Positions 1 to 64,000 of a stretch of 64,000 nucleotides of DNA are shown piece after piece (within the stretch, counting starts at the first letter, position 1; the number at the start of each line of letters is the position of its first letter). Under the pieces are notes generated by a model. It was not told the origin of the DNA. It did no database searches and saw nothing but the letters and a program-made list of their open reading frames with translations. Origin of the DNA: a virus (lineage: Duplodnaviria; Caudoviricetes). A program made the position numbers and the translations under genes. The stretch is from IMG/VR virus record IMGVR_UViG_3300013426_000001, positions 1 to 64,000 of that record. One strand, given 5' to 3'.

Positions 1-109
1 GTAGGGCCGTTGCGAAACGGTGGGAGAAAACCCCTTAAATCGAAGTGCCATTCATAGATGATATAGTCTAAGCCCCTTAAAAATATCGGGAAACCGAGGG
101 TACTAACTG
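1..109 (+). ncRNA. 3' part of a group I self-splicing intron (5' part lies upstream of the window)
   Basis: S/P7 element GATGATATAGTCT at 57-69; GNRA hairpins ccgtt-GCGA-aacgg and tcgg-GAAA-ccga (86-97, P9-like); in-frame TAA at 104-106; terminal G109 followed by GGT GAC (Gly-Asp) in the RNAP frame. Confidence 0.8.
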
Positions 110-1246
110 GGTGACATAGCCCTTTCAACAGACAATGAATATTTTTTGAAAGGCGCACACAGAAACGAAAATATAATTACTTATGAAAAAGGTATAGCCC
201 TTAAAGAAGAAATTTCCCAAAGAAATTTCGTAAAAAAAGACCTTATGGGTTTTGGCACAGCGGTCGGTAGTCTTTCCAATACCGCGACAATCATTTACGC
301 GATGGCAGGGATTTTCAACAAACCCGAGCAAGAGCCGCAACGCCAAGAATTATACACGCGAATAAAGCTTCTTCGCGAATACGTTGGGCAGGAAATTGAC
401 AGAGCAAAGCTTGGAATAAAACAGCAGAAACTTCCCGTCGAATGGAGAAAGCACGTCAAAGTAAACGAAGACGATACAGACGAAGTAAAAGCGGAAAAGT
501 ATAAACACAACTCGATGGTTATTTGTAAAAAGCCGTATTTCTTCCGTTATCTTTACCCCGAACTCAACAAAAAGTTTAAGCAGTTCGAAAATGGGTACAA
601 CATCGTGTCGAAGGATATGTTTGGAATTAAGTTCAAAAAACTTCTCGCGAAATCCGATAAAACGGAAGCGGAGAAAATGCTTGTTCGAAGATATCAAAAA
701 TACTCGCCACTGATTGTTTCCAACTGCACGATGAACGTTTTGTGCAAAGAATTTGAGAACGTGGATTTCGATATCAAGTTCGGTAAATCGAACGCGAACA
801 TGCTCAATCTTTATCAGAACGAAGGGTTCGAAGTCGACACTTTAATTCTCGCAAAATTTCGCGATGCTTATCGTAAATACAACAATAAAAAGACAGTCCG
901 CGCTCTCGACGACGTTTTCGAAAACAAAGACGACGAAGATGTGAAGAGCATTTACAACCTCGTTCTCGACACGGCAAAAGAGGAAATTCAGGAAGAGATT
1001 TTCGGGTTTGGCTTGGAGCCGAAGAAAATGCTTTTTTACGTCGGGCAGCTTGCAAAGGAATACACAAATTTCAATTGGAGCTTCGTTTGGGATATAATGG
1101 ATTCAATTGTACTCGACGGAGTTGAACAGGGTAAGAGTTACGCCCCAGTTCGTTCGGAAGACGGCACGGAATATCTCGGCGAAAAGTTTGTGCTTAAACA
1201 AGTCGTAAAGAAACCAGAAGGGGAGGTTATAACCAATGTTGAATAA
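110..1246 (+). CDS. yonO: YonO-like single-subunit phage RNA polymerase, 3' exon (GDIALSTDNEYFLKGAHR...)
   Basis: Frame is open from 110, upstream of the TTG at 146 in the track. GD fits the end of DxDGD; downstream motifs VGSLSNTAT, GQEIDRAK, KPYFFRYLYP and CTMNVLC resemble YonO/RdRP-like two-barrel polymerases; same position as yonO before the late cluster. Confidence 0.8.
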   Translation, partial: GDIALSTDNEYFLKGAHRNENIITYEKGIALKEEISQRNFVKKDLMGFGTAVGSLSNTATIIYAMAGIFNKPEQEPQRQELYTRIKLLREYVGQEIDRAKLGIKQQKLPVEWRKHVKVNEDDTDEVKAEKYKHNSMVICKKPYFFRYLYPELNKKFKQFENGYNIVSKDMFGIKFKKLLAKSDKTEAEKMLVRRYQKYSPLIVSNCTMNVLCKEFENVDFDIKFGKSNANMLNLYQNEGFEVDTLILAKFRDAYRKYNNKKTVRALDDVFENKDDEDVKSIYNLVLDTAKEEIQEEIFGFGLEPKKMLFYVGQLAKEYTNFNWSFVWDIMDSIVLDGVEQGKSYAPVRSEDGTEYLGEKFVLKQVVKKPEGEVITNVE

Positions 1247-1838
1247 TTCGCTTATAGAACGATTATTACAAGAAAAAGCAATTTCCTCCCTCGATGAGCT
1301 AAAGCAGCTGACGATTTATTTTACGCAGCAGGGTCTCGATATTTCGCAAATACTCGAAACGCTCGAAAAGTACGAAATCAAATTCGAAATCAAAGGCGTG
1401 AAAATCGAAGAAATCGTTCGGCTTTTGGTTGCAATTAACCCGCCGTCAAAAAAAGAGAAGCAAGAAGAGTTCGAGATTTATGCTTCTGAAGTCGAATATC
1501 TCAAAGGCGTTGGAGACGCGACTGATCGCAAAGTTCTTTTTCTTCTTTTGGTGATATCGAAGTATGACAACCACCCGACAGGTTGGATAAAGTACAATCG
1601 CGATTTGCTTTTCAAGTTTTGGGGATTAAAGTTGACGAACCCGCAGAAATCGGCTGTAATCAATCGGTGCTGTAAGAATAAAGCGATTGATTTGAGGGTT
1701 ATCGGAAGCAAGAACCCGATTGTGTGTTTTAAGGTGAATTTTCAGAGTTATGATTTTGCTAATGCGGCGGCAAAGTTGAGGTTTGACGATAGTTCGATTA
1801 TCGACTTTTATGATAGCTATTTGTGGGGTAACGAATGA
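1236..1838 (+). CDS. Hypothetical protein, paralog of the next gene; possible RNAP accessory/DNA-binding factor
   Basis: 200 aa, SD GGAGG; EIYASEVEYL...RKVLFLLLVISKY aligns with DIYQSEIDFI...KQYVLAMLCVYKW of the next ORF. Confidence 0.6.
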   Translation: MLNNSLIERLLQEKAISSLDELKQLTIYFTQQGLDISQILETLEKYEIKFEIKGVKIEEIVRLLVAINPPSKKEKQEEFEIYASEVEYLKGVGDATDRKVLFLLLVISKYDNHPTGWIKYNRDLLFKFWGLKLTNPQKSAVINRCCKNKAIDLRVIGSKNPIVCFKVNFQSYDFANAAAKLRFDDSSIIDFYDSYLWGNE

Positions 1839-2629
1839 ACGACTATATATTTGATTGGAGCGAAAACAGCGAGAAGATTTTGGCGGGCGGAGGTTATACA
1901 ACCAAAGTCCACCAAACCTTTGAGCAGATAATGCTTTTTGCATATTTAAGAGAAAATGGATATAGCAAAGACGAAATATTTGATTTATGGGTGAAAACCG
2001 ATTCGTTGCTTCTTCAAAAGATCGGGGACGATAAAGACCAGAGAGATAAGTATTTCGGGAAGTTGTTTGCGGACTCGACGAAGTATAAGATTGAAAAGGG
2101 GAATCGGATAGATATTTACCAGAGCGAGATTGACTTTATCAACAGTATGGAAGTAAGTATGTGGATAAAACAGTATGTACTCGCGATGTTGTGTGTTTAT
2201 AAGTGGTATGGAAAGGAATGGTGCGTTTATAACGATAAGATTAAGAGGTTTTGTTATAGTTGTACTAATATAAAAAAAGAAAGAGATAAAAATACGAAAT
2301 CATTATTTAAAATGAATAATAAATATTCGGTGTATTGGATAAATACAAGAAACAATTTTGTATCTTTTAAAATGTTATTTGATGCAAGTTCACAAAATAA
2401 AAATATAATTGGAACTATTACAAGTCCACGCTCCGTTAATGAGCTTTTTAGTTTATTAAAAACTGAAAAAATATGTGTAAATTGTGGAAAAATTTTTATT
2501 TATGATGGGCATAATATGCACATCAATGTATGTAAAAGGTGTTATGATATCAATCGCAATAAAAAAAATCGAAGCAGAAAGCGTAACCAGTTGGGGTACG
2601 ATACTATAATAGTGAAAACAGACAAATAA
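1835..2629 (+). CDS. Hypothetical protein with C-terminal Zn ribbon (CVNC...CKRC) and basic tail; possible RNAP accessory factor
   Basis: 264 aa, ATGA overlap with previous gene; CxxC pairs near the C-terminus. Confidence 0.6.
   Translation: MNDYIFDWSENSEKILAGGGYTTKVHQTFEQIMLFAYLRENGYSKDEIFDLWVKTDSLLLQKIGDDKDQRDKYFGKLFADSTKYKIEKGNRIDIYQSEIDFINSMEVSMWIKQYVLAMLCVYKWYGKEWCVYNDKIKRFCYSCTNIKKERDKNTKSLFKMNNKYSVYWINTRNNFVSFKMLFDASSQNKNIIGTITSPRSVNELFSLLKTEKICVNCGKIFIYDGHNMHINVCKRCYDINRNKKNRSRKRNQLGYDTIIVKTDK
2583..2617 (+). repeat. Exact 35-bp repeat copy 1 (GTAACCAGTTGGGGTACGATACTATAATAGTGAAA); candidate phage late promoter
   Basis: Identical to 8408-8442; contains TATAAT but no TTGACA; ends 33 bp before the metallophosphoesterase start. 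Confidence 0.85.
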
Positions 2630-2650
2630 CTGATTAAAGGAGAAAACAAG

Positions 2651-3853
2651 ATGATAGATTTCGAAGATATAGAGTATAAGCGTTTAGATGATGAAACCGA
2701 AGACGATTATATTCTTCGTATATGCGGTTTAAAAGAAGATAAGCAACTTTTCTGGGATGAGGTTGCTCGTATTATAAACAAAGAACTTGACCTCAATTAC
2801 ACAGAAAGTAGATATAGAAAACTGTATTCCGCATATAAAAAAGGAAAGGAAGAAGTTGAAAAAGAAGTTGTCGAGTTTTCTCCCGAAGAAGTAGAAACTC
2901 GTGAAAAATATGCAAACTCTTGCGATAAAATCGCTTATTCGAGATTGATGAGGCAAGATGCGCGTTTCGAGCGTTTTTATAAATTGGTCGGGGAGCAGAT
3001 TTCTCAATTACCTCCGCCGCAATTCTTAAACGAAAATAAAATAAATTCTTATGTCGATAATGATAAAGAACACGTTCTGTGTTTTGCGGATTTGCATATC
3101 GGAGCAAAGTTCACTTCGATAAACAATAGTTATTCAATACAAGAAGCTCAAAACAGATTTGAAAAAGCACTTGCTTATTGTCGTGATTATGTTTCTAAAA
3201 ACAATGTCAAAAAATTAACGGTTTTAAGTCTCGGTGACGAGATACAGGGAATGCTCAGAATCAGCGATATGCGCCTCAATGAAAAATGTGTTGTAGATGC
3301 GTTTGTGTTTGCTGAACGTCTTATCGCAAATTTCTTAAATGAACTTTCTAAGTATTGTTATGTTGATTACAAAATGGTAGTTTATTCCAATCATAATCAG
3401 AATAGATATTTGGGGACAAAAGCCTCCGAACTTGCTGGCGAAGATATGGGTAAAATTCTTTATGGATACCTGACTGATGTTTTAGCACTGAATGACAGAA
3501 TAACCGTTTATGCGAACGAGGAAGCTGATTATACCGAATTTAAAATATTCGATTTTAACTTCATAATGCTTCATGGACATCAGATAAATAATATTCAGAA
3601 TGCAATTAAAGATTTGTCAAATACGCACCATAAATTTTACGATTATGTAATTCTTGGACATACACATTCGTTGAAAGAATATCCTGGAGGCGAGGGCGAG
3701 CATTACAATATGGAAGTACTTGTTGCGCCGAGTGTTTGTGGTAGTGATCCTTATGCCGATAAGTTGCAAGTTGGAAGTAAAGCTGGAATGGTAATATTCG
3801 AATTTGATAAAAAATATGGGTATACCGACAAACATAATATAATTTTGAATTAA
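2651..3853 (+). CDS. Calcineurin-like metallophosphoesterase (SPbeta YonJ-like position)
   Basis: Motifs ADLHIG, LGDEIQG, SNH, HGH, GHTH. Confidence 0.85.
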   Translation: MIDFEDIEYKRLDDETEDDYILRICGLKEDKQLFWDEVARIINKELDLNYTESRYRKLYSAYKKGKEEVEKEVVEFSPEEVETREKYANSCDKIAYSRLMRQDARFERFYKLVGEQISQLPPPQFLNENKINSYVDNDKEHVLCFADLHIGAKFTSINNSYSIQEAQNRFEKALAYCRDYVSKNNVKKLTVLSLGDEIQGMLRISDMRLNEKCVVDAFVFAERLIANFLNELSKYCYVDYKMVVYSNHNQNRYLGTKASELAGEDMGKILYGYLTDVLALNDRITVYANEEADYTEFKIFDFNFIMLHGHQINNIQNAIKDLSNTHHKFYDYVILGHTHSLKEYPGGEGEHYNMEVLVAPSVCGSDPYADKLQVGSKAGMVIFEFDKKYGYTDKHNIILN

Positions 3854-3867
3854 TCGTATTAAAACGT

Positions 3868-3896
3868 TTGACAATTAAATATTTTTATGGTATAAT
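3868..3896 (+). promoter_or_regulatory. Consensus sigmaA promoter of endonuclease cassette 1
   Basis: TTGACA-17 nt-TATAAT with extended -10 TG. Confidence 0.9.
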
Positions 3897-3902
3897 AGAA
3901 AT

Positions 3903-3995
3903 ATAAAAACTGGGACAGGGAGTAATTAACCTTTTTCGCAACTCCTTTTGCGAAATTACCAGTTTTTATTGATATATAGGTGTTTTTATAAGGAG
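3903..3995 (+). promoter_or_regulatory. Structured 5' leader RNA (three-way junction, anti-SD loop), copy 1
   Basis: P1 ataaaaactgg/ccagtttttat encloses GACAG, P2, a P3 hairpin with loop CTCCTT (3942-3947) and ATTA; the loop is complementary to SD AAGGAG (3990-3995). Confidence 0.65.
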
Positions 3996-4003
3996 ATAAA
4001 AAT

Positions 4004-5470
4004 ATGAAAATTTACGATATTAATAAAGAAGAGTTAATTGATTATTATGTAAATAAACAGCATAGCATTAAAGAATGTGCTGAGTATTTTAAAACTAACT
4101 ATACTCATATTTGCACTGTTTTAAAGGGATATGGAATAAAAAAGAATAAGTTGATTGTAAATAAAAAAGTTACGATTTTCCATCATATAGATAAGGATGA
4201 ATTTACTCAATATTATGTTATTGAAAATCATACGAGAGAAGAGTCAGCAAAACATTTTGGCTGTAGCAAATCAACAATAGAAAGATTTATATCTAAAAAT
4301 AACATAAATAAATCAGAAGATAAAATTAGAGAAATACTTAGAACACCTAAAAAATATATTGTTGATAAATTTGAATTATATGAATACTATAAGGTTCAAA
4401 AACATACTCAGGTAGAGTGCGCAAAACACTTTAATGTTCCAAAAAATATTATAAGAGATAATATAAAAAGAAATGGGTGGGAATTTAATGAGTTTGTACC
4501 AAAGTCTCCAAATATAGACGAGTTGTATGATTATTATGTAGTTCAAAATCACAGTAATGATGAAACGGCTGAATATTTTAATATAAGCCCGTCGACTATT
4601 TGGAGAGTAATGCGAGAGAATGATTTGGAAAAATCTAAGAAATTAGTTGCTGAAACTCGCAAAAATACGTGTTTAAATAAATATGGTGTCGAAAGTACCT
4701 CTCAAGTTTCTGAATTTAGAGAAAAAGCAAAAGAAACAATGAAGAGAGAGTATGGTTCCGAAAACCCAATGGATGTTCCTGAATTTAAAGAAAAGATAAA
4801 AAAGACATGTTTGCGGAAATATGGGGTAGATTGTGTTTTTAAAGTAAAAGAAATTCATGACAAATGTATAGAAAATAGTCGCAAATCTTTAATTGAAAAA
4901 TACGGCGTTCCTTACACGTCTTGGATTGGTAGAAGTGATGAATATATTTCCATTGTATCGTCTGAAGATTCTTTTAGAAATTTTATAATTAAAAACGAGT
5001 TAAAAACAAAAAAGGATATTTGCGAAGCATTAGGATTGAGCGCAAGCTGTGCGTTAGATTATATAAATAAATATAGCGCATGGGATTTATTAGACAAAAA
5101 CGTATCTCAGCCAGAAGAAGATTTTTACAAGTATTTGTGTAAAAAATATGGAGAGGAAGATATATTTAGAGAGTATAACGAAGATCCAAGATATCCTTTT
5201 AGGTGTGATTTTTATATAAAATCAATAGACACATTTGTTGAATTAAATTTATATATTACACATGGAGTTAAACCATATGTCGCAGACGATCCAGAATGTG
5301 TTGAGTATTTAAAGCTTTATAAAGAGAGAGCTGAAACGCAGAGTATTTATTATTCTGTAATAGACAATTGGACTGTCCGCGATGTATTAAAAATAAAAAC
5401 AGCAAAAGACAATAATCTTAAATATATAATGTATTATAAAAACGATAATTTATACGATGGCAGGGTTTAA
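4004..5470 (+). CDS. Free-standing homing-type endonuclease: repeated HTH-like modules, KYGV repeats, C-terminal PD-(D/E)XK/Vsr-like domain
   Basis: Four ELxxYYxxxxHxxxExAxxF repeats; KYGVE/KYGVD repeats; SQPEE...RYPFRCDFYI...FVELN...THG; AT-rich, with own promoter and terminator. Confidence 0.75.
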   Translation: MKIYDINKEELIDYYVNKQHSIKECAEYFKTNYTHICTVLKGYGIKKNKLIVNKKVTIFHHIDKDEFTQYYVIENHTREESAKHFGCSKSTIERFISKNNINKSEDKIREILRTPKKYIVDKFELYEYYKVQKHTQVECAKHFNVPKNIIRDNIKRNGWEFNEFVPKSPNIDELYDYYVVQNHSNDETAEYFNISPSTIWRVMRENDLEKSKKLVAETRKNTCLNKYGVESTSQVSEFREKAKETMKREYGSENPMDVPEFKEKIKKTCLRKYGVDCVFKVKEIHDKCIENSRKSLIEKYGVPYTSWIGRSDEYISIVSSEDSFRNFIIKNELKTKKDICEALGLSASCALDYINKYSAWDLLDKNVSQPEEDFYKYLCKKYGEEDIFREYNEDPRYPFRCDFYIKSIDTFVELNLYITHGVKPYVADDPECVEYLKLYKERAETQSIYYSVIDNWTVRDVLKIKTAKDNNLKYIMYYKNDNLYDGRV

Positions 5471-5489
5471 TTAGTCCCCTGCCATTTTT
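5457..5489 (+). terminator. Putative intrinsic terminator of endonuclease cassette 1
   Basis: atggcaggg/ccctgccat stem followed by a T run. Confidence 0.6.
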
Positions 5490-5506
5490 ATATAAGGAGG
5501 TAAAAG

Positions 5507-6394
5507 ATGGCGGAAGAGAAAAAGAAAAATACTAAGAAAGATATAGCAGAACAAGCAAAAGAAGAAGAACTGCTTCAAAGCGTCCTTGCTCAAATACCGA
5601 AAGAAGACGAGGATATTGAGCTTAATGAAGAAGACTTAAAAAACAGACGTGAAATTTTAATGACATTTCACTTTGATCCCTTCGAAAAGGAAAGTAATAA
5701 AGATAAAAAGCAGCTTTATAGAGATCTGGTAAGTATGATTACAGATGATTTAGCAGAAGATTTACCAAAAGCCCGCGCAGCTATTTCCCTAGTTCGTGGT
5801 TATTTGCGTGCAGACAGATTAACAGATGCGGTTCAGTTGCTAAGCAGAGACGCCCAAACAATGGTAGAAAATTCAAAGGCACTCAAGACGCTTTCTGAGA
5901 TGTTAAAAAACGAGAACGCAATTTTGACGACCACAGTACGTGACTTCGGCCTGAGCGATAGGTATGCCACAATGAAATCAAAGGGAGCGGGAACAATTGG
6001 TGCAATTGTAAGAGATATCGAAACGTATGATTACGACGATGGGAAAGTTAATCGTTACGATATAAAAACAAGTGCAAGTATGGAACAGGCAGCCGAGATA
6101 AGCATGAAAGCAATAATGAAGCAATTGAGTTTGAGTGAAGCTGAATACGTTGATATGCTGAAAAGGCAAAGGGAAGAAATTGAAAAGCTGCATAAAGAGA
6201 ATGATGAATTAAAAGAAGAGGTTCGTATAATTTATAAACAGATAAAAAAACAAAGTTTACTCAAAGAACTTGCAACAGAACTTATAAGTAAAGGAATAGG
6301 CAAAGAGGAGGTAGAGTCAATTATAAATTCAAACATTAAATTCGACGATGAAGTTATCGAAAAAGAAAAGAAGAAATTGACGAAAAAGAAATGA
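5507..6394 (+). CDS. Probable terminase small subunit / packaging-associated protein
   Basis: Helical, coiled-coil 295 aa directly upstream of and overlapping TerL; call rests on position. Confidence 0.5.
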   Translation: MAEEKKKNTKKDIAEQAKEEELLQSVLAQIPKEDEDIELNEEDLKNRREILMTFHFDPFEKESNKDKKQLYRDLVSMITDDLAEDLPKARAAISLVRGYLRADRLTDAVQLLSRDAQTMVENSKALKTLSEMLKNENAILTTTVRDFGLSDRYATMKSKGAGTIGAIVRDIETYDYDDGKVNRYDIKTSASMEQAAEISMKAIMKQLSLSEAEYVDMLKRQREEIEKLHKENDELKEEVRIIYKQIKKQSLLKELATELISKGIGKEEVESIINSNIKFDDEVIEKEKKKLTKKK

Positions 6395-8271
6395 TTAGTA
6401 TTTATAATAATAAAACTCAAACCGAACTAAGCCTTCGTAGGCAAGAAGCAATGGATAGATACGTTCGTCTTATTCAATGGGGAAGAGCAAACCCGACAAG
6501 GTTTGTCGAACAAATTTTCAAAGTCGAATTGATGGATTACCAAAAATATGTATTTTTAAATACGTGGGACGCTGAAGTTGCTGCTTGGGTTATGTCTCGT
6601 AACGCGGCGAAATCTTTTTTGGGCGGATTATATATGATGACTCGAGCAACTTTGTTTCCAACTTGTTCGATATATATAATGAGTACGGTTGCAGGACAAA
6701 GTAAGGACACCTTTTTAAAACTCGAGAATATAGCGAAGAAGAATATATCATCGGTTGTAGGTTCTTCTGATGTATTTTTAAATGAAGTTGTAAAGAGTAA
6801 TGCAAATACCGATGGTTTTACTCATAATGCGACTACTTGCCAAACAACTCTTTTTAACGGCTCAATAATCACATCATTGTCTGGCGACGCAAAATCAATC
6901 GTTGGTAAGCGTTCTAATCTTAATTTTTACGATGAAGCTGGTAAAATAGATCCAGATTATTTCGCTTTAACAAAGCCGTTTTGTTCTCAGAACTCGGACT
7001 TTAAGCTTGGTACGGGTTTTGATTCTCGCGTATATCCTCAAAATATGAGAAATCAGATCATTTATGCAAGTTCGGCGGAAGGGGTTGATACAGAACTTTT
7101 TCAACAATATAAAGAATGTGCAAAAAATATGATGATGGGTATTCCAGGGTTTTTTGCCGCCGACATAAGTTGCGAAATACCTTTACATCCAACATTAAAC
7201 GGTGAACCAACAACCCCCCTTTTAAAACAATCTGAAATAGACAACGCAATGAGAACAAACGAGGGGCGCGCATTGAGAGAATATTATAATATATTTGATA
7301 CAAGCGGCGGCAGTGACGCGTTGGTTTCGAGAAGTATCATAATTAAAAGTCAAAAGAATTATTTACCCGTTTCGGAAAGTGATAGTGACGATAAACAATA
7401 TGTTTTATGTTATGACCCCGCATTGCAGGCGGATAATAGCTTTGTTTTGATAATGGAGGTTTTCAAAGACCCCGAAATGGGTTATAAAGGAAGGATTGTA
7501 AATGGTATTAATTTAATTGAGCGTTTAGGACCGACCGATAAAAGACCCTTAAGGACTCCAGATCAAATTGATTGGATTAGAAAGTTGCTTTTACAATACA
7601 ATGGGCGTAATCCAGATTACAAAAACGTGGTTTTACGAATAGATGCGGGTGCTGGTGGTAACGGTAGGAGTATAAGCGATACGTTAATGCTTCCGTGGAA
7701 TTCAAAAGACGGAATGAGACATCCAGGCATTTGGGATAGTCATGAAGAAACCGAGACGTATAGAAATATGCACAATGATAAATACACCGACGCATATGAT
7801 TGTTTACAAATAGTAGATCCTCGAAAATGGAGAACTTCGATGTTTACAGATTTATCGGAAATGTTCCAGGGTGAATTTATTGAGCTTCCAATAGAATTAC
7901 CGAGAAATGGAGAAATTACGTTAGAAGATGGGACGACTGCAAAATTAACAGATGAAGAAATGCGCGCGCTTCTTGAAATTGATTTAATGAAAGAAGAAAT
8001 TATGGCAATGCAAAAGACAAAGAGTGCAAGCGGAGAAGTAAAGTTCGCCTTGCCTCCGTCGAGAAGTAGAAAAATGCATGATGATAGATGTTATTGTATG
8101 GCGCTGGCCGCTGGATATCTAGCAAATTTGCGCAGAGAAGATATGGCGGCTTGCGAAAAACCAAAGCAGAATTTTATGTCATATCTCCAGAGTTGTTCTG
8201 TTGAGCAAAACAAAAAGACTCAAAACCCGTTCGCGGGTAAAATCAACCCGTTTGCGGGTAAAAAGTGGTAA
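6391..8271 (+). CDS. terL: Terminase large subunit
   Basis: Walker A-like SRNAAKS, Walker B NFYDEAG, nuclease motifs CYDPA and HDDRCY. Confidence 0.92.
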   Translation: MISIYNNKTQTELSLRRQEAMDRYVRLIQWGRANPTRFVEQIFKVELMDYQKYVFLNTWDAEVAAWVMSRNAAKSFLGGLYMMTRATLFPTCSIYIMSTVAGQSKDTFLKLENIAKKNISSVVGSSDVFLNEVVKSNANTDGFTHNATTCQTTLFNGSIITSLSGDAKSIVGKRSNLNFYDEAGKIDPDYFALTKPFCSQNSDFKLGTGFDSRVYPQNMRNQIIYASSAEGVDTELFQQYKECAKNMMMGIPGFFAADISCEIPLHPTLNGEPTTPLLKQSEIDNAMRTNEGRALREYYNIFDTSGGSDALVSRSIIIKSQKNYLPVSESDSDDKQYVLCYDPALQADNSFVLIMEVFKDPEMGYKGRIVNGINLIERLGPTDKRPLRTPDQIDWIRKLLLQYNGRNPDYKNVVLRIDAGAGGNGRSISDTLMLPWNSKDGMRHPGIWDSHEETETYRNMHNDKYTDAYDCLQIVDPRKWRTSMFTDLSEMFQGEFIELPIELPRNGEITLEDGTTAKLTDEEMRALLEIDLMKEEIMAMQKTKSASGEVKFALPPSRSRKMHDDRCYCMALAAGYLANLRREDMAACEKPKQNFMSYLQSCSVEQNKKTQNPFAGKINPFAGKKW

Positions 8272-8283
8272 AAGGTGTAAAAG

Positions 8284-8688
8284 ATGATTGGAAAATTAGT
8301 AGTAGATTACGAAGAAGTAAGTTTGGGAGATTTGTTGGAGTTTTTGACTGAAAAAGGTGTCGAATGTTGTGTGGATGGGGATAATATTTACGTTTATTCC
8401 TTTGGTTGTAACCAGTTGGGGTACGATACTATAATAGTGAAAGACAAAAAAATACAAAATTATTTCTTCAAAGAATTAACCTCTCCTCCAACTCGCACGC
8501 CGACAAATTACGTGCAAACTTGGCTTTTGGAGAAGTTTAACCAGCAAGAATACTTACGCTTCGAGGAACAACATCAAGCAGAACTTAAAAAGGCTCAAGA
8601 TAACATCCAGAAAGCAATGAAGGAATACCAAAACTTATACGAAAAATACTTAGAACAGGAGGCGCGGCCCAATGGCAAATCAAACTAA
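8284..8688 (+). CDS. Hypothetical protein
   Basis: 134-aa ORF filling the TerL-portal gap; contains 35-bp repeat copy 2. Confidence 0.55.
   Translation: MIGKLVVDYEEVSLGDLLEFLTEKGVECCVDGDNIYVYSFGCNQLGYDTIIVKDKKIQNYFFKELTSPPTRTPTNYVQTWLLEKFNQQEYLRFEEQHQAELKKAQDNIQKAMKEYQNLYEKYLEQEARPNGKSN
8408..8442 (+). repeat. Exact 35-bp repeat copy 2; candidate phage late promoter upstream of portal
   Basis: Identical to 2583-2617. Confidence 0.85.
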
Positions 8689-10618
8689 AAAACGCGGAAG
8701 ACCGCGCAAAGTCACAGTTGACGAAAACGAAAAAATACTCACCGATAATGCGAGTGAAACGCTTATGATGGAACAGAAAAGCACGGCGGGAACGAACGGA
8801 AAAGTAACCATAAATCAAGTGGCAGAAAGTTTATTCTCGTTGTACGGTAGTGTTCTTGGCGGTTATAACGGGCAGTGGGGTTTTAACAATATAAACCTTT
8901 ACAATCCGTTTTTACAGAACTCGCGTTTGAAGATGATAAACGCGTCGCCCGTGACGGAAACTCCCGAGGAAATAGCGGAAGCAGTAAAAGACCCAGGCTC
9001 ACACGAAGAAGAGCTTAAGTCGGTTTCGGCAGGGCTTTCGGCGAAGCAATACCTTTATTACAAGATACTGCGTGAAGCTTGCGATATCCCGATGTATAAG
9101 AGTTATTTCTTACCTGAAACGCTCGATGACGCGGGTGAATATACGAGCAAGAAATTCAGAGATGAAGAGAGATTCGTTGAAGAATGGAGGGATAAACTCG
9201 ACCCACAGACTTTATTTAAGCGAATTGGAATGGAAGTCAAAAGGGAGGGGAAGCCGTCTTATATATTCAGACAGTGCATATATGAGGACGAAGGTAAAAA
9301 GCACGTTAAATACGCGACTTTCCAAAAGCTTCCAGCAGCTTATACGAAATTAACAGGAATCGGTGAACACGGTTATATAGCAAGCTTTAACTTGCTCGTG
9401 TTTATGAACCCTGCTTTTTCGCCACTTCAATACCCCGACTTTATCAGAAAGATTTGGGCGGATATTATTGACAACAAAATCGTATATCGCGACCAAAAGG
9501 GCAATTATGCGGTAGACGCGAATAAACTCGCGCAATTCAGTTATGACGATTGCGGCTGTGAAAGAAAGGGTACGATAGAAGTTGCCCGTCAAGCCGCATC
9601 AACGATATATATGTATTGGGTGCAGTTACCGCAAGACCTTTGCTTTACGTTTATGAGCGACGGTTCTAATGCGTGGTCAGTGCCCGACACAATAGGTATG
9701 TTTTCAGACCTTCAAGAATTAAGCGATTACTCAACCCTTGCTGGCTTGATAGCGAGCAGTCCGTTAACGGCTGTTCTCACAGGTCAGATGGAATTTATAG
9801 ACGGAGCACAACCTGGTCTCGATCAAACCAAAATGAGTCCAAGCACGCTCCAAGCTTTCCAGAACCTTTTCAATTCAATGGTTTCTGGGAATATAAACGC
9901 CTTCTTTGGACCGTTTAAGGATTTAAAGCTGCAATCGTTACCAAATGTACCGAATAGCAGTGATATCAAGACAAAAGCGGTTCAAAACTTCATTTCTTCG
10001 GCAGGAGAAGGCGGCTTGATTGTTGCGACAGACAAACCATCAGTTGCAATGATTAAAGGAGCACAAATGCTTGCCGAATCTCAATACGATTATGTCACAC
10101 GACAAATCGAAACAGCCACAAATACCGTGCTTGAAAAATGGTGCGGTTGCAAATATAAATGGAAGCTAAAATTGTGGGGCGGTATTTATACTTTTGACAA
10201 TCAAGTCAAGAATATGAAAGAACTCGTGTCCTCTGGCGCGACGTTTATACTTCCGAAGTTAGCTTCTGCTTACGATATGTCTCTCAGACAAGTACGCGGG
10301 GTAAGCGACTATATCGATGAGAACAAGTTGTATGATAAATTCAAGACATTAGGTTGGGCGCAGAGCACACAAAACGCACAGGCTCGTAGCGGCTCGACAC
10401 AGGATTCTAATGGCGTTGGACGTACAGCATTGGACGATAGCGATATAGAGAATGATTCCACGGCACAAAGCAGAGAGACAGGCGCTAACATTACCGAATT
10501 AAAGGAAGATTATGTCGCTCAACATATTTGCCCGTTGTGCGGGAGCGAAGAAGTTGAAGACGGTCATTTCTTATGTTCTGAATGTGAAGAAAAAATGGAA
10601 ATGGATGAGGAGGTATAA
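8672..10618 (+). CDS. Portal protein with N-terminal AT-hook-like motif and C-terminal Zn ribbon
   Basis: Position after TerL; 648 aa; KKRGRPRK at the N-terminus; CPLC...CSEC at the C-terminus. Confidence 0.75.
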   Translation: MANQTKKRGRPRKVTVDENEKILTDNASETLMMEQKSTAGTNGKVTINQVAESLFSLYGSVLGGYNGQWGFNNINLYNPFLQNSRLKMINASPVTETPEEIAEAVKDPGSHEEELKSVSAGLSAKQYLYYKILREACDIPMYKSYFLPETLDDAGEYTSKKFRDEERFVEEWRDKLDPQTLFKRIGMEVKREGKPSYIFRQCIYEDEGKKHVKYATFQKLPAAYTKLTGIGEHGYIASFNLLVFMNPAFSPLQYPDFIRKIWADIIDNKIVYRDQKGNYAVDANKLAQFSYDDCGCERKGTIEVARQAASTIYMYWVQLPQDLCFTFMSDGSNAWSVPDTIGMFSDLQELSDYSTLAGLIASSPLTAVLTGQMEFIDGAQPGLDQTKMSPSTLQAFQNLFNSMVSGNINAFFGPFKDLKLQSLPNVPNSSDIKTKAVQNFISSAGEGGLIVATDKPSVAMIKGAQMLAESQYDYVTRQIETATNTVLEKWCGCKYKWKLKLWGGIYTFDNQVKNMKELVSSGATFILPKLASAYDMSLRQVRGVSDYIDENKLYDKFKTLGWAQSTQNAQARSGSTQDSNGVGRTALDDSDIENDSTAQSRETGANITELKEDYVAQHICPLCGSEEVEDGHFLCSECEEKMEMDEEV

Positions 10619-10622
10619 TTTT

Positions 10623-10841
10623 ATGGGAGATAAATGCAATCATAGAATTAAATCGAAAAATACGACCTTGCACTTGCTTGGGCGTGTTTTTATGACTTAT
10701 CCGAATGTTCGCCACGCCGTTTGCATGATTTGTGGAAAGGAATTTAAGTTCGAAGAGGACGAAAACGGAGAACTTAAACCCTTCAAAAAGAAATGCAAAG
10801 AGGGGGAGAAGAGAAGTGAAAATTTCGGAAGCTTGTTATGA
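10623..10841 (+). CDS. Small Zn-ribbon-like protein (CxH...CxxC), 72 aa
   Basis: SD GAGGAGG before ATG 10623, in frame with track ORF 10512..10841. Confidence 0.55.
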   Translation: MGDKCNHRIKSKNTTLHLLGRVFMTYPNVRHAVCMICGKEFKFEEDENGELKPFKKKCKEGEKRSENFGSLL

Positions 10842-11325
10842 ACAATTAAACAACCTTATACAAAAGAGTTTTGATTGTAATGCGCAGGCGGATAACTTCG
10901 CGTATAACATTGATTACACGCGATATCCGAATATAGCAGATCTTTATCATCACGCATTTGCACATAAATTCCCTCAACTTGCGGATATCATTAGCGATTT
11001 AATGATAAAATTAAACGCAAGACCGATACGGAGGCCTGTTAACGGGTATAATGCCGAGTATTTAAGTCTTTATGATTTATTTGTTGACAACGACAGAATG
11101 ATTGAAGATTATCGGTTAGAAGTAAAAAAGACGATTGATATTGCCGATATGAACGACGATTACGAGGTTCGTATCGCGATGGAGAATTTTTTGCTCGAAC
11201 TTTTACCTTACGTAAAACAGTCTGACGTATGGAGGACGAAAGCCGAACAGTATAAAGAACAGCCTTATGAGTTCGATATACATTTTAAGGAATTAACCAC
11301 GCTTATTCCGCACGAATTAAAGTAA
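10816..11325 (+). CDS. Ferritin/Dps-like four-helix-bundle protein
   Basis: GTG start after GGGGGAG; pattern QLNNLI...LADIISDLMIKLNARP...DIADMNDDYEVRIAMENFL resembles ferritin-like helices. Confidence 0.6.
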   Translation: MKISEACYEQLNNLIQKSFDCNAQADNFAYNIDYTRYPNIADLYHHAFAHKFPQLADIISDLMIKLNARPIRRPVNGYNAEYLSLYDLFVDNDRMIEDYRLEVKKTIDIADMNDDYEVRIAMENFLLELLPYVKQSDVWRTKAEQYKEQPYEFDIHFKELTTLIPHELK

Positions 11326-11345
11326 TAAAATAGAGGTTTTATATT

Positions 11346-12131
11346 ATGGCATTCACCGAGGTACTAAAAAGTATCGTCGATTATGGTGCTACCCCTGTTT
11401 TATTAGCAGTGATAATTGGATTAGTGATTTGGTTTGTTAAAAAAATAAATCAATTGGGCGCGAACATACCCGACGAACAAAGAAGATGGAATGAGAGACA
11501 AGAACAAAGACTCGATAAGCAAGATGAAAGAATAGATAAGATGCTTGATGAAATCAAAGATATTAAGGTTAACACTGTTCACGTTCATGGGCATATAGAA
11601 GAGGAAGATAACCGAAAGTGTAATCTTTTGGTTAACACACAGTTGAATTGTCTTTTAGAGAAATCGAAAGCTAACCGCGTGAGCTGTTTTATGTATCACA
11701 ACGGCGGTTACACCGTAACTGGAAGAAGTTTTCAAAAAATGTCAATGCTTTATGAAGCGGTTGACGGGAAAACCTCGAGTGTTATGGGTGCTTATCAAAA
11801 TATTCCTCGGACTATGTTCCCGATACTTATGCAAAAATTATCAGAGCAGGGTTATTACGATATAGATGATATCGAGTCAATTAAAGAAGACGCAAAGACG
11901 TCTTATCAGGCATTCAAATACAGAGGGGCGAAATCTGTTTATGTAGGGGCAATCAAAGATTCTCAGCACAATATGCTGGGATTTGTTCTTGTTGAATACG
12001 TAGCAGACAAATGTGAAGATAAAGAAGCGCTCAAAGAGTTGATAAAGAAAAAGATCAACAGAATTAGTGCGGCATTTGAAGTAGGTTCAGACGCTGTACG
12101 TGCAAAAAGGGAGGAAATAAAGAATGATTAA
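11346..12131 (+). CDS. Membrane-anchored GAF-like protein (T4 holin T-like architecture)
   Basis: N-terminal TM (PVLLAVIIGLVIWFV), coiled coil, then ANRVSCFMYHNG...GAKSVYVGAIKD...LGFVLVEY GAF-like pattern. Confidence 0.55.
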   Translation: MAFTEVLKSIVDYGATPVLLAVIIGLVIWFVKKINQLGANIPDEQRRWNERQEQRLDKQDERIDKMLDEIKDIKVNTVHVHGHIEEEDNRKCNLLVNTQLNCLLEKSKANRVSCFMYHNGGYTVTGRSFQKMSMLYEAVDGKTSSVMGAYQNIPRTMFPILMQKLSEQGYYDIDDIESIKEDAKTSYQAFKYRGAKSVYVGAIKDSQHNMLGFVLVEYVADKCEDKEALKELIKKKINRISAAFEVGSDAVRAKREEIKND

Positions 12132-13977
12132 GTGTTTTGAACTTGATTCTAATCAAATCAGAATCAGAGACATCTTAACCGACAAAAACTTCCTCGAAAT
12201 AGAAATTTTCGCGATTTCGGATGCAAATCCTAACCGTAACAAAAGTCATTTTACGCTCGAAGCGATGCAAAAAGGGCTCGAGTCTTTTAATGACAAACCG
12301 ATTCTCGGCTTTTTTAACAAGCAGGGCGATTTTGAGTCTCATAACGGAAGAGTTGCTTATGATCCAGAAGAACAAATGGATTACTGGGATAATTCTAACG
12401 GAGAGCAGATTTTAGGTTTTATTCGCCAGACGGATAGGAAAGAAATCGTGGAGAGAGACGGTTTACACTGGATTTGCTGTACCGCGATGATATACACGCA
12501 ATACAACTACAAACAAGTCAAAAGATTGCTTAAAGACCGCAAGAAAAAAGTCTCGGTCGAGATAGCGGTTTTAGACAGTGAAATGGTTAACGGCGTTGAA
12601 TATATCAAAGAATTTGACTTAAAAGGGATAACGATTCTCGGCAGCCGAAACGGCATTCAAGTCAAAGAAGGTATAGAAGGCGCGGGATTATCAATTCTCG
12701 AAGTTTTTGACGCGGCAAGATTCAGTGGACAGAAACAAACAATTATTCAGGCGTACTCTCAATTAGAGGGCGATGAAGAAAATAAGGAGGACGGAAACTT
12801 GGCTATAGAAGATTTTGCGAAAGCTCTTAAAGTCAATAAATCCAAAGAAGCCATGTCCGATACCAGTTGGGGCGAAGTTGACAAAGCGGAGCTCAGAAAG
12901 CGCGTTGTCGAAGCGGATAATTTCAAAGAAATCGCAGACGATGTGTTCCTCGACTTGAGAGAAGGCTGGGAAGAAGGGGAAGTTACGAAGCTTAAGTATC
13001 CGATTATGGAAATTAAGGGTGACGAACTGGTATATAACAGAGGGGCATTAGGCTCAGCAAAGGCTTACGCCGAAAAGAACGGCGAGAAAGAAGTCTTAGA
13101 GAAATTAAAGAAAATTTACGAACATTTAGAGCTCGATTTCGAAGCGAAGTTTGATTGCGATTGTGAAGAATTCTGCGACCTTTACGAGGACGATTGTACT
13201 TGCGAAGACCCCGAAGAAGAGCACATAGACGAGCACGATGACGAACCGCACATGGAAGAGGCTAACACAGGCGAAGAAGAGCCCGTCGAAGAGCCGAAGG
13301 AAGAGCCCGCTGCGGAACCCGTCGAATCCGTTGTCGAACCCGAAAAGGTTTATACGGAAGAAGAGTATAAAGCGATGTGCGACGAACTCACGATGAAATG
13401 TCATGAAGCGGAAGGCAGATGTGCCGAAGTGGAAGCGAAGTATTCGGAACTCGAAGCGAAATGTTGTGAATTTGAAAACAAATGCGGTGAGTACGAAGGC
13501 AAGTGCGCAGAATTCGAGAAGCAATGTGCAGATTATGAAAAGAGATGTGCAGAACTCGAAGAAAAGTGTGCTAACTATGAAGCAACCGCAGGAAAGCTTA
13601 AACTCGAAATGGATGAATGCGTCTTGAAGATGCAGGACTATGAAGAGGTTAAGAAGGCTCGCGATGAAATGGTGGAGAAGTTCGCCGTTATGAAAGTCAA
13701 TGAGCAAAAAGAGTATATTTCGAATGTTTGTGCGAAGATGAAGTTTACAGCTGCGGAAATCGCGCCTATCGAAGAGAAATGTGAAAAAAGAGAATACGAA
13801 GATATCGAAGCTATTGATAAAGAAATCGCGTATTTGTCTTTCCAGAAAACGAAGGCGACGCTTTTCAGCGAAAAAACTGAAATGTTCAGTGTAAATATTG
13901 TGGAAGAACCAAAACAAAAATCTGGTCGCAAGGAAAAAACTTTACGTGAGCGACTTAAAGATAATATTAAAAAATAA
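12124..13977 (+). CDS. Prohead protease fused to scaffold
   Basis: NRNKSHFT, KPILG, FESH, KKVSVEI, GITILG in the N-half; acidic coiled coil in the C-half; precedes capsid genes. Confidence 0.8.
   Translation: MIKCFELDSNQIRIRDILTDKNFLEIEIFAISDANPNRNKSHFTLEAMQKGLESFNDKPILGFFNKQGDFESHNGRVAYDPEEQMDYWDNSNGEQILGFIRQTDRKEIVERDGLHWICCTAMIYTQYNYKQVKRLLKDRKKKVSVEIAVLDSEMVNGVEYIKEFDLKGITILGSRNGIQVKEGIEGAGLSILEVFDAARFSGQKQTIIQAYSQLEGDEENKEDGNLAIEDFAKALKVNKSKEAMSDTSWGEVDKAELRKRVVEADNFKEIADDVFLDLREGWEEGEVTKLKYPIMEIKGDELVYNRGALGSAKAYAEKNGEKEVLEKLKKIYEHLELDFEAKFDCDCEEFCDLYEDDCTCEDPEEEHIDEHDDEPHMEEANTGEEEPVEEPKEEPAAEPVESVVEPEKVYTEEEYKAMCDELTMKCHEAEGRCAEVEAKYSELEAKCCEFENKCGEYEGKCAEFEKQCADYEKRCAELEEKCANYEATAGKLKLEMDECVLKMQDYEEVKKARDEMVEKFAVMKVNEQKEYISNVCAKMKFTAAEIAPIEEKCEKREYEDIEAIDKEIAYLSFQKTKATLFSEKTEMFSVNIVEEPKQKSGRKEKTLRERLKDNIKK
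12799..13977 (+). CDS. Probable nested scaffolding protein from an internal in-frame start
   Basis: TAAGGAGG at 12783-12790, 8 nt before in-frame TTG 12799, at the protease domain boundary. Confidence 0.55.
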   Translation: MAIEDFAKALKVNKSKEAMSDTSWGEVDKAELRKRVVEADNFKEIADDVFLDLREGWEEGEVTKLKYPIMEIKGDELVYNRGALGSAKAYAEKNGEKEVLEKLKKIYEHLELDFEAKFDCDCEEFCDLYEDDCTCEDPEEEHIDEHDDEPHMEEANTGEEEPVEEPKEEPAAEPVESVVEPEKVYTEEEYKAMCDELTMKCHEAEGRCAEVEAKYSELEAKCCEFENKCGEYEGKCAEFEKQCADYEKRCAELEEKCANYEATAGKLKLEMDECVLKMQDYEEVKKARDEMVEKFAVMKVNEQKEYISNVCAKMKFTAAEIAPIEEKCEKREYEDIEAIDKEIAYLSFQKTKATLFSEKTEMFSVNIVEEPKQKSGRKEKTLRERLKDNIKK

Positions 13978-14000
13978 GAAATAATTAAGGAGAAATTAAT

Positions 14001-14540
14001 ATGGCTACTTTTGCTAAAATTAAAATGGCGTCTGAAGACGTTAATTCTCTTCTTCTTACTGGTAAGTTTAAAGCAAACGCTAACTATGCCGAAGTAGAAG
14101 ATGGCGCTCTTGTAGTTGTTGGCGACCTCGATGCAAGCACCGTTTACGCTGGCAATAAAGATATGAACGTTTTTGAAATTAAAGCACCTGCTGCTGATAC
14201 TGATGAAATCGCGATCGTTGATATCGCTGATGTTTCGAAGGGTGATGTAAGAGGCGAAGCTTGGAGAGTTGGTATCAGAACCGACGGACTTGTTGGTGAA
14301 GCTGGTCAGCCCGTAAGAGTTAGACTTCTCAAGAAATACGATCGTTTCTTCGTTTCTGGCGATGCGTTCGATGGCGATGTCGAAGTTGGTAAATATGCTA
14401 CTGCAAAAGCTAACAGCACGAAGTTCGCTCCTGCTGACGAAGCAGCTGAAGGCAAGTTCTGCGTTAAAATCGAAATGGTCAAAGACTTCGTTCTTGGTCA
14501 GACGGTTGCTGGCAAGATGTATTACTGCCGTGTACTTTAA
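14001..14540 (+). CDS. Capsid decoration/stabilising protein
   Basis: 179 aa, beta-rich, between scaffold and major capsid; strongly biased codon usage. Confidence 0.65.
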   Translation: MATFAKIKMASEDVNSLLLTGKFKANANYAEVEDGALVVVGDLDASTVYAGNKDMNVFEIKAPAADTDEIAIVDIADVSKGDVRGEAWRVGIRTDGLVGEAGQPVRVRLLKKYDRFFVSGDAFDGDVEVGKYATAKANSTKFAPADEAAEGKFCVKIEMVKDFVLGQTVAGKMYYCRVL

Positions 14541-14564
14541 TTTTTAAGGGAGGAATAGAATATT

Positions 14565-15659
14565 ATGTTAAAAATGTTTAATTATAAAAAGTCTGAAAAC
14601 GCCCTTTTTAATGATGTTGTAGACGGTATCGTAGATTCCGCTCGTCAGCACATTGAAGGCATCCAGAACAGAAAAGAATATGAAGATATGCAGAGCGATG
14701 TTTGCGAAAACCTCGTTAAATATTGCGTAAGCGGCACTCGTTACGAAGATAGATTCGAAGCTGAAGGCATGGAGCTCGTTAAGAATCCTATGGTCAACAG
14801 CAACCATGATTTCAGAGAAAACTTTGACGCGGTTATCGCGCAGGTTATCAATGCAACTCTTCCGATGACGATGAGCTCGAGATTTGCTGATACGTTCCTC
14901 GACCTTCATCACGTCGGCTGGGGGGATTCGGCCCGCTTTATAATTGATTCTAACGAACTTTATCAGGTAAATGAACTTGCTGAAGGCATTCATCGTGGTG
15001 CTTTACAGCCCATTTACAACAACGAAGTTGTAGTTAACCCGCAGCCCGTTGAAATCGCTGTTTCGATCGACTGGTATCTTCTCGCTTCGAGAAAGTTTGA
15101 TATTGGTGTTTGGGCTGCTAAGATCGCTCGTTCGTTCGAAAATTACGTTCTTGCGAAATCGATAGCTGCGCTTTTGGGTGCAACTAATGGTCTTGGTGTT
15201 GGTTATACTGCTAATGGCGTTGACACGAAGTCGTTCGGAACGCTCGTTCAGAGAGTTTCGGCTGCTAACGGCGGTGCTGCGGTTTATACGCTTGGTACCT
15301 CTGTTGCTTTATCTTCGCTTCTGCCCACAACGGTAGGCTTGCAATATGGTCTTGGTGCTGAAATTACGAAAAATGGCTTCCTTGATAAATATCTCGGCAG
15401 CGCAGTAATTGCCATCGACCAGGCGATAAATCCGCTCACGATCAACACTTCCGCTTCTCTTATGGTTCCTGATGACAAGATTTTCTTGGTAGCAGCGAAC
15501 GCATATAAACCTTTGAAAGTTGTGATGGAAGGTAATGAAATTTCCCTTACCGATCTTCCCGAATACACTTCTGACAGAACTTACACTTTCTCTGTTAAAG
15601 TTCGTTTGGGTATCAGCTGCATCTTGGGTTCGAAGCACGGCGTTATCAACCTCGGCTAA
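14565..15659 (+). CDS. Major capsid protein
   Basis: 364 aa, position, biased codons, HK97-like layout (VGWGDSARF...AVSIDW...PDDKIFLV). Confidence 0.85.
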   Translation: MLKMFNYKKSENALFNDVVDGIVDSARQHIEGIQNRKEYEDMQSDVCENLVKYCVSGTRYEDRFEAEGMELVKNPMVNSNHDFRENFDAVIAQVINATLPMTMSSRFADTFLDLHHVGWGDSARFIIDSNELYQVNELAEGIHRGALQPIYNNEVVVNPQPVEIAVSIDWYLLASRKFDIGVWAAKIARSFENYVLAKSIAALLGATNGLGVGYTANGVDTKSFGTLVQRVSAANGGAAVYTLGTSVALSSLLPTTVGLQYGLGAEITKNGFLDKYLGSAVIAIDQAINPLTINTSASLMVPDDKIFLVAANAYKPLKVVMEGNEISLTDLPEYTSDRTYTFSVKVRLGISCILGSKHGVINLG

Positions 15660-15753
15660 TTCGAGATTTAATAAGTTTAAATATTCTTTTATAAAAATGT
15701 TTGAGTTTTTTAATGGCTTTTCTCTAAAAAACGCCATTTCCATTACAAAACGC

Positions 15754-15782
15754 TTGACAAACGTCAAGTAATTTGTTATAAT
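15754..15782 (+). promoter_or_regulatory. Consensus sigmaA promoter of endonuclease cassette 2
   Basis: TTGACA-17 nt-TATAAT with extended TG. Confidence 0.9.
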
Positions 15783-15789
15783 AAACGTG

Positions 15790-15876
15790 TAAATAGCGGG
15801 ACAGCGGGTTGCAAACCGTTTTCCTTTGTCTCCTATCATTGGGATTACCGCTTTTTATATATTTTTTTATAGGAGA
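15790..15876 (+). promoter_or_regulatory. Structured 5' leader RNA (three-way junction, anti-SD loop), copy 2
   Basis: P1 taaatagcgg/ccgcttttta encloses GACAG, P2 agcgg/ccgtt, a P3 with loop TCTCCTAT (15829-15836) and ATTA; the loop is the exact complement of ATAGGAGA (15869-15876). Confidence 0.65.
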
Positions 15877-15882
15877 ACGAAA

Positions 15883-17817
15883 ATGAAAAATTTTTCAAAA
15901 GAAGAGTTGTTTGAATTATATATAACTCAAAACAAATCAAAAAGAGAATTGGCTGAAATATTGCATACTAACGAGAAGACTTTGGGTGATTATTTTAAAA
16001 AATATGGAATAAAAAAGTCAAAAGAAGATGTCGTTAGAGCAAGAGAATCGACATGCTTAAAAAAATTTGGTTCAACAAACCCAATGAAAAATATTGAAAT
16101 CGCACAAGAGCTTCGTTCCAAGCAAATAGACAATGGTAGAATTAAAAACATACCATACGAAGAACTTTTCGATATTCTTGTTAATAAAAAAATGCTTGTG
16201 ACCAATGCGGCTAAATTTTTCAACACTTCAATAAGTACAATAAAGAGACTTGCGGCAGAAAACGCGATTGAGATTTGCAAAGAAGAATTAAAAACCGTTG
16301 ATAAAGACGAGTTGGAAAATTATTATATTACAGAAAAACATACTCGTGAGGAATGCGCGAAACATTTTGGAATGTCTTATTCTCATATTAAGACGTTTTT
16401 AAAGAAATATAAAATCGAAAAAAGTAAAGATGAAATTTTTGAAAATATTAAACGTGGACATAAGCGTAAAACTGGATATGAATATGCTTTACAAAACCCA
16501 GAATCGATAGCAAAACAAAAAAATACGTATAAGAATAGAACAGAAGAGGAAAAGGCAGAAACGATAAAAAAACGTAAAAACACCTGTATGGATAGATTTG
16601 GTGCGGTCAATCCTTTATGTTCAGAAGATATAAAAGAGAAAGCATTTGCTACTAATATAGAGAGATATGGATATAAAACATCGATTCAAAATCCAGAAAT
16701 TCGTAAAAAAGCGGAAGACACTTTATTTGATCGGTTTGGGGTTAGAAACCCATCTTTAGTTCCCGAGTTTAAACAAAAAAGAGAGAACACCATGCTAGAA
16801 AGATTTGGTGTTGGTAATTACGGAGAAATTGTCTTATCGGAAGATGTTAGAAATTTACTTAATGATAAAGATAAATTCAAAAAATACGTTTTAGATAATA
16901 AGTTATCGACAACGTATGATATTGCGGAGAGTATAGGGTGTTCAATTACAACTATTACAAACAGAATCCACGAATATAACTTAGAAGATTTGGTAAATAG
17001 ATCCCAATCGCATTTTGAAACAGAAATCAATCGTATTTTGACAGATTGGAATGTTAGACATTATAAAACAAGACAAGTTTTGGATAGTAAACAAGAAATA
17101 GATTTTTATTGCCCGAATGAAGCAGTTGGCTTTGAATTTAATGGTAACTGGCCTCATTGTTCGATTAATAAAGATAAAAAATATCACATGGATAAATCGT
17201 TGGAAGCGCAAGAAAAGAATGTGAGATTTATTCACATATATGAATACGAATGGTGCAATCCTCAAAAACAGCCAATAATATTATCTTTAATGCGCGGAGC
17301 ACTTGGGCTCTTTGATAAAAAAATATATGCAAGAAATTGTAAAATAAAAGAGGTTGGAACCAAAGAGTATTTTGATTTTTGCAACCAAAATCACACACAG
17401 GGTTACAGGCAAGCAAAGATTATTTATGGGCTCTATTTTAATAATGAATTAGTTCAAATAATGAGTTTTTCGCATAATAATAAGTATGAATGGGAAATAA
17501 TTCGTGAATGTTCTAAAATTAATACTCAAATAATTGGCGGTAATTCAAAGCTGTTTAAGCATTTTATAAAAATGCAAAATCCAAATAGCGTTTTTAGTTA
17601 TTGCGATTTTAATAAATTTAACGGTAAAGGTTATGAACTACTGGGTATGAAATTTATAGGATATACTGGTCCAGATATGAAGTGGTATTTAAAGGGCAAT
17701 ATAGTTGTAAACAGAAGTCCGAGTAAAAATAAAGAACTCAAAGAAAAGGCCATTGCTCAAATTTGGGGTGCTGGTTCTAAAAAATATTTGTGGACAAAAC
17801 TACAAGAAAATAATTAA
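15883..17817 (+). CDS. Free-standing Hef-like homing endonuclease with HTH-like and RFGV repeats
   Basis: SD AGGAG before ATG 15883; SHFE...EIDFY...GFEFNGNWPH...IHIYEYEW nuclease motifs, then KIYARNC...NHTQG...IIGGNSKLF...FSYCD Hef-type C-domain; AT-rich insert after the capsid gene. Confidence 0.8.
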   Translation: MKNFSKEELFELYITQNKSKRELAEILHTNEKTLGDYFKKYGIKKSKEDVVRARESTCLKKFGSTNPMKNIEIAQELRSKQIDNGRIKNIPYEELFDILVNKKMLVTNAAKFFNTSISTIKRLAAENAIEICKEELKTVDKDELENYYITEKHTREECAKHFGMSYSHIKTFLKKYKIEKSKDEIFENIKRGHKRKTGYEYALQNPESIAKQKNTYKNRTEEEKAETIKKRKNTCMDRFGAVNPLCSEDIKEKAFATNIERYGYKTSIQNPEIRKKAEDTLFDRFGVRNPSLVPEFKQKRENTMLERFGVGNYGEIVLSEDVRNLLNDKDKFKKYVLDNKLSTTYDIAESIGCSITTITNRIHEYNLEDLVNRSQSHFETEINRILTDWNVRHYKTRQVLDSKQEIDFYCPNEAVGFEFNGNWPHCSINKDKKYHMDKSLEAQEKNVRFIHIYEYEWCNPQKQPIILSLMRGALGLFDKKIYARNCKIKEVGTKEYFDFCNQNHTQGYRQAKIIYGLYFNNELVQIMSFSHNNKYEWEIIRECSKINTQIIGGNSKLFKHFIKMQNPNSVFSYCDFNKFNGKGYELLGMKFIGYTGPDMKWYLKGNIVVNRSPSKNKELKEKAIAQIWGAGSKKYLWTKLQENN

Positions 17818-17825
17818 AAACAAAC

Positions 17826-17850
17826 AACGTCGCGTAAGCGGCGTTTTTGT
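17826..17850 (+). terminator. Putative intrinsic terminator
   Basis: aacgtcgc-GTAA-gcggcgtt followed by T run. Confidence 0.6.
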
Positions 17851-17879
17851 ATGATAAAAGTAGTAAAAGGAGAAAAATT

Positions 17880-18593
17880 ATGGCAACAACAACCAAAAAA
17901 GAAACCACCGAAGAAGTGGTAAAAGAAACAAAACCCGCCGAAACCAAAACGGCGAAACCCGACAACGTAGACGCGAAACTCGAAAAACTCACCGACCTTA
18001 TGGCGACTTTTATGCAAGGCGTTATGATGACCCAGGCGAATCAAACCGTCGCGCAGCAGTCCGTGGAAAGCCTTCATGGCGGAAAAATCAAAATCGTCCA
18101 CTTGGCGCAGATGGACCCGCAACTTGGCACGATAATTCACCTTTCCAACCTTGATGTCGGTATGACGAATTTCGGCGAAGAAAGACTTTTGACGATTCAG
18201 CAGTTCGAAGAGCTTTTGTCGAAGCACAGAAGTTGGTTTACGAAAGGTCTTTTGTGCGTAGCGAAAGGCTACGAAGAAGAGGCGAGAACTTACGGTGTAA
18301 CGACCGTTGACGAGTGTCCGATTGATAGCACGTTTATTAAAACGCTCGGTGATGTTCCGATGACAAAAATCGAAGAGGTTTATAACAGGCTTCCCGAATA
18401 TGGTCAGGAAAATCTTGTAAGTTATTGGCTCAGATGTGCTTATGAAGGAAACCCGAAATTCAGAGATATTCGCAGGGTTAAGTCGTTTAATGACATAACT
18501 GGCGGTAAACTTGAAAACTTTCTTGTTGAGCTTAATAGAAAAGTTGAAAGCGGTGTTCAGCAGAATACCAGACCGAACATTGTAAGATACTAA
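17880..18593 (+). CDS. Hypothetical head-module protein (YonA-like position)
   Basis: SD AAGGAG before ATG 17880; low-complexity N-terminus. Confidence 0.6.
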   Translation: MATTTKKETTEEVVKETKPAETKTAKPDNVDAKLEKLTDLMATFMQGVMMTQANQTVAQQSVESLHGGKIKIVHLAQMDPQLGTIIHLSNLDVGMTNFGEERLLTIQQFEELLSKHRSWFTKGLLCVAKGYEEEARTYGVTTVDECPIDSTFIKTLGDVPMTKIEEVYNRLPEYGQENLVSYWLRCAYEGNPKFRDIRRVKSFNDITGGKLENFLVELNRKVESGVQQNTRPNIVRY

Positions 18594-18608
18594 TTTAATT
18601 AACCAAAT

Positions 18609-18643
18609 AAAAGCCCCATTTCATTACACGATTTGGGGCTTTT
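18609..18643 (+). terminator. Hairpin / putative terminator
   Basis: aaaagcccca/tggggctttt inverted repeat. Confidence 0.5.
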
Positions 18644-18674
18644 GTAATAAAAAAAATAACGGAGGGGAACACCA

Positions 18675-19385
18675 ATGATTCAGTTCTCAGATATTTACGA
18701 GCGGACGGTTAATCTTATTGATGACCCCGATATAAACAGAGCTTATTTAACAAACACGATTGAATTTCAGAAAATAATGTACAACTTTCTCATCAACGGG
18801 CTAAGCTATATAACCCATCCAATAAAAGTGACCGACGCGCTTGCACAGTACGATAAACCGACTGGCGAGACAGAAGTCGGTGCTTGCGAAGCTGGAAAAC
18901 AGACTTATGAAGTAAGTATGGAAATACCCGAAGACGCAGATGTTGTATTTTACATAGACACGCCGAATAAAAAAGGCGTGTTAGTTAAACAACAAGCGGA
19001 AGCGACTTATGACGCAACCGACAAAACCGTGACTTTCGTAAAACCCGTAAGTGATGGCGAACAATATGAGATCGAATGGTACAAAGCTGGCGAATTTACA
19101 GCCGATTTTACACAGGCGGGTGCTGCAATAGGCTCGTCGATGACGAAGAGGGTTATCGAAATCCTCGCGAGAACAACGGTAATCGCTTGGGCGGAAAAGG
19201 AGCAGAACTTCTTGCTCGATATTCGCAATCTGCTTAATGATACCGATTTCAAACTTCATTCTCCCGCAAACTCGTTAAAGACAAAAACCGAATGGGTGAA
19301 TAGCCTTCAATTTGAGATTTACTCGTTGCAGAATAGGCTCGACTGGGATTTGCGGAACAGGAGCGTGAGTTGGTATGGATACTAA
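18675..19385 (+). CDS. Probable head-tail adaptor protein
   Basis: Neck position; QFSDIYE...DTDFKLHSPANSL pattern with a central beta-rich insert. Confidence 0.55.
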   Translation: MIQFSDIYERTVNLIDDPDINRAYLTNTIEFQKIMYNFLINGLSYITHPIKVTDALAQYDKPTGETEVGACEAGKQTYEVSMEIPEDADVVFYIDTPNKKGVLVKQQAEATYDATDKTVTFVKPVSDGEQYEIEWYKAGEFTADFTQAGAAIGSSMTKRVIEILARTTVIAWAEKEQNFLLDIRNLLNDTDFKLHSPANSLKTKTEWVNSLQFEIYSLQNRLDWDLRNRSVSWYGY

Positions 19386-19716
19386 TACGTTCGAAAATCG
19401 CATCATTATTTCTAACGCCGCGAAGAAAAAATTTCTTGAAAAGCTTATCGGCAAGATGATAAAGATTTTACACCTTGTTGAAGAGAGAGAAGAAACAGGC
19501 GTTGACCCCAGAGATTTCATATATGGACAACTTGTCGAGTTAAACTCGGCTAACCAATTATTCGACAACGAACTCGTGGAAATAATCGTTAAATTAAACG
19601 TGGTTTACCGCGATTTCAACAATGTCGAATTCAAAGCAATAAAAAAACAAATTTTCGAGATAAAGCGCAAAATCAATTATATGATTGAATTGCTCGAAGA
19701 CGAGGAGGTAAAGTGA
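19375..19716 (+). CDS. Hypothetical neck-region protein
   Basis: 113-aa helical ORF overlapping both neighbours. Confidence 0.55.
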   Translation: MDTNTFENRIIISNAAKKKFLEKLIGKMIKILHLVEEREETGVDPRDFIYGQLVELNSANQLFDNELVEIIVKLNVVYRDFNNVEFKAIKKQIFEIKRKINYMIELLEDEEVK

Positions 19717-21020
19717 TGGGCAAAATAATAAACAGTGCTTTTACTCCTACCTCTTACGTCTACGACCTCGAAAATAACGTCGGCGCAAATAACGGTGAAC
19801 CGTATAAAACGATTTCGCAAACGCCGAAGAATTACAGTAAATACAATTATTACTTGCACACATTGCAGGATAAAGTCGATGCAGACTGGAAGTATCGCCC
19901 GAACAGGGTTGATGTTGAAGAGGAAGAAATTGCCGATTGGGGGACGTCTAAATATACTCCGATTGAAGTCGTTATACAGACAATCAAGAATGATAAAGGC
20001 GAGAAGTTGGCGGATGATTACAAGAAAATCGTATTCCGCGATATAACGCACGATAAATTTATCGGAATGAAATATCGTTTTTCGTTTAACTTCGATTTGG
20101 AAGAACCTGATGAAGATAAATTCTGTTGGCTTATTACGAACCAGAATTCGACAGATATGACGGACGGCGTTGTTATAACTCGTTGTAATGGAACTATTGC
20201 GTCGGTTTATAAGAACGCAGACGGATATAACGACATTCACATTGAAGAGGTCGTCGCAGGAACCGATTTGTCTGGAACTGGCTTTCATTTCAACGAAGCA
20301 ATTCTGACCCAAAAAGACAGCATTGCGATGATTGTGCAGGCAAACGCTTATACGAAGCAATATTACATCAACCAACGTTTTATCGTTGGCTATGACACCG
20401 TATATAAAGTTACGAACATCGAAAACTATAACAGCCGAAGCACTTATAAAGCGACGGATAACGGTTTAATCGTGTTATACGCAACGGTTGACCAAAAGGG
20501 CGAGCAGGATATGTTCGACAAAGAGGTCTACGGCAAAGAGCACGTTTATCTCGCGTATAACAAGCCCGAAGATCAAATCACGGTCACACCGCCTGATACG
20601 AGCGAGGGTTATACGTTCAGATTCTACGAACCCGTTCCGATGCCGACCGAATTATATAGTGAACCCGTTACGTTCAAAGTCGGCTTATTCAAAGGTGACG
20701 CGCTGGTCGAAGCGCCTGTTAATATCAGCATAACGCTCGGTACGCTCGTCCCGTTCGCGGTTTACGACCCGAATACTTATGCGGGTTACGCGTTCCTTAT
20801 CACGAAAGACGGCGAAGATTTCTACGTTGTCGATATGGCTGATTATGAGAAGTACGTCGAAGTTGTCGATGACGACGACAAAGGCACGTTTACGCTTCGT
20901 AGACTCAAAGTTTATGCCCGCAAAGACCTCGTTGTTATGGCTTATATATCGGCAGAAAACAGCCCGACAGGCAAAGAAATGAAGCAATCGTTCGTTTTGA
21001 GTCTCCGTGGGCTTGAGTAA
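19716..21020 (+). CDS. Probable head-closure/neck protein with C-terminal Ig-like extension
   Basis: Position; WLIT...ITRCN, NQRFIV...YKVT beta pattern. Confidence 0.5.
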   Translation: MGKIINSAFTPTSYVYDLENNVGANNGEPYKTISQTPKNYSKYNYYLHTLQDKVDADWKYRPNRVDVEEEEIADWGTSKYTPIEVVIQTIKNDKGEKLADDYKKIVFRDITHDKFIGMKYRFSFNFDLEEPDEDKFCWLITNQNSTDMTDGVVITRCNGTIASVYKNADGYNDIHIEEVVAGTDLSGTGFHFNEAILTQKDSIAMIVQANAYTKQYYINQRFIVGYDTVYKVTNIENYNSRSTYKATDNGLIVLYATVDQKGEQDMFDKEVYGKEHVYLAYNKPEDQITVTPPDTSEGYTFRFYEPVPMPTELYSEPVTFKVGLFKGDALVEAPVNISITLGTLVPFAVYDPNTYAGYAFLITKDGEDFYVVDMADYEKYVEVVDDDDKGTFTLRRLKVYARKDLVVMAYISAENSPTGKEMKQSFVLSLRGLE

Positions 21021-21029
21021 AAGGAGGAA

Positions 21030-21710
21030 ATGAGCATGGGGCTTCCTATGTATTTTGACGATAACGGGTATAACCGCTACAACGACCTCGATGGGTTGGA
21101 GTGGCGAATTATACACGCGTTAGTAAACAGCGATTCGAAGTATGGAAAATACTTGTGGAAATTGCTGAAATATAACACGCCTGAATGTCTTATGAACGAC
21201 GAGCTAAACAACAAAGAAAAATATAAAATGGTTTATCGCGACAACGGCGAGGCGAGCAATTATAACGTTTTCCTACTTCCGTTTATCGACGACGGTTGGA
21301 CGAAACAGGCTTCCAGATTGGACGTTTATGTGAGCCGAATCGAACCATTTGATCAAGTTCGCTCGAAAGTCGATATCACAATCGAAATAATTGTTCATAA
21401 TAAAATCAACAATGTTTACGGCGATGCCGATGATGAAGAAAACCCGTTAACCAACCCGACAGAAACCGACGAAGATGGAAACATTTTGATTCCGACGAAG
21501 AGTCGTGCGACTACAATTTTGAAGTGTATTTTGGCAATTTTGAATGGTGTGTATGTCGATGGTGTTGGCACGTTGCAGTGTAACCAATTAACAAGCCCAT
21601 ATTGCGGGGTAAGGAGTTACGTTTGGAACAATCGTTCGTATTTTGGCTATTCGGTTACATTCTCGACGGTTATGGCGCAAGAAACGGTTAATCCCGATTG
21701 TGGTTGGTAA
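21030..21710 (+). CDS. Probable tail terminator/completion protein
   Basis: Position before tail tube; KLLKY...ITIEIIVH...LNG..VDGVG.LQ pattern. Confidence 0.5.
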   Translation: MSMGLPMYFDDNGYNRYNDLDGLEWRIIHALVNSDSKYGKYLWKLLKYNTPECLMNDELNNKEKYKMVYRDNGEASNYNVFLLPFIDDGWTKQASRLDVYVSRIEPFDQVRSKVDITIEIIVHNKINNVYGDADDEENPLTNPTETDEDGNILIPTKSRATTILKCILAILNGVYVDGVGTLQCNQLTSPYCGVRSYVWNNRSYFGYSVTFSTVMAQETVNPDCGW

Positions 21711-21723
21711 GGCGGTGGTTTAA

Positions 21724-22728
21724 GTGAAAATTTATAACCCGAATTTACCGCAATCACTTGTCGATGAACTTAATCGACTCAACGCGACGCATTTTCAATT
21801 CGATGAACCGATTCCGTTTAAAGATGGGTTGACGTTATATCCGATAAACGTCCGCTATCACGATGAATTTTTGGCGGCTTCAGAATGTTTAACGCTTAAC
21901 AAAGATGACGTAGAGGGAAATGAAGATAAAACCAACCTCGAATATCTTTTGTTAAAAATGAGCGGGAAAGCCGACCAAGAAGAGGACGAAGACGGACCGC
22001 CAAAAGGCGCGTTAGAAAAAGCTGCCGCAGAGAAAAAGGCAAAAGAAGAACAAGCTCGAATTTCGCAGTATTTTATACGCATTTGTGAGTTGGTTTTTCA
22101 CGTGAAATACGGCATACGTTGTGGAAAGTGTGGGAAGGTTTATGATTATCAAGAGTTTTTGATAAAGGCACTTGATAAAGAACATCCGTTCCATTGCGAA
22201 TGCTATAAAGGTGAAGAGGGAGAAGAGGAAGATTTCGATATCAATATAAAATATCGAATCAATCCCGAAACGAAAAAATACGAGGTTTTAATTAACGGAA
22301 TTACGATAACTTCGGAAGATTTCGATAGACTAAGGCAGATCGTAATGTACCAAAACTTGCCTGATTTCAAAGACGATACTTGGGTTGACCCTGATATGAG
22401 AGAAGACCAAGCGGAGAAACAAAGGCTTTTGGCGAAGAAAAATAACGCTGGAACGGCAACGCTGGAAAGAAAGATTGTTTGCGTTTCAGCAAAATCGTGT
22501 TATAAAATTGAAGATATTTACAAATTAACGATGAGAAAATTCCTAATTTTGTTATCTGCAATTGATGACGCGATGAATTATGAATGTACTCGTATCGGGT
22601 TAATGACTGGTATGGTAAGTACAAAAGAACCAGTTGAACACTGGATTTACAAGAAAGAATCTGACGATTTGTATGGCGGAGAGGCGGTAACGCTCGATGA
22701 CGTTCAGAAAAAAGTCGGTTCTGAATAA
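21724..22728 (+). CDS. Probable tail assembly chaperone (single ORF) with Zn-finger insert
   Basis: C-terminal IEDIYKLTMRKFLILL resembles gpT-type chaperones; CGKC...HCEC insert. Confidence 0.45.
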   Translation: MKIYNPNLPQSLVDELNRLNATHFQFDEPIPFKDGLTLYPINVRYHDEFLAASECLTLNKDDVEGNEDKTNLEYLLLKMSGKADQEEDEDGPPKGALEKAAAEKKAKEEQARISQYFIRICELVFHVKYGIRCGKCGKVYDYQEFLIKALDKEHPFHCECYKGEEGEEEDFDINIKYRINPETKKYEVLINGITITSEDFDRLRQIVMYQNLPDFKDDTWVDPDMREDQAEKQRLLAKKNNAGTATLERKIVCVSAKSCYKIEDIYKLTMRKFLILLSAIDDAMNYECTRIGLMTGMVSTKEPVEHWIYKKESDDLYGGEAVTLDDVQKKVGSE

Positions 22729-22831
22729 TTTACAAAAATTATGGCTTTAAAAACGCGGTTAATCCGCTGCGTTTTTATTTTGCTTGATTTTAATTATATA
22801 AATTTATATACTTAAAAAGGAGAATTTTAAT

Positions 22832-23674
22832 ATGGCTAACTATATTCTTGGCGATGTTATGAAAGCGGAAGCTTTTGTTAAAGGTGCCGATGGAAATCTT
22901 AAGCATTATTTTAGTGCTAATACCATGACCGATAGTACGCTCAATATATCTGTTACTGCCGAAGAGGTTCGTGGCGGTTGGGGAAACCAGTTGCTTGGTA
23001 AAATCTTCCACGACACTAATTTTGGTGTAAATCTTACCGAGGCTATGTGGTCGTTGGACTATCTTGCAGCTCAGATTGGCGAAGAAATTGGTAAAGGCGA
23101 GGGTAAAGATCTTAAGTCTGTAACGGGTACGGTAGATAATGCTGGCGCCCTTACGATTGCGGCGCTTAAAGACCTCACTGACGAAATTGTTCCAATGTTT
23201 GACAAAGCGGCTGGTTTCTGCTCTGCTGCCAATAGCACTCTTATTGTTTGGGTTAAAGACTGCAATGACAAAATGTTTACGTATACCGCTGTTAAAGGCG
23301 ATGAAAGTGGTAAATATACCTATACTCTTGTTGGAACGGATAAACCCGCCGAAGGTGCTGTGTGTATGACGTATCCGAGCAAAGTCGAAGATTGCGAGCA
23401 GCTTATTGTTTCCGCGGCTTATGCTCCGAAGGAATTCAGTTTGTTCCTTTATGGTAAACTCTTCGATGGCAATGGCTGCAAAAAGTCGAGCAGCAAATAT
23501 GCTGGTAAGATCGTTATCGAAATCCCGAGATTCCAGCTTGACGGCACGGTTGATCTTACGATGAACCCGAGTTCTGCTGCGACTGTTTCGCTTAACGGTC
23601 AGGCTCTTGCTTCTGGCTGCAGCTGCGACGGCGAACCTCAGTATGCTACTATCACGACTATCATCAATAAATAA
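22832..23674 (+). CDS. Major tail tube protein
   Basis: EEVRGGWGNQLL...IFHD; IEIPRFQLDG...L.GQALA; biased codon usage. Confidence 0.8.
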   Translation: MANYILGDVMKAEAFVKGADGNLKHYFSANTMTDSTLNISVTAEEVRGGWGNQLLGKIFHDTNFGVNLTEAMWSLDYLAAQIGEEIGKGEGKDLKSVTGTVDNAGALTIAALKDLTDEIVPMFDKAAGFCSAANSTLIVWVKDCNDKMFTYTAVKGDESGKYTYTLVGTDKPAEGAVCMTYPSKVEDCEQLIVSAAYAPKEFSLFLYGKLFDGNGCKKSSSKYAGKIVIEIPRFQLDGTVDLTMNPSSAATVSLNGQALASGCSCDGEPQYATITTIINK

Positions 23675-23850
23675 TGTCTTGTAAGTTTGCAACTGTGAAG
23701 GATATGAATTCTGTTAAATGTGCTATTGAGGGCGTTGGGAGATGTCCTTTCCAGTATTGGTGCTCGGCAGATAGATGTTATAAATGTATTGGCACCAAAG
23801 TAAAATGTAGATATTACGAAGAAGCAGATAGTTCTGATAAAACTAAATAA
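23674..23850 (+). CDS. 58-aa cysteine-rich protein not in the ORF track (MSCKFATVKDMNSVKCAIEGVGRCPFQYWCSADRCYKCIGTKVKCRYYEEADSSDKTK)
   Basis: TAATG stop/start overlap with tail tube gene; 7 Cys; ends just before a terminator. Confidence 0.65.
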   Translation: MSCKFATVKDMNSVKCAIEGVGRCPFQYWCSADRCYKCIGTKVKCRYYEEADSSDKTK

Positions 23851-23865
23851 AAAAATAAATAAATG

Positions 23866-23914
23866 GAGACCGTTAAATGTGTTGAAAATGCAATACGTTT
23901 GCGGTCTCTTTTTT
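23866..23914 (+). terminator. Intrinsic terminator after tail tube operon
   Basis: gagaccgt.../...gcggtctc stem followed by T run. Confidence 0.7.
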
Positions 23915-24034
23915 ATAAATCATATAATAAAATTTTACTTTCATTATATGATTTTAGGTTAAAAGTGAGTAAAAGGAGAGAAAAACACGCAAATTAATAA
24001 CAAAAAAATACTAAAATTAAAAAGGAGGATTTTT

Positions 24035-24751
24035 ATGTTTTACTTAGATTATGCTAAACAGGTAGGCGACAGATATATTCTTAATTTCTTCGCAGATTCT
24101 GAAGAAGATCTCAAGGATGTGCCGACCAATAAGCCTTATATAACGCGTAATGGAACTAATTACGGCATCCCTCTTGAAACATCGGTTGTCACAATCATCG
24201 AGAAAGGCGTAAAGGTAAATTACGTTCTTCAAAATGGCGAATATATAGCGGGCGGCGATGTTGCTCCTGTTGTAGGCAAACTTGAAGCGACCGAGAATAA
24301 GACTTATCTTGCAAAAGACGCGAAACTCGACGGTTATAGTCAAGTTGTAGTAAACGTTCAACCCGCGCTTCAAGAAAAATCGGCAACCCCGAGCAAATCG
24401 CAGCAAATTGTTTCGCCCGAAGAAGGGTATTATGGTTTGTCGAAGGTAACGGTTGCGAAAATTCCCGATAATTATGTAATTCCGACTGGTTCGGTAGAAA
24501 TAGCGGTTAATGGAACACATGACGTGTCTGGAAAAGCGAGCGCTATAGTAAATGTTCCTGGCAAAGAAGAGCAGGAAAAGACAGCCGCTCTCGCGATGGC
24601 GGCTGGAGATCAGAGTGTAACCCCCGATAGCGGAAAAGTTTTATCGAAAGTAACGATTACGAAACCCGAAACGTTGCTTCCTGAAAACATCAAAAAGGGT
24701 GTTACGATTGCTGGCGTCGTAGGCACTTATGAAGCTGTTGCTGGCGAATAA
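24035..24751 (+). CDS. Virion fibre/decoration-like protein
   Basis: Beta repeats (GYSQVVV, GLSKVTV, VLSKVTI) and C-terminal ENIKKGVTIAGVVG; N-domain shared with 53416. Confidence 0.6.
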   Translation: MFYLDYAKQVGDRYILNFFADSEEDLKDVPTNKPYITRNGTNYGIPLETSVVTIIEKGVKVNYVLQNGEYIAGGDVAPVVGKLEATENKTYLAKDAKLDGYSQVVVNVQPALQEKSATPSKSQQIVSPEEGYYGLSKVTVAKIPDNYVIPTGSVEIAVNGTHDVSGKASAIVNVPGKEEQEKTAALAMAAGDQSVTPDSGKVLSKVTITKPETLLPENIKKGVTIAGVVGTYEAVAGE

Positions 24752-24868
24752 TTAGTAAATAATGAGTAAATTTTCACTCCGCCTCGGTAAAACGGGGCGG
24801 AATAAATTTGAAGATAACGGGCTATAACCCGATTAAATATATTATTTCTTTGGATGGAGGATTTGGAT

Positions 24869-25195
24869 ATGATTTCAATAAATGCGTTTTATGCGTATAA
24901 AAAGGACGGTTTAACCACTGGTGAAAGCAAAGTTACGTTTAACAATTCAGCAGAAATGCTTACGATACAAGTAGACGGATTAGAGGGAGAGCTTAACTTA
25001 TATGGCACCGCTGATTTTAACTCGGATATTTTTTATAAAATGAGTGGGCACGATTTAGCTTTTGAGCAAGTGGACAAAATAACAAAAGATGGCATATACA
25101 GCTTTTCGATTGAAGGAATAGCGAAGTTTAAATTTGAAACGACCAACACAGACGAAAACATCAAAGTATTTTGCAGAATGACCAAGGGGGTATAA
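24869..25195 (+). CDS. Small beta-sandwich virion protein, probable partner of next gene
   Basis: SD GGAGG before ATG 24869; all-beta pattern. Confidence 0.5.
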   Translation: MISINAFYAYKKDGLTTGESKVTFNNSAEMLTIQVDGLEGELNLYGTADFNSDIFYKMSGHDLAFEQVDKITKDGIYSFSIEGIAKFKFETTNTDENIKVFCRMTKGV

Positions 25196-25199
25196 TCTT

Positions 25200-27428
25200 A
25201 TGACCGATCAATATGCAAGAAATTTAGCGAGTAACGCGCTTAAAAAGAGCGCGGGCGGTCAAAGCGACGTTTCAAAAGAGTACGTAGATAATCACCTCGA
25301 TAAAAAAGTAGATAAAATCGAAAGCACGTCTGCTAACCCGAGAGTATACGGCGTAAGTGAAGAAGCGGCGCAAACGACTTATTTCGCAACACAAACGCCC
25401 GATGCACACACAATACCAATGAGAGATGCGAGTGGTCGTTTTCAGGTAGCTGACGGTATAGCTCCGAAGCAAGTTATAAACAAAGGGCAGCTCGATTCTG
25501 CATTAGAAGAAGTGGCAAAACTCGGAGAACAGAATATTTTTACCGAATTGAATACTTTTACAGAAACGACACAATTTAATCTTGGAATTGAAAGTGACGG
25601 GAATGTGTCGGTTACGAACGCTGTATTTAAAGTAATGAATAACTCGGATAACGGAGACGGAACAAATAAAGATTATGTGGCGTTATATGATGCCAACAAG
25701 ATAGATCTCGAAGAAAACGGTTCAAAATATGAACTGGTCTTCCCAAAGAAGAGCGGTACTTTTGCAACAATTGGCGATTTGAGTGCAGCGCTCGATTTAA
25801 AGGTCTCGGAATTTAAAAACGTTGCCGAACTCGATTCGAGCATAGACACTTGGCAGTTAACCGACGACAATTCGATGATTAGCCTCTTGCACGATGATGA
25901 CACTTCGACAACGGCGATAAACTTATCGAAAGGGCATATCGGTTTGCAGACATACGAGGAGAAAAACGGCGACACTGAAAGTGCAGTAATTGCGTTTGAT
26001 AGCGGGACAATTACGCTTGGTGTGAACGATACTGCGACCGAAAAGTCGACGACTTTGACCATAGATGAGAACGGCGCGACACTTAATAATAAACGCGTTA
26101 TTACTGAAACCGACATTGAAGGGAAGGTAAACACGCTTGCGCAAGGGATTGTGGCAGAGGTTTATGTTCGAAACGAAGACGGAGAAGACGGGAGTCTTGC
26201 TTATACGTACTCGGCGGAAGGGAACACGATTGCGAAACGTTCGGCTTCTGGGACATTGGCGGTTGAGACGCCGACGCAACCGCAAGACGCGGCGAATAAA
26301 GCGTTTGTCGAAACTCAATGTGCAAACATACCGAAAGGGATTGTGATTTCGGATATTGCAGGCTCAACTTCGGGTGTTTTAGCGGAACCAGATTTCCAGG
26401 CGCTTGCTGGAAACCCGAATAACTATATTTTGAAAGATGGTAAAAAATACGATAGGAGTTCGGAAAGACTGCAGTTCGATTCATTAACGTATGTTTACAA
26501 CGGCTATTTGAGTAATCGTGATTTGCAGGAATCTATCGAAATTACGGTTTCGGCAAAATCGTGGGTTTTGAATTCGAGCAAACTCTTAACCGACAAAACG
26601 ATTGCGAATGGCAGAATCGGCGGCGTTTCGATAAAGAATGACTTCGCAGACGGGTTGGAAGTATCCCAGACCGACGGCAATTTGAGTATATACGGAGCGC
26701 TCGATGCCGACATAGCGGCAAGAAACTCGAAGAGACCGATAACGACCATAAACTTGAATAGGGCGGTTATTGCGGCCTTGTCTGACGACAACAAAGAAAT
26801 TCCGACACCCGATCAACAGGCGGCGTTTAAAGCGGCTTGGGGTATTACGGCTTCTCAATACGAATTAGCAGAATGTGTGGAAATCACTCCGAATAGTGCG
26901 ACGAACGGCAATTTAACCGAAGACCAGTATAACACGTTAATGGCGAGCGATGAAAATTACATTAAGCTCAATAACGAATATTACACGTTATCCGATGACG
27001 AGCACACGCCTGGAATTCGCAGTTACACACATACTGGTTGGAATGGGAATGACAATCAAAATAAAAGCATCAATATAACCAAATCGACGAAAGCTTGGAC
27101 GTTGGCGATTGGTTATAGCAAATATTACAGACATTATATAAAAGCGACGTTAAGCGACGGTAAAATTATTTATTACGATTTCCCGTCTACTCAAATGGCG
27201 GCTTATACGCTCAACACGTTGCCCGTTCAGCCCGACGACTCCCACTCGCAATTCACGCTTTTGATAAGTGGGTATTATTCGACGGTTAATGGGCAGGTTT
27301 ATCGTTCAGGCGATGGCACGGCTAAAATGATACTTAACGGCATATACACGTCGGATGGGGTGAATATTTCGTATCTCTCTCAAACGGGAACGGAAATTTC
27401 GTCTATAACTGATAAAGTAATCGATTAA
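25200..27428 (+). CDS. Tail fibre-like protein
   Basis: 742 aa; repeated TIxxRxASGxxxV...xNKxxxD modules and two internal ~70-aa repeats. Confidence 0.65.
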   Translation: MTDQYARNLASNALKKSAGGQSDVSKEYVDNHLDKKVDKIESTSANPRVYGVSEEAAQTTYFATQTPDAHTIPMRDASGRFQVADGIAPKQVINKGQLDSALEEVAKLGEQNIFTELNTFTETTQFNLGIESDGNVSVTNAVFKVMNNSDNGDGTNKDYVALYDANKIDLEENGSKYELVFPKKSGTFATIGDLSAALDLKVSEFKNVAELDSSIDTWQLTDDNSMISLLHDDDTSTTAINLSKGHIGLQTYEEKNGDTESAVIAFDSGTITLGVNDTATEKSTTLTIDENGATLNNKRVITETDIEGKVNTLAQGIVAEVYVRNEDGEDGSLAYTYSAEGNTIAKRSASGTLAVETPTQPQDAANKAFVETQCANIPKGIVISDIAGSTSGVLAEPDFQALAGNPNNYILKDGKKYDRSSERLQFDSLTYVYNGYLSNRDLQESIEITVSAKSWVLNSSKLLTDKTIANGRIGGVSIKNDFADGLEVSQTDGNLSIYGALDADIAARNSKRPITTINLNRAVIAALSDDNKEIPTPDQQAAFKAAWGITASQYELAECVEITPNSATNGNLTEDQYNTLMASDENYIKLNNEYYTLSDDEHTPGIRSYTHTGWNGNDNQNKSINITKSTKAWTLAIGYSKYYRHYIKATLSDGKIIYYDFPSTQMAAYTLNTLPVQPDDSHSQFTLLISGYYSTVNGQVYRSGDGTAKMILNGIYTSDGVNISYLSQTGTEISSITDKVID

Positions 27429-27442
27429 TAAGGAGGTAAATT

Positions 27443-27721
27443 ATGGCAGAATATTTATCTAAATACACTGGGAACAGAGTTGATTCTGCGGTTGGAATAA
27501 TTCCAAGTACGAAACCTACAGAGGATAGTGTTATAGTGGTTGGCTCTACTGGTGCATCAAGCTATAAACCTCTATCTCAAATTGAAGGGACGGATGTTGA
27601 GGCGAATTCTTCAGCATCTGCCACTCAAGATTTAAGTAAGTTAACAGTCGGCACTACAACATATAATTTAGCAATAAAATCAGCCGTTTTGAATGGCACA
27701 GTGCTAACGTTGACGATATAA
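27443..27721 (+). CDS. Minimal fibre adaptor (YTG-type N-module plus GTxLTLTI C-module)
   Basis: N-terminus matches 41354 gene; C-terminus matches 39688 gene. Confidence 0.65.
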   Translation: MAEYLSKYTGNRVDSAVGIIPSTKPTEDSVIVVGSTGASSYKPLSQIEGTDVEANSSASATQDLSKLTVGTTTYNLAIKSAVLNGTVLTLTI

Positions 27722-27731
27722 GGAGTTCACT

Positions 27732-29327
27732 ATGAGTTTAATAATTAATGGAACAGAAGTTACCGAAGTAAAAGTAAACGGGGTCTCTGTTACCGAGGTT
27801 AGAGTGGTTGCGAGCGGATCTTCTGATTACGTGGTAGTTTTTAGCACAGGCGGCAGTGATATTCCCGTAGCTGAGAGTTATACTGACTTTAGCATTGGTG
27901 ATTTTTACGAAGGCTCGTATATAAATGAAGATTGGGTGGATTATGGGTTGATTCCATATGATAAATTAACGCAAATTCAAGAAATATTATTTAATGGTAA
28001 GAAAGAAATAGTCTATTTATTCGATTCGTTAAATGCTCATTATAATTTTAATTACAGTGCGTTTGCAGATACATATGGCGGTGCCGACTTATATAAAAAT
28101 AATAATTGTAACACCCCTATCGGATTTTTAGATTCAATGAGTGTTGACAATCTCCCGACCACAATATATACCACATTCGACATCATAGATTCCCAAAAAG
28201 CGGCGGATAATGAGGGTGATTATTCGGATTATATCCCATGTTTTGGCGGAGCGCTTAAATATGGGATTACAATCTCTCCAAGTCTTTTTGGTTTGTCTTA
28301 TTCTCAAAAAGATTATTTTTATAATATAACTGAAGACCCCCTGGCTTTTAGCGATGGAAATAATATAGCATTAATTTGGATAGATGAGAATATGACAGAT
28401 GCGCGTTTAGGATTTATTCTTGACAAAATCACCAATGACGAAACGGGTTTTATAACTACCATAACGAGTGGAGTAAATCAAAAACTCATGATTTTGTTAG
28501 CAGGTGATGAAACGATTGAAAGTTTTAACCATTATGCTGAAATAGTATTAAACCACATTCCATATTTAAACAATCGACCCGTTGATTTTGGTATTTTACA
28601 AAAATATAACGCATGGGATGACGAGCTTAGTATTATTTTAACTGAAACGGCTACGAACGACTGTTTTTATATGTTCCCAGTTCCTTTAACTAAAACTTTT
28701 ATAGAAAGTCAGGGTTGGGATTGGAGTAATTATACTGGAAATAAAAACACCTATATCGCAAGAGCTTTAGACGTGTTATGGTACACCGATTCGAGCGGGC
28801 AGACACAATATTTCCACGACTTTTTAATTCGTTTTGACGATTTGGAAATTAACAAAAAGCAAAATAATAATGTGTTGAGTGCCATGACCAGTCGAGGTGG
28901 TAACCCGAAATTTTATATTCCGAATTATATATATAACATGGTTAATATGCTCGATTCGGCTAAGTCTCAAACGCCCGAACGCCCATTTGCGTTGTATACC
29001 GATCAAATTAACTTGGCGATAGAAGGCGATATGTCTGCTACCGATTGCACGGCTATTGCAAATACTTTTGACCATGTGTATTTAGGTTATCGTTTGAGTT
29101 TTTTGCTCAACCATAATATGGAGGCCGATGAGAATGAAGGGTCGTGGTCACCTTTATTTGCGAAGATGATTGCAACCGAGAAACAACGTTCAAATGCGGA
29201 TTCATTGACTAATGTTGAGTTTTTCTCGGCGATGAATACGGCATTATATGAAATTACTGCAAATAGCACAAGTGAGAGAACGTGGACGATCAATGTTGAT
29301 CGTGTAGTAATCGGTTCGCAGAGTTAA
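27732..29327 (+). CDS. Putative fibre tip / receptor-binding protein
   Basis: Short N-terminal LIINGTEVTEVKVNGVSV peptide followed by an AT-rich, aromatic-rich globular region. Confidence 0.5.
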   Translation: MSLIINGTEVTEVKVNGVSVTEVRVVASGSSDYVVVFSTGGSDIPVAESYTDFSIGDFYEGSYINEDWVDYGLIPYDKLTQIQEILFNGKKEIVYLFDSLNAHYNFNYSAFADTYGGADLYKNNNCNTPIGFLDSMSVDNLPTTIYTTFDIIDSQKAADNEGDYSDYIPCFGGALKYGITISPSLFGLSYSQKDYFYNITEDPLAFSDGNNIALIWIDENMTDARLGFILDKITNDETGFITTITSGVNQKLMILLAGDETIESFNHYAEIVLNHIPYLNNRPVDFGILQKYNAWDDELSIILTETATNDCFYMFPVPLTKTFIESQGWDWSNYTGNKNTYIARALDVLWYTDSSGQTQYFHDFLIRFDDLEINKKQNNNVLSAMTSRGGNPKFYIPNYIYNMVNMLDSAKSQTPERPFALYTDQINLAIEGDMSATDCTAIANTFDHVYLGYRLSFLLNHNMEADENEGSWSPLFAKMIATEKQRSNADSLTNVEFFSAMNTALYEITANSTSERTWTINVDRVVIGSQS

Positions 29328-29351
29328 ATTAAAAAAAGGAGGATCTGCCTT

Positions 29352-30389
29352 ATGGCAAGGAAAACAGTTTATAATGAAGATCTGTCAAAAGAATGGCAGG
29401 TCGTAAATCCTAAAAATCAAAAATTACTCAAAGAGTTTATTCGTTATTGTGTGGCAAACGATAAAAGTCCACAGACGAGAGCTCAATACGAGTCACAATT
29501 AAAAATTTTCTTTTGTTGGAATTATCGCGAAAACAACGACAAATTTTTCGTCGACGTGAAGAAACGCGATTTTATCAACTTTTTCGGTTGGGGGCGAGAA
29601 ATAGGGTGGAGCCCGTGTCGTCTCGCCTCGCTCCGAGCGGCGTTGAGTTCGTTTAGCAATTATATAGAACGAATACTCGACGAAGACTACCCGACGTTCA
29701 GGAATCTTATAAAGGTTTTAGAACCGATTCACCTCGAACCCGTGCGTGAAAAGACGATTATCGACAAGGACGACATAATCGCGGGAATAGAGCGGCTGGT
29801 CAAGCTCGGCGAATATCAATACGCGTGCTTTTTAGCGCTCCTTTTCTCGTCGGGAATGAGGAAAGCGGAAGCGGCGCAGATGAAAGTTTCGTATTTTACG
29901 ACTAATCAAACGATCGTGTTTAACGGCTTAGCTTATATGACGCCGAAAATCAGAACGAAGGGGCACGGTGCGATGGGTAAACAGGTTCCGAGATACGTTT
30001 TCAGAGAGACTTTTGACAAATATCTCGATTTGTGGCTCAAAGAGCGCGAAAGACTTAACATAAAAATAGACGATTTATTCGTTATAAAAGGTGGTTACGA
30101 GGATTATCAGCCCGCGAAGGCGCAGAACTTTTCGCACTGGGCGGTTAAAATAGGCGAAATTATAGGTATAAATTCATTATATTGTCATAGCCTTCGACAC
30201 TCGTTTACGACTTATCTAAAAAGACAAAATTATCCGACTGACGTAATTCAGAAAATTCAGTCGTGGAGCAGCTCGGATTTAGTCGCGGTTTACGACGATA
30301 GAACCGAGAGCGAAGAATTAGATGGATTTTTCTCGAAATTGACAGACGGGAACAAGATAGAGACGGAGGTAGAAGATGGCAACAATTGA
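29352..30389 (+). CDS. Tyrosine recombinase (YomM-like position in the tail region)
   Basis: SGMRKAE (R), RTKG (K), HSLRH (HxxR), QSW (W replacing H), VAVYD (Y); SAM-like N-domain. Confidence 0.9.
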   Translation: MARKTVYNEDLSKEWQVVNPKNQKLLKEFIRYCVANDKSPQTRAQYESQLKIFFCWNYRENNDKFFVDVKKRDFINFFGWGREIGWSPCRLASLRAALSSFSNYIERILDEDYPTFRNLIKVLEPIHLEPVREKTIIDKDDIIAGIERLVKLGEYQYACFLALLFSSGMRKAEAAQMKVSYFTTNQTIVFNGLAYMTPKIRTKGHGAMGKQVPRYVFRETFDKYLDLWLKERERLNIKIDDLFVIKGGYEDYQPAKAQNFSHWAVKIGEIIGINSLYCHSLRHSFTTYLKRQNYPTDVIQKIQSWSSSDLVAVYDDRTESEELDGFFSKLTDGNKIETEVEDGNN

Positions 30390-31677
30390 CGATTTGGTTA
30401 CGCAGGGTTCGGTAATGCCCGATAATTTACGGTCTGATACCGCACGTGCGAGCCTTGAATATAAAAATCAATTAAAAAACGCAGGCGACATTTACGTCGG
30501 AACTGGCACAAAAATAACGAATGACGAAGCGGGCGTGACGAAGGAAATTTACGTTACCGAAGGCAAAAACATACAAACGGCACTGAATGAAGACATTTTC
30601 AGAGCTGGCGGAAAGAATAACATCGGATTAACTAATTCGGATCTTAGCGGTTATTCTAATAACATCGGAATAGGCAAAGATATTTCTGTTCAAACCAGCG
30701 ACAATATTATAGTCGGTAATTCGGTCACAAATTCGGGTACGAAAAGTGTAATTATGATTGGAAATAATTCCAGTACAGATAATTCGAGCATCACGATTGG
30801 CAATAGAGCAAAATCTATTGGTTATGATTCTGAAATGATTACAATTGGTAACGATGCTGAAAACAACGGTTATAGAGGGATTGTAATTGGACACGGTGCT
30901 TCTATAGCGTCAGGTATTGGTATGTTGACAACTGGAGTGGCGCTTGGTTTTAATGCCAAAGTAAACGCTTCCGAAGCCGTTCAAATAGGTACTGGAACAA
31001 ATTCGATTGCAAATTCTCTTCAGTTTAAAAAAACTCAAATCGTTGATGGTGACGGGCATATAAACGCTACAAAAATAAACGGGGTCTTGAGTACGGATAT
31101 TTTTGAAAGTGATGGGAAGGCAGTAAAAGATGCAACTAATGTTACTGGGTCAATTGGCGGAAGAGCTATTGATAATATATTTGTAGGGGAAACGGCGGTA
31201 GTAAAAAACGCCGAAAATCTTACAATGACAATAGGAGATCCTTATACGCCAGTTTATTTCACTCGAGGAGTACCTGGTGAATGTGCTGTGAAGTATTATA
31301 TGGGTAGGGGTTGGAATAGTAATAACAATCAAGTTCGAATCCCTTATTCAGATATTTCGTTTTATAATGACGGCAAGAAATGGTTGTTAATTACACTTCC
31401 AACCGTGTCTAATAAGGTTACCATAGTTTCGTCTGCCGCTACAAATAACATCGAAGATATTAAGGTTGTTCAGGCGACTGTAAATCATTACTTATTATCC
31501 CAATCTTATCAAACGACCCGTTCTTTTAGCGTCGCGGGGGTCGCCGATAGCACTTACACTATATCCGTGGATAGTCAAGGGGTCTTGATTAAGGGGCCTG
31601 ATGATAAAGAACAGGCTGAGTATTACAAGTATACTTTTCCGTATGTAATGGTTCAGTTTATCAAAGAGTCATGGTGA
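30376..31677 (+). CDS. Fibre/adhesin with YadA-head-like beta-roll repeats
   Basis: Repeats NIGIG, IIVG, IMIG, ITIG, IVIG, VALG, VQIG; N-module shared with 31703. Confidence 0.7.
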   Translation: MATIDDLVTQGSVMPDNLRSDTARASLEYKNQLKNAGDIYVGTGTKITNDEAGVTKEIYVTEGKNIQTALNEDIFRAGGKNNIGLTNSDLSGYSNNIGIGKDISVQTSDNIIVGNSVTNSGTKSVIMIGNNSSTDNSSITIGNRAKSIGYDSEMITIGNDAENNGYRGIVIGHGASIASGIGMLTTGVALGFNAKVNASEAVQIGTGTNSIANSLQFKKTQIVDGDGHINATKINGVLSTDIFESDGKAVKDATNVTGSIGGRAIDNIFVGETAVVKNAENLTMTIGDPYTPVYFTRGVPGECAVKYYMGRGWNSNNNQVRIPYSDISFYNDGKKWLLITLPTVSNKVTIVSSAATNNIEDIKVVQATVNHYLLSQSYQTTRSFSVAGVADSTYTISVDSQGVLIKGPDDKEQAEYYKYTFPYVMVQFIKESW

Positions 31678-31713
31678 GCGTTGGTATTAATCGAGGGCAA
31701 TTATGGTAGATAA
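31675..31713 (+). repeat. 39-bp direct repeat copy 1 (TGAGCGTTGGTATTAATCGAGGGCAATTATGGTAGATAA)
   Basis: Identical to 32630-32668; includes RBS and first codons. Confidence 0.9.
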
Positions 31714-32605
31714 TAAAAATACAATACCCGACAATCTCCGTTCCGATGTCGTGCGTAATTTAATAGAAAACAGAAACACGCTCGCCCAAAAGGGCGCGTT
31801 ATACGTAGGAACGGGTAATTCGCAGGAATTCGACGGCACTTCTTGCGCTGAAACGGTGGCTATAACGCCGCCCTCTCAAGTTGATTGTGTTCTCGTTTCC
31901 GATAATTCTCCTTCGGCTGAAGGAGGGTTGAAGTGGAAAACGATCAAACAAGCGGTTCAAGACGCTCGAAATAATGGACAGTCGATTGCGGTAGACGACG
32001 CGAATAATGCGGTTAGTTCTCAAAACGTTAGTACAACGATAAACGGAGTGGCGCTTAGTGAGATTTTCGAGAGCGACAAGAAAACCGCAAAACAAGCCAC
32101 ATTAGCGCAAAATATTGTCGATGGAGCAGTTACGGGATCCTCATTGAACAAACCGCAGCAATTAGTTTCGCATTCGATTTATATTAAAGCGTCGGATTAT
32201 TCAATGGAAGTTGCGATTCCGTGCGTTAACAACAGTAGTTCTTATGGGAATAACTTCTTAAATTTTTGTAATGATTATAAGAGTGGCTCGGTCGCTTACG
32301 CGGAAAATTTAACAGCGGGAGGACACTTAAATAGGGAAACCGATGGCGGCCTATTCGTAAACATTACACAAGCAATGAAAATGGAAAAAATATCGGCGGG
32401 TCAGGTTTTTAAATATAAAATTGATTTTGCTGGCGTGCGGTATAATTCAGAGAAAAATCGCATGGAAGGGTCAACTTTATCTTTGTATATACGGAATGGA
32501 GACGATGGAACCAAGGCTTATAAATATATAGAACCGACTTCTGGCGAACCAGTTTATACAATAAGAGACTTAGCTTATTCAATAACTGGGATTGAAAACA
32601 TATAA
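31703..32605 (+). CDS. Fibre/adhesin protein, paralog of 30376
   Basis: PDNLRSD...GALYVGTG N-module and INGVAL.EIFESD.K.AK.AT repeat. Confidence 0.65.
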   Translation: MVDNKNTIPDNLRSDVVRNLIENRNTLAQKGALYVGTGNSQEFDGTSCAETVAITPPSQVDCVLVSDNSPSAEGGLKWKTIKQAVQDARNNGQSIAVDDANNAVSSQNVSTTINGVALSEIFESDKKTAKQATLAQNIVDGAVTGSSLNKPQQLVSHSIYIKASDYSMEVAIPCVNNSSSYGNNFLNFCNDYKSGSVAYAENLTAGGHLNRETDGGLFVNITQAMKMEKISAGQVFKYKIDFAGVRYNSEKNRMEGSTLSLYIRNGDDGTKAYKYIEPTSGEPVYTIRDLAYSITGIENI

Positions 32606-32629
32606 AATAAAAAAACCAAATACCAAACT

Positions 32630-32668
32630 TGAGCGTTGGTATTAATCGAGGGCAATTATGGTAGATAA
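32630..32668 (+). repeat. 39-bp direct repeat copy 2
   Basis: Identical to 31675-31713. Confidence 0.9.
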
Positions 32669-33764
32669 AAAATATAGAAGTGAATACACGGGGGAAGAAA
32701 TCGACGCCGCCGTGACCAAAATCAATGCCCTTGATCTGAACAACTATTACGATAAGTCGGATATTGACGCGGAGCTCGACAAAAAACTCGACAAATCCGC
32801 AGCCGAAGCGACTTATTACAACAAAACAGAAATTGATGATCAAGGACATTTTGAAAACGATACACCAAACGCTCAAGTATCGGTCGGAAATCTCGCGGCT
32901 GGAACGAAGCTCGCGGGGCTTTCCCTTAAAACGATTTTGAAGATGATGGTGTACGGGGAGCGGTCTTACCCCGAACTTACGGCGCCGTCGTTTGGTTATA
33001 CGCTTAACGGAGCGAACTTCGGGATGTGCGGAGCGGCTTATGCGCTTAGCGGCGTGCTCACTTTTGACAGAGGGCTTATCAATCCTGCTTATGGCACGAG
33101 CGGTAAACGTGCTGGCTTACCGTACCGTTACGATGTTGGTGGAAACCAAATCGATAGCGAACTTACGGAACAGCCGTTTAGTTACGCGTATACGATTTTG
33201 GGACCTGGCGAAAACGAGGTGAAAATCGACGTTTATTACGCGCAGGGCGAACAACCGCTTGATAGCATTGGAGCACCTTATGGAGCGCCTTATCCCGCTG
33301 GCTCGATAGAAAAGATGATAACGGTTACGGGGCTTACGGCTTCGTTTAGCGGTATTGACGGGCAAGAACCGACTAAAGATACTTTCCCTGCCGAACTTAT
33401 CCCGTTTGATAGTAAAGATTTTGAAGAGAGCGGTCTTTTCGGAGATGGGAGTGAAATTTATGGTTATCAAGTGGCGACGCCTGGAATTACGACTGCGCAA
33501 GACGTACAAATCATTTTGTTACCTGACGGCGTGGATATTTACGGAATTCAAAGTTGGAACGTTTTATGCGGTGGCTGGAGCTGGTTTTACGGCGAAACCG
33601 CGCAGGAAACGATGGCGGCTAACACGTGGATTAAAACGGACGAGGTTGTATCGAAAGAGATTGACGGTGTTTCGGTGAATTATCGCAAATACAAATTCAA
33701 TACCGAGGATTACGGTTTGATGGACGAAAATTATTTTAGATTCTTTCTTAAGGAGGTCGAGTAA
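32658..33764 (+). CDS. Fibre-chain protein (YTG N-module, Ig-like C-region)
   Basis: SEYTGEEIDAAV; GLSLKTILKMMV...P.L region resembles 34366 gene. Confidence 0.6.
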   Translation: MVDKKYRSEYTGEEIDAAVTKINALDLNNYYDKSDIDAELDKKLDKSAAEATYYNKTEIDDQGHFENDTPNAQVSVGNLAAGTKLAGLSLKTILKMMVYGERSYPELTAPSFGYTLNGANFGMCGAAYALSGVLTFDRGLINPAYGTSGKRAGLPYRYDVGGNQIDSELTEQPFSYAYTILGPGENEVKIDVYYAQGEQPLDSIGAPYGAPYPAGSIEKMITVTGLTASFSGIDGQEPTKDTFPAELIPFDSKDFEESGLFGDGSEIYGYQVATPGITTAQDVQIILLPDGVDIYGIQSWNVLCGGWSWFYGETAQETMAANTWIKTDEVVSKEIDGVSVNYRKYKFNTEDYGLMDENYFRFFLKEVE

Positions 33765-33766
33765 AT

Positions 33767-34345
33767 ATGGGCAGGATTAGAGGTAGTTTTATAACGAGTA
33801 ACAATTACGAAGTTAAAAAAACGGCGCCTTTCGACGCCCGTATGCTCGTTAAGAAGAAATCCGACTTAACAGACCCGAGTTCGTGGAGCATAGCGGGAAG
33901 TTATAACGGTATGATCGTTGCGGTTGGAAACGACCCCGAAAAGGCGAATAATGGCTTATACATGCTTACGGATGTCGGGAATATAGATTCGCTGAGTTCG
34001 TGGATGAAGTTCGCGGAATTGTCTGATTTAGAGGCGATGAGTGCGAATATCCAAAACTTAACCGAAGAATTAGGCTTGGTAAAAGCCGAGCTCGACAAAA
34101 AGCAGGATAAACTTATTGCGGGCAAAAATATTATAATTGAGGATAACGTGATTTCGGCTACTGGCGAGGCTGGTGGCGGAAGTAGCGCTATTCAAGTGGA
34201 CAATCTTCCTGAAACTGGGGAAGAAGATACTATTTACTGTGTTAAAAATGACGGTTCGCTCTATATGTGGAACGAAGGCGCGTGGGTTTGCTACGGCAGA
34301 GATTACGAGCGTTTAACTATGTTATTGGGCGGATCGGCGAATTAA
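33767..34345 (+). CDS. Fibre-chain protein (PxDA N-module, LGG C-terminus)
   Basis: APFDARMLV...YNGMIVAV; KQDKLIAGKNIII; ends LLGGSAN. Confidence 0.6.
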   Translation: MGRIRGSFITSNNYEVKKTAPFDARMLVKKKSDLTDPSSWSIAGSYNGMIVAVGNDPEKANNGLYMLTDVGNIDSLSSWMKFAELSDLEAMSANIQNLTEELGLVKAELDKKQDKLIAGKNIIIEDNVISATGEAGGGSSAIQVDNLPETGEEDTIYCVKNDGSLYMWNEGAWVCYGRDYERLTMLLGGSAN

Positions 34346-34365
34346 ATTTTTTAAAGGAGAAGAAT

Positions 34366-35622
34366 ATGGCAGACACAACTCTTCAAACTACGATCATTTT
34401 AAGAAATGACGTGACGGCGAATTGGGCTAATTCGACACTTGTTCTCAAAAAAGGCGAAGTGGCTATCGACACCGAGAAAAACATTTTCAAAATTGGTGAT
34501 GGCGAAAAGACCTTTTCGCAAATAGACAAATATTTTGCGTCGTTCGATGAAGTCGTTAAAGCGATTAACGAAGCAACGAAGAATCTTCATACGGCTGACG
34601 TATATGAAGCAGAAGTCAATCTTGGCGCTGACAAACTCGCGGCGCTTAAAGCATTGGCGACTAACCCGTTCAAAGGCGATTTCGGTATTGTAAAAGAAAA
34701 ACTCTCACCCGAAGGCAAGTATCAGTACACGGCGTACATCTATGACGGCGAAAACTGGGCGGCGATGGATGGCAACTATGACGCGGAAAACGTTTATTTT
34801 CAAAAGGACATTACGATAACTGCGCCTATTGGTGTTCAGACGATTCCTTCGAGTGGCTCTAAAACCCTTGCTACGACTGGCAAAAACCTTAAACAGGTTT
34901 TCGATATGATAGTCGCAGAAGAAAAGAATCCGAGCACGACTCAACCGACCGCTACGCTTAACTCGAGCAATATCGGAGCAAAGGAAGTTGGTACAAACAT
35001 CGCGATCGCTTACTCGTTTGCGACCAACGCTGGCTCTTATACTTACGGACCCGCTACGGGTGTTACGTTCTCTGACTATGAAGCGACATTCAATGGCGAG
35101 ACACTTACTGGCGCTACGGGCACGTTTGCTTCCATGCAGGTTATCGATGACACCAACCTTTCGATTAGCGGTAAATGCTCGTCGAGTGAAGGCGCTGTTC
35201 CTCTTACTAACCTTGGCAACCCCTATGAAACGGGTAAAATCGCGGCAAAAAATTATACACCGAGCAGAGGCACGTTGACTGGCTATCGTGGCTGGTTCTA
35301 CGGCTATTACAATGGCGACAATGCAATTGCAGCTCCCGCTTCAATTACTTCTGCTCAACTCAGAGCGTTTGGCACGAAAACGAGCTTCCCGACGACGATG
35401 AATACCACGAAGATGCAGCAGATGTTCTTCGCTGCTCCCAAGGGTAAAGTTTCGAGCGTTGCGATTTCGAATGCAGTTAACGGAGCTCCGTTGACAGTTA
35501 CCAAAGGTTCCGCTTCTGTTGAAGGCGCGAACGGCTATACGGCCGCTGAATACGATCTTTTCTACGTTGCTAACGCGGTTGCGGAAGGCGGCGACTCGAA
35601 ATGGAATATCGTGGCGAAATAA
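34366..35622 (+). CDS. Fibre-chain protein with Mtd_N-like N-domain
   Basis: SD AAGGAG; IILRND..ANW....LVLKKGEVAI...FKIGDG. Confidence 0.7.
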   Translation: MADTTLQTTIILRNDVTANWANSTLVLKKGEVAIDTEKNIFKIGDGEKTFSQIDKYFASFDEVVKAINEATKNLHTADVYEAEVNLGADKLAALKALATNPFKGDFGIVKEKLSPEGKYQYTAYIYDGENWAAMDGNYDAENVYFQKDITITAPIGVQTIPSSGSKTLATTGKNLKQVFDMIVAEEKNPSTTQPTATLNSSNIGAKEVGTNIAIAYSFATNAGSYTYGPATGVTFSDYEATFNGETLTGATGTFASMQVIDDTNLSISGKCSSSEGAVPLTNLGNPYETGKIAAKNYTPSRGTLTGYRGWFYGYYNGDNAIAAPASITSAQLRAFGTKTSFPTTMNTTKMQQMFFAAPKGKVSSVAISNAVNGAPLTVTKGSASVEGANGYTAAEYDLFYVANAVAEGGDSKWNIVAK

Positions 35623-35640
35623 TAGGGAGGAAAATATAAT

Positions 35641-37512
35641 ATGACACGTGAAGAATTTTTTGAAAAATTAAATAACGGCGCAAAGTGGGACGTTGGTGTT
35701 GCGATTAATCGTACTAACCCTGTTCCTCTTGATGCTAATTCTGTTTTTGAATCCCTTGACGCGCTTACGACTTATGCGACCACCAACGCGCTTGCGTACC
35801 CTGGTCAAGTTGTTGCGGTTTTGGGAGAAGACGAAATTGCGGCGTACCTGATTAAAACGACTGGCGCTGGCGCGTTGATAAGCAAACTTGCAGCTTCGAG
35901 TGCGTCTGGCGATATCTCTGCGGACGTTGAAACTCTTAAAACGCAGGTTGCGAACATCATAAATGGTACGCAGGTTGTTGGCGCAGCTACCAAAGCTACG
36001 CAGGATGGCGAAGGAAACGTTATCTCGACGACTTATGCTACTGCGACTGCGCTTGATGGCGTAAAGACGACTGCTGAAAAAGGCGTTACTGACGCTGCGG
36101 AAGCTAAATCTGCTGCTGACGCCGCCAAAGAAGCTGCCGACGCGAAGGTTGGCGCGGTTTCTCTTGCGACTGGCACTGAAAACGGCACCGTAAAACTCAC
36201 GGTTGATGGAACTGATACCGAAGTTGCGGTTAAAGGACTTGGCTCTGCGGCTTATACTACGGCCGACGCTTATGACGCGGCGGGAACTGCGAAGGGATTG
36301 GTTGATGAGCATAACGTTTCGGCCGAAGCGCACTCTGATATTAGAGAATCTATAACTGCTCTTGCAGAAAAGGTCAGCGGACGTGCAACGGGTTATGTTT
36401 TCGCGAACAAAGAAGACCCGAAATATACCGAAGCGATTGGTAAAACTGGTTCTTTCGTCGTCGGTGATACAATTTATTTCACAGACGCAAACATTCCTGA
36501 CGAATGGGTGACTGCTGTTAATGAAAGTGAACCGTTCTACAACTTCCAGGAAATCGAAACTGAAAAGCCTAATCTTGACGGTTACGTTAAAGACACGAGA
36601 ACGATTAACGGCAAAGACTTAAAGACTGATATTGTACTCGGCGTTGCCGATATCGAGGGTGCGGCTTCGAAGACCGACGTTTCGACTGCTAAGACCGAAG
36701 TTCTCGGCGAAGTTGACACGAAACTTGAAGGCTACGTAAAAACCACCGAGCTTGACGGCAAAGGTTATATAACTAAAGACGTTGACGATCTTACGAACTA
36801 CACGACCACTGCTGACCTTAACACGGCGCTTGGCAACAAACAGGATAAGAACGCGACTCTTACGGCTATCGCGGCTCTTACGGGCGAAGGTTTGGTTAAG
36901 AAAACCGCTGACGGCGTTGAACTTGACACGAATGCGTACATAACCGAAGCGGCACTTACCGATTACGCGAAGAGTGCTGACGTTACGAAGGAAATTAACG
37001 AAGCGGTTGCTGATAAACAGACAGCCGATCAAGTAAACGCGCTTATCGCGGCTGCTACGATTCAGGGTTCGAAGGTTGAAGGCGCTGTTGCTAATGCGAC
37101 GACTGCTGCTACTGCGAACAAAGTCGCGAACAAACTTACGATTGGCTCGGAAGAATATGATGGCTCGGCTCCTGTTGAAGTAACCGCTGCTACTCTTGGT
37201 GCCCTTACCGAAGTTCCTGCTGCTACCGCTGAAAAGATTGGTGGTTTCAAGCTTCTTGGCGAAGAAGAAACGGCTGAAGAAACGGCTACTCATCGCATAG
37301 TTAAACTCGATGCTCACGACCACGCTTATGTCGACGTTCCCGCCGCGATGGTTTATAGTGCAAAAGCTGATGGCGGTCTTGAACTTGAAGACGGCGCGTT
37401 CGGAATTAAAGCACTCGGCGTTAAAGATTCGATGATCGAGAATGTTAGTACGGATAAGTTCGTTCAAGGGACAAACCCGTTTGTTCTCGATGGTGGTAAC
37501 GCAAACATTTAA
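35641..37512 (+). CDS. Long fibre protein (PxDA N-module, DGG C-terminus)
   Basis: VPLDANSVF...YPGQVVAV; Ala/Thr-rich shaft; ends VLDGGNANI. Confidence 0.7.
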   Translation: MTREEFFEKLNNGAKWDVGVAINRTNPVPLDANSVFESLDALTTYATTNALAYPGQVVAVLGEDEIAAYLIKTTGAGALISKLAASSASGDISADVETLKTQVANIINGTQVVGAATKATQDGEGNVISTTYATATALDGVKTTAEKGVTDAAEAKSAADAAKEAADAKVGAVSLATGTENGTVKLTVDGTDTEVAVKGLGSAAYTTADAYDAAGTAKGLVDEHNVSAEAHSDIRESITALAEKVSGRATGYVFANKEDPKYTEAIGKTGSFVVGDTIYFTDANIPDEWVTAVNESEPFYNFQEIETEKPNLDGYVKDTRTINGKDLKTDIVLGVADIEGAASKTDVSTAKTEVLGEVDTKLEGYVKTTELDGKGYITKDVDDLTNYTTTADLNTALGNKQDKNATLTAIAALTGEGLVKKTADGVELDTNAYITEAALTDYAKSADVTKEINEAVADKQTADQVNALIAAATIQGSKVEGAVANATTAATANKVANKLTIGSEEYDGSAPVEVTAATLGALTEVPAATAEKIGGFKLLGEEETAEETATHRIVKLDAHDHAYVDVPAAMVYSAKADGGLELEDGAFGIKALGVKDSMIENVSTDKFVQGTNPFVLDGGNANI

Positions 37513-37576
37513 AACACGGCAAGGGGAGTTTAACTACTCCCCTTCACTAAAATAAAAATATAGAGGTCAAAATAAT

Positions 37577-39547
37577 ATGGCTGATACAATATTAAAAACT
37601 AGAATTTCTTTAAAGTATGATACACTGGCGAATTGGACGGCGAGTGAATTAGTCCTTAATAAAGGTGAAATAGCGATTGCGGAAATTCCCACGTCTAATC
37701 CCGAACTTAAACAGCATCCTCCTGTGATGTTTAAGGTTGGTGTCGGCAATAAAAAGTTTTCCGAACTTGATTGGGCTTCGGGGCTCGCTGCCGATGTTTA
37801 TGGCTGGGCGAAGGCTGCTACAAGACCCGCTTATAAATATGGAGACGCCGATTTAACGGGTTTTGGAACTGCGGCCGCTAAAAATGTCGGCGATTTCGAT
37901 GCTGCTGGTGCGGCTTCTACGGCGGAAAAGAATGCAAAATCTTATGTAGATGAAAAGATAGCGGCGCTTCCCGCTCAGGCTGAATATACGCTCGAGAGTA
38001 ACGAAGATGGCAAACTGAGCCTTATGAAAAATGGCGAAGCTGCAAGTACTGTTGAAATCGAAGGTTGGGCGGAATTGCTCACTTCCATTGCAGCGAAATA
38101 CACGAAGCCCGAAGGCGGAATTCCGAAGAGCGATTTAGCTTCGGGGGTTCAGACTTCGTTGGACAAAGCCGATTCTTCGGTCCAATCTGTTGCGTTGGCG
38201 AGTGGTACGAATAACGGCACGTTGAAACTTACTGTTAACGGTACGGCGACTGACAACATCGCGGTCAAAGGGCTCGGTTCCGCTGCTTATAAAGCAGATA
38301 CGGCTTTTGATGCCGCGGGTTCCGCTGCTGCTGTTTTAGGCGAAGATGGCGATGCCGCAACTAAAAATACCGTATATGGAGCGAAGGCTGCCGCCGCGGC
38401 TGCGCAGAAAACCATCGATGATTATAAAACGTCAAACGATGTAGCGCTTGCGGCTGTAAAAAAGACAGCCGATGCCGCGCAAACCTCGGCGCAGGTTGAT
38501 GCAAAGATTTCGACACATAATACTTCGAGTACGGCGCACGATGATATTCGTCAAGAAATACAGGGGCTTTCCGAGAAGTTAAGCGGTAGGACTACGAACT
38601 ACGTTTATAAAAACAAAGACGATGCGGCTTATAAAGCGGCGATAGCAAAAGCTGGAAGTTTTATTGTCGGTGATACGATTTACTTCGAAGACGACAACAT
38701 TTCTGATCAATGGGTTGTCGCGGTAAACGCTGCTTCTCCGTTCTATACGTTCAAAGACATCGAAACCGAACATCCTTCGTTCGATGGCTACGTAAAGGGC
38801 ACTGGACTCACTGCTGAAAAATTCGTTCTTGGTGCTGCTGGCTCGAATGTAAAGGCGAGTACTTATGGTGCTTCTACGACTCTTACGGCTACCGATAACG
38901 CAAATCTCCCCACGTCGAAAGCTGTTGCCGATTACGTTAGCAATCAGATAAGTGGTAAACAGGATACGATTAAGGCTGGAACTCACGTAACTATAGGAAC
39001 CGATGGCGTTACGGTTAACGCTGCTTGGCCGACCGCTTCTGATGCTGGATATGAAGGTATTGGCAAAGTTGGTACGGTTACTGGCGTTAAGATGAACGGA
39101 GCTGCTGCTGCGGCGACCTCTGGTGTTGTAGATCTTGGAACCGTTCTTACTGATGCAAGTGCGTTTGATGCTGCTGGCACAGCTGCAGATGCTGTTAGTA
39201 CGCACAATAGTTCAACAACTGCACATGCTGATATTCGCACAGAAGTAGGTAAAAAGCAGGATATTATCAATGCGAATAACAAACTTTCTGCTGATTTTGT
39301 TAGCGGGCTCGGTGCTGCAGCCAAAAAAGGCGTGGCCTCCTCTGTTACTGCGGCTGGAACCGATTTGCCGACTGCTGGTGCCGTCGCCTCTTATGTTGGA
39401 ACTGAAATCGGCAAGATATCTATTCCGACCGTAAATAACGCGGCTCTTAAAGACACCTCGGGTGCGACGATATTTACTGCGAATGCTTCGGAAGACGTTA
39501 ATATTTTATATATTGACTGTGGTAATTCCACTGGTTGGGAAGCGTAA
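37577..39547 (+). CDS. Long fibre protein (Mtd_N-like N-domain, IDCG C-terminus)
   Basis: ISLKYDT.ANW...LVLNKGEIAI...FKVGVG; shares VKGLGSAAY and AHxDIR...GDTIYF blocks with 35641. Confidence 0.7.
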   Translation: MADTILKTRISLKYDTLANWTASELVLNKGEIAIAEIPTSNPELKQHPPVMFKVGVGNKKFSELDWASGLAADVYGWAKAATRPAYKYGDADLTGFGTAAAKNVGDFDAAGAASTAEKNAKSYVDEKIAALPAQAEYTLESNEDGKLSLMKNGEAASTVEIEGWAELLTSIAAKYTKPEGGIPKSDLASGVQTSLDKADSSVQSVALASGTNNGTLKLTVNGTATDNIAVKGLGSAAYKADTAFDAAGSAAAVLGEDGDAATKNTVYGAKAAAAAAQKTIDDYKTSNDVALAAVKKTADAAQTSAQVDAKISTHNTSSTAHDDIRQEIQGLSEKLSGRTTNYVYKNKDDAAYKAAIAKAGSFIVGDTIYFEDDNISDQWVVAVNAASPFYTFKDIETEHPSFDGYVKGTGLTAEKFVLGAAGSNVKASTYGASTTLTATDNANLPTSKAVADYVSNQISGKQDTIKAGTHVTIGTDGVTVNAAWPTASDAGYEGIGKVGTVTGVKMNGAAAAATSGVVDLGTVLTDASAFDAAGTAADAVSTHNSSTTAHADIRTEVGKKQDIINANNKLSADFVSGLGAAAKKGVASSVTAAGTDLPTAGAVASYVGTEIGKISIPTVNNAALKDTSGATIFTANASEDVNILYIDCGNSTGWEA

Positions 39548-39687
39548 AACTAAACAAAACTACCGCACGGGGCGAGGGTTGCTTCGCCCCTACGCGGAAT
39601 TAAACACGAAAACACAGCCGCCTCTGGAATGACGGGGCGACTTACTTCCAAATTTTGGAAATGATAAATTGAAGGAGGTTTTTATAT

Positions 39688-40974
39688 ATGGCTGGTGAAA
39701 AAGAAAGTTCGAGTACCACAACTAAACTCAAAACAAGAATAAGACAAAAACACGACACGGAGACAAATTGGCTCAAAGCTACCACTTTTGTGCCGCTCGA
39801 TGGTGAATTGATTATATATGACGTCGATGATACACACTCGACCCCGAGATTTAAGGTTGGTGATGGAATACAGGTAGTGGGCGATTTACCGTTTTTGGCG
39901 GATGGTATTAATTCTCAGTATCTTAGAAATAATTATATTCCTATTAAAGAAATAACTTCAGGGTCTTTTATAGTTCCACAAATAGGTTATAATAAAGAAA
40001 TTTATTGGTTAAATTCAGATGTAAGTGTAGTCGAACAGTCTTTAGCACAAAGATACACAGATGGTAGATTGAGAGTTGGAGATCCTGTTGAAAATAATGA
40101 TGCAGTAAATCTTCTGTATCTGGATAATCATTTTGTAGCAGGCAACGGTATCTCTATCGACAAGAAAGCCAATGAAGAGAAAGTCGAGATTAAGATTGAC
40201 CCAACGAGAGAAATTAAAGTATCGACGTTACGAAGCGTACCAAGCGGTCAAACAGCACCTTTTATATATATTGATTCGACGATAGGTATAACGTATAAGC
40301 CTGACGCAAGCACCCCAAGTAGGATATTTACATTTCCTTCTTCAGACGGTACGCTTACGACGCAGAATTCGTTCAAGACTATTAATGGCAATTCAATCGT
40401 TGGTTCTGGAGATATTACTATTTCAGGCGGAAGTGGAGATGTTACTGCGGCTGGGGATAATACTTTTACTGGTACAAATGTTTTTACTAGTAATACTCTC
40501 GAAGTTGGAGATGGAAAAGATAAAATAAGTGACAATGGCAAAGCGGTAATTATTTCTGCTACAGGTATAAAAATTTATGATGGTTTAGCTGGTAGAAATT
40601 ACACTGTAAAATTTCCTACATATGAAAAAGGAAATGGAGGCACATTAGCTACTTTAGCAGATGTAACTGGTGATATTAGTAGTTCTGCTAACAATACATT
40701 CACAGGTACTAACATCTTTAAAAAATCAGTAAGTTTTGATTATGGACTGTTAGAAATAAGGAATGTATCTACTTCTTCCAGTCCAAATACGGATGGTATT
40801 ATTTTTAAAGATTCATCAAATAATACTTTCTGCTGGTATCAAGGTACTAAATGGACTACTAGTACTGGAAAAGTTATTCAGTTACCAACCTCCGCGGGTA
40901 CACTCGCGCTTACTTCAGACATTAAAATCAAATCTGCCTCACTCGATGGCACAACTTTAACGCTTACTATTTAA
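39688..40974 (+). CDS. Fibre protein (Mtd_N-like N-domain, GTTLTLTI C-terminus)
   Basis: IRQKHDT..NW....FVPLDGELI...FKVGDG; NTFTGTN repeats; PxxxGTLA motifs. Confidence 0.7.
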   Translation: MAGEKESSSTTTKLKTRIRQKHDTETNWLKATTFVPLDGELIIYDVDDTHSTPRFKVGDGIQVVGDLPFLADGINSQYLRNNYIPIKEITSGSFIVPQIGYNKEIYWLNSDVSVVEQSLAQRYTDGRLRVGDPVENNDAVNLLYLDNHFVAGNGISIDKKANEEKVEIKIDPTREIKVSTLRSVPSGQTAPFIYIDSTIGITYKPDASTPSRIFTFPSSDGTLTTQNSFKTINGNSIVGSGDITISGGSGDVTAAGDNTFTGTNVFTSNTLEVGDGKDKISDNGKAVIISATGIKIYDGLAGRNYTVKFPTYEKGNGGTLATLADVTGDISSSANNTFTGTNIFKKSVSFDYGLLEIRNVSTSSSPNTDGIIFKDSSNNTFCWYQGTKWTTSTGKVIQLPTSAGTLALTSDIKIKSASLDGTTLTLTI

Positions 40975-41012
40975 AAAAATCGATTAAAAACTTATATACT
41001 GGGAGGGAAAAT

Positions 41013-41351
41013 ATGGATATCGATAGAATAATCTTATACGTTATAATCGGTGCGCTTATTTTGGGCGCCCTGGTTTATGCAATCATTTGGATTATAAAAT
41101 TCTGCAAAATGAGCAAAGACGAAAAAATTAAATTGCTCAAAACTTATCTCAAAGGGCTTGTCGCTCTTGCCGAACAAGAAATAGTCGGAAGCAAACGTGG
41201 TGAAGAGAAACTCGCGATGGTTGAAGAGTATTTTAACAAAAAGGCGCCCGTTTTATACAAAATGGTACTTTCGGCTCTTGGCAAAGAAAACCTCAAAGAA
41301 CTTATCGAGGAAGCACTCAAAGAAATTAAAGATTCGTTCGGAGGTTGCTAA
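41013..41351 (+). CDS. Probable holin (single N-terminal TM)
   Basis: Hydrophobic IILYVIIGALILGALVYAIIWII then LVALAEQ...GEEKLAMV...LIEEAL pattern. Confidence 0.65.
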   Translation: MDIDRIILYVIIGALILGALVYAIIWIIKFCKMSKDEKIKLLKTYLKGLVALAEQEIVGSKRGEEKLAMVEEYFNKKAPVLYKMVLSALGKENLKELIEEALKEIKDSFGGC

Positions 41352-41353
41352 TT

Positions 41354-42337
41354 ATGGCGGAGTATTTATCTAAATTTACTGGCGCTCGTGTGGATTCGGC
41401 GGTGGAGAAAATCCCCGCCACCTTACCCACCGAAGACAGTAGTATAATCGTCATCAGCAAAGACGGAACGACGGGCTATACGACGCTTTCGAGTTTAGGC
41501 GCTGGAGACGTTGTTGCGGCTGGGAATAACGCTTTTACGGGGAACAACACGTTCGCTGGAACTTCGACGTTTAACGGTGACGTGACGATGGCGAAAACGC
41601 CGACCATTCCTGGATATGCGAACTTGGCAGGCGAGAATACTTTTACTGGTAGCAATACTTTTAGTGGGGATGTTACGATTTCTAAAATTCCCAATATAAC
41701 GGGTTATGCGGCGTTGGCTGGCGCTAACACTTTTACGGGGTCAAACACGTTCCAGCAAGACGTTACTATAGGAACAACGGCGCAATATGTTTCGATTACT
41801 TCAACAGGTATTTCGAAAAAGGCGAGCGATGCAAGCTCGGTACTTAGTTATGATTTACCTAATAGTGCGGGCATTCTTGCGTTAACTACGGATATTGCTT
41901 CAGCGGTTGCTGGTTTGGCGAGTACGGGTTCTTCTAATAGCTTTTCGGCAAACAATTATTTCGCCTATAATAAAGGAATAGATATCGGTGAAAAATCAGT
42001 CGCGCCGCCGTGGCTTGCGATTAGAAATGATAATACGGTTGTTCAGGATAAAGTCGCATTCTTTTATCACGATGGCAATGCGGAAAACACCCAAAATGTG
42101 GCGTATTTCCCAGCTCAAAGTGGCGTTATAGCACTTACTCCGATGGCGGCACCGACTGAAACAAGCTTCGTTACTTATGGTACAGATTTTAAACCCCAAT
42201 GGGTTAAAGGAAGCGATATTCCCGACGCGAAGGCGGTTACGGCGCTTGCTGATAGACTGGATAAAATCGAGACGCTCTTGGCTCCTGGTTTAGCTGCGGA
42301 GAACGCAAGGGCTATTTATTGGTTGCTTGCTGAATAA
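41354..42337 (+). CDS. Fibre protein (YTG N-module, NTFTG repeats)
   Basis: MAEYLSKFTGARVDSAV; three AGxNxFTGxNTF repeats. Confidence 0.65.
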   Translation: MAEYLSKFTGARVDSAVEKIPATLPTEDSSIIVISKDGTTGYTTLSSLGAGDVVAAGNNAFTGNNTFAGTSTFNGDVTMAKTPTIPGYANLAGENTFTGSNTFSGDVTISKIPNITGYAALAGANTFTGSNTFQQDVTIGTTAQYVSITSTGISKKASDASSVLSYDLPNSAGILALTTDIASAVAGLASTGSSNSFSANNYFAYNKGIDIGEKSVAPPWLAIRNDNTVVQDKVAFFYHDGNAENTQNVAYFPAQSGVIALTPMAAPTETSFVTYGTDFKPQWVKGSDIPDAKAVTALADRLDKIETLLAPGLAAENARAIYWLLAE

Positions 42338-42389
42338 AACCCTCGTTTTATTACATGGAGAAATTTTAGGAAATTTTTTAGGTAAAATT

Positions 42390-42420
42390 AGAGACTTCGC
42401 TATGTGCGAGGTCTCTTTTT
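42390..42420 (+). terminator. Intrinsic terminator closing the fibre array
   Basis: agagacttcgc/gcgaggtctct followed by T run. Confidence 0.75.
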
Positions 42421-42470
42421 ATCTATATTTTTGGGAATTTGGGAAAATAAAAAACAAGGAGGCACGGAAT

Positions 42471-42959
42471 ATGGATATAAAACAAACGCTTATGCAGGCG
42501 CTTAAAAAAGATATAAAAATAGACTTAGAGCGGAAATTAGAGAAAGTGCGGATTCCGTGCATGAATTATCTAAAAGAAAACGCTCTAAGGATCTTCAAAG
42601 AGAAAATAACGGAGGTTTACCAGATAAACCACGATAGAATACAAGTAATAGATTTACCTCTATTTTTGAAAACTATAACAGTACAAGACAAAGATAAATG
42701 GAGTTTTGATATTTTTATTGACGAAGATTTATTAAATTTTAAAACGAAAAGCGGCGAACAGATTTATCAATACTCTAATGACGGGATGTTTTATACCAAT
42801 AATGAGAAGGTTCATAATTTAGATGAATATTGGCATTCACCCATAAACGGGAAAAGCGAAAATAATTGGTATAAAATTGAAATTTGGAAAGAACTTAATA
42901 CTTTTTTAAAAAATGATTTTACACAATATGTAAGAGACAGATTAATGGAGGTAAAATAA
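42471..42959 (+). CDS. Hypothetical protein abutting the tape measure gene
   Basis: SD AAGGAGG before ATG 42471; stop adjoins the TMP start; AT-rich. Confidence 0.6.
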   Translation: MDIKQTLMQALKKDIKIDLERKLEKVRIPCMNYLKENALRIFKEKITEVYQINHDRIQVIDLPLFLKTITVQDKDKWSFDIFIDEDLLNFKTKSGEQIYQYSNDGMFYTNNEKVHNLDEYWHSPINGKSENNWYKIEIWKELNTFLKNDFTQYVRDRLMEVK

Positions 42960-45900
42960 ATGAAAAAAACTGATAAAATCGGTGTCGAAATATATTTAAA
43001 ACAATATGAAGATATGTTTAAACAGTATCAAGAACTTTTAAACAAAGAAATGGGTAATCATAAAGATATGCTAACTTCGATTATGAGAGAGCAGCTTGAT
43101 GATCTCAAAGATACTTATAAACTTCCAATGGACAAAATCCGAGAAATAGAAGATCGTATTTTGGCGCCGAAATTAAAAGAACAGGCTGAGAAAGCAGCGC
43201 AACAAGCTAAAAAAGACGCTGAGGATTATTTGAAGAAGAACCAGGAGACTATCAATAAGGCATTAGATGTTAATAAAGATAGTATGAAAACACTCTTAGA
43301 GACAAATAATTTAGTAGTCGAAAGTAGTAAAAAAGCTCTCGAGGACGCAAAAAAAGCGAAAGAAGCCATAGAGAAACAAGATAGGCAAATGAAAAGGGAT
43401 AAGGCGAGGGGTGCTCGAGCGCTCAAAAATCAAAGAGCGAAAGCGGAAAAAGAAGCTCGAATGAAAACTGAGCAAGCCAAATCGATGTATTTTGAAGCCG
43501 CACCATCTGCTGATTATGAGGTAATAGATGTCCCTGGAATTGGGCATAAATACAAACATACAAAGGTTAAAACCGCAAAGTTAAAAAGTGGGAAAGAAGT
43601 AGATCTCAGTAATATAAGGCAATTATCCGTTACTAAGTTGGCATCTTTAATAACTCATAATTTTGAAGATTTTGAAGCCCTAGCAAAAGAAAATGCGCAG
43701 AGAATAGCTGATTTTGAAGCGCAATATGGCAAAACCCCGTTAGACAAAGATCTTCGCAAAAAGCACTCAGAGCTTTTGGCACTGCAAGACGAATATCAGA
43801 GTGCTGATTTGAATTTAAAAAGAGCACAAAAAAGAGGCACTGCTTTTCATAAAGTGGTTGAACTTGTAGAAAAAGGTCAGGTTTCTCTTAACGATTTAAC
43901 AGAAAAGAAAATAGAAGAACTTGGTAAGCAATACGATGAGATAGGTGAAGGGTTTAGTTTTAAATACGGGGAAACCAAGGTGCGCGGAACCACTTCCAAG
44001 GATCTGTTGAAACTTGTAAAGCAGTATGATGAATTTAAGAAGCAGACTGGTCTGAGCGGGCAAACAACCACAGAAACACCACTTGGAATGCTTGTTGATC
44101 TTGGGGATGAGGTTGTAGAAGTCGCGGGTACGTTTGACAGTATTTTCAATGAAATGTCTACTCTTATAGACTTTAAAACTAGTGGACGAGTTGATGTAAA
44201 AAAGATAGGAATACAATTAAACCTACTTAAAAAGATGGCTTTACTCAATCCTAAATTTATGAAACTCAAAGGGATAAAGGGGTTGGACGCTTTAAAAGTT
44301 TTTCATTTGCCATTTAAGGGTGGTGAAGGTGGAGTTTACGATGTCGGTACTGCCGATGATGCAATGATGTGGCAGTGGATAAAATCCGCTTTCGATATTT
44401 TGGCTGGAGAGACGACAGAAAAACCTAATGTCCCAGTTTTAATGCGGGGCAAGTTAACGCTTGGTGATTGGCATGATAAAAAAAAGAAGACTACTGGGAA
44501 ACAGTGGTTGCTTAATAATATATCTTTGAAAAAATTAGCCGAAAATTATGAAAGGGGTACCATGTCTTACGAGGAAATTATGGATAACATAAATTCCTTA
44601 AACGAAGAAGACCGTCGACATTTTATAAATTTGATTTGGAGTACCAAAGAATACGAAGAAAAAAAGAAAACGCAGCGAGTTTACAAAGTCGTAGATGGCA
44701 AGCGCGTCCCTTTATTAGATGAACAGGGTAATATTCGGTATGATGAGTCTGGCAAGCTATTATACGAAATGCAGGATATTGTGTCTTCTATTCCACCTAG
44801 AGAAACTGGAAAATTATATAGACAAGGCGCTTTATGGGACAGATTGCGGGGCGATTTGGATTCTTTCCAAAAAGAAATAGAAAAGGTGGCAACTGACGAA
44901 TACGCGAATATAGCTGATAAGATGACAAAGATTCAAGAACGAATTTCGAAAATCAAAATATCTTATGTTGAAGCGAAGGAATATGTTCCAGACGAACAAG
45001 GTAATTTGCGGGAGGTTACTAAACTCGTACCAGCAAATGAAAAAGAAAAAGCAAAAGAAAATAGGCGCGATAAACTTATAGCACAGCGTGAAGCATTAAG
45101 AGCCCAATTGGCAGAAAAAGCATCTTCTGCATTTTCGGAGCAAGTTTTCAAAACTGAACAAGGATACGGAAGCGCTCAAACAGTAGGTGGAGGTTTTTTG
45201 TCTGAATGGGCCAAAGCTTATCGAATACACGCAGAGCAAGACGATGGATTGGCCGAAAAAATTGCAGACCGTTTTGTTAGCTATATTCTTAACGCTGGCT
45301 TATCTAATTTTCAACTTGATGAACTCAAAGGCGGATTAGCAGGTATAGCAATCAAGGATGAAGCGAATCAGGCGTTTGTTGATGCAATTCAAGACAGGTT
45401 GCTGGGTAAACATTCGATAATTGCGCCCAATTTGGAACGTGTTCAAGAACTCGAAGATCAAATAAAGGCTTTAAATCAAGAACGTGCTTCTTTGGACAAA
45501 GGAGTTCCCAACCCGAGAATTGAAGAGATAGATAAGCTTGTTCAACGATTGATAGCGGAACAAGATCGTCTTAAATATGCTCAGGAAGTGGGTGGAATTT
45601 TTTCTGACGAGCCGATAGGAATTAACGAGATGACGGATGATTACGCTTTAGAAAAAGGTAAAAAATCCGCCGCAATGCGTGGAGAAGCCGCTACCAATAG
45701 AGCTGCTCGAATGATTAGTCGACTTAAGGCTTTTTCAGAATACGATCTATCGGATAAAAGTTTTGATGATGTCATGAATTTTATCAAGGGACTTACAGGT
45801 ATAAGAAATGAATTTAAGGGATTTTTAAATGCTTTGGGTTCCAGCGAAAACTCTGAAATTGATGAATATGGAGTTCCTGAATATATTGAAAAAAGTGAAA

Positions 45901-48900
45901 CCATTTTGAATGCTTGGACCGACTTTGTTCGTAATCTGAGAAATAAAGTTAAAGGGTTGGAGAATCTGGATAATTTAGACGAAGATCAGGTAGAAGAGGC
46001 GGTTAAAGGGTTAGATATCGCAACCTCGACCGAGGAAGATATCGGTGGGCTTGCTAAAAAAACAGGGCATAAATTATCTTGGTTATATCAACTTAAAGAT
46101 ATTTATGACGAGTTTTTATCTCCCGAAATGGAGAAAGTCAACGAGAGTTTGCCTGATAAAGCCAAATTTACATCTGTCGAGCAATACGCTAAATCAAGAC
46201 TCACGCAAGAGCAATACGAGCAGTACGCGTCCTCGATTGATTTCAGGAAGATGATATTGGAGGGCAAAGATCTCGGTACGGTTATAAAACAGTTCTTAGA
46301 CATACCTGAATTTCAGTTAAAAAGTAACCTTGCTTCCACGTTGCAAAAGGCATTAGTAAAAATAATAGAAGCGAATCCTAAACTCTTAGACGATACCATT
46401 TATAATATCTTTATGACTCAAACCGATTTAGGTGGCGGAGCCAAGATGAGGTGGTGGCATGATGCGGGGGCTGCGGAACGGTTAAGAAGAGGGGATGTTG
46501 TTAGAAACTGGGCATACAAACCTAATGAAGTTTTGACAACTAAACCCGAAATGATCGCAGAAGCCGAAGAAAGGGCGGAGGAAAGAGTTCGCGGAGATTT
46601 AGGGAATAGAGAAGCTGTTGAGCTTTTAGAAAAACGAGCTCAATATGCCCGCAAAGAATACAAACAAAGAGAACGGGCTATCGCGAAAGAAGTAAAGGAA
46701 CAAACTGGCTTTGATCTGGAAGATTATGATAAAAGATATGGGTTTGAAGAATACGAAAAAGCATATCTCGATCTTTATAAATTCGCCTTAAAAGTTGGAC
46801 GTGCGGAATCTCACCTCGAAGAGTTTATGAAAGGTGAGCTTGGGTATTCGGAAATAGATGGTGCTGGAACTACGGGTACATTGTTGACCAAAGAGGCGAA
46901 GCAAGAATATGAAGAGCTTCGTCAGGGTTTAGCTATAGCGCAAAGCAGATTGCCTAACCTTGAAGATATGTCTGATGAAGGCAAAAGGTTGTTCATTGAA
47001 AGACAACAGCTCCTTGAAGAATACAGAGTTCCCTATGAAAGAGAAAGGGTTTATCGCAATGTCGCTAGAAAACGTTACGGTTCGGCTACTGATGAGTCCC
47101 TCATATTAAAACAACAAGAAGCTGTTTTAGCGCAAATAAGATCATTACCCGAGCAAACTCTCTCGGAAGTTACTTCTGAAATAGGCGATGCGAAAAGTGT
47201 TGACGTAGATGCGAATTCTATTACGGTCGGAGAACCTGAAAAAGTTGTAAATAATACCGAAACGACGGAGATAAAAGCCGACACCGTGGTAGTCAACAAA
47301 TCTCAATCGGCTACTGCGGAAGCGGTTGAATCCACTGCTGAAACCAAAACACCGAAGAAACGTCGTGGACGCCCGAGAAAGAAAAAAACGGATGATACAA
47401 CTCCCGTTACTCCAACAACCCCGCCTACAGATGGTGGCGGTACAGAACCCCCAACAGAAAGTGAAACTACGAAAAGTGACGCTCAAAAGGCGTACAACGC
47501 TCTTGTCGCGGAAGAGTTCAGAATCAAAAAAGAGATTGCCGCTCTCGACAAAGAACGCTGGAAATCAACTGAAATCGAACGCAAAAAAGATACCGATTAT
47601 GCCGTTCAAAATCTTGACGCAGAAAAGCAGTGGCGTGAAGCCGAATTGGAACGCATAAAAGACCGTAAAGCCGAACTCGAAGGATTAGGCGCGGTCGAAA
47701 GCAAAGCGACAACAGCTTCGAACGAAGAAAAAATGACTGCGTATTTAACGCGATTAGGCGTCGGTACGGACGGCAAAATGTCTTTAACTCCCGAAGAGCA
47801 GGCGGATTACTGGTCTCAATACGAACGTGCGCTTGATAAACAGGCCCGCGCAGAGGAAGAGATTTTCGGCATCCGCAACAAAGCCGCGACGAGCTATGGA
47901 ACGGAGAAAACGCTTCTCTATCAGATAGCCGACGAAAAGGCGAAAGGTTTGGCGACGGATAAAGAAAATGTCGCAATGCTTGAAGCGATTGTTGGTAAGC
48001 TTGACCCAACCCGCTTGGAGAATATTAAGAAGCAGGTTGCACTTAATCAGCAGCTTTATAAATTACAAGCGCTCAAACAAACCCGTGGCGCAACCTCGAT
48101 TTGGGACGTAATGGCGAACGATATTCGTCGTGCAACTATGCGTATCGCGGATTTCGGAATTGCTGCGAAGGTTTTGAATAAGATCCCGCAGGATATACAG
48201 AAGGTAATTCAGTATACGAAAGAGCTGGACGCGGCGATGACGAATATCAGAATCGTCGGTGGGTATAACGAAGAGCAGGCGAGAAATCTAATGAGAAGCT
48301 ACACCGAGTTAGGAAGAACTTTGGGTGCGACCACATCAGAAATTGCGCAAGGAATGAATGATTGGTTGAGACAAGGTTATGAAGCGGAAGATCAATTGGA
48401 GGCATTAGTTTCAGCTTCAACCAAACTTAGTAAACTCGGTATGATATCCGCGTCGGAGGCTACGACGGCACTAACGGCGGCGTTAAAATCGTTTAATTTA
48501 ACGGCAGAAGACGCGATAAAGGTTGTTGATAAGTTGACGAAAGTCGACCAGCTAGCGGCTGTGAGCGCGGGCGGGATTTCGACAGCGCTCCAAAAATCAG
48601 CGACTTCTGCAAAACTCGCAGGTATGTCGATGGACGAGCTTATCGGCTCTGTTTCGGTTATCGGTGAAGTCACCCAGCAATCGATGGATACGGTTGGCAA
48701 TGCGATGAAGTCAATTCTCGCTCGTTACGGCAACGTCAAAGCGGGTGTGTTCACCCAAATGGGGCTTAACGATGACGGGGAAACGACCGACAATATCAAC
48801 GACATCGAAAAGGTTTTGTCGAAGCTCGGTATAAAAGTCCGTTCTTCCGCGAAGGAAATGCGCAGCATAACCGACGTTCTCGACGACGTAAACTCGAAAT

Positions 48901-51900
48901 GGTCGACGTTTGACACGGTAACGAAAAACGCTATCGCAACTGCGTTTGGCGGTACGAGAATGAGAGAAAACTTCCTCGTACTTATGGAGAACTGGAATCG
49001 AGTAAAAGAACTTACCGAAGAATCGGCAAATGCCGCAGGAACAGCTGATGAAAAATACTCGGCGTATTTGGATTCTATCGAGGCTTCGACGAAAAAACTC
49101 CAAAACGCTTGGGAGGACTTTGCACAGTCGATTAAAGGGAGCGGAATTATTAAAGGATTGACGGATGCGTCGACGTGGATTGTTAACTTCGTTAATAAAT
49201 ATGGTCCTTATTTGTTGACCTTCCTTACAACTCTTCAATCTAAGAAGATAATGAATTTCTTGGGTAACAGTGTAACGCAAGGTATTGGTTATGCGAAGGG
49301 GTTTTTTGGCGGCATTGGCACAAAAGGGAAGTTTCATTCGGTTCAGTTTGGCGAAAACGGCATAGAAACCGATGAATTTAGAAATGTCGTAGTTGGTCCA
49401 AGTGGTAAAAAAAGTTTAATTGCGAGATTACTTGACAAAATATTCCAAAGACAAAAAGATACAAGCAATGAGCAGGTCGCCGCAACTAATAAGACTACAA
49501 ACGCGGTTAACGAAACGAAAAATGCCGTAAAAGAAACGCAGGGTAAAACCGTATTGTATGGAGCAGACGGCAAACCGATATCAACGGCTAACTCAACAGC
49601 TGGTCCGAATGTCACGGGGTACCGTGAACGCAATCGGTTTTTTAGCTTTGGCGATCCGAAAGTTATACAACTGACTAATGCCGACGGGACTACTCAAAAT
49701 ATAATGAGGGGGAAAGGGCATAACTGGTATTATACTGACGCAAAAGGTAAAATTACGGAAAATAAGGTTACAGATCAAAAAATTTTATCTCAAGTTGAGC
49801 AAACCAGACAGGCGTCAATCGCTCAAAATATGGGTGCTCGTGCTTCTCAAGCCGCAATTGGAGAACTATCTGCATATATAACCGAGTTGAGTACTCAGCG
49901 TGAAACTGGTGATAAAAGCACGTTCCTTAATAGAATTTTCAGCGAGTTGGCTGGGAATTATACAGACCAAACGGTTGAAGAAACCCACCCCGAAAAAACT
50001 CGAAGATTAACTTGGTCTACTCAATTAGCGGCAATAGGTGGATTTATAGGAGGTTCTACTGGTGCTTCTCTTGGTCAACAATTAGGCGTTGCTATCGCAA
50101 ACGGGATATCTACTAGTGAACGTCTTGGCGAATTGCAAATGAAACAACGCGTTGAGGATGCTAAAGAAAGCCTTAAATTTTTGGAACAAATTGCTTCTTC
50201 AACGAGTCAAATTGAAGGTGTTGTAGAAAGCGGCACATTAGATTCAAAAGGTTATGAACAACTTCAGAATTATATCGATGATCTCACAAAACAATTTGCC
50301 GAATATGACGGTAAAAACTTCAAGGAAATGAGCGATGTATTAGCTGATGCTCTTGGATTAGCCGAAGGTACAACTTACGCCGAATCGTTAAGTAAAATGC
50401 AAGAGAAGCTATTGAGTGGTTCGGTTGAAGAACGTAAAGAAACCGTTAGGGCTCTGAAGCTCGCAACGGCAAAAGCAGAACTCGAAACAACTAGGAAATC
50501 TCAAGAAAAAGATCGCCATGACATTCTTAGTACCGATGTCGTTAAACTGGAAATGTCTACGCTAGACAAAGCTCATTTATATGGCTCTTTAATAGGCGGC
50601 GGTATTCTTGCAGGCGGCGGTGTGGGCGCTGCTGCGGGCAGCGTGGCAGGCGGCGGTGTGGGCGCGATTATTGGCGCTGCTGCGGGTTCCATAACTGGTG
50701 GTATTCTTGGCGGGGTAACCGCTTCGCGTATTCAAGATCTTGTGGAGTCCCAACTCACCAACTATCGCTTTTCAGGTTCCTTAGAGGAAAGACTTGAAAA
50801 AGCTAAAAGTAAGCGAGAAGAAATAAAGCAGTCGGCAGAAACCGTTGACAATAACAGAGCTAAAGAATATCTTCAACAAGGAGTTAATAAGCTCGACGAG
50901 TATATTAACAAAGTTCAGAAAAATATTGCAAAACTTGCATCTATGGATCGAGAGGTGATGGAAAAACAGATAGAAGTGGGATATCTTGCTTCTGATTTGT
51001 CTTCCTTAACCACTGACCAATTATCAGGTTTAACTATTGAAGGTGCTATAGGAAAAGTCGCAGAAGCCATGCGAGATCAAGGTTATGCGGTTTATGACGC
51101 AGCTGGCGCGATCAAAGACGAATATCTCCCGATGATTAAGTCGGCGATTTTGTCTAATTCTGAAATGGCAGTTTTAACAAAAGGCGATACTCAAACCATA
51201 GGCGAATTGGCGAACGCTTATTCGAATTTAGCGGAAAGATTGCAATTCGTCGGGCTGGCTGCACAAGGGATAGATTACGAGAAGTTGAGATATCTTCTTG
51301 ACCATTACGGTGATGACGAAAATGCGACGTTGTTTAACAATGTTGCGGCGGCGTTGAACGTAAGCGTGGATAAACTCAAAGAGCTTGTTTACGCGGCTGA
51401 CCCCGAAAGGATAGAGCAGTTTGCTTCGGCGTGGAACTTAACGGTCGAGCAAGCACGGGCGATGGCGAAAGTCTTTCCTGATTTAACCACGTCGATTGGT
51501 CTTATGTCTGGTGCAGACGTTCGTTCGTATTATTCGGGATTTAGCACGTTCTTTACTGACATTGCAGATAATGGCGAAATTACGGCAGAAAACTTCGAAA
51601 AGATTTTGTCGAATTATCCGCAACTGCTTAAATACTTACGTCAAGGCAACGATGTTTTGGCTGGCGTGCTGGTTGACAAAACCGTTAACGAGCAGAAAGA
51701 AGCGTATATTAACTCGCTTCTGAATGCCGAAATGACGAGCAAAGACTTTGCTGAAGACTTTAAGAAAACACTTAAAGAGGGCGGAGGGCTGGTCGCAGGT
51801 GGACTCACCTATGACGTAGACCAATTACTTGGCGATCAAAGTACGCTTGACGCGATCCTCGAAAAGGCACGTCAAATGGGTGGTGACGTAGGGCAGGCGA

Positions 51901-53348
51901 TTGTTGATGCCGTGACGGATTACATGGACTTTGAACAAGTTATCGAATGGACCGATCCGTTACTTCAAAAGGCAATCGAGGCCCAGCAAAAGCTTCTCGA
52001 TAGGCAAATTGAAAACCTCACCGAGCAAAAAGATGCTTTATCGCAGGTCAACGAAGAGCGCAAAAAAGAGCTCGAGTTGATGAAGGCTCAAGAAGCGCTT
52101 GAAAACGCCAAAAAAGAGCGTGTAAGAGTTTATCGCGCAGGTGTTGGGTTTGTCTACGAGAGTGACGAAACTGCGGTTCAAACGGCTCAAGAAAATTTGA
52201 CTTCGTTGAACACTCAAAAACAGCAAGAAGACTTGCAGGTTCAAATCGATCAACTCGAATTACAAAAGAGTATTTTAAGTAATCTCGAAGAAAATAAACA
52301 ACTTGCGGCGTTAAAAACAAGTTTAGATACTTGGTCTGAAAAGAATTTATCTGGAAATGCGGATATCGTTGCTGCTTTGTCTGCTGGATTTAGGAATAAT
52401 AAAATTTATTACAACGCAGCGAAAGGCACCTATCAGATGAAGGATGAACAAGGCAATTGGATACTGGACGAAGAGGGAAATATCAAAACGGCGAATTCAA
52501 TTGCTGGAATTATGGAATCGAAAGAAAGTTTGGCTCAAGAAGCGATTAATGACGCAGTTGAAGCAAGAACTGCTGTCGAAGAGGCTTATAAAGCGTTAGA
52601 CAATGCGACTGATATCGAAGATTACAGAACAAAATTAGCCAAGTATGAAGAGGCGCATAATAAATATGTTGAAGCTCGTGATAAAGCCATCAATAGTTAT
52701 GGCGCTACTGACGAACAGTTGGGAGGTTATCTTGCGGCTTCGGATACGAAAAAGAATGTAACATATGAAGTTGGTGCCGATTTTATAGATGATATGTTTA
52801 TGAAAATGAGCCTCTGGGATGAAGTATCTTTTAAATCGAAATTCGGTATGTCTAAAGAAAAGTTTATAGATTTGCTTATTGCGGTTAGGGATAAAACCGA
52901 GGGTGAGTGGGTCCTTGGTGATAAAATTTTAGAGATTGCTGGTGACGGTACGATGAGGGTAACCGAGGCTCGGGGGTATGAGCCCAAGAAAAACGCCACA
53001 GGTACAACCTCTTTCCAAGGCGGTCAAACTCTTATCAACGAACTCGGAACCGAAGCGGTTATTACCCCAGGTGGGACCCTCACCGCTCTTCCATCGAAGA
53101 CGGGTATTGTCCCTGCCGACATAACCCGAAACGTTTGGGCGCTCGGCGAAGTCGCTCCGACGCTGGTTGCGCAGCTTAGTTCGCTTAATCAAAAAGCTCT
53201 CACTGGCAACGCTGGAAACACGACTTATGAAGAAGGTCAGTACATCGACAATCTTACCATGAACGTTTATCCGACAAAGGATTACGATATGGATAAGTTG
53301 CTTTCTGAGGCGCGTGCTAAGGCGAAGCTTACAAGACATAACAATTAA
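42960..53348 (+). CDS. Tape measure protein (TP901-type core) with large N-terminal extension containing a PD-(D/E)XK nuclease domain
   Basis: Core LDAAMTNIRIV...WLRQGY...VVDKLTKVD...VGNAMKSILARY; Gly-rich TM segments; C-terminal NATGT...INELGTE; nuclease motifs at aa ~223-420. Confidence 0.9.
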   Translation: MKKTDKIGVEIYLKQYEDMFKQYQELLNKEMGNHKDMLTSIMREQLDDLKDTYKLPMDKIREIEDRILAPKLKEQAEKAAQQAKKDAEDYLKKNQETINKALDVNKDSMKTLLETNNLVVESSKKALEDAKKAKEAIEKQDRQMKRDKARGARALKNQRAKAEKEARMKTEQAKSMYFEAAPSADYEVIDVPGIGHKYKHTKVKTAKLKSGKEVDLSNIRQLSVTKLASLITHNFEDFEALAKENAQRIADFEAQYGKTPLDKDLRKKHSELLALQDEYQSADLNLKRAQKRGTAFHKVVELVEKGQVSLNDLTEKKIEELGKQYDEIGEGFSFKYGETKVRGTTSKDLLKLVKQYDEFKKQTGLSGQTTTETPLGMLVDLGDEVVEVAGTFDSIFNEMSTLIDFKTSGRVDVKKIGIQLNLLKKMALLNPKFMKLKGIKGLDALKVFHLPFKGGEGGVYDVGTADDAMMWQWIKSAFDILAGETTEKPNVPVLMRGKLTLGDWHDKKKKTTGKQWLLNNISLKKLAENYERGTMSYEEIMDNINSLNEEDRRHFINLIWSTKEYEEKKKTQRVYKVVDGKRVPLLDEQGNIRYDESGKLLYEMQDIVSSIPPRETGKLYRQGALWDRLRGDLDSFQKEIEKVATDEYANIADKMTKIQERISKIKISYVEAKEYVPDEQGNLREVTKLVPANEKEKAKENRRDKLIAQREALRAQLAEKASSAFSEQVFKTEQGYGSAQTVGGGFLSEWAKAYRIHAEQDDGLAEKIADRFVSYILNAGLSNFQLDELKGGLAGIAIKDEANQAFVDAIQDRLLGKHSIIAPNLERVQELEDQIKALNQERASLDKGVPNPRIEEIDKLVQRLIAEQDRLKYAQEVGGIFSDEPIGINEMTDDYALEKGKKSAAMRGEAATNRAARMISRLKAFSEYDLSDKSFDDVMNFIKGLTGIRNEFKGFLNALGSSENSEIDEYGVPEYIEKSETILNAWTDFVRNLRNKVKGLENLDNLDEDQVEEAVKGLDIATSTEEDIGGLAKKTGHKLSWLYQLKDIYDEFLSPEMEKVNESLPDKAKFTSVEQYAKSRLTQEQYEQYASSIDFRKMILEGKDLGTVIKQFLDIPEFQLKSNLASTLQKALVKIIEANPKLLDDTIYNIFMTQTDLGGGAKMRWWHDAGAAERLRRGDVVRNWAYKPNEVLTTKPEMIAEAEERAEERVRGDLGNREAVELLEKRAQYARKEYKQRERAIAKEVKEQTGFDLEDYDKRYGFEEYEKAYLDLYKFALKVGRAESHLEEFMKGELGYSEIDGAGTTGTLLTKEAKQEYEELRQGLAIAQSRLPNLEDMSDEGKRLFIERQQLLEEYRVPYERERVYRNVARKRYGSATDESLILKQQEAVLAQIRSLPEQTLSEVTSEIGDAKSVDVDANSITVGEPEKVVNNTETTEIKADTVVVNKSQSATAEAVESTAETKTPKKRRGRPRKKKTDDTTPVTPTTPPTDGGGTEPPTESETTKSDAQKAYNALVAEEFRIKKEIAALDKERWKSTEIERKKDTDYAVQNLDAEKQWREAELERIKDRKAELEGLGAVESKATTASNEEKMTAYLTRLGVGTDGKMSLTPEEQADYWSQYERALDKQARAEEEIFGIRNKAATSYGTEKTLLYQIADEKAKGLATDKENVAMLEAIVGKLDPTRLENIKKQVALNQQLYKLQALKQTRGATSIWDVMANDIRRATMRIADFGIAAKVLNKIPQDIQKVIQYTKELDAAMTNIRIVGGYNEEQARNLMRSYTELGRTLGATTSEIAQGMNDWLRQGYEAEDQLEALVSASTKLSKLGMISASEATTALTAALKSFNLTAEDAIKVVDKLTKVDQLAAVSAGGISTALQKSATSAKLAGMSMDELIGSVSVIGEVTQQSMDTVGNAMKSILARYGNVKAGVFTQMGLNDDGETTDNINDIEKVLSKLGIKVRSSAKEMRSITDVLDDVNSKWSTFDTVTKNAIATAFGGTRMRENFLVLMENWNRVKELTEESANAAGTADEKYSAYLDSIEASTKKLQNAWEDFAQSIKGSGIIKGLTDASTWIVNFVNKYGPYLLTFLTTLQSKKIMNFLGNSVTQGIGYAKGFFGGIGTKGKFHSVQFGENGIETDEFRNVVVGPSGKKSLIARLLDKIFQRQKDTSNEQVAATNKTTNAVNETKNAVKETQGKTVLYGADGKPISTANSTAGPNVTGYRERNRFFSFGDPKVIQLTNADGTTQNIMRGKGHNWYYTDAKGKITENKVTDQKILSQVEQTRQASIAQNMGARASQAAIGELSAYITELSTQRETGDKSTFLNRIFSELAGNYTDQTVEETHPEKTRRLTWSTQLAAIGGFIGGSTGASLGQQLGVAIANGISTSERLGELQMKQRVEDAKESLKFLEQIASSTSQIEGVVESGTLDSKGYEQLQNYIDDLTKQFAEYDGKNFKEMSDVLADALGLAEGTTYAESLSKMQEKLLSGSVEERKETVRALKLATAKAELETTRKSQEKDRHDILSTDVVKLEMSTLDKAHLYGSLIGGGILAGGGVGAAAGSVAGGGVGAIIGAAAGSITGGILGGVTASRIQDLVESQLTNYRFSGSLEERLEKAKSKREEIKQSAETVDNNRAKEYLQQGVNKLDEYINKVQKNIAKLASMDREVMEKQIEVGYLASDLSSLTTDQLSGLTIEGAIGKVAEAMRDQGYAVYDAAGAIKDEYLPMIKSAILSNSEMAVLTKGDTQTIGELANAYSNLAERLQFVGLAAQGIDYEKLRYLLDHYGDDENATLFNNVAAALNVSVDKLKELVYAADPERIEQFASAWNLTVEQARAMAKVFPDLTTSIGLMSGADVRSYYSGFSTFFTDIADNGEITAENFEKILSNYPQLLKYLRQGNDVLAGVLVDKTVNEQKEAYINSLLNAEMTSKDFAEDFKKTLKEGGGLVAGGLTYDVDQLLGDQSTLDAILEKARQMGGDVGQAIVDAVTDYMDFEQVIEWTDPLLQKAIEAQQKLLDRQIENLTEQKDALSQVNEERKKELELMKAQEALENAKKERVRVYRAGVGFVYESDETAVQTAQENLTSLNTQKQQEDLQVQIDQLELQKSILSNLEENKQLAALKTSLDTWSEKNLSGNADIVAALSAGFRNNKIYYNAAKGTYQMKDEQGNWILDEEGNIKTANSIAGIMESKESLAQEAINDAVEARTAVEEAYKALDNATDIEDYRTKLAKYEEAHNKYVEARDKAINSYGATDEQLGGYLAASDTKKNVTYEVGADFIDDMFMKMSLWDEVSFKSKFGMSKEKFIDLLIAVRDKTEGEWVLGDKILEIAGDGTMRVTEARGYEPKKNATGTTSFQGGQTLINELGTEAVITPGGTLTALPSKTGIVPADITRNVWALGEVAPTLVAQLSSLNQKALTGNAGNTTYEEGQYIDNLTMNVYPTKDYDMDKLLSEARAKAKLTRHNN

Positions 53349-53415
53349 GTAAATGTGGGAATAAGGCGGGTTACCCCGCCGATGCCCGCATTAAATACAA
53401 ATAAGGAGAAAATTA

Positions 53416-54324
53416 ATGTTGTATTTAAATTATGCAAAGCAGATGGAAAACGGATTCATTCTCAACTTCTTCGCCGATTCGGACGAAGATCTAAAAGAAG
53501 TTTCAGATGGAAGGGAGTTTGTAACGAAGAATGGCACAAATTATGGAGTTCCGCTGGCATCTTCAACTATTATCGTAACATATCCCGATAAAACCAAAAA
53601 GACATTTGTCTTGATGGAGAATGGTCAATGGAGAGAAGGCTTAACCGCACAAAGCAGCTTACTTGAGAATTTCTATGGTATTCCTTGTCAGTTAACGAAT
53701 TTATTTGCAGAAAACGAAGAGGATGGATATTATCACCTTAATCCTTATGGCAGATTTTTAGAGGACCCTTCTTGGGGAAATTGGTTTTTATCGAGTTATC
53801 CAGCGGAAAAGCGCAAGTTGTTAAAAGAGTTGGGTTTTAGGGTAGCTGAAATCTTGGTGACTCCAGAACTATTTGAAGATACTTGCAGATACAGAGCATT
53901 AAAAGAAGACAAAATGTATATACATACATTTTATGATTTGGCAGAGACACCGATATGGGAAGAAAAAGGCATTTCTGCCGCAACCCTCAAAGAACTTGCA
54001 TCTCGTCGTCAGGAAGAAGGGACCCTTATTAAATGGGACACGATTTCCTATGTTTGCAAAGTAGTAAAAGGCGTAACGACAAGAGGGGTACCCGTGGCCT
54101 GCGTAGTTAACGCCGATTGCACAAATACTTTTGAAGAATTAGCATATCTTACTTTTATGGGGAATTATGTTGATAGCGTTCTTGCCGAAAACTATGATAG
54201 TTTAAAGTTTTTGTATTCGTATTGGATTGAGGGAGATTCCGTTGCCGCCCCAATACTTTCGCTATCTCCGATAATTAAAGACGATCGGGTTAATAGTATA
54301 ATACATCAGGTGACGGAAATATAA
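53416..54324 (+). CDS. Hypothetical virion protein sharing N-domain with 24035
   Basis: YL.YAKQ....ILNFFADS.EDLK.V......T.NGTNYG.PL. Confidence 0.6.
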   Translation: MLYLNYAKQMENGFILNFFADSDEDLKEVSDGREFVTKNGTNYGVPLASSTIIVTYPDKTKKTFVLMENGQWREGLTAQSSLLENFYGIPCQLTNLFAENEEDGYYHLNPYGRFLEDPSWGNWFLSSYPAEKRKLLKELGFRVAEILVTPELFEDTCRYRALKEDKMYIHTFYDLAETPIWEEKGISAATLKELASRRQEEGTLIKWDTISYVCKVVKGVTTRGVPVACVVNADCTNTFEELAYLTFMGNYVDSVLAENYDSLKFLYSYWIEGDSVAAPILSLSPIIKDDRVNSIIHQVTEI

Positions 54325-54470
54325 TAAAAGACCACTTTTATTTAGCGACAAAAAAACGGTTTTTAATGCGTTTCCGTTTCAAAAACGCATTTCCATTAGT
54401 TTGGGTGTGGCGGTTGGGAAGAACTCCCCCCCCCCATAACTCAATTAAAAAAATCAGAGGAGGAAAAATT

Positions 54471-57400
54471 ATGGCGGTTTATAAACCGAGTAACTGCGTC
54501 CCGTTTTTATCTTGTTGGGACTTGACGCAAAACCAATACATCAGTTGCGAAATTAATACTTCAAACGAAACCGTGACTGGCTACAAAATCAAAATATTTG
54601 ACAACGACAACAATACGATTTTTGAAGGAACGGAATTTTCACAAATTCCCGAATCCGTTAACGTCGACACCGCAACGCAAAGTTATGTCGCAAGAAACAC
54701 AGGACTTAACGGTTCAACATTGACGCTTCCGTTGATTGTTACGAAAAGCGAAAACAGAAATGCAAACACAATCTACTACAACAATGGCTCTTGGTATGGC
54801 GGCACGACTACGACGGAAATAAACGACTTTTCCAACAATACAGCAAACCAACCTTATAAATGGCAAATTGTTTTAGCTCAAGGGCAAGCGGTAGTAGGCG
54901 GGGAACTCGTCCAAGAACCCGATGCGAAGTATTACGATATGGTAATCGATGAAGCAAAAATTCTCGGTTCGATTGGAAACCGCATTCAGAGCTGGTTGTC
55001 AGAAAATATATACAAAGATTATTACATTCAACTATACGACGTCGTTGATACGGCGCAAGGGCAGAAAATCTGGAATCAACTCGGTGTGCGAACCCGTATT
55101 TCGAGTTACGACCATTCCTATGGTTTTATATATCCGCAAGAAAATACGCTTTCGCAAGAATTGGTTGACGAAGCGAATTATTTCAAAATTTTCAAAGACA
55201 CAAATGACCCGCAATACGTTTCGACGGCGAGATTGGTAAACTATAGGCTTGAAACCGATATAAACAATGTTGAACTTGGAGGCAACACCCCTTTAGATAC
55301 AGGTAAATTCGGGCCGTCTGGAGCCGTTGATGTGGTAACCAACCCATATTTTACCCAAGTTTACAACGGAGACGTAACCAGCGAGATTACTTACAATGCT
55401 TATTTTGGCCCAGGGGCATCTACCAATCTGCTTGCACAAGGTACTACGTTATTGCTTATGTATCAAGGCGGAAACGGCACAGAACCAACTTACCATCCTT
55501 ACAATGGCGTTTTTGCCTTCCAATCAGCGGTATTTGAAAATGATAAAACCACAATTACTTGGCTACGTCCTGCTAACTTCAATACTTATGCGAACTTCCT
55601 TAATCGATTGATTTGTGTTCAGAATGAATCTAAAAACTACAGCACGAGCGCGACGGCAGAAAACCTCGGCACAATAAATAAAACTGAATTGATGTTTTAT
55701 GATGAAACCGCGATAGGTTTATACCCCGTTTACGAAGGCGAAACGAAAACTCTGAAAGTCGCGGAGGTCACACTTGTCAATTCTGAAATAGGAAAACCGC
55801 AAGATTTTAGCGGTGGTATTATCTCGTCGGTAAAGGTAAAAACTCAACCAGCGGGAGCGACCTTGGTTGCGACTTATCTTGGCAGCAACAAATATATCGT
55901 TAAGATAACGCAGGGTTCGTATTCGGGCGACGTGAAAGTGGATATCACCTATATGCAAGATTATGGCCCAGTATTCAAAAATGAAAAAGGGAAAGCTTAT
56001 ATTCGCCCGTTCATCGGAATTCACGCAGGAGATAAGCTCTTTTATGGCAATAAATTCCAAAATAATGTAACGATAAAAAGTATCGATAATGAGCCTAATT
56101 CGGAGAATAAATATAATCCGACTTGGTATGCAACATACGACGGTAATGAAATTTTCTCAGTTGATGATAAATACTCAATTCGTTCGTTCTTCAAAACAAG
56201 TGATGAAAACCCGTTTTACGCGAAACCAAGCCCAGAGCTTATAATCGATAGTAAACAATGGGAGAGCGAGGGCGACGTTTATAAAACCGAAGAAGGACTC
56301 AAAATCGGCACAAAGCGTTATATAACCGTTAGCGGGACTTTTAACAACCGCAATTGGGTAAATTACCAGTGGTTTTTGACCGATTTGCAAACGGGCTACG
56401 TCCAACAATCCGAGAAAATATATCGCGGATCGACCGAATATACTTTTTACGGGCTTGAAAATGGGCATTATTATCTCATTCAGTGGGTAGTTGAAGATGA
56501 ATACGGTGTTATATGGACAACGCCTGATGACGGGAATATTTTCGCTACCAAAGTAATCATAAATGCGACAGAATTCCCGTTCGACGTAACCTATGAATGC
56601 GAGACTCAGTCGGTTCTTATCAACTTTGTTCGAGACGGTGTGGTAATCCCGAACCCTTCGCGAATTGAAATGCTTTATTATTACGTTTATCCCGTTGATG
56701 AAAACGGGCAACAAATAATTGGGCAGGAACGAGTTCCTTATAAAGTTTATATTGATAAAGAAGAGACGACATACGGGCACTATATGGTTAGCGGCGATTC
56801 AATAGACGGTGAATCGGGAGTAGTACAACAACTTCCTTACACCGTCACTTATGAAGATGGATATATGACTTTAACCGATATTGACGAAGGTAAAGAACTT
56901 CCGCCTGAACAAGCCGCTCTTATGGAATACACGCAAACTAAACTCGGCGAAACTGCAACGGAGCGCGGTTCGATATCGGCTCCAACAACAGAGGATTGTG
57001 TGTTCAATTCGGAACATATTTTGGCGGAGAATTTTTGCGGTAATATAATAACCTATAATGTCGATGTTGATGATGTAAATTATCAAGCCGCTCACATAGA
57101 GTTAACGCTTACCGCCCCGTTGCCTTGGATGCAAACCGAAGACGGAGAATATATCGCCAATGATAAACGTAATGGCATTGTTTTGAGCGTAAAGAAAAAA
57201 ATCGGTAACTTAAACGCCGAAGTGGCTAACGTTCCGCTTAAAGTATATAGAAAGAACGCGGATGGCGAATGGAAAAAAGATAACGAAAACGGAGTATGGC
57301 AACCCGACAATCGGATTGCTTCCGCATTTATAAAAGGAGACACTCCGACAAACCCGACAAAAGTCGATTATCTAATGACGACGCACCCATATGTTGTTGA

Positions 57401-57884
57401 TGAAACACATAACAACACACAAGAGTCTAATTGGTGGAATATTAACGAAGAGGGCGCGTGGAATAGTACGGGTAAAATTTCTCTTCCGTTGTCTCCTGCA
57501 AGTGCTGCTCAAAAGGCAGACTCGCAGTTCAGCATTTGGTCGGATAAAGAATTGAAACAAATTAATCAAACTACGGTCGATGGTAAAAGCAGCGATCCGA
57601 TTAACGTTTATACGGGTGATTATAATTATTGGCACGACAAAGACAGCAATGGTAATTATAATTATTGGCACGACAGAAATGACGCGAGCGCAGAATTATA
57701 TAGGCAGACACTTACAACTAAATATACGGGTAGACAAAATATTAAAAAATACCAAATGACGTTCAGTATAAAATTCGCTAATTACAATAACCCAAATTTG
57801 AATTCTGGTACGGCTATTGCGAGTAATATCGATGCGAGAGTGTTTATACAGGATGCTCCCGAAGAAACACAAGGAGGTAATTAA
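54471..57884 (+). CDS. Large baseplate/tail-tip protein with Ig/FN3-like regions
   Basis: SD GAGGAGG before ATG 54471; beta-rich, YQWFL...YTFYGLENGHYY; follows TMP. Confidence 0.6.
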   Translation: MAVYKPSNCVPFLSCWDLTQNQYISCEINTSNETVTGYKIKIFDNDNNTIFEGTEFSQIPESVNVDTATQSYVARNTGLNGSTLTLPLIVTKSENRNANTIYYNNGSWYGGTTTTEINDFSNNTANQPYKWQIVLAQGQAVVGGELVQEPDAKYYDMVIDEAKILGSIGNRIQSWLSENIYKDYYIQLYDVVDTAQGQKIWNQLGVRTRISSYDHSYGFIYPQENTLSQELVDEANYFKIFKDTNDPQYVSTARLVNYRLETDINNVELGGNTPLDTGKFGPSGAVDVVTNPYFTQVYNGDVTSEITYNAYFGPGASTNLLAQGTTLLLMYQGGNGTEPTYHPYNGVFAFQSAVFENDKTTITWLRPANFNTYANFLNRLICVQNESKNYSTSATAENLGTINKTELMFYDETAIGLYPVYEGETKTLKVAEVTLVNSEIGKPQDFSGGIISSVKVKTQPAGATLVATYLGSNKYIVKITQGSYSGDVKVDITYMQDYGPVFKNEKGKAYIRPFIGIHAGDKLFYGNKFQNNVTIKSIDNEPNSENKYNPTWYATYDGNEIFSVDDKYSIRSFFKTSDENPFYAKPSPELIIDSKQWESEGDVYKTEEGLKIGTKRYITVSGTFNNRNWVNYQWFLTDLQTGYVQQSEKIYRGSTEYTFYGLENGHYYLIQWVVEDEYGVIWTTPDDGNIFATKVIINATEFPFDVTYECETQSVLINFVRDGVVIPNPSRIEMLYYYVYPVDENGQQIIGQERVPYKVYIDKEETTYGHYMVSGDSIDGESGVVQQLPYTVTYEDGYMTLTDIDEGKELPPEQAALMEYTQTKLGETATERGSISAPTTEDCVFNSEHILAENFCGNIITYNVDVDDVNYQAAHIELTLTAPLPWMQTEDGEYIANDKRNGIVLSVKKKIGNLNAEVANVPLKVYRKNADGEWKKDNENGVWQPDNRIASAFIKGDTPTNPTKVDYLMTTHPYVVDETHNNTQESNWWNINEEGAWNSTGKISLPLSPASAAQKADSQFSIWSDKELKQINQTTVDGKSSDPINVYTGDYNYWHDKDSNGNYNYWHDRNDASAELYRQTLTTKYTGRQNIKKYQMTFSIKFANYNNPNLNSGTAIASNIDARVFIQDAPEETQGGN

Positions 57885-57886
57885 AA

Positions 57887-58966
57887 ATGGGAAAATCGAT
57901 GAAAATATATGTTTCGCAGTACAATAAAGAAAATGCCCCGTTTGAAAATTATCTCGGACAACGGGTAAATTTCATAAACGTGCTCAACGTTTCGGACGAG
58001 GTTAAAGCGGACGGGGTTTTATCAGCTTTCGACGATAAACCCACTCCGCCTACAAGGTTACCTTATTCCGTTGACGATGTTGAGGATAAGGCAGCATGTC
58101 TTCTCAACTATCAAACCGAGAAAAGTGCGACGCGTGAATATCAAGCCGAACAAGGCTTTTCACCAATGCGATCTAGTAACGACACATCGGTTTCGTCGGT
58201 GTTTAAGCAAGAAATCACACAGACGGGAACCGATACAGACGGGAACCCGATTTACGAACCGCTTACTCGTCTTATGCCAGTTGACACAGAAATTACAAAT
58301 TTCAAATTCCGTGACTTTAACGTTTCGAACAACAGGACTTATCGTTACACGCTTTATCCTTTCGATAAAATGACCGATGAAGTTTTGACCAAATTGCAAA
58401 AGGCGACAGTCGAGCCAATTATAACGAGTTGGCAAGGTTGGAGCATAACAGAGCTTCATCCCGTCGATAGCACAAATAAGAAATTCACGGCAACACCAGA
58501 CGACGTTTGGGTATTTAATCTCAATGTCGATACGGGCGAGCAATCGCAAAATATTTCTCGACAAGAGCAGCAAACCCTTGGACAATTCAATCGTTATTCA
58601 CAAGGCCGAATGAATTACGTCGCGGGCTCGGTTTCGTGCCTTCTCGGAAGTGAAGTTTTCCCCGCGAGTTATATTCTCAAAAACGGCAAAACCGTCAACG
58701 AGGGCGGTTATCAAGAAATTCGTAAAAACGATAAAATGCCAAGTTCGAATCAGCGCGTTGATATGCTTTTAGCATGGCGCAAAGTTGTTATGTCTTCGAA
58801 TCCGAAATTACTCAAAGACCGTGAAGGCCAATCTTTTCTCGTTACTCTTTCGAGCGCGACTAATAAACCAATGGACGCGGTTTATAGACAACCTAACACA
58901 ATCAGTTTCACATGGACGCAAATTGGCAACGCCGAAGACGTCCAAATAGTAGATATTAACGCATAA
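57887..58966 (+). CDS. Tail/baseplate protein (distal-tail-like C-domain)
   Basis: DFNVSNNRTYRY.LYP; TLGQFN..SQG.MNY..G; KLLKDREG; ISFTWTQIG. Confidence 0.6.
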   Translation: MGKSMKIYVSQYNKENAPFENYLGQRVNFINVLNVSDEVKADGVLSAFDDKPTPPTRLPYSVDDVEDKAACLLNYQTEKSATREYQAEQGFSPMRSSNDTSVSSVFKQEITQTGTDTDGNPIYEPLTRLMPVDTEITNFKFRDFNVSNNRTYRYTLYPFDKMTDEVLTKLQKATVEPIITSWQGWSITELHPVDSTNKKFTATPDDVWVFNLNVDTGEQSQNISRQEQQTLGQFNRYSQGRMNYVAGSVSCLLGSEVFPASYILKNGKTVNEGGYQEIRKNDKMPSSNQRVDMLLAWRKVVMSSNPKLLKDREGQSFLVTLSSATNKPMDAVYRQPNTISFTWTQIGNAEDVQIVDINA

Positions 58967-58980
58967 GGAGGCGGAGTAAA

Positions 58981-60219
58981 ATGTATAAAACTAAAAATAC
59001 GGCAAGCGGCGATATACTCTCGTATTACTCCGCCGACACCGCCGCAAATTACCCGATAGAACGAATAAAACAAGAGATTGACAATTCGCCAGTCATAAAT
59101 CCACGTTACAGATTACACATTCTTAATGCTGATGAAACGGTTAAGGAAGATATCCCCGAAGACGATATTATTTTGGGTGGATCGTATAGCGAAAATTATC
59201 AAAACGGGCAGCGTAGAAGTTTGTCTTTTTCATTATATAACTTTCACAAAAAATACACACCTTCGATAAATGGTTTGTGGACAGGCGTGAAACTCAACCT
59301 TGAATTAGGGCTTCAGATAGATGGAGCAGTTGTTTGGTTCCCGAAGGGTACTTATGCAATAACGAGTATAACTTCGTCGCATAAACAAGGAGAAACTAAC
59401 GTTTCGGTGGAAGCCAGTGATAAATTCTCGATTCTCGAGGGTGCAGATGGATTGCTTGACACTTCTTATACAATCCCAGTCGGCTCGGAAATCCACGAAG
59501 TTATACGTGATTTGTTGAAAACTCCAAAAGGTAACGGAGAACCGCTTGACCCGCTTGACATTATTTACCATAGCGCATTCAAAGGCAAGACGACGCAAGC
59601 AACGATAACCAAAGAAACGGGCGACACGGTTGGTTCGATAATTCTCGATTTGGCGACACAGCTTAACGCCGAAGTGTTTTATGATATAGAAGGGCACCTG
59701 AATATTATTCCGATAAATTCGGTTACGGACGACGAGGATAAGACGATTATATATCATTTTTATGATGAAATCGGTGGCATTGAGGGTTTAGATTTATCAT
59801 TTGATTTGAGCGGTGTTGTCAACCGTGTTATCGTTATTGGCTCGACCAGTAACAGTGAGACTTATCGTGCGATTGCAGTCAACGATAACCCAGGCTCTCC
59901 GTTATGTTATCAACGAATTGGTTATAGAACCGCCAGCCCCATAAGCGATAGCAATATTACGTCGCAGGTTTTAGCGCAAGAAAGAGCGGATTATGAATTA
60001 CGGCAGAAGCTTATTTTAAAGTCGTCGTCAACGGTTACGGTTAGATATAACCCGTTACTTCTTGTTAACAATCTCATCACAATTACGGATGATTTTTACG
60101 GGCTTAATCAGGTGCGTTTTTTAGTACAGGGAATCTCAATGGCGTTGGATTATAGCGGTGCGATGAGTTTAACAATTTCGAATATACAGAACTTTACGTT
60201 CTTAACTACGGGTAGGTGA
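58981..60219 (+). CDS. Baseplate hub / tail-associated protein
   Basis: NGQRRSLS...FPKGTY...FYDIEGHL...NRVIVIG...AQERADYEL hub-like pattern. Confidence 0.65.
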   Translation: MYKTKNTASGDILSYYSADTAANYPIERIKQEIDNSPVINPRYRLHILNADETVKEDIPEDDIILGGSYSENYQNGQRRSLSFSLYNFHKKYTPSINGLWTGVKLNLELGLQIDGAVVWFPKGTYAITSITSSHKQGETNVSVEASDKFSILEGADGLLDTSYTIPVGSEIHEVIRDLLKTPKGNGEPLDPLDIIYHSAFKGKTTQATITKETGDTVGSIILDLATQLNAEVFYDIEGHLNIIPINSVTDDEDKTIIYHFYDEIGGIEGLDLSFDLSGVVNRVIVIGSTSNSETYRAIAVNDNPGSPLCYQRIGYRTASPISDSNITSQVLAQERADYELRQKLILKSSSTVTVRYNPLLLVNNLITITDDFYGLNQVRFLVQGISMALDYSGAMSLTISNIQNFTFLTTGR

Positions 60220-60224
60220 TTATT

Positions 60225-60506
60225 ATGACGACAAATGCAGAACAATTAGTAGACTTAATCCGTGAAATCGTGCGTGAAGAAGTTAAAAAGCAAGATAGCA
60301 CCGTGCCTTGTATAGTCGATTCGGTGAATGATGACGGGACGGTTAATTTGTGCATTTTACCCGACCTTGACACGGTAGTTAACCGAATACTTAATCCCAA
60401 TCACATTGATTGTCGAGAAGGCGACACGGTTTTATTGTATAAGGTTAAGAATCAAATAAATAACTCTTTTATAATTATTAATTATTCTAGGAGAAATAGT
60501 AATTAA
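60225..60506 (+). CDS. Small OB-fold-like tail spike/baseplate protein
   Basis: CIVDSVNDDGTVNL...GDTVLL; last late gene before terminator. Confidence 0.5.
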   Translation: MTTNAEQLVDLIREIVREEVKKQDSTVPCIVDSVNDDGTVNLCILPDLDTVVNRILNPNHIDCREGDTVLLYKVKNQINNSFIIINYSRRNSN

Positions 60507-60572
60507 ATAAGTAAAGAATTGTAGAAATATATGTAGAAAAGTAAAGAAAAGAATAGTTAATAATTTTCAGAT

Positions 60573-60617
60573 AAAGGAATATTGGATTTTAACAGATTTC
60601 CAGTATTCCTTTTTTTT
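60573..60617 (+). terminator. Terminator at end of late region
   Basis: ggaatattgga/tccagtattcc stem followed by T8. Confidence 0.75.
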
Positions 60618-60650
60618 ATCCAATTTTTTCAGAAAAGTCTGCTCAAACGC

Positions 60651-60679
60651 TTGACAAATGGTTTTCGACGTGTTATAAT
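60651..60679 (+). promoter_or_regulatory. Consensus sigmaA early promoter
   Basis: TTGACA-17 nt-TATAAT with extended TG. Confidence 0.9.
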
Positions 60680-60710
60680 AACGGCGAAGAATGAATTTGG
60701 AGGTTGAGTT

Positions 60711-61028
60711 ATGGCTAAAGAAAGGCTTAACACAATGGCAGTCAAAGTGGAAGAAATTCTCAAAAATAAAGCGAAAGCTCGTGACGACGATAACGTGTTA
60801 TACGCGTACTTTCTGAATTCGCTTGGTGTTTCGGTTCGTAAAACGTCGTTTTGGGAAATTACGCGCCGCGTAGTAAATGGCGATTTGCCGTCAATAGAAA
60901 GTGTTGGACGCGTTCGTCGCAAGGTGCAAGAGCTCAATCCCGAACTCATAGGCACGGCAGAAAAGAGAAAAATAAGGTATAAAGCGATTGACGATTACAA
61001 GGAATTCGCTCGCCAAAAGGAGATATAA
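60711..61028 (+). CDS. Hypothetical phage protein
   Basis: SD GGAGG; ARDDD..L...LPSIESV.R.RRKVQE..PEL pattern. Confidence 0.7.
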   Translation: MAKERLNTMAVKVEEILKNKAKARDDDNVLYAYFLNSLGVSVRKTSFWEITRRVVNGDLPSIESVGRVRRKVQELNPELIGTAEKRKIRYKAIDDYKEFARQKEI

Positions 61029-61029
61029 C

Positions 61030-61395
61030 ATGGAAGAAAAAGAAGTTTTCAAAGTTCCACCGAAGGAAGTTCAGCAGGCGGTTATCGACCGCGTTTTAAT
61101 GCGTTTAGAGGCAAGAAGGTCGAGTTTCACTCGCGAAGACGTAATCGGTTTTGCGAAAGAGGCGCAGATTCCGACTGTATACGCAGAGATGGTTAGTCCT
61201 GCTGTTATAGAGGATTTGGGTGGCAGAATTTTTTCGCGCTTGCTCGTAAATGGAATGCTCATTCCAGTAAAAGGAACCAACTATTATAGGAAAATCACCG
61301 AAGAAGAAATGCAGGCGGCAGAGAAGGCTTATTTGGCGGCGCAAGAAGAGACAAAGCAGGAGGTGCAAAATGGCGAAACAACCGTACTTAACTAA
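61030..61395 (+). CDS. Hypothetical protein, possible winged helix
   Basis: SD AAGGAG before ATG 61030. Confidence 0.6.
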   Translation: MEEKEVFKVPPKEVQQAVIDRVLMRLEARRSSFTREDVIGFAKEAQIPTVYAEMVSPAVIEDLGGRIFSRLLVNGMLIPVKGTNYYRKITEEEMQAAEKAYLAAQEETKQEVQNGETTVLN

Positions 61396-61726
61396 AGAGC
61401 AGTTTGTAGAATATGTCGGGCATATAAAAGCGACGTGTGACAAAGACGATATGTTGTCGGAAGCAGTAGAGAAAGCGTGTAACGATGATTGTCGAGTAAT
61501 CGGCTTATATGGCGCCGAATGTTCTGTTATGGTCGATTTGCTTTCGCTCGCAATGGGTCTGGAAGTCGGGACTTGCAGCGGGAACGAGATTGAGTATTTC
61601 ATATACGACCTGAATTTTGGGAAAGATTACGCAGAAGGTTGTCTTACCGAAATGGACGGGACACCAATAGATATTTCAACAGCAGAAAAGTTATACGACT
61701 ACATTGCGTCGGAGGTAGAGGAATGA
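61370..61726 (+). CDS. Hypothetical phage protein
   Basis: SD GGAGG; IEYFIYDLNFG...IDISTAEKLYDY. Confidence 0.7.
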   Translation: MAKQPYLTKEQFVEYVGHIKATCDKDDMLSEAVEKACNDDCRVIGLYGAECSVMVDLLSLAMGLEVGTCSGNEIEYFIYDLNFGKDYAEGCLTEMDGTPIDISTAEKLYDYIASEVEE

Positions 61727-62088
61727 TTACAATGTATGACACACCTAAAAGGGTCAGACTTACCGACTTGTTCCCTGATTCGGGACGTAAGTATTATATT
61801 CAGAAATTCGAATACGGCGATTTTGAAAATTGGGTAACGGCGGTTATATATGAAACGAGCCTCGTCATAAATGATTACTCTCTTAATTCGAGGGTGGTAA
61901 AAGACGGGAAATATTCGGCGTATTTGGCGACGACGTTTATTCCGATTGACGAAGCCGAAAAAATGGGTGGCAATTTCACAAATAGCAATCGCAAATTTGT
62001 CGGTTGCGGAAACGACTTGAAAATAAGTAAACTCGAAGATTTAACCGATTTCGAAGTGGTGGTAGACGGAGAATGGACGAGAGGCTGA
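61723..62088 (+). CDS. Hypothetical protein
   Basis: ATGA overlap with previous gene, SD GGAGG. Confidence 0.55.
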   Translation: MITMYDTPKRVRLTDLFPDSGRKYYIQKFEYGDFENWVTAVIYETSLVINDYSLNSRVVKDGKYSAYLATTFIPIDEAEKMGGNFTNSNRKFVGCGNDLKISKLEDLTDFEVVVDGEWTRG

Positions 62089-62089
62089 A

Positions 62090-63136
62090 ATGCTCAAAGA
62101 CATCAAAGAAAAACTCATAACTAACGCCGACGCGCTTATCGAACTGCTCGAAGAATTTGGGTTTGAAAAAATTACTCCGCGAGTAAGTGAAATTCGATGT
62201 GCTCGAGATGCAGATGGTGGCGGGAATAATATTCAAATCCGCTTGACTGATAACGACGGCGTGATGGTTACGGATTACGCACGCGGCACGCACAGCGATA
62301 TTATCCAATTCATTATGGAGCAGCGCGGCGTCGATTTCCGCACGGTTGTTGGGAAAATTCAGAAAATTCTTGGATTATCAGATGATTGGGTGAGGCAGAA
62401 ACAATTACCATTATTTGGCGGGTTTTATAATCAAATCGGACGAAAGAACGCGGAAGTCGAAGTAAAGACTTATCCAGAAAGCGTGCTCGATCAATACGAT
62501 ATGATACCAAATGAACGCTGGATAAAAGACGGGATTACGATTGAAGCACAGCGGTTTTATAATGTTGGATATGATGTTGAAAGTCAAAGGATAATTTTCC
62601 CAATTAGAAGCGCGGAAAGTGGGATTATTCAAGGAATTAAGGCGCGCGCGAATTTTGATGATATTGATGAATATACTCCAAAGTATATTTACGTTTTACC
62701 AACCCCGATGTCGACAACGCTTTTCAATTATTCGGAAAGTTACGGAGATTTATACGGGAACGAAGTTTGGGTTGTAGAGTCAGAGAAAAGTGCCATGATC
62801 TCATATGGGTTTGGCGTGAAAAATATCGTCGCACTCGGTTCGCACTCGTTGTCCGAAAAGCAGGCGCAGTTAATTTTGCAGCTTAACCCGAAACGAGTGA
62901 TCATGGCGCTCGATGAAGGATTGGATTTCGAGGCGACCGAAACGAACCTTAAATTATTGAAATCGTTTTCAGCATTGCGCGATCTTGAACTCTGGTATTG
63001 GGACACGACACTCGACCCGATGATTAAAGGGACGAAATGTGGACCGTGTGATAACGGCGTAGAATATTTCGAAAAGGTTAAAAATGAGCAATTAAAGAGG
63101 TGGGAAAATGACAAAAAGAAAGTTGAAGAAATTTAA
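62090..63136 (+). CDS. DnaG-like DNA primase (TOPRIM) with degenerate Zn-binding domain
   Basis: RIIFPIR...GIKAR, KY, LFNY, VVESEKS, VALG, MALDEG. Confidence 0.85.
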   Translation: MLKDIKEKLITNADALIELLEEFGFEKITPRVSEIRCARDADGGGNNIQIRLTDNDGVMVTDYARGTHSDIIQFIMEQRGVDFRTVVGKIQKILGLSDDWVRQKQLPLFGGFYNQIGRKNAEVEVKTYPESVLDQYDMIPNERWIKDGITIEAQRFYNVGYDVESQRIIFPIRSAESGIIQGIKARANFDDIDEYTPKYIYVLPTPMSTTLFNYSESYGDLYGNEVWVVESEKSAMISYGFGVKNIVALGSHSLSEKQAQLILQLNPKRVIMALDEGLDFEATETNLKLLKSFSALRDLELWYWDTTLDPMIKGTKCGPCDNGVEYFEKVKNEQLKRWENDKKKVEEI

Positions 63137-63542
63137 AGGTTTTCACAATTTATCGGCTGGGCTTTTCGGTTATCGTGGCTGGCATTGGTATAAAAACATT
63201 GGCGATTTCTGGCTCTTAATTAAACGCGCATCTTTCGCTTTAAACCACGGTTACGCGCCGCAAGCGTTATGGGAAACTGATGGTTGGTTTATTGGCGTTA
63301 TGCGGGAAGTTTTAACGAATTATCGCGACAATCGTATCTTTGTCGGGTTTTTCGAAACTGAAACCGAAACCACTGAAGAGAATGAACAAAAGACCAATGA
63401 GATGCTCGACCATATGATAGGGCTGCTCGACAAAATGGAACTCGATACCATAAAAGACGAGGAAACGGCGAAAGAATCAGATGCAGCGAAAGAGGAGTTT
63501 TTCGCCCTATTCAGTAAGTATTTTCATTATTTTTGGGAGTAA
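63108..63542 (+). CDS. Hypothetical phage protein
   Basis: 144 aa; ends LFSKYFHYFWE. Confidence 0.65.
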   Translation: MTKRKLKKFKGFHNLSAGLFGYRGWHWYKNIGDFWLLIKRASFALNHGYAPQALWETDGWFIGVMREVLTNYRDNRIFVGFFETETETTEENEQKTNEMLDHMIGLLDKMELDTIKDEETAKESDAAKEEFFALFSKYFHYFWE

Positions 63543-63544
63543 AA

Positions 63545-63775
63545 ATGGATAAGATCTTGAAAACAGAAATTAAATTATGCCCTTGTTGTATGGAAACACA
63601 TGAAGTAAAAACGGTTAAAACTCGCGTTATAGAACATTATAAAGGCAAAATAATTCGGTACGATGCGATATGCTATTATTGCGCGAATGCGGACGAATAT
63701 TACGAAGACGAAGATATGATGAAAGAAAATCACGAAAAAATGGAGGAAATCTATGAAAACAGCAAAAGTGTATAA
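63545..63775 (+). CDS. Stand-alone YgiT/MqsA-type Zn-ribbon protein
   Basis: CPCC...YKG..I.Y...YYC....E.Y......EN; no HTH. Confidence 0.55.
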   Translation: MDKILKTEIKLCPCCMETHEVKTVKTRVIEHYKGKIIRYDAICYYCANADEYYEDEDMMKENHEKMEEIYENSKSV

Positions 63776-64000
63776 ATATAACGGAATTATGTATAGTAAT
63801 TCGCCCAAGCTGAATTATCTAAGCAGTTGTTCTTTGCTTCGCTTATTAGAGAACGAAGAAAAGGTAATGTCGGTTTTGGATTATGGCAGAAACGATCGCC
63901 TTGTCGAGTATTACTATCTACCTAAAGATTACGAAAGCGGATTTGTAAACTACCAAATCGAAGATTGGGAAGAATTTTTTGACAGATTTGCGGATAAACT
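63753..64000 (+). CDS. Hypothetical protein, truncated by window end
   Basis: SD GGAGG before ATG 63753; frame open to 64000. Confidence 0.6.
   Translation, partial: MKTAKVYKYNGIMYSNSPKLNYLSSCSLLRLLENEEKVMSVLDYGRNDRLVEYYYLPKDYESGFVNYQIEDWEEFFDRFADK

Follow-up and report, generated by a model that had tools for sequence, protein, structure and literature searches.

In this gut phage, the gene of a YonO/QDE-1-type RNA polymerase is, with high confidence, interrupted by a mobile self-splicing group I intron of the IA type, residing between the second aspartate and the glycine of the catalytic motif D-F-D-G-D. The gene layout, the exact junctions, the ribozyme core with its covariation and the identity of the polymerase are established here; splicing in vivo, the activity of the endonuclease and the role in late transcription are what we infer. 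Only the 3′ end of the element lies in the analyzed stretch of DNA (“the window”, 64,000 nt), from which a group I intron within the DxDGD motif of a YonO-like RNA polymerase had originally been predicted. Judging from the sequence, both the observation and its reading hold. The S-like string GATGATATAGTCT is present at window 57–69, the GNRA-capped P9-like hairpin (CGG-GAAA-CCG) at 87–96 and the in-frame stop (TAA), which makes read-through translation impossible, at 104–106; G109 is followed from 110 by GGT GAC ATA GCC, i.e., G-D-I-A-L-S-T-D-N in the frame of the polymerase ORF.

The window represents bases 1–64,000 of a single contig of 138,523 bp, the first 77 nt of which are identical to the last 77 nt. 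Hence, the assembly is circularly closed, and it is the tail of the contig (locus L001) that precedes window base 1. Three related loci (L007, L008 and L009) are contiguous over the join and match it base for base, so the join is real. In the tail, an ORF starting at 135745 ends with ...KHSDSDFD followed by KQLSK and a stop; then come about 190 nt devoid of ORFs, a 265-codon ORF (TTG start, AAGGAGGTG just upstream) and 41 nt leading to window base 1.

All features of the locus reside on the plus strand. Exon 1 of the polymerase gene (contig 135745–137415) comprises 557 codons, the last of them encoding ...SDSD-F-D. The 5′ part of the intron (contig 137416–138446) is outside the window in the same circular contig, and its 3′ end (nt 1032–1140 of 1,140) occupies window 1–109, as supported by the contig closure, the contiguity of L007 and L008 and the match of the RF00028 model on L007 (see below). 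Exon 2 (window 110–1246; 378 codons and a stop) begins with G-D (GGT GAC), so the spliced product amounts to 935 aa (557 + 378 codons). The upstream sequence contained what the original prediction had called for, namely a polymerase 5′ exon ending with D-F-D, its last codon being GAT and its last base the expected U (UUCGAU), together with the 5′ half of a group I core (P1 with a U·G pair, P3, P4–P6); there was no intact DxDGD in the contig tail. The TTG at window 146–148, an ORF start by the start-codon rule, had rightly been doubted as the true coding start, since the homology continues upstream to 110.

The intron-less allele L011 (90% amino acid identity) pinpoints the junction, being uninterrupted and reading ...SDADFDGDLCF.... 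With exon 1 of this phage ending in TTC GAT at contig 137415 and exon 2 beginning at window 110, the predicted spliced junction would be ...GAUUUCGAU joined to GGUGACAUAGCC... (GGUGAC in RNA). By comparison with L011, splicing would rebuild D-F-D/G-D, as anticipated, and the aspartate triad of this polymerase exists only after splicing. Locus L007 harbors an ORF-less intron of 297 nt with identical ends, 95.6% identical to the core of the intron studied here; L008 and L009 possess the same 1,140-nt intron with a LAGLIDADG ORF and identical ends. The terminal G (omega-G) at window 109, marking the 3′ splice site, is the same intron end in L007, L008, L009 and L003. A 5′ splice site after SDSD, six bases upstream, seemingly fits the MAFFT alignment and is ruled out by L011, which places the site after D-F-D. 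Of the other types of insertion, an intein is ruled out by the in-frame stops in the insert and a group II intron by the structure.

The ribozyme is assembled from elements on both sides of the contig join. The guide GTCGAA (contig 137424–29) pairs with the last six exon bases, UUCGAU; the resulting P1, where UUCGAU/AA faces UU-GUCGAA with U·G at the cut site, is recovered in the minimum free energy (MFE) fold, and the guide follows the changes of the exon sequence in other hosts and at every insertion site. The P3 5′ strand AAUGGUG (contig 137436–42), supported by covariation, pairs with UGCCAUU at window 46–52, five of the seven pairs changing on both sides among 19 relatives, and this pairing gives the P3/P7 pseudoknot. 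Covariation also supports P4 (contig 137510–15 and 137543–48). In the R element (contig 138414–23), GACUA at 138419–23 pairs with UAGUC at window 64–68, the 3′ strand of P7, which is located in the S element GAUAUAGUCU (window 60–69); P7 is 100% paired and displays two compensatory pairs. MFE folds contain a P7.2-region hairpin with a GNRA loop, CCGUU-GCGA-AACGG (window 7–20), and both P7.1 and P7.2 are predicted by MFE folding between the P7 5′ strand and the P3 3′ strand, in a region matching the introns of phage Twort. P9 (window 74–100) consists of an outer helix, CCC (74–76)/GGG (98–100), and the inner hairpin CGG-GAAA-CCG (87–96), invariant in the intron family; the P9 of the intron from Clostridium phage c-st differs, with CAUG-GAAA-CAUG in place of CGG-GAAA-CCG. 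By these sequence features, the intron can be assigned to subgroup IA of the Gram-positive-phage type.

The core was evaluated in an alignment (A2) of 19 compact related introns, where P3, P4, P7 and P9 were taken as the core. As a pseudoknot, these helices have 98.5% of the alignment cells paired vs. 30–38% in slid controls; nine pairs change on both sides (five in P3, two each in P4 and P7), and none of 500 shuffles reached the covariation score. Pseudoknot-free MFE folds recover P1, the long-range P3, P4–P6, P7.1, P7.2 and P9 (z = −2.25). The true assignment of P3 came from covariation. Two other candidates proved to be wrong: CAGGG(G)A with UCCCUUG, bases that belong to P4, and the P3 of the Rfam model on GUUUCGGC, a strand which pairs locally in a covarying hairpin.

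The check with covariance models suggested originally gave a mixed outcome. The group I model RF00028 was the top match on the ORF-less allele L007 (31.1 bits, E = 2.5e-6, full model, correct strand) and on the 317-nt insert of c-st (20.4 bits), both scores being below the curated gathering cut-off of 50 bits, which is a threshold for annotation and does not define the class. These matches were obtained only from short scans of ORF-less inserts. With the ORF present or in larger stretches, the model found nothing. In the E-value mode, no group I match emerged from window 1–400 or the ORF-containing contig tail; L003 and L004 scanned together (11.7 kb) gave none either. At gathering scores, the whole window yielded no Rfam match, since only the last 109 nt of the intron are inside it.

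Two features set this ribozyme apart. Its P8, located between the 3′ strands of P3 and P7, is reduced to CAUAGAUG (window 53–61, at most 2 bp), the same as in L007, L008 and L009, whereas the P8 of the relatives comprises 5–9 bp; as a consequence, self-splicing could be weak or require a helper. The P10 pairing of this intron is weak as well. Another feature is the presence, in 18 of the 19 relatives in alignment A2, of two hairpins (27–71 nt) between the P3 5′ strand and J3/4, the second of them often displaying the conserved loop AGGAAAUG. In this phage, the two-hairpin region corresponds to contig 137443–137507, outside the window. A literature search for an insertion between P3 and P4 of group I introns found no description of one. 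It is conceivable, though rather doubtful, that the intron belongs to an undescribed structural variant of phage group I introns with two hairpins within the P3 loop, and that the variant, in the copy of this phage, also works with an almost deleted P8; such a domain might compensate for P8 and aid the lineage in colonizing the catalytic motifs of YonO-type genes at no fewer than four sites.

The identity of the interrupted gene was inferred from sequence and structure alike. In tblastn, exon 1 matched the yonO gene of phage SPbeta (E = 6e-29, 28% identity over 77% of the query) and similar genes of Bacillus, Clostridium and Enterocloster phages; exon 2 matched these genes farther downstream. 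When 1.84 billion representative proteins were scanned, 1,351 related clusters were retrieved. The residues R509-x-P511 and D556-x-D558-x-D560 are invariant in 53 full-length relatives, as is I654-D655-x-x-K658, corresponding to residues 96–100 of exon 2; the R-x-P and D-x-D-x-D residues, motifs of the beta′-type barrel, match the eight-residue signature described for two-barrel polymerases (PMC2919709). The Pfam RdRP family gave a weak match (E = 0.0075, below the cut-off); searches with the full-length polymerase in Pfam and, by sequence, in PDB returned no useful match. The AF2 model of the intron-less allele L011, 90% identical, was obtained with a pLDDT of 90.6 and a pTM of 0.88. Its top Foldseek matches were the plant RDR2 and the fungal QDE-1 (E from 1e-17 to 1e-15, ~900 columns), followed by single-chain two-barrel polymerases of phages (P74 gp62, P32 gp64 and the crAss phi14:2 polymerase). 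The host gene is thus a YonO/QDE-1-type two-barrel single-chain RNA polymerase. Compared with L008, exon 1 is 94% identical in protein and 85% in DNA; in four or more independent contigs, both exons stay open and are kept by purifying selection.

Taken together, the following course of events can be proposed. The primary transcript would fold so that the guide GUCGAA pairs with the last exon bases UUCGAU, with U·G as a wobble pair where cleavage takes place. Along with P4–P6, the core with its P3/P7 pseudoknot would form, a 16-bp stem holding the endonuclease ORF aside in P6. Free guanosine would then attack after the U, the terminal G109 would direct the ligation of the exons, and the 935-aa polymerase with the intact aspartate triad would result. 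Without splicing, no active polymerase can be made, since the translation of exon 1 terminates within the intron, six codons in, and exon 2 lacks a start of its own at G-D.

The intron harbors a LAGLIDADG ORF (contig 137608–138405, plus strand), which is looped out of P6: it takes the place of the P6 hairpin, flanked by a perfect inverted repeat of 16 bp that includes the stop codon of the ORF. The translation contains two LAGLIDADG motifs in one chain (..LGFLWADGY.. and ..IRGYFDGNG..), each with an acidic residue, and its N-terminus is Cys-rich. The protein matched Pfam LAGLIDADG_3 (PF14528; 26.9 bits vs. the cut-off of 22.5) and the endonuclease family phrog_4645 (E = 2e-38); a sequence search in PDB revealed no relative of it among solved structures. 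The presence of the intron is polymorphic among the relatives, and the exon flanks are mosaic. Relative to L008, the 120 nt adjoining the intron are 95–98% identical against a background of 85%; relative to L007, the identity of the flanks drops to 63–72% against a background of 91%. Such a mosaic looks like the signature left by homing. Most likely, the LAGLIDADG protein cuts intron-less alleles of co-infecting relatives at the site of the intron, so that the intron would be copied in.

Two further ORFs of the window were noted. The 400-aa ORF at window 2651–3853 displays, in its translation, motifs of calcineurin-type metallophosphoesterases (DLHIG, GDEIQG and GHTH). The 488-aa ORF at window 4004–5470 contains four tandem N-terminal repeats of ~60 aa resembling helix-turn-helix modules (..Y(Y)V..N/KHS..E.A..F..S..TI.R..) and is possibly a free-standing homing-endonuclease-like gene.

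The intron occurs once in this genome, and so does its P9 module ATATCGGGnnACCGAGGGTA (once in 138.5 kb). The module recurs in no fewer than 112 viral contigs, and the features seen at the start of the window are more than a coincidence; 317 annotated phage records match the compact intron, most of them from Staphylococcus, Enterococcus, Listeria, Bacillus and Clostridium phages. Many of the loci retrieved with the P9 module turned out to be YonO-type genes, where the junctions were resolved with the aid of intron-less guides. Four insertion sites emerged. Site A1, GAT/TTC (D/FDGD), is occupied in L038 and L080; site A2, GAC T/TC GAT, in L010, L012, L083, L053, L077 and L095; and site A3, TTC GAT/GGN, in this phage as well as in L003, L004 (c-st), L007–L009, L030, L058, L097, L105 and L109. 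Since A1 and A2 are 6 and 5 nt upstream of the site of this phage, three insertion points are found within 6 nt, and the introns at A1 and A2 each possess their own matching guide sequence. Site B, GCG AT/A GAT, is in the invariant I-D-x-x-K motif 96 codons downstream, with the junctions resolved in L027 and L080; in L038, L055, L063, L104, L118 and L126, the gene is interrupted near site B at an approximate position. The coordinates of the site-B introns are L027:2092–3323, L080:3477–3858 and L038:2698–3845. For the 3′ junction in L038, every placement leaves either A as the last intron base or an extra residue, and no placement with a terminal G was found. Some YonO-type genes contain introns at both the aspartate triad and the I-D motif. 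The introns of the related genes carry LAGLIDADG ORFs, HNH + NUMOD4 ORFs or GIY-YIG-like + NUMOD3 ORFs, or are ORF-less. Of the top 150 representative proteins, 13 terminate at D-x-D, and another two begin immediately behind it.

Known phage genomes provide further examples. The polymerase gene of the cultured Enterocloster phage CB457P1 (L128, OP172753.1; 242–3769) is interrupted at A3 and B, and its three pieces (242–1744, 2270–2557 and 3056–3769) are annotated as three hypothetical proteins; phage PMBT24 (L005), 98% identical to CB457P1, has one whole gene encoding an 831-aa polymerase. The published paper on CB457P1 and PMBT24 never mentions introns. In the PMBT24 paper, an unrelated ORF is reported to interrupt the tape-measure gene of CB457P1, which may point to a further intron. 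In Clostridium phage c-st (L004, AP008983), an ORF-less group I intron of 317 nt (4160–4476) at M-D-M-D/G-D separates CST179 and CST178, annotated in 2005 as the N-terminal half of YonO and a hypothetical protein. A further separate piece in c-st is CST177, annotated as “YonO C-ter only”. Contigs L067, L088 and L121 have SPbeta-like yonO genes (QFDNDGDKALII) with an unbroken triad, but contain the P9 module of the intron farther downstream, at a distance of at least several hundred nt. The site-B exon sequence GCGAT is matched by a GTCGC guide in L067 and L121, so yonO may be interrupted by site-B introns in SPbeta-like phages of Bacillus.

Other explanations of the interrupted gene should be weighed as well. 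The polymerase could be a disrupted pseudogene left behind by an endonuclease-carrying insertion with a dead ribozyme, as the Rfam score below the cut-off and the vestigial P8 might suggest. At the same time, the exons are open and under purifying selection in the four or more independent contigs (94% amino acid vs. 85% nucleotide identity), and the core helices as well as the nucleotides at both splice sites are intact. Moreover, the recurrence of the same stop point in 13 of the top 150 representatives fits a tolerated spliced element, not repeated gene death, so this explanation appears highly improbable. The annotation in GenBank, where c-st has a “YonO-homolog (N-ter only)” and a “(C-ter only)” and CB457P1 has three hypothetical proteins, lends itself to yet another view: a naturally split enzyme of two polypeptides that assemble, comparable to the beta′ subunits that are split in jumbo phages; the endonuclease gene between the two parts would be free-standing, and no splicing would take place. 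This is hardly credible, given that the break is inside a metal-binding motif of five residues, and exon 2 has neither a start codon nor a ribosome-binding site at G-D, while TTG 146, the earliest start available, would drop the third aspartate. The spacer, for its part, has a covarying group I core with exact U/G boundaries, and near-identical relatives possess the gene in one piece.

A further alternative accepts a genuine intron which splices inefficiently alone, its P8 being vestigial, and relies on a helper protein; this could be a host factor or the LAGLIDADG protein in the role of a maturase. LAGLIDADG maturases are known in fungal mitochondria, and the reduction of P8 to CAUAGAUG in this phage, L007, L008 and L009, as compared with 5–9 bp in the relatives, speaks for such a requirement. 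Still, the exons of L007 are intact and conserved, although its intron has the same P8-poor core and lacks any ORF; hence, a maturase encoded in cis cannot be required. Overall, the need for a helper is considered improbable, and the self-splicing intron is retained as the preferred reading.

The intron belongs to a familiar ribozyme lineage. The introns I1–I3 in orf142 of Staphylococcus phage Twort are related to introns of Herelleviridae and SPO1-like phages. A comparison of the sequences revealed that they share with the intron studied here the J/P3 lead-in UCGAAAAA, the P4–P6 segment UAA-ACAGGG-AAGCC...GGUAAUCCUGUG, the R element CAACGACUA and the S element GAUAUAGUCU, along with P7.1/P7.2 and a GAAA-capped P9; in both systems, several introns are possible in one gene. 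However, the P3 5′ strand of Twort I1 and I2, which have been studied experimentally, leads directly into J3/4 and P4 without the extra hairpins, the host gene is different, and the P8 of Twort is at least 5 bp long, while it is almost absent from the intron of this phage. The td intron of phage T4, with its I-TevI ORF looped out of P6, also interrupts a conserved part of the gene of an essential enzyme. The looping of the endonuclease ORF out of P6 of a group I intron is thus common to both, but the endonuclease of td is of the GIY-YIG type, the gene encodes thymidylate synthase, and the host is Gram-negative.

As for the polymerase, the closest studied counterpart is YonO of SPbeta, a homologous single-chain two-barrel enzyme with the same aspartate triad (Forrest et al. 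2017, PMC5467207), although the identity is about 28% and yonO is uninterrupted at the triad. Replacing the three aspartates of YonO with asparagine abolishes its activity, and the enzyme transcribes late genes (PMC5467207). By analogy, the polymerase of this phage probably drives late genes, and its late transcription would depend on splicing, as the original prediction had it.

Intron insertions in phage RNA polymerase genes have been reported in PhiPA3, where the gp210 intron is situated in the gene of the virion RNA polymerase beta-like subunit gp211/gp209 (Birkholz et al. 2024, PMC11620839), and in phage 201phi2-1, where a mobile intron separates gp273 from gp274 (PMC2919709). Like the present case, these are putative group I introns with a homing endonuclease in a phage RNA polymerase gene, adjoining the aspartates of the catalytic center, and the endonuclease targets the intron-less site in relatives (here, homing is suggested by the mosaic flanks). 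Unlike it, they reside in the beta-like subunit of the multisubunit polymerase of Pseudomonas jumbo phages, not in a single-chain YonO/QDE-1-type enzyme with a beta′-type aspartate triad, and encode an HNH nickase instead of a LAGLIDADG protein. Inter-phage competition has been demonstrated for PhiPA3.

A literature search for introns in YonO-type genes found no paper. The finding is, in essence, one more case of a well-known habit of phages, which is widespread in the family of YonO-type genes and goes unannotated there, and its mechanism is textbook; what is added here is the exact anatomy of this copy, the map of four sites, a cultured control pair and two peculiarities of the ribozyme. As regards annotation, gene callers and GenBank records of cultured phages (c-st, CB457P1) divide the polymerase into two or three hypothetical proteins with no stated relation. 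The catalytic motif is absent from every one of these pieces, and the transcription enzyme encoded by the phage itself is therefore overlooked. For the phage, the expression of an enzyme probably driving the late genes would be conditional on the self-splicing of RNA. At the level of the family, the codons of the aspartate triad represent a crowded landing site for selfish introns with three types of endonucleases. The case of PhiPA3, where an intron endonuclease attacks the polymerase gene of a rival, would thereby be extended to the single-chain polymerases of gut Bacillota phages.

Follow-up and report, generated by a model that had tools for sequence, protein, structure and literature searches.

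Large phages carry homing endonucleases as their chief selfish genes. How the expression of these genes is held at a tolerable level has, to our knowledge, been worked out in just a few T4-type systems, each of which uses a hairpin of its own. Structures that sequester the ribosome-binding site (RBS) have been shown to repress I-TevI and Aeh1 mobE, are predicted for I-TevII and I-TevIII, and are implicated for T4 segB (PMC3014915). The T-even hairpins are found on both intron-encoded and free-standing genes and are simple, local, and gene-specific, with no common sequence family. In the preQ1-II, SAM-II, and SAM-V riboswitches, which are small, lie in 5′ untranslated regions, and act on translation, the Shine-Dalgarno (SD) sequence or its flank forms a pseudoknot helix with a conserved upstream element. 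A further parallel is the HIV-1 DIS, a retroviral genome-packaging signal with an apical loop of 7-9 nt, a 6-nt self-complementary word, and unpaired flanking purines, in which the word varies by lineage and stays palindromic.

The stretch of DNA analyzed here, the window, comprises 64,000 nt of a virus of the Caudoviricetes (positions 1 to 64,000 of IMG/VR record IMGVR_UViG_3300013426_000001), with two + strand cassettes in which a structured leader precedes a homing-endonuclease-like gene. Both leaders are confirmed members of a widespread phage mRNA-leader family that travels with free-standing homing-endonuclease genes; the family is new, and its kind, the RBS-sequestering leaders of homing endonuclease genes, is already known. 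The first cassette opens with a sigma-A-type promoter at 3868-3896 (TTGACA at 3868-3873, a 17-nt spacer, and the extended -10 TG-TATAAT, 3891-3896), which matches the consensus at 12/12 positions and is among three perfect promoter matches in 64 kb, against 0.07 expected. Transcription would be expected to start at ~3903, the first base of stem P1, whose 5′ strand (3903-3913) pairs with 3959-3969 over 11 bp in the minimum free energy (MFE) fold. Within P1 lie the invariant junction bases GAC (J1/2, 3914-3916), hairpin P2 (3917-3933; AGGG at 3917-3920 with CCUU at 3930-3933, and the palindrome UAAUUA at 3923-3928 in the apical loop), a single U that is invariant in alignments (J2/3, 3934), hairpin P3 (3935-3954; 3935-3941 with 3948-3954, from fold and covariation, around the anti-SD loop CUCCUU at 3942-3947), and the invariant junction bases AUUA (J3/1, 3955-3958), before the 3′ strand of P1 (3959-3969) closes the structure, supported by fold and family covariation. 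The SD AAGGAG (3991-3996), read directly from the sequence, is the 3′ strand of a pseudoknot with loop 3942-3947, and the gene (4004-5470, ATG at 4004) encodes 488 amino acids with several HTH domains and DUF7487. A closing hairpin with a U run, seen in the sequence at 5459-5489, overlaps the stop codon and went uncalled by the terminator scan because of its 11-nt loop. The leader fold (-25.5 kcal/mol, z = -3.16) was matched by 0/200 shuffles.

The second cassette repeats this plan. Its sigma-A-type promoter (15754-15782) also has an extended -10 and a 12/12 consensus match, and the folded 5′ strand of P1 (15788-15799) pairs with 15848-15859 apart from one U·U mismatch. The alignment places GAC at 15800-15802 and AUUA at 15844-15847, on either side of P2 (15803-15820; AGCGG/CCGUU, loop G-UUGCAA-A, palindrome UUGCAA at 15809-15814) and P3 (15822-15843), a short stem of 3 bp only (UCC/GGG) whose loop bears the anti-SD UCUCCUAU at 15829-15836. 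Its complement, the SD with its 5′ flank (AUAGGAGA, 15869-15876, read from the sequence), forms the 3′ strand of the pseudoknot, and the gene (15883-17817, ATG at 15883) encodes 644 amino acids, again with HTH domains and DUF7487. The single-sequence fold of this copy is weaker (z = -1.61; equaled by 11/200 shuffles). The proof that the two leaders are true copies of one RNA is comparative: they share one architecture although the encoded proteins are only 26% identical. As a chance control, the composite of a promoter and a subsequent GACAG has two instances in the window, where 0.00 would be expected.

A covariance model, R1, was built from 21 sequences that included both window copies, which score 52.1 bits (copy 1) and 70.9 bits (copy 2). 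It returned 78 matches, 59 of them distinct, among IMG/VR loci that had been fetched by sequence patterns, a sampling in which P2 and P3 subtypes beyond those patterns are under-represented; of 33 pattern matches in a scan of genome contigs, 15 further members on MAG contigs were confirmed by R1. Modeled pairs are occupied by paired bases in 93.9% of cells, against 66.3% in shuffles, and both sides change in 13/16 of them, with covariation in all three stems. The covariation score of 0.73 compares with 0.196 for shuffled alignments and at most 0.148 when partners are slid. In P1, both-side changes affect 6/7 modeled pairs, and in P3 all four pairs covary (4/4), while at the base of P2 an A-U and a G·U pair are invariant in 59/59 sequences and the remaining P2 pairs covary. 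With strong covariation in three stems and the pseudoknot, the family is a well-supported candidate for Rfam.

The fold is a three-way junction closed by P1, with the family invariants G-G, GAC, A-G, U, AUUA, and C-C, so that ~14 junction nucleotides are fixed while all stems vary. GGACAG was found in every true member, including in a scan that did not require it, and AUUA was found in essentially all matches of a scan without an AUUA requirement. Members that begin with AGGACAG have AUUACU in 15/15 cases, so that this P1 pair is switched from G-C to A-U. Both window copies have the three-way junction with GGACAG, U, and AUUAC, together with loop-SD complementarity and a palindromic P2 loop. 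A sequence-only reading of this DNA had described perfect sigma-A promoters before both endonuclease genes and a common succession of P1, GACAG, P2, a U run, P3, AUUA, and P1′ in which stem sequences differ and pairing is kept, and on these points it agrees with the present data, with covariation in the wider family bearing out the stems. Its GACAG and U run are present, although they are not all junction, since the AG and two U form the invariant A-U/G·U base of P2. Its coincidence of the transcription start with P1 holds as a prediction in the window and fails as a family feature: a sigma-70-like promoter stands just before P1 in only 21/87 members, and 15/87, which lack a promoter, start no more than 25 nt from a stop codon upstream. 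The conserved element therefore does not include the promoter.

That the leader belongs to no named family was also borne out. A cmscan of the whole window against Rfam 15 gave 0 matches at gathering thresholds, and permissive filters on 3800-4100 gave best E-values of 1.9-4.9, far below gathering. The best cis-regulatory near-match, freshwater-2 RNA (RF02980), likewise places a hairpin before an SD, and was rejected at 15.6 bits against a gathering threshold of 49.9 (E = 4.6, the level of chance), with only P3 and the SD aligned. A full-text literature search, with a 2023 catalogue of >10,000 candidate phage RNAs (PMC10690425) outside the comparison, returned no description of the motif. Among cultured phages, four leader subtypes were compared by blastn with 50,697 INPHARED records and no leader was recovered, the matches falling in the coding start or being due to chance; two Staphylococcus Sextaecvirus candidates were inspected and are not members, and R1 had no match on the whole records of SPBc2, phi3T, Geobacillus E3, phiCD211, MT835469, BESEP2, and 6ec. 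No R1-confirmed member was found on isolate chromosomes, all 15 confirmed cases being on MAG contigs.

Pairing between the P3 loop and the SD region is supported by covariation as a pseudoknot that would hide the ribosome-binding site, a pseudoknot because the partner of the SD is a hairpin loop inside the three-way junction, ~45 nt upstream, and not a local hairpin arm. Across 49 distinct loops, the mean Watson-Crick run with a member's own SD region is 7.06, against 4.34 with the SD regions of other members, and the mean duplex energy is -10.99 against -6.19 kcal/mol; neither mean was reached in 10,000 permutations. The run measures 6-8 bp in 60 of 65 distinct loops; in 42 of the 65 its end lies 8-11 nt upstream of the start codon, usually at the GG of GGAG. 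In the window the loop duplexes rival the pairing of the SD with 16S rRNA: for copy 1 the loop:SD duplex is calculated at -7.8 kcal/mol, against -8.2 for 16S:SD with a generic 16S tail, and for copy 2 the loop:SD-region duplex is calculated at -13.1 against -7.3. In close relatives of copy 2 another allele pair occurs, loop CUCCUUAC with SD GUAAGGAG in place of UCUCCUAU and AUAGGAGA. The compensatory change between the two window copies that had been noticed from sequence is real, and homologs recovered with R1 show the same covariation. Of the translational switch proposed with it, the SD-hiding pseudoknot is supported and the switching was not borne out. No alternative partner for the loop was found: the values for own and swapped pairs are 2.97 and 2.92 for the linker, 3.72 and 3.82 for the coding start, and 3.06 and 3.04 for the 5′ flank, which leaves a second P3-loop partner unsupported as a family feature.

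As in the T-even phages, an RNA structure in cis would occlude the SD of a homing endonuclease gene and limit its translation, as judged here from pairing, and the first GG of the SD and its 5′ flank lie in an RNA helix that covariation supports. Unlike there, no local hairpin has its 5′ arm just upstream of the SD; one conserved three-way junction with an invariant core uses a hairpin loop to capture the SD, another of its loops is self-complementary, and four unrelated nuclease families are served. Repression of I-TevI is lifted by a late promoter within its hairpin, whereas neither window copy has a promoter-like site between P1 and the start codon, and the only strong promoters at both leaders lie upstream of the whole fold. 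A terminator or attenuator reading, which calls for a G+C-rich hairpin directly followed by at least five U, was also discarded: a terminator scan found no such site in the copy 1 leader and flagged P2 plus UUUU weakly in copy 2, while the family keeps ~3 U and the U run after P1′ is not constant.

The self-complementary loop of P2 was missed by the sequence-only reading. Its tip holds a palindrome of at least 6 nt in 21/27 distinct P2 hairpins, spread over seven different words, against a mean of 1.9 and a maximum of 8 in 2000 shuffles. The orthologous copy 2 locus of close relatives carries three different palindromes, CGGCCA or UUCGAA replacing that of the window. Two loop types, GACG and GUGGCU, are non-palindromic exceptions. 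The purines that flank the palindrome (G...A) stay unpaired, and in this, as in loop size and in the constancy of palindromy under changing words, P2 resembles the HIV-1 DIS; here the hairpin forms one arm of an mRNA leader in a bacterial virus, and its dimerization is a prediction. In ViennaRNA cofolding of isolated hairpins, a setting in which kissing inside the full fold is beyond reach, P2 homodimers are favored by -4.6 and -9.5 kcal/mol and no heterodimer between copy 1 and copy 2 is predicted. Within 900 nt, no fixed second copy of the palindrome was found as an intramolecular partner, a member's own word being scattered and not enriched over a control word (28 against 23). A T-loop or tRNA-like reading of P2 (GUUCGAAAC) fits one subtype only, the other P2 types sharing palindromy and not the T-loop consensus, and GGACAG is missing from the genuine tRNA T-arms that the scan also recovered.

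The 67 distinct proteins encoded downstream include 17 DUF7487, 14 GIY-YIG, 6 I-HmuI-like, 3 HNH_3, and 3 LAGLIDADG_3 proteins, and most of their PHROG names read homing or HNH endonuclease; some leaders of the family stand before genes other than nucleases (HTH_36/rep-like, DUF5055). The same P2 and P3 subtypes and the invariant junction occur before DUF7487, GIY-YIG, HNH, and LAGLIDADG enzymes. In the window, the cassette 1 protein matches Pfam DUF7487 at 6.8e-16 and PHROG families named homing or HNH endonuclease, and the cassette 2 protein matches DUF7487 at 5.7e-27 and phrog_3339 'homing endonuclease' at 1.7e-85. No catalytic domain emerged for either protein from a Pfam search of the C-terminal parts or from a PDB sequence search, and ESM Atlas gave weak DUF559 leads only, below 0.9. 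One HNH-type gene of the same phage stands without such a leader.

The explanation we consider likely as a whole is a portable three-way-junction leader in which the P3 loop masks the SD and lowers translation of the nuclease, with kissing of P2 loops as a possible means of tuning. Translational repression is the most likely outcome of the pairing. The P3 loop pairs with the first two G of GGAG together with the 4-5 nt on their 5′ side, 6-8 bp in all, and the resulting pseudoknot, ~8-11 nt before the start codon, would compete with the 16S rRNA tail. Translation of a nuclease that may be toxic would then be initiated less often. The module moves with its gene and would act either from its own promoter or on read-through transcripts. 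Palindromic P2 loops would probably let two leaders kiss, and repression could then follow transcript abundance. One portable RNA module before at least four unrelated nuclease families in many uncultured phages implies a shared, transferable solution, and the palindromic loop suggests RNA dimerization as a regulatory input that could be addressed with an RNA of ~100 nt.

It is not obvious why simple attenuation should require ~14 invariant nucleotides at the junction, and their constancy hints that a partner is bound there. A less likely extension is a concentration- or ligand-sensing riboregulator, in which mRNA kissing through P2, or binding of a universal metabolite or host factor at the junction, would set SD capture. 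If true, selfish nuclease genes would take with them between phages a dosage control that is complete in itself and independent of the host, and the leader would be either the first natural mRNA leader of a bacterial virus to be regulated by homodimerization or a new riboswitch class for mobile nucleases. We think it rather unlikely that the leader is simply a riboswitch or factor-responsive switch whose invariant junction, made up of GAC, U, AUUA, and the A-U and G·U pairs, binds a small molecule, an ion, or a host factor found universally (a ribosomal protein or an RNase, for example) and thereby decides SD capture. Fixed junction nucleotides amid variable stems are the pattern of a binding pocket or of a strict tertiary core, making the leader a candidate riboswitch or protein-binding RNA, and SD capture in a pseudoknot is the mechanism of several riboswitch classes (preQ1-II, SAM-II). 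Since the family spans many unrelated phages, any partner would need to be universal. In the linker, coding start, and 5′ flank, however, no second covarying partner of the loop was found, and with it no expression-platform alternative; Rfam riboswitch models gave no match up to a cutoff of E = 10, and, unlike preQ1-II and SAM-II/V, the leader is a three-way junction without Rfam match before non-metabolic genes, selfish nucleases with no common metabolic theme.

It is improbable that the element serves chiefly mRNA stability or processing, as a 5′-terminal structure that blocks 5′ exonucleases or as a kissing or extended P2 duplex cut by a double-strand RNase, with SD pairing secondary. A start at the first stem base is the layout of known 5′ stabilizers in Bacillota, and the predicted start in the window falls there; two P2 hairpins could also form an extended duplex. 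The 5′-terminal position, however, is not conserved, given the promoter and stop-codon counts above, and the strongest covariation joins the loop with the SD region, which a stabilizer does not need. Autoregulation, the possibility raised from sequence that the nuclease binds its own leader, is very improbable: the window proteins carry many HTH domains and I-TevI is a known autorepressor, though at the DNA level (PMC3014915), but the same leader and junction precede at least four unrelated nuclease families that have no common RNA-binding domain.

Equally far-fetched is a DNA-level element, either protein-binding or recombination sites or quasi-palindrome correction products of replication, for although P2 tips are perfect 6-nt DNA palindromes and the cassettes are mobile, DNA would have mismatches at the invariant G·U and at the many G·U/U·G pairs of P1 and P3, the purines beside the palindrome were not 'corrected', P3 loops are non-palindromic, and in 79/88 cases the element lies upstream of, and on the same strand as, the gene whose SD it complements. 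Returning to the SD-masking leader, its portability is visible at the insertion site. In the window and in relatives G003, G005, and G002, leader and gene are inserted right after the stop codon of an exonuclease gene, and in relative G004 the exonuclease gene directly adjoins the next gene. Locus comparison with this empty site shows leader and gene to move together as a single cassette, and in annotation the leader is a convenient sign of mobile nuclease cassettes and of where their genes truly start. The filled site of G005 has an equivalent closing hairpin, and the empty site of G004 has a hairpin of its own.

The two leader RNAs in the window share one layout. Copy 1 opens with a sigma-A promoter (3868-3896, 12/12 with an extended -10) 3′ of an exonuclease stop codon, followed by P1 (3903-3913 with 3959-3969, 11 bp), GAC (3914-3916), P2 (3917-3933), U (3934), P3 (3935-3954, loop CUCCUU), AUUA (3955-3958), an A/U-rich linker, the SD AAGGAG (3991-3996), and the ATG at 4004. 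Copy 2 (15754-15885) keeps this order with the loop/SD pair UCUCCUAU/AUAGGAGA, and the arrangement claimed in the sequence-only reading, two cassettes with one leader order and different stem sequences, is present at 3868-4004 and 15754-15885. The composite of promoter and GACAG was seen at exactly two places in the window (0.00 expected), and a whole-phage model search returned copies 1 and 2 and no further copy.

The window covers the opening 64 kb of an IMG/VR phage record that is complete at 138.5 kb and has terminal repeats. Directly upstream of cassette 1 lies a YonJ-like exonuclease gene of the SbcD/Mre11 type (2651-3853, phrog_284), 33% identical to that of SPBc2 (SPbeta YonJ) and 40% to that of an uncultured human-faecal phage, which places the uncultured phage as a distant SPbeta-like phage of gut Bacillota. 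Both cassette genes encode multi-HTH DUF7487 proteins that match PHROG families annotated as homing or HNH endonuclease and share only 26% identity. A search for a catalytic domain identified none in either protein, so their "endonuclease" label rests on family names.

The leader is a member of a large family. IMG/VR pattern scans, filtered on P1 complementarity, recovered further members with unrelated stems, and R1, a covariance model built from 21 sequences including both copies, gave 78 matches (59 distinct) in fetched viral loci and none among 100 pattern-only loci. Another 15 matches come from contigs of MAGs, from the gut among others, including Clostridia, Lachnospiraceae, Romboutsia, and one Bacteroidaceae bin. 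The sequence-only reading recognised no named family in the motif, in agreement with an Rfam check, which found no matching family. Full-text literature searches, whose coverage stops short of a phage RNA candidate catalogue from 2023, turned up no description of the motif, and none of the cultured-phage records searched contained it. As an RNA family it is real, new, and widespread, and its definition is unusually clear.

Standard pairs fill 93.9% of cells in the R1 alignment against 66.3% in shuffles, both sides change in 13 of 16 pairs, and covariation scores 0.73 (0.196 in shuffles, no more than 0.148 when partners are slid); the alignment is fitted to the model and hence leans towards the structure, a bias that the slid controls and independent pattern-based checks address. 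When a core scan required only AUUAC and a part of P2, it found GGGACAG in 46 members and AGGACAG in 15; each of these 15 has AUUACU in place of AUUACC, so that P1 pair covaries. The remaining core-scan matches were due to chance and included real tRNA T-arms. Essentially all matches had AUUAC in a scan that did not require it. The base of P2 is an invariant A-U and G·U (59/59), formed by the "AG" of GACAG and two U of the "U run". The order P1, GACAG, P2, U run, P3, AUUA originally read from the sequence stands, but only part of GACAG and of the U run is junction; the junction strands are therefore GAC, U, and AUUA.

The claimed covariation between the P3 loop and the SD is borne out across the family. 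For 49 distinct P3 loops, the longest Watson-Crick run averaged 7.06 with the member's own SD region (25 nt ahead of the start) and 4.34 with those of other members, with mean duplex energies of -10.99 and -6.19 kcal/mol; none of 10,000 permutations reached the observed run or energy. The paired words are highly diverse (e.g., CUACUC/GAGUAG, CCCUAUC/GAUAGGG, and AUCAACUCC/GGAGUUGAU), so the match is more than anti-SD-like composition. In relatives with a protein 93% identical to that of copy 2, the leader occurs as two alleles, one pairing loop UCUCCUAU with SD AUAGGAGA and the other CUCCUUAC with GUAAGGAG. The run spans 6-8 bp in 60 of 65 distinct loops and ends 8-11 nt ahead of the start codon in 42, usually at the GG of GGAG; for these 65, no second covarying partner was found in the linker, coding start, or 5′ flank. 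In strength, the loop:SD duplexes in the window (-7.8 kcal/mol for copy 1, -13.1 for copy 2) are on a par with, or exceed, the pairing of a generic 16S tail with the SD (-8.2 and -7.3).

A second feature is the self-complementary P2 loop. Tip palindromes of at least 6 nt (UUGCAA, UUCGAA, UCAUGA, UGAUCA, UAGCUA, AGUACU, UAAUUA) occur in 21 of 27 distinct P2 hairpins, against a mean of 1.9 and a maximum of 8 in 2000 shuffles; other hairpins hold GGCC or GAUC. In a GGTTSSAAAC scan, true members had only the palindromic choices CG or GC at SS, and GG and CC appeared solely in chance matches. Unpaired purines (G...A) usually flank the palindrome, and no fixed second copy of it was found nearby. Modeled as isolated hairpins, homodimers are favored by -4.6 and -9.5 kcal/mol and no pairing of copy 1 P2 with copy 2 P2 is predicted. 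At the locus orthologous to copy 2, the leaders of close relatives are nearly identical apart from P2, which comes as three different hairpins (UUGCAA, CGGCCA, UUCGAA). Together these features point to possible kissing-loop self-association, and comparison of the copy 2 locus suggests modular exchange, both inside the leader and between leader and gene.

The best-supported reading is a predicted portable, cis-acting attenuator of nuclease translation. The rigid three-way junction would present the P3 loop to the SD region, the resulting pseudoknot would compete with 30S binding, and a potentially toxic nuclease would be kept low on any transcript carrying the leader. The principle appears to be the ordinary one of RBS masking, by analogy with hairpins that repress I-TevI and mobE through RBS sequestration; such hairpins are also predicted or implicated for I-TevII, I-TevIII, and segB (PMC3014915). 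The invariant junction and palindromic loop suggest more than passive masking, the candidates being dimerisation of the RNA and binding of a ligand or factor; a true switch is rather improbable. Binding by the encoded nuclease, also raised in the sequence-only reading, is unlikely, as four unrelated enzyme families sit behind the leader. A reading as a DNA-level element conflicts with the observations that the G·U pair is invariant, that strand and position with respect to the gene are fixed, and that the loop covaries with the SD. The mechanistic question is directly testable.

The leader travels with its gene. In a relative, G004 (locus L208, G004:C1:28900-29500), the site is empty, and the exonuclease stop leads directly into a hairpin with a U run and then the next gene's SD, whereas in G005, G002, G003, and the window the leader, nuclease gene, and closing hairpin directly follow the exonuclease stop codon. 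The cassette is bounded by that stop codon on the left and the hairpin and U run on the right (L208 against window 3853-5507), and the leader is thus part of a mobile cassette. The promoter is not. A sigma-70-like promoter stands just ahead of P1 in only 21 of 87 members; the promoter originally noted with each leader holds for both window copies but not family-wide. In 15 of 87 members, G005 among them, the leader starts no more than 25 nt from a stop codon upstream and has no promoter. The window has one further perfect TTGACA-17-TATAAT promoter (60651-60679), the third in all, which shares the upstream context aaacgcTTGACAAA with that of copy 2 and drives an ordinary short leader, without the structured motif, and a 105-aa ORF (60711-61028), so the cassette 2 promoter looks like one of the strong promoters that are the phage's own.

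A census of 67 distinct downstream proteins included DUF7487 (17), GIY-YIG (14), I-HmuI-like NUMOD (6), HNH_3 (3), LAGLIDADG_3 (3), and HTH_36 (4) domains, the last rep-like by PHROG, and different nuclease families sit behind the same P2/P3 subtypes. The association with nucleases is not strict. An HNH_3-type gene of the same phage outside the window (G000:C1 about 68346-69314, L452 747-1715; 322 aa, GTG start, SD GGAGG) lacks the leader and is translationally coupled to its upstream neighbor, so not every nuclease gene of the phage uses it. A sub-group of leaders (viral loci L129, L131, L132, L136, L140, L164, L183) has ∼20 extra nt between promoter and P1, and downstream of them are small HTH_36 proteins of ∼104 aa that match replication-initiation rather than nuclease families in PHROG. 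Between the copy 2 P2 (15803-15820) and loci L003-L007 and L135, the hairpin has been swapped twice with P1 and the junction nearly identical, and L135 carries another, shorter nuclease gene (373 aa) with an REase_MTES_1575-like region.

Follow-up and report, generated by a model that had tools for sequence, protein, structure and literature searches.

How do the products of neighbouring fibre genes find one another, and can the way in which they join be read from their sequences? This question is raised by an island of six neighbouring genes (32658-40974; combined 2685 aa) in a 138.5-kb gut phage, of which we analyzed a stretch of 64,000 nucleotides (hereafter the window). No part of a phage genome is harder to interpret than its fibre genes; they are mostly annotated as "hypothetical", and the number of proteins per fibre is usually unknown without cryo-EM. 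The original prediction held that these six proteins dock head-to-tail in gene order through a small set of connector pairs. We favour, at a probability of about 65%, the reading that the six gene products are trimeric segments, joined non-covalently by reusable connectors into a tail fibre, or a set of fibres, made up of several proteins.

Modules and junctions of the fibre island

Translation recovered all the motifs on which the prediction was built, each at its claimed place, including YTGEEIDAAV at 32685 and GTTLTLTI at 40948 (Table 1). In what we term pair A, a C-terminal tail of the form hydrophobic-(D/N/L)-(G/C/S/A)-G within the last ~12 residues, which is not a published family, is followed by a gene that begins with an Mtd_N domain; this holds for 3/3 such junctions in the window (33767>34366, 35641>37577 and 37577>39688). 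In pair B, an Ig-like C-terminal domain is followed by a gene starting with a PLDA or PFDA module (32658>33767 and 34366>35641). The claim that all five junctions fit was borne out, and of the 720 ways in which six genes can be ordered only 4 are compatible with all of them. The three tails are likewise present and each is followed by an Mtd_N-like gene as described, except that the tail of 37577, YIDCGNSTGWEA, proved to be four residues longer than the YIDCGNST first noted. The entire 138.5 kb contains three Mtd_N starts and no more, and every one of them lies directly downstream of one of the three fibre-gene tails.

Table 1. Putative fibre segments and further module-bearing genes in the window
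Feature	Position	Strand	Length	Modules and basis
Adaptor gene (27443)	27443..27721	+	92 aa	Anchor module YTGNRVDSAV joined to end module ..AVLNGTVLTLTI
Gene 27732	27732..29327	+	531 aa	Start MSLIINGTEV
Fibre segment 1 (32658)	32658..33764	+	368 aa	Translation and homology to cr11_1; N-terminal anchor module YTGEEIDAAV 32685-32723; LK..M.V motif ~32913-32960; C-terminal Ig-like beta-sandwich, end ..VNYRKYKF..FRFFLKEVE
Fibre segment 2 (33767)	33767..34345	+	192 aa	PFDA N-module 33767-34006; coiled coil, small C-domain; tail LLGGSAN 34322-34342, stop to 34345
Fibre segment 3 (34366)	34366..35622	+	418 aa	Mtd_N 34393-34506; LK..M.V motif ~34882-34929, then Ig-like C-domain
Fibre segment 4 (35641)	35641..37512	+	623 aa	PLDA N-module 35686-35925; Ala-rich shaft; tail VLDGGNANI 37483-37509, stop to 37512
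Fibre segment 5 (37577)	37577..39547	+	656 aa	Mtd_N subtype 2 at 37577-37786; Cys tail 39509-39544, stop to 39547
Fibre segment 6 (39688)	39688..40974	+	428 aa	Mtd_N subtype 3 at 39727-39891; GD.TAAG.N.FTG repeats (repeat family D1); end module ..SASLDGTTLTLTI 40948-40971
Third anchor-module gene (41354)	41354..42337	+		Start FTGARVDSAV

The start of 34366 was placed at the ATG at 34366, not at the GTG at 34267 of the longest ORF; its relatives share this position. A loose form of the tail pattern also matched a 109-aa ORF outside the fibre island (104686-105015), as well as two short minus-strand ORFs, which we took as spurious. An invertible, shufflon-type fibre switch, considered for the recombinase at 29352, was rejected: the inverted repeats are weak (16-30 nt, 70-94%), and instead of coding segments on both strands the fibre genes all lie on the plus strand.

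The C-terminal tail and the Mtd_N domain

The start of 34366 scores 38.2 bits with Pfam PF18454 over residues 10-47, above the gathering cut-off of 26.3. Those of 37577 and 39688 fall below Pfam significance for this family; aligned to it, they keep W20, G30-E31 and K53-G55-G57, at the extreme N-terminus, of a domain whose conserved core reads W..(N)P.L..GE...(E.D)....K.GDG. They are also recovered by our own Mtd_N HMM, built from 73 IMG/VR Mtd_N starts (3.5e-5 and 5.5e-4, respectively), and a profile including both matches the structures of HylP at 4.5e-14; sequence searches turned up no other solved relative of the Mtd_N start.

We surveyed the tail in an IMG/VR sample of 119 listed loci, picked by a pattern inside Mtd_N only and with genes called by our own simple ORF rule. 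Among these listed loci, the tail is found on 55 of the 110 ORFs upstream of Mtd_N-start genes versus 18 of 805 other ORFs (50% versus 2.2%, odds ratio 44, p 1.5e-41); after dereplication it lies upstream of Mtd_N in 30/67 (p 9e-25). Read in the other direction, again among the loci listed, an Mtd_N gene comes next after 58 of 67 tail-bearing ORFs versus 54 of 1262 tail-less ones (odds ratio 144, p 6e-60). Adjacency statistics had been proposed as a check on the prediction. The connector pairs are real: their conservation reaches well outside this phage, and they show a statistical association with adjacency.

Pair A is also seen in GenBank phages: in the Streptococcus prophage 315.1 a Tal-like upstream gene ends in ..IILDGGNQ and is followed by HylP; comparable tails occur in DLP4 (..VIFDGGGA), NrS-1 (..IIDGGGASNA) and S-CBS3 (..VLDSGGA); and Shambre1 has the pair twice. 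The hosts of these phages span Gram-positive and Gram-negative bacteria, cyanobacteria and actinobacteria, and the bodies of the tail-bearing proteins are unrelated, with collagen-like and Tal-like proteins and tiny adaptors among them. Relatives of the small protein 33767 end in ..IKIINGGTANE (L075) and ..VIDGGNAEE (P0121), and chains of 2-5 successive links are found in L039, L075, L102, L140, L144 and L146. Roughly one in two Mtd_N-start genes in the IMG/VR loci listed has a tail-less upstream gene, examples of Mtd_N without an upstream tail being the T4-like cyanophages, RSP15 and Brujita; hence, Mtd_N probably also docks otherwise or to non-adjacent partners.

The GGNGG codons near the stop might be thought to serve merely as the Shine-Dalgarno sequence of the next gene, making the tail an artefact of translational coupling. 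Such codons do end 3-13 nt upstream of the next start in 44% of the tail junctions in the IMG/VR loci listed, and stop and start codons overlap in 315.1, DLP4 and S-CBS3; however, in the other 56% they lie 14-264 nt off or overlap the start, and the stop-to-start gaps at the three window junctions are 20, 64 and 140 nt. Moreover, a ribosome-binding site accounts neither for the flanking hydrophobic residues, the Asp and the frequent doubling of the motif, nor for an association specific to Mtd_N genes (the odds ratio of 144). This reading is already contradicted and is excluded.

Tails and Mtd_N domains further pair by position in the window and in L005, L007, L144 and L146: subtype 1 follows LLGG, subtype 2 follows L(D/N)GG and subtype 3 follows xCG. 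This suggests some partner specificity, and the company of Cys-containing tails with one Mtd_N subtype gives a hint of orthogonality within the connector class.

The multimer modelling proposed with the prediction was run for one cognate pair, with three copies of 35641 residues 525-623 and three copies of 37577 residues 1-95. The 3+3 model reached an ipSAE of 0.82 (runs 0.82-0.83) against 0.00 for the best control, a score that is a prediction from our own alignments for a hexamer falling outside the calibration set-up of the tool, in which 58 of the 80 solved complexes attained the mark, as did 2 of the 110 mismatched pairs. The three runs agreed in at least 95% of contacts, with a partner pLDDT of 70-72, and placed tail residues 604-623 of 35641 against residues 1-16, 19-25, 28, 33 and 61 of 37577. 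The pair is thus predicted to bind through the tail itself and the first Mtd_N strand, and from this one modelled case we infer that connectors bind physically.

Under a further explanation, the junction motifs, as module boundaries that recombination favours, would be left over from gene fission or from two-gene cassettes passed on by descent, and every protein would attach to the virion on its own. The splitting of a longer gene did occur, as implied by a pair B fusion in the crAss-like cr11_1, and the window fibre genes are paralogous (35641 versus 37577, E 6e-47; 34366 versus 37577, E 2e-10). Against this, tails are borne by unrelated upstream proteins across diverse host groups, a repeat search of the window found no DNA-level repeat at the three tail/Mtd_N junctions, a split trimeric fibre would itself need its halves to dock, and the model sets the tail on Mtd_N where controls score 0.00. 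We regard adjacency without contact as very improbable.

The Ig-like and LTLTI connectors

For pairs B and C the example sets are small and partly related. The genes 32658 and 34366 had been described as having a related region: the LK....M.V motif is present in both, their C-terminal domains can be aligned, and both match one and the same part of the cr11_1 tail protein (32658 at E 2e-5, over residues 179-329 of that protein; 34366 at E 1e-3). Compared directly, however, the two resemble each other only weakly (36 aa, E 0.007). Each is followed, as had been claimed, by a gene with the P(F/L)DA...Y.G..VAV module, namely 33767 and 35641. Of the best 150 of 1232 representative clusters, 149 have this PLDA module at the N-terminus, and in 4/4 contexts for which a PLDA start was the sole selection criterion, the gene upstream has an alignable Ig-like domain at its C-terminal end. 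The pair recurs in cr4_1 and MT835470, and cr11_1 carries the LK..M region, the Ig-like domain and the PLDA module joined in a single chain of 787 aa.

Pair C couples an end of the form ..NGT.LTLTI to a start M.(L/I)I.NGT, and in this phage is represented by 27443>27732. Among 1560 junctions, 4 of 11 ORFs with the C-terminal motif adjoin 4 of 8 with the N-terminal one; the pair also occurs in L005 (471 aa then 263 aa), L007 and L039, and these few cases lend it support. The LTLTI end module has a candidate partner in 27732, which may also be a distal tip. The 92-aa protein 27443 combines the anchor module of 32658 with the end module of 39688, and the matching gene follows 27443 only. The six-gene series had been said to open with a YTG module and to close with GTTLTLTI; both motifs are there, but the chain is probably open at 39688, because its end module is that of 27443, which is followed by 27732.

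Proposed assembly of the fibre and related systems

We propose that the segments would be made separately, whereupon the C-terminus of each would dock on the N-terminus of the next through a few connector pairs. In pair A, the tail (two hydrophobic residues, (D/N/L)-(G/C)-G and a few small residues) would pack on the first strand of the Mtd_N beta-prism; in pair B, the Ig-like beta-sandwich after the LK..M.V region would accept the PLDA/PFDA module; in pair C, the ..NGT.LTLTI end of 27443, and possibly that of 39688 in trans, would accept the start of 27732. The YTG..(I/V)D start most likely serves as the anchor to the tail or baseplate. Assembly order would most simply equal gene order, as in T4 gp34-37; we infer a single linear chain of six proteins. 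Gene order need not match a unique order of assembly, because pair A occurs three times in the phage, and this repeated use of one connector class makes branching or alternative partners possible.

Indeed, the same connectors could build branched fibres or alternative shorter ones with mixed tips, the 33767 tail taking any of the three Mtd_N proteins, for instance, or 27732 being contested by 39688 and 27443. Klebsiella phages are known to have branched sets of receptor-binding proteins (PMC6872550, PMC9700779). Besides its three tails and three Mtd_N starts, the genome has three genes with anchor modules (32658, 27443 and 41354), and the end module common to 27443 and 39688 has its matching gene beside 27443 only. 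In L102, two paralogues have one N-module in common and a single one continues the chain; in L142, the gene next after a ..LNCGGATD tail lacks an Mtd_N start, and the matching Mtd_N gene is not adjacent. Since gene order is conserved and the tail and Mtd_N subtypes keep their position-wise pairing, we consider such an architecture unlikely, though far from negligible.

Genes 34, 35, 36 and 37 of T4 are arranged in that order. The T4 long tail fibre, gp34-gp35-gp36-gp37 (PMC3004832, PMC5537660), is comparable in total size (~2900 aa versus 2685 aa), but has no sequence family in common with the island, and none of the window fibre genes matched the gp34, gp35, gp36 or gp37 families in Pfam or PHROG. 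T4 uses one fixed set of unique junctions, whereas here a few motif-readable types are reused within and across unrelated phages. In BPP-1, the beta-prism of Mtd, the start domain also seen in the window, is presumed to attach Mtd to a tail-fibre protein (PMC10743442); the tail-fibre protein Bbp9 ends in ..ADLGGIA with mtd immediately downstream, fitting the pair A rule at a single junction, while the window has a chain and neither a DGR nor a C-type lectin tip. The tail would thus provide a partner for a widespread domain whose attachment role was hitherto only presumed. HylP (PDB 2C3F, 2YVV, 6X3M), with a DGG tail upstream in 315.1, resembles the window proteins in its Mtd_N-related start; its body is an enzyme, its structures show HylP alone, and a sequence search of the PDB found no complex with the upstream protein. 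The Klebsiella phage anchor-and-branch proteins (PMC6872550) and the hyperbranched fibres of phiKp24 (PMC9700779) likewise comprise modular receptor-binding proteins that attach to one another via dedicated N-terminal docking parts, with module exchange altering specificity. Unlike the window, they use a T4 gp10-like branching domain and conserved N-terminal peptides and form branched tailspike sets, not serial C-to-N chains, with no DGG tail or Mtd_N reported. The literature yielded no description of a C-terminal tail as the partner element of Mtd_N and no paper on a DGG tail/Mtd_N connector or such a sequence code; head-to-tail fibres in gene order are known from T4, and what is undescribed seems to be the sequence code of the connectors and not the head-to-tail principle.

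A conserved tail-to-start rule whose odds ratios exceed 40 would let annotators join consecutive genes into fibres, spot the true distal receptor-binding protein and recognize adaptors such as 27443. More tentatively, and with some doubt, tailed phages at large might share a small sequence-readable docking code that sets which fibre segment joins which, with DGG tail/Mtd_N, Ig-like/PLDA, ..LTLTI/M.LI.NGT and W-tail classes and finer sub-specificities within them. Were this true, the order and branching of fibres could be read from the genome, and receptor-binding modules would be swapped at the joints in evolution. Among relatives of this phage the distal bodies vary (656, 669 and 765 aa; 428, 459 and 471 aa) at constant junction types, which fits module exchange at the connectors; the rule would explain such exchange with the joints kept, and the connectors offer defined boundaries for studies of host-range evolution in gut phages. 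Just beyond the island, 41354 has repeats in common with 39688 (E 4e-15) and probably belongs to a separate short fibre.

Junction types and gene order along the proposed fibre chain

Six consecutive plus-strand fibre genes, designated here by their start coordinates (32658, 33767, 34366, 35641, 37577 and 39688), were originally predicted to encode proteins docking head-to-tail in gene order. In the translations, all the motifs on which this prediction was built were found at their given positions, and the five junctions indeed fit the gene order, with just 4 of the 720 possible orders of the six genes satisfying all of them. Three junctions are of a type we call pair A, in which a C-terminal hydrophobic-(D/N/L)-(G/C)-G tail (the DGG tail) is followed by a gene starting with an Mtd_N module (PF18454): 33767>34366, 35641>37577 and 37577>39688. 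The remaining two, 32658>33767 and 34366>35641, are of the pair B type, in which an Ig-like C-terminal domain, placed after an LK..M.V region, is followed by a gene with a PLDA or PFDA N-terminal module. Pfam recovers Mtd_N in 34366 alone; 37577 and 39688 share the Mtd_N core and are hit by profiles of this module made in the present analysis. Over the genome as a whole, Mtd_N starts number three and PLDA/PFDA starts two; the tail is carried by three fibre genes, in every one of which it lies directly 5′ of an Mtd_N start. A loose form of the tail pattern also occurs elsewhere in a 109-aa ORF and in two short minus-strand ORFs, the latter pair being taken to be spurious. As for the relatedness proposed for 32658 and 34366, their direct similarity is weak (E 0.007); the two hit a common region of a crAss-like tail protein, and C-terminal domains from other phages can be aligned with theirs. 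The observation itself is confirmed and generalises as described below, and its interpretation as a docking chain is partly supported.

The tail as a probable partner of Mtd_N

To test pair A beyond local paralogy, Mtd_N genes were sampled blind to their neighbours. A tblastn search with the start of 34366 recovered such genes in phages of Streptococcus, Stenotrophomonas/Xanthomonas, Nitratiruptor, Synechococcus, Arthrobacter, Ralstonia and Mycobacterium, and in 7 of the 10 junctions read among them the tail terminates the upstream gene, as ..IILDGGNQ (preceding HylP in prophage 315.1), ..VIFDGGGA, ..IIDGGGASNA, ..VLDSGGA, ..VIDGGGP, ..SIDGGAP and ..LIIKAGGAES. It is absent upstream of Mtd_N in the other three, from RSP15, cyanomyophage S-P4 and Brujita gp5. 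Bbp9, the tail-fibre protein of the Mtd type phage BPP-1, ends in ..ADLGGIA and is encoded directly upstream of mtd. The adjacency statistics called for by the original prediction were obtained from an IMG/VR sample of at least 119 loci, retrieved by their match to a fixed, degenerate DNA pattern of the Mtd_N core, the tail being defined as [LIVMFYW][DN][GCSA]G plus 1-9 residues at the ORF end. Among the loci listed, it is present on 55 of 110 ORFs upstream of Mtd_N starts versus 18 of 805 other ORFs (odds ratio 44, p 1.5e-41), and in the dereplicated set on 30 of 67 upstream ORFs (p 9e-25). Conversely, an Mtd_N start lies within 450 nt after 58 of 67 tail-bearing ORFs versus 54 of 1262 tail-less ones among the listed loci (odds ratio 144, p 6e-60). 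Doubled tails (..LDGG.A.S.Y......IDGG.A) are frequent, the tail occurs on unrelated protein bodies, and other contigs show chains of 2-5 consecutive links. Cys-containing tails co-occur with an Mtd_N subtype having F.PL.GE.I.Y in the window and in four other loci (the relatives L005 and L007, along with L144 and L146), a hint of sub-specificity drawn from few lineages.

Explanations at the nucleic acid level were considered and rejected. A Shine-Dalgarno or ribosome-binding-site artefact is at odds with just 44% of tails lying at Shine-Dalgarno distance and with gaps of 20, 64 and 140 nt in the window; a DNA-level recombination site is not borne out, as the three junctions have no common DNA repeat; and for a recombinase-driven inversion or shufflon the inverted repeats are unconvincing and all the genes lie on one strand. 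The promoter and terminator scan returned nothing bearing on the junctions apart from a hairpin after 35641.

Docking at one pair A junction was modelled as a hexamer built with our own alignments, in which the 99 C-terminal residues of the 35641 protein and the 95 N-terminal residues of the 37577 protein were each present in three copies. The pair received an ipSAE of 0.82 (0.82-0.83 over three runs) versus 0.00 for the best control. In the tool's calibration, whose set-up differs from this hexamer with own alignments, 58 of 80 solved complexes attained the ipSAE mark, as did 2 of 110 mismatched pairs. At least 95% of contacts are common to the runs, with a partner pLDDT of 70-72. In the model, the confident interface joins tail residues 604-623 to Mtd_N residues 1-16, 19-25, 28, 33 and 61, and L616, D617 and G618 of the tail are placed on residues 5-13, the first strand of Mtd_N. 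Mere recall of a solved complex is an unlikely source of this score because a search of the PDB by sequence found no complex of this kind, only HylP alone. This prediction supports binding of the 35641 tail to the Mtd_N module of 37577.

That proteins are ordered along a fibre is already known: for T4, it is textbook knowledge that several proteins make up a fibre in a proximal-to-distal order (PMC3004832, PMC5537660). The beta-prism of Mtd is presumed to attach this protein to the tail fibre (PMC10743442), and docking modules are known from branched receptor-binding proteins (PMC6872550). Our literature searches turned up no account of Mtd_N being partnered by a C-terminal tail, nor of junction types that form a reusable set, both of which are apparently undescribed; a search for Bbp9 together with Mtd gave just an unrelated paper.

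Pair B and further probable connector classes

The PLDA/PFDA module defines a family of 1232 representative clusters at E<=1e-3, and among the best 150 of these, 149 have it at the N-terminus. A DGG-type tail (typically ..VNKLVQT.GD.LILNGGNA) ends 60-71 of the best 150 PLDA proteins. In all four contexts picked by the PLDA start alone, the upstream gene ends in an Ig-like domain alignable with the ends of 32658 and 34366. The full order of the window (tail > Mtd_N-Ig > PLDA-tail > Mtd_N-Cys tail > Mtd_N) recurs in L144 and L146; another locus, L143, has the order Ig > PFDA...Ig > PFDA, and the pair B junction is also present in the crAss-like phage cr4_1 and in MT835470. In cr11_1, the LK..M region, Ig-like domain and PLDA module lie within a single 787-aa protein, as expected if these parts adjoin in the assembled fibre. 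A protein with internal PLDA-like copies (P0267), examined as a possible fused chain, turned out to be a different repeat protein and was uninformative.

Many PLDA-start proteins (P0121-P0270, and in the locus L019) end instead in a Trp-motif (..LTWGSF, ..VTWKEV, ..AWDWVEL), and in MT835470 the genes that come after such ends start with ..SIVFIKDS.EI(Y/W)THG.FYA. Going by these motifs, the Trp-motif end and the ..SIVFIKDS start likely form a fourth connector class. The third, pair C, has an ..NGT.LTLTI end followed by an M.(L/I)I.NGT start in the window (27443>27732), L005, L007 and L039, with 4 double positives observed versus 11 x 8 / 1560 = 0.06 expected. The last of the six genes, 39688, also carries the ..NGT.LTLTI end; as a holin gene follows it, any partner of this end would act in trans. 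A YTG..(I/V)D start is found in 27443, 32658 and 41354, and these starts probably anchor three fibre types. Both in the window and in L007, the holin gene lies between fibre genes, directly 5′ of a YTG..(I/V)D-start gene, which suggests rearrangement through recombination between anchor modules.

Genome setting and relatives

The phage genome is complete, is 138.5 kb long and carries direct terminal repeats; the window covers its first 64 kb. On the plus strand, head and tail genes come first, followed by the fibre-like island and then the gene for a 3462-aa tape-measure protein. Close relatives, with 77-100% identity for the 623-aa 35641 protein, occur commonly in metagenome assemblies from ENA and Logan. 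Relatives keep the 368-192-418-623 (aa) core; their distal bodies vary, with the junction types remaining the same. Megablast found no DNA-level match of the fibre region in GenBank phages, and the 35641 N-terminal module has no match among phages by tblastn; protein matches at the module level are to human-gut crAss-like phages and an unclassified faecal phage (33767 module). The features of the island and of related loci are collected below. The tyrosine recombinase gene lies downstream of the fibre chain in L005 and L007, i.e., on the opposite side relative to the window, and in L005 it is immediately followed by a 199-aa gene of the PDNLRSD-start kind. The in-frame stop codons (table 11) breaking otherwise conserved fibre genes in L034 and in the cr4_1 locus (L020) suggest stop-codon recoding or assembly errors.

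Coordinates of features in the phage genome and in loci of other phages
Feature	Location	Remarks
Fibre-like island	about 25.2-42.3 kb
Tyrosine recombinase (Phage_integrase)	29352-30389	E 6.7e-16; within the island
Fibre-like paralogue	30376-31677	PDNLRSD start shared with the next (E 2e-8), unlike connector classes A, B, C and the anchor
Fibre-like paralogue	31703-32605	as above
50-nt direct repeat, 94% identical	31675-31724, 32630-32679	at the starts of 31703 and 32658, spanning their ribosome-binding sites and initial codons; brackets gene 31703
Perfect 9-bp-stem hairpin	37521-37544	in the 64-nt gap between 35641 and 37577; sole strong stem-loop between the six genes
Holin gene	41013-41351
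Holin gene, L007	6657-6986
Tape-measure protein gene	42960-53348	PhageMin_Tail confined to residues 1782-1997, hence a very long N-terminal extension
109-aa ORF	104686-105015	loose tail pattern
Trp-motif ends, L019	8001-12472
In-frame stops, L034	274-2791
Inserted genes, L007	16979-19018

The inserted genes in the fibre island of L007 encode a radical SAM protein and a Polbeta-type nucleotidyltransferase.
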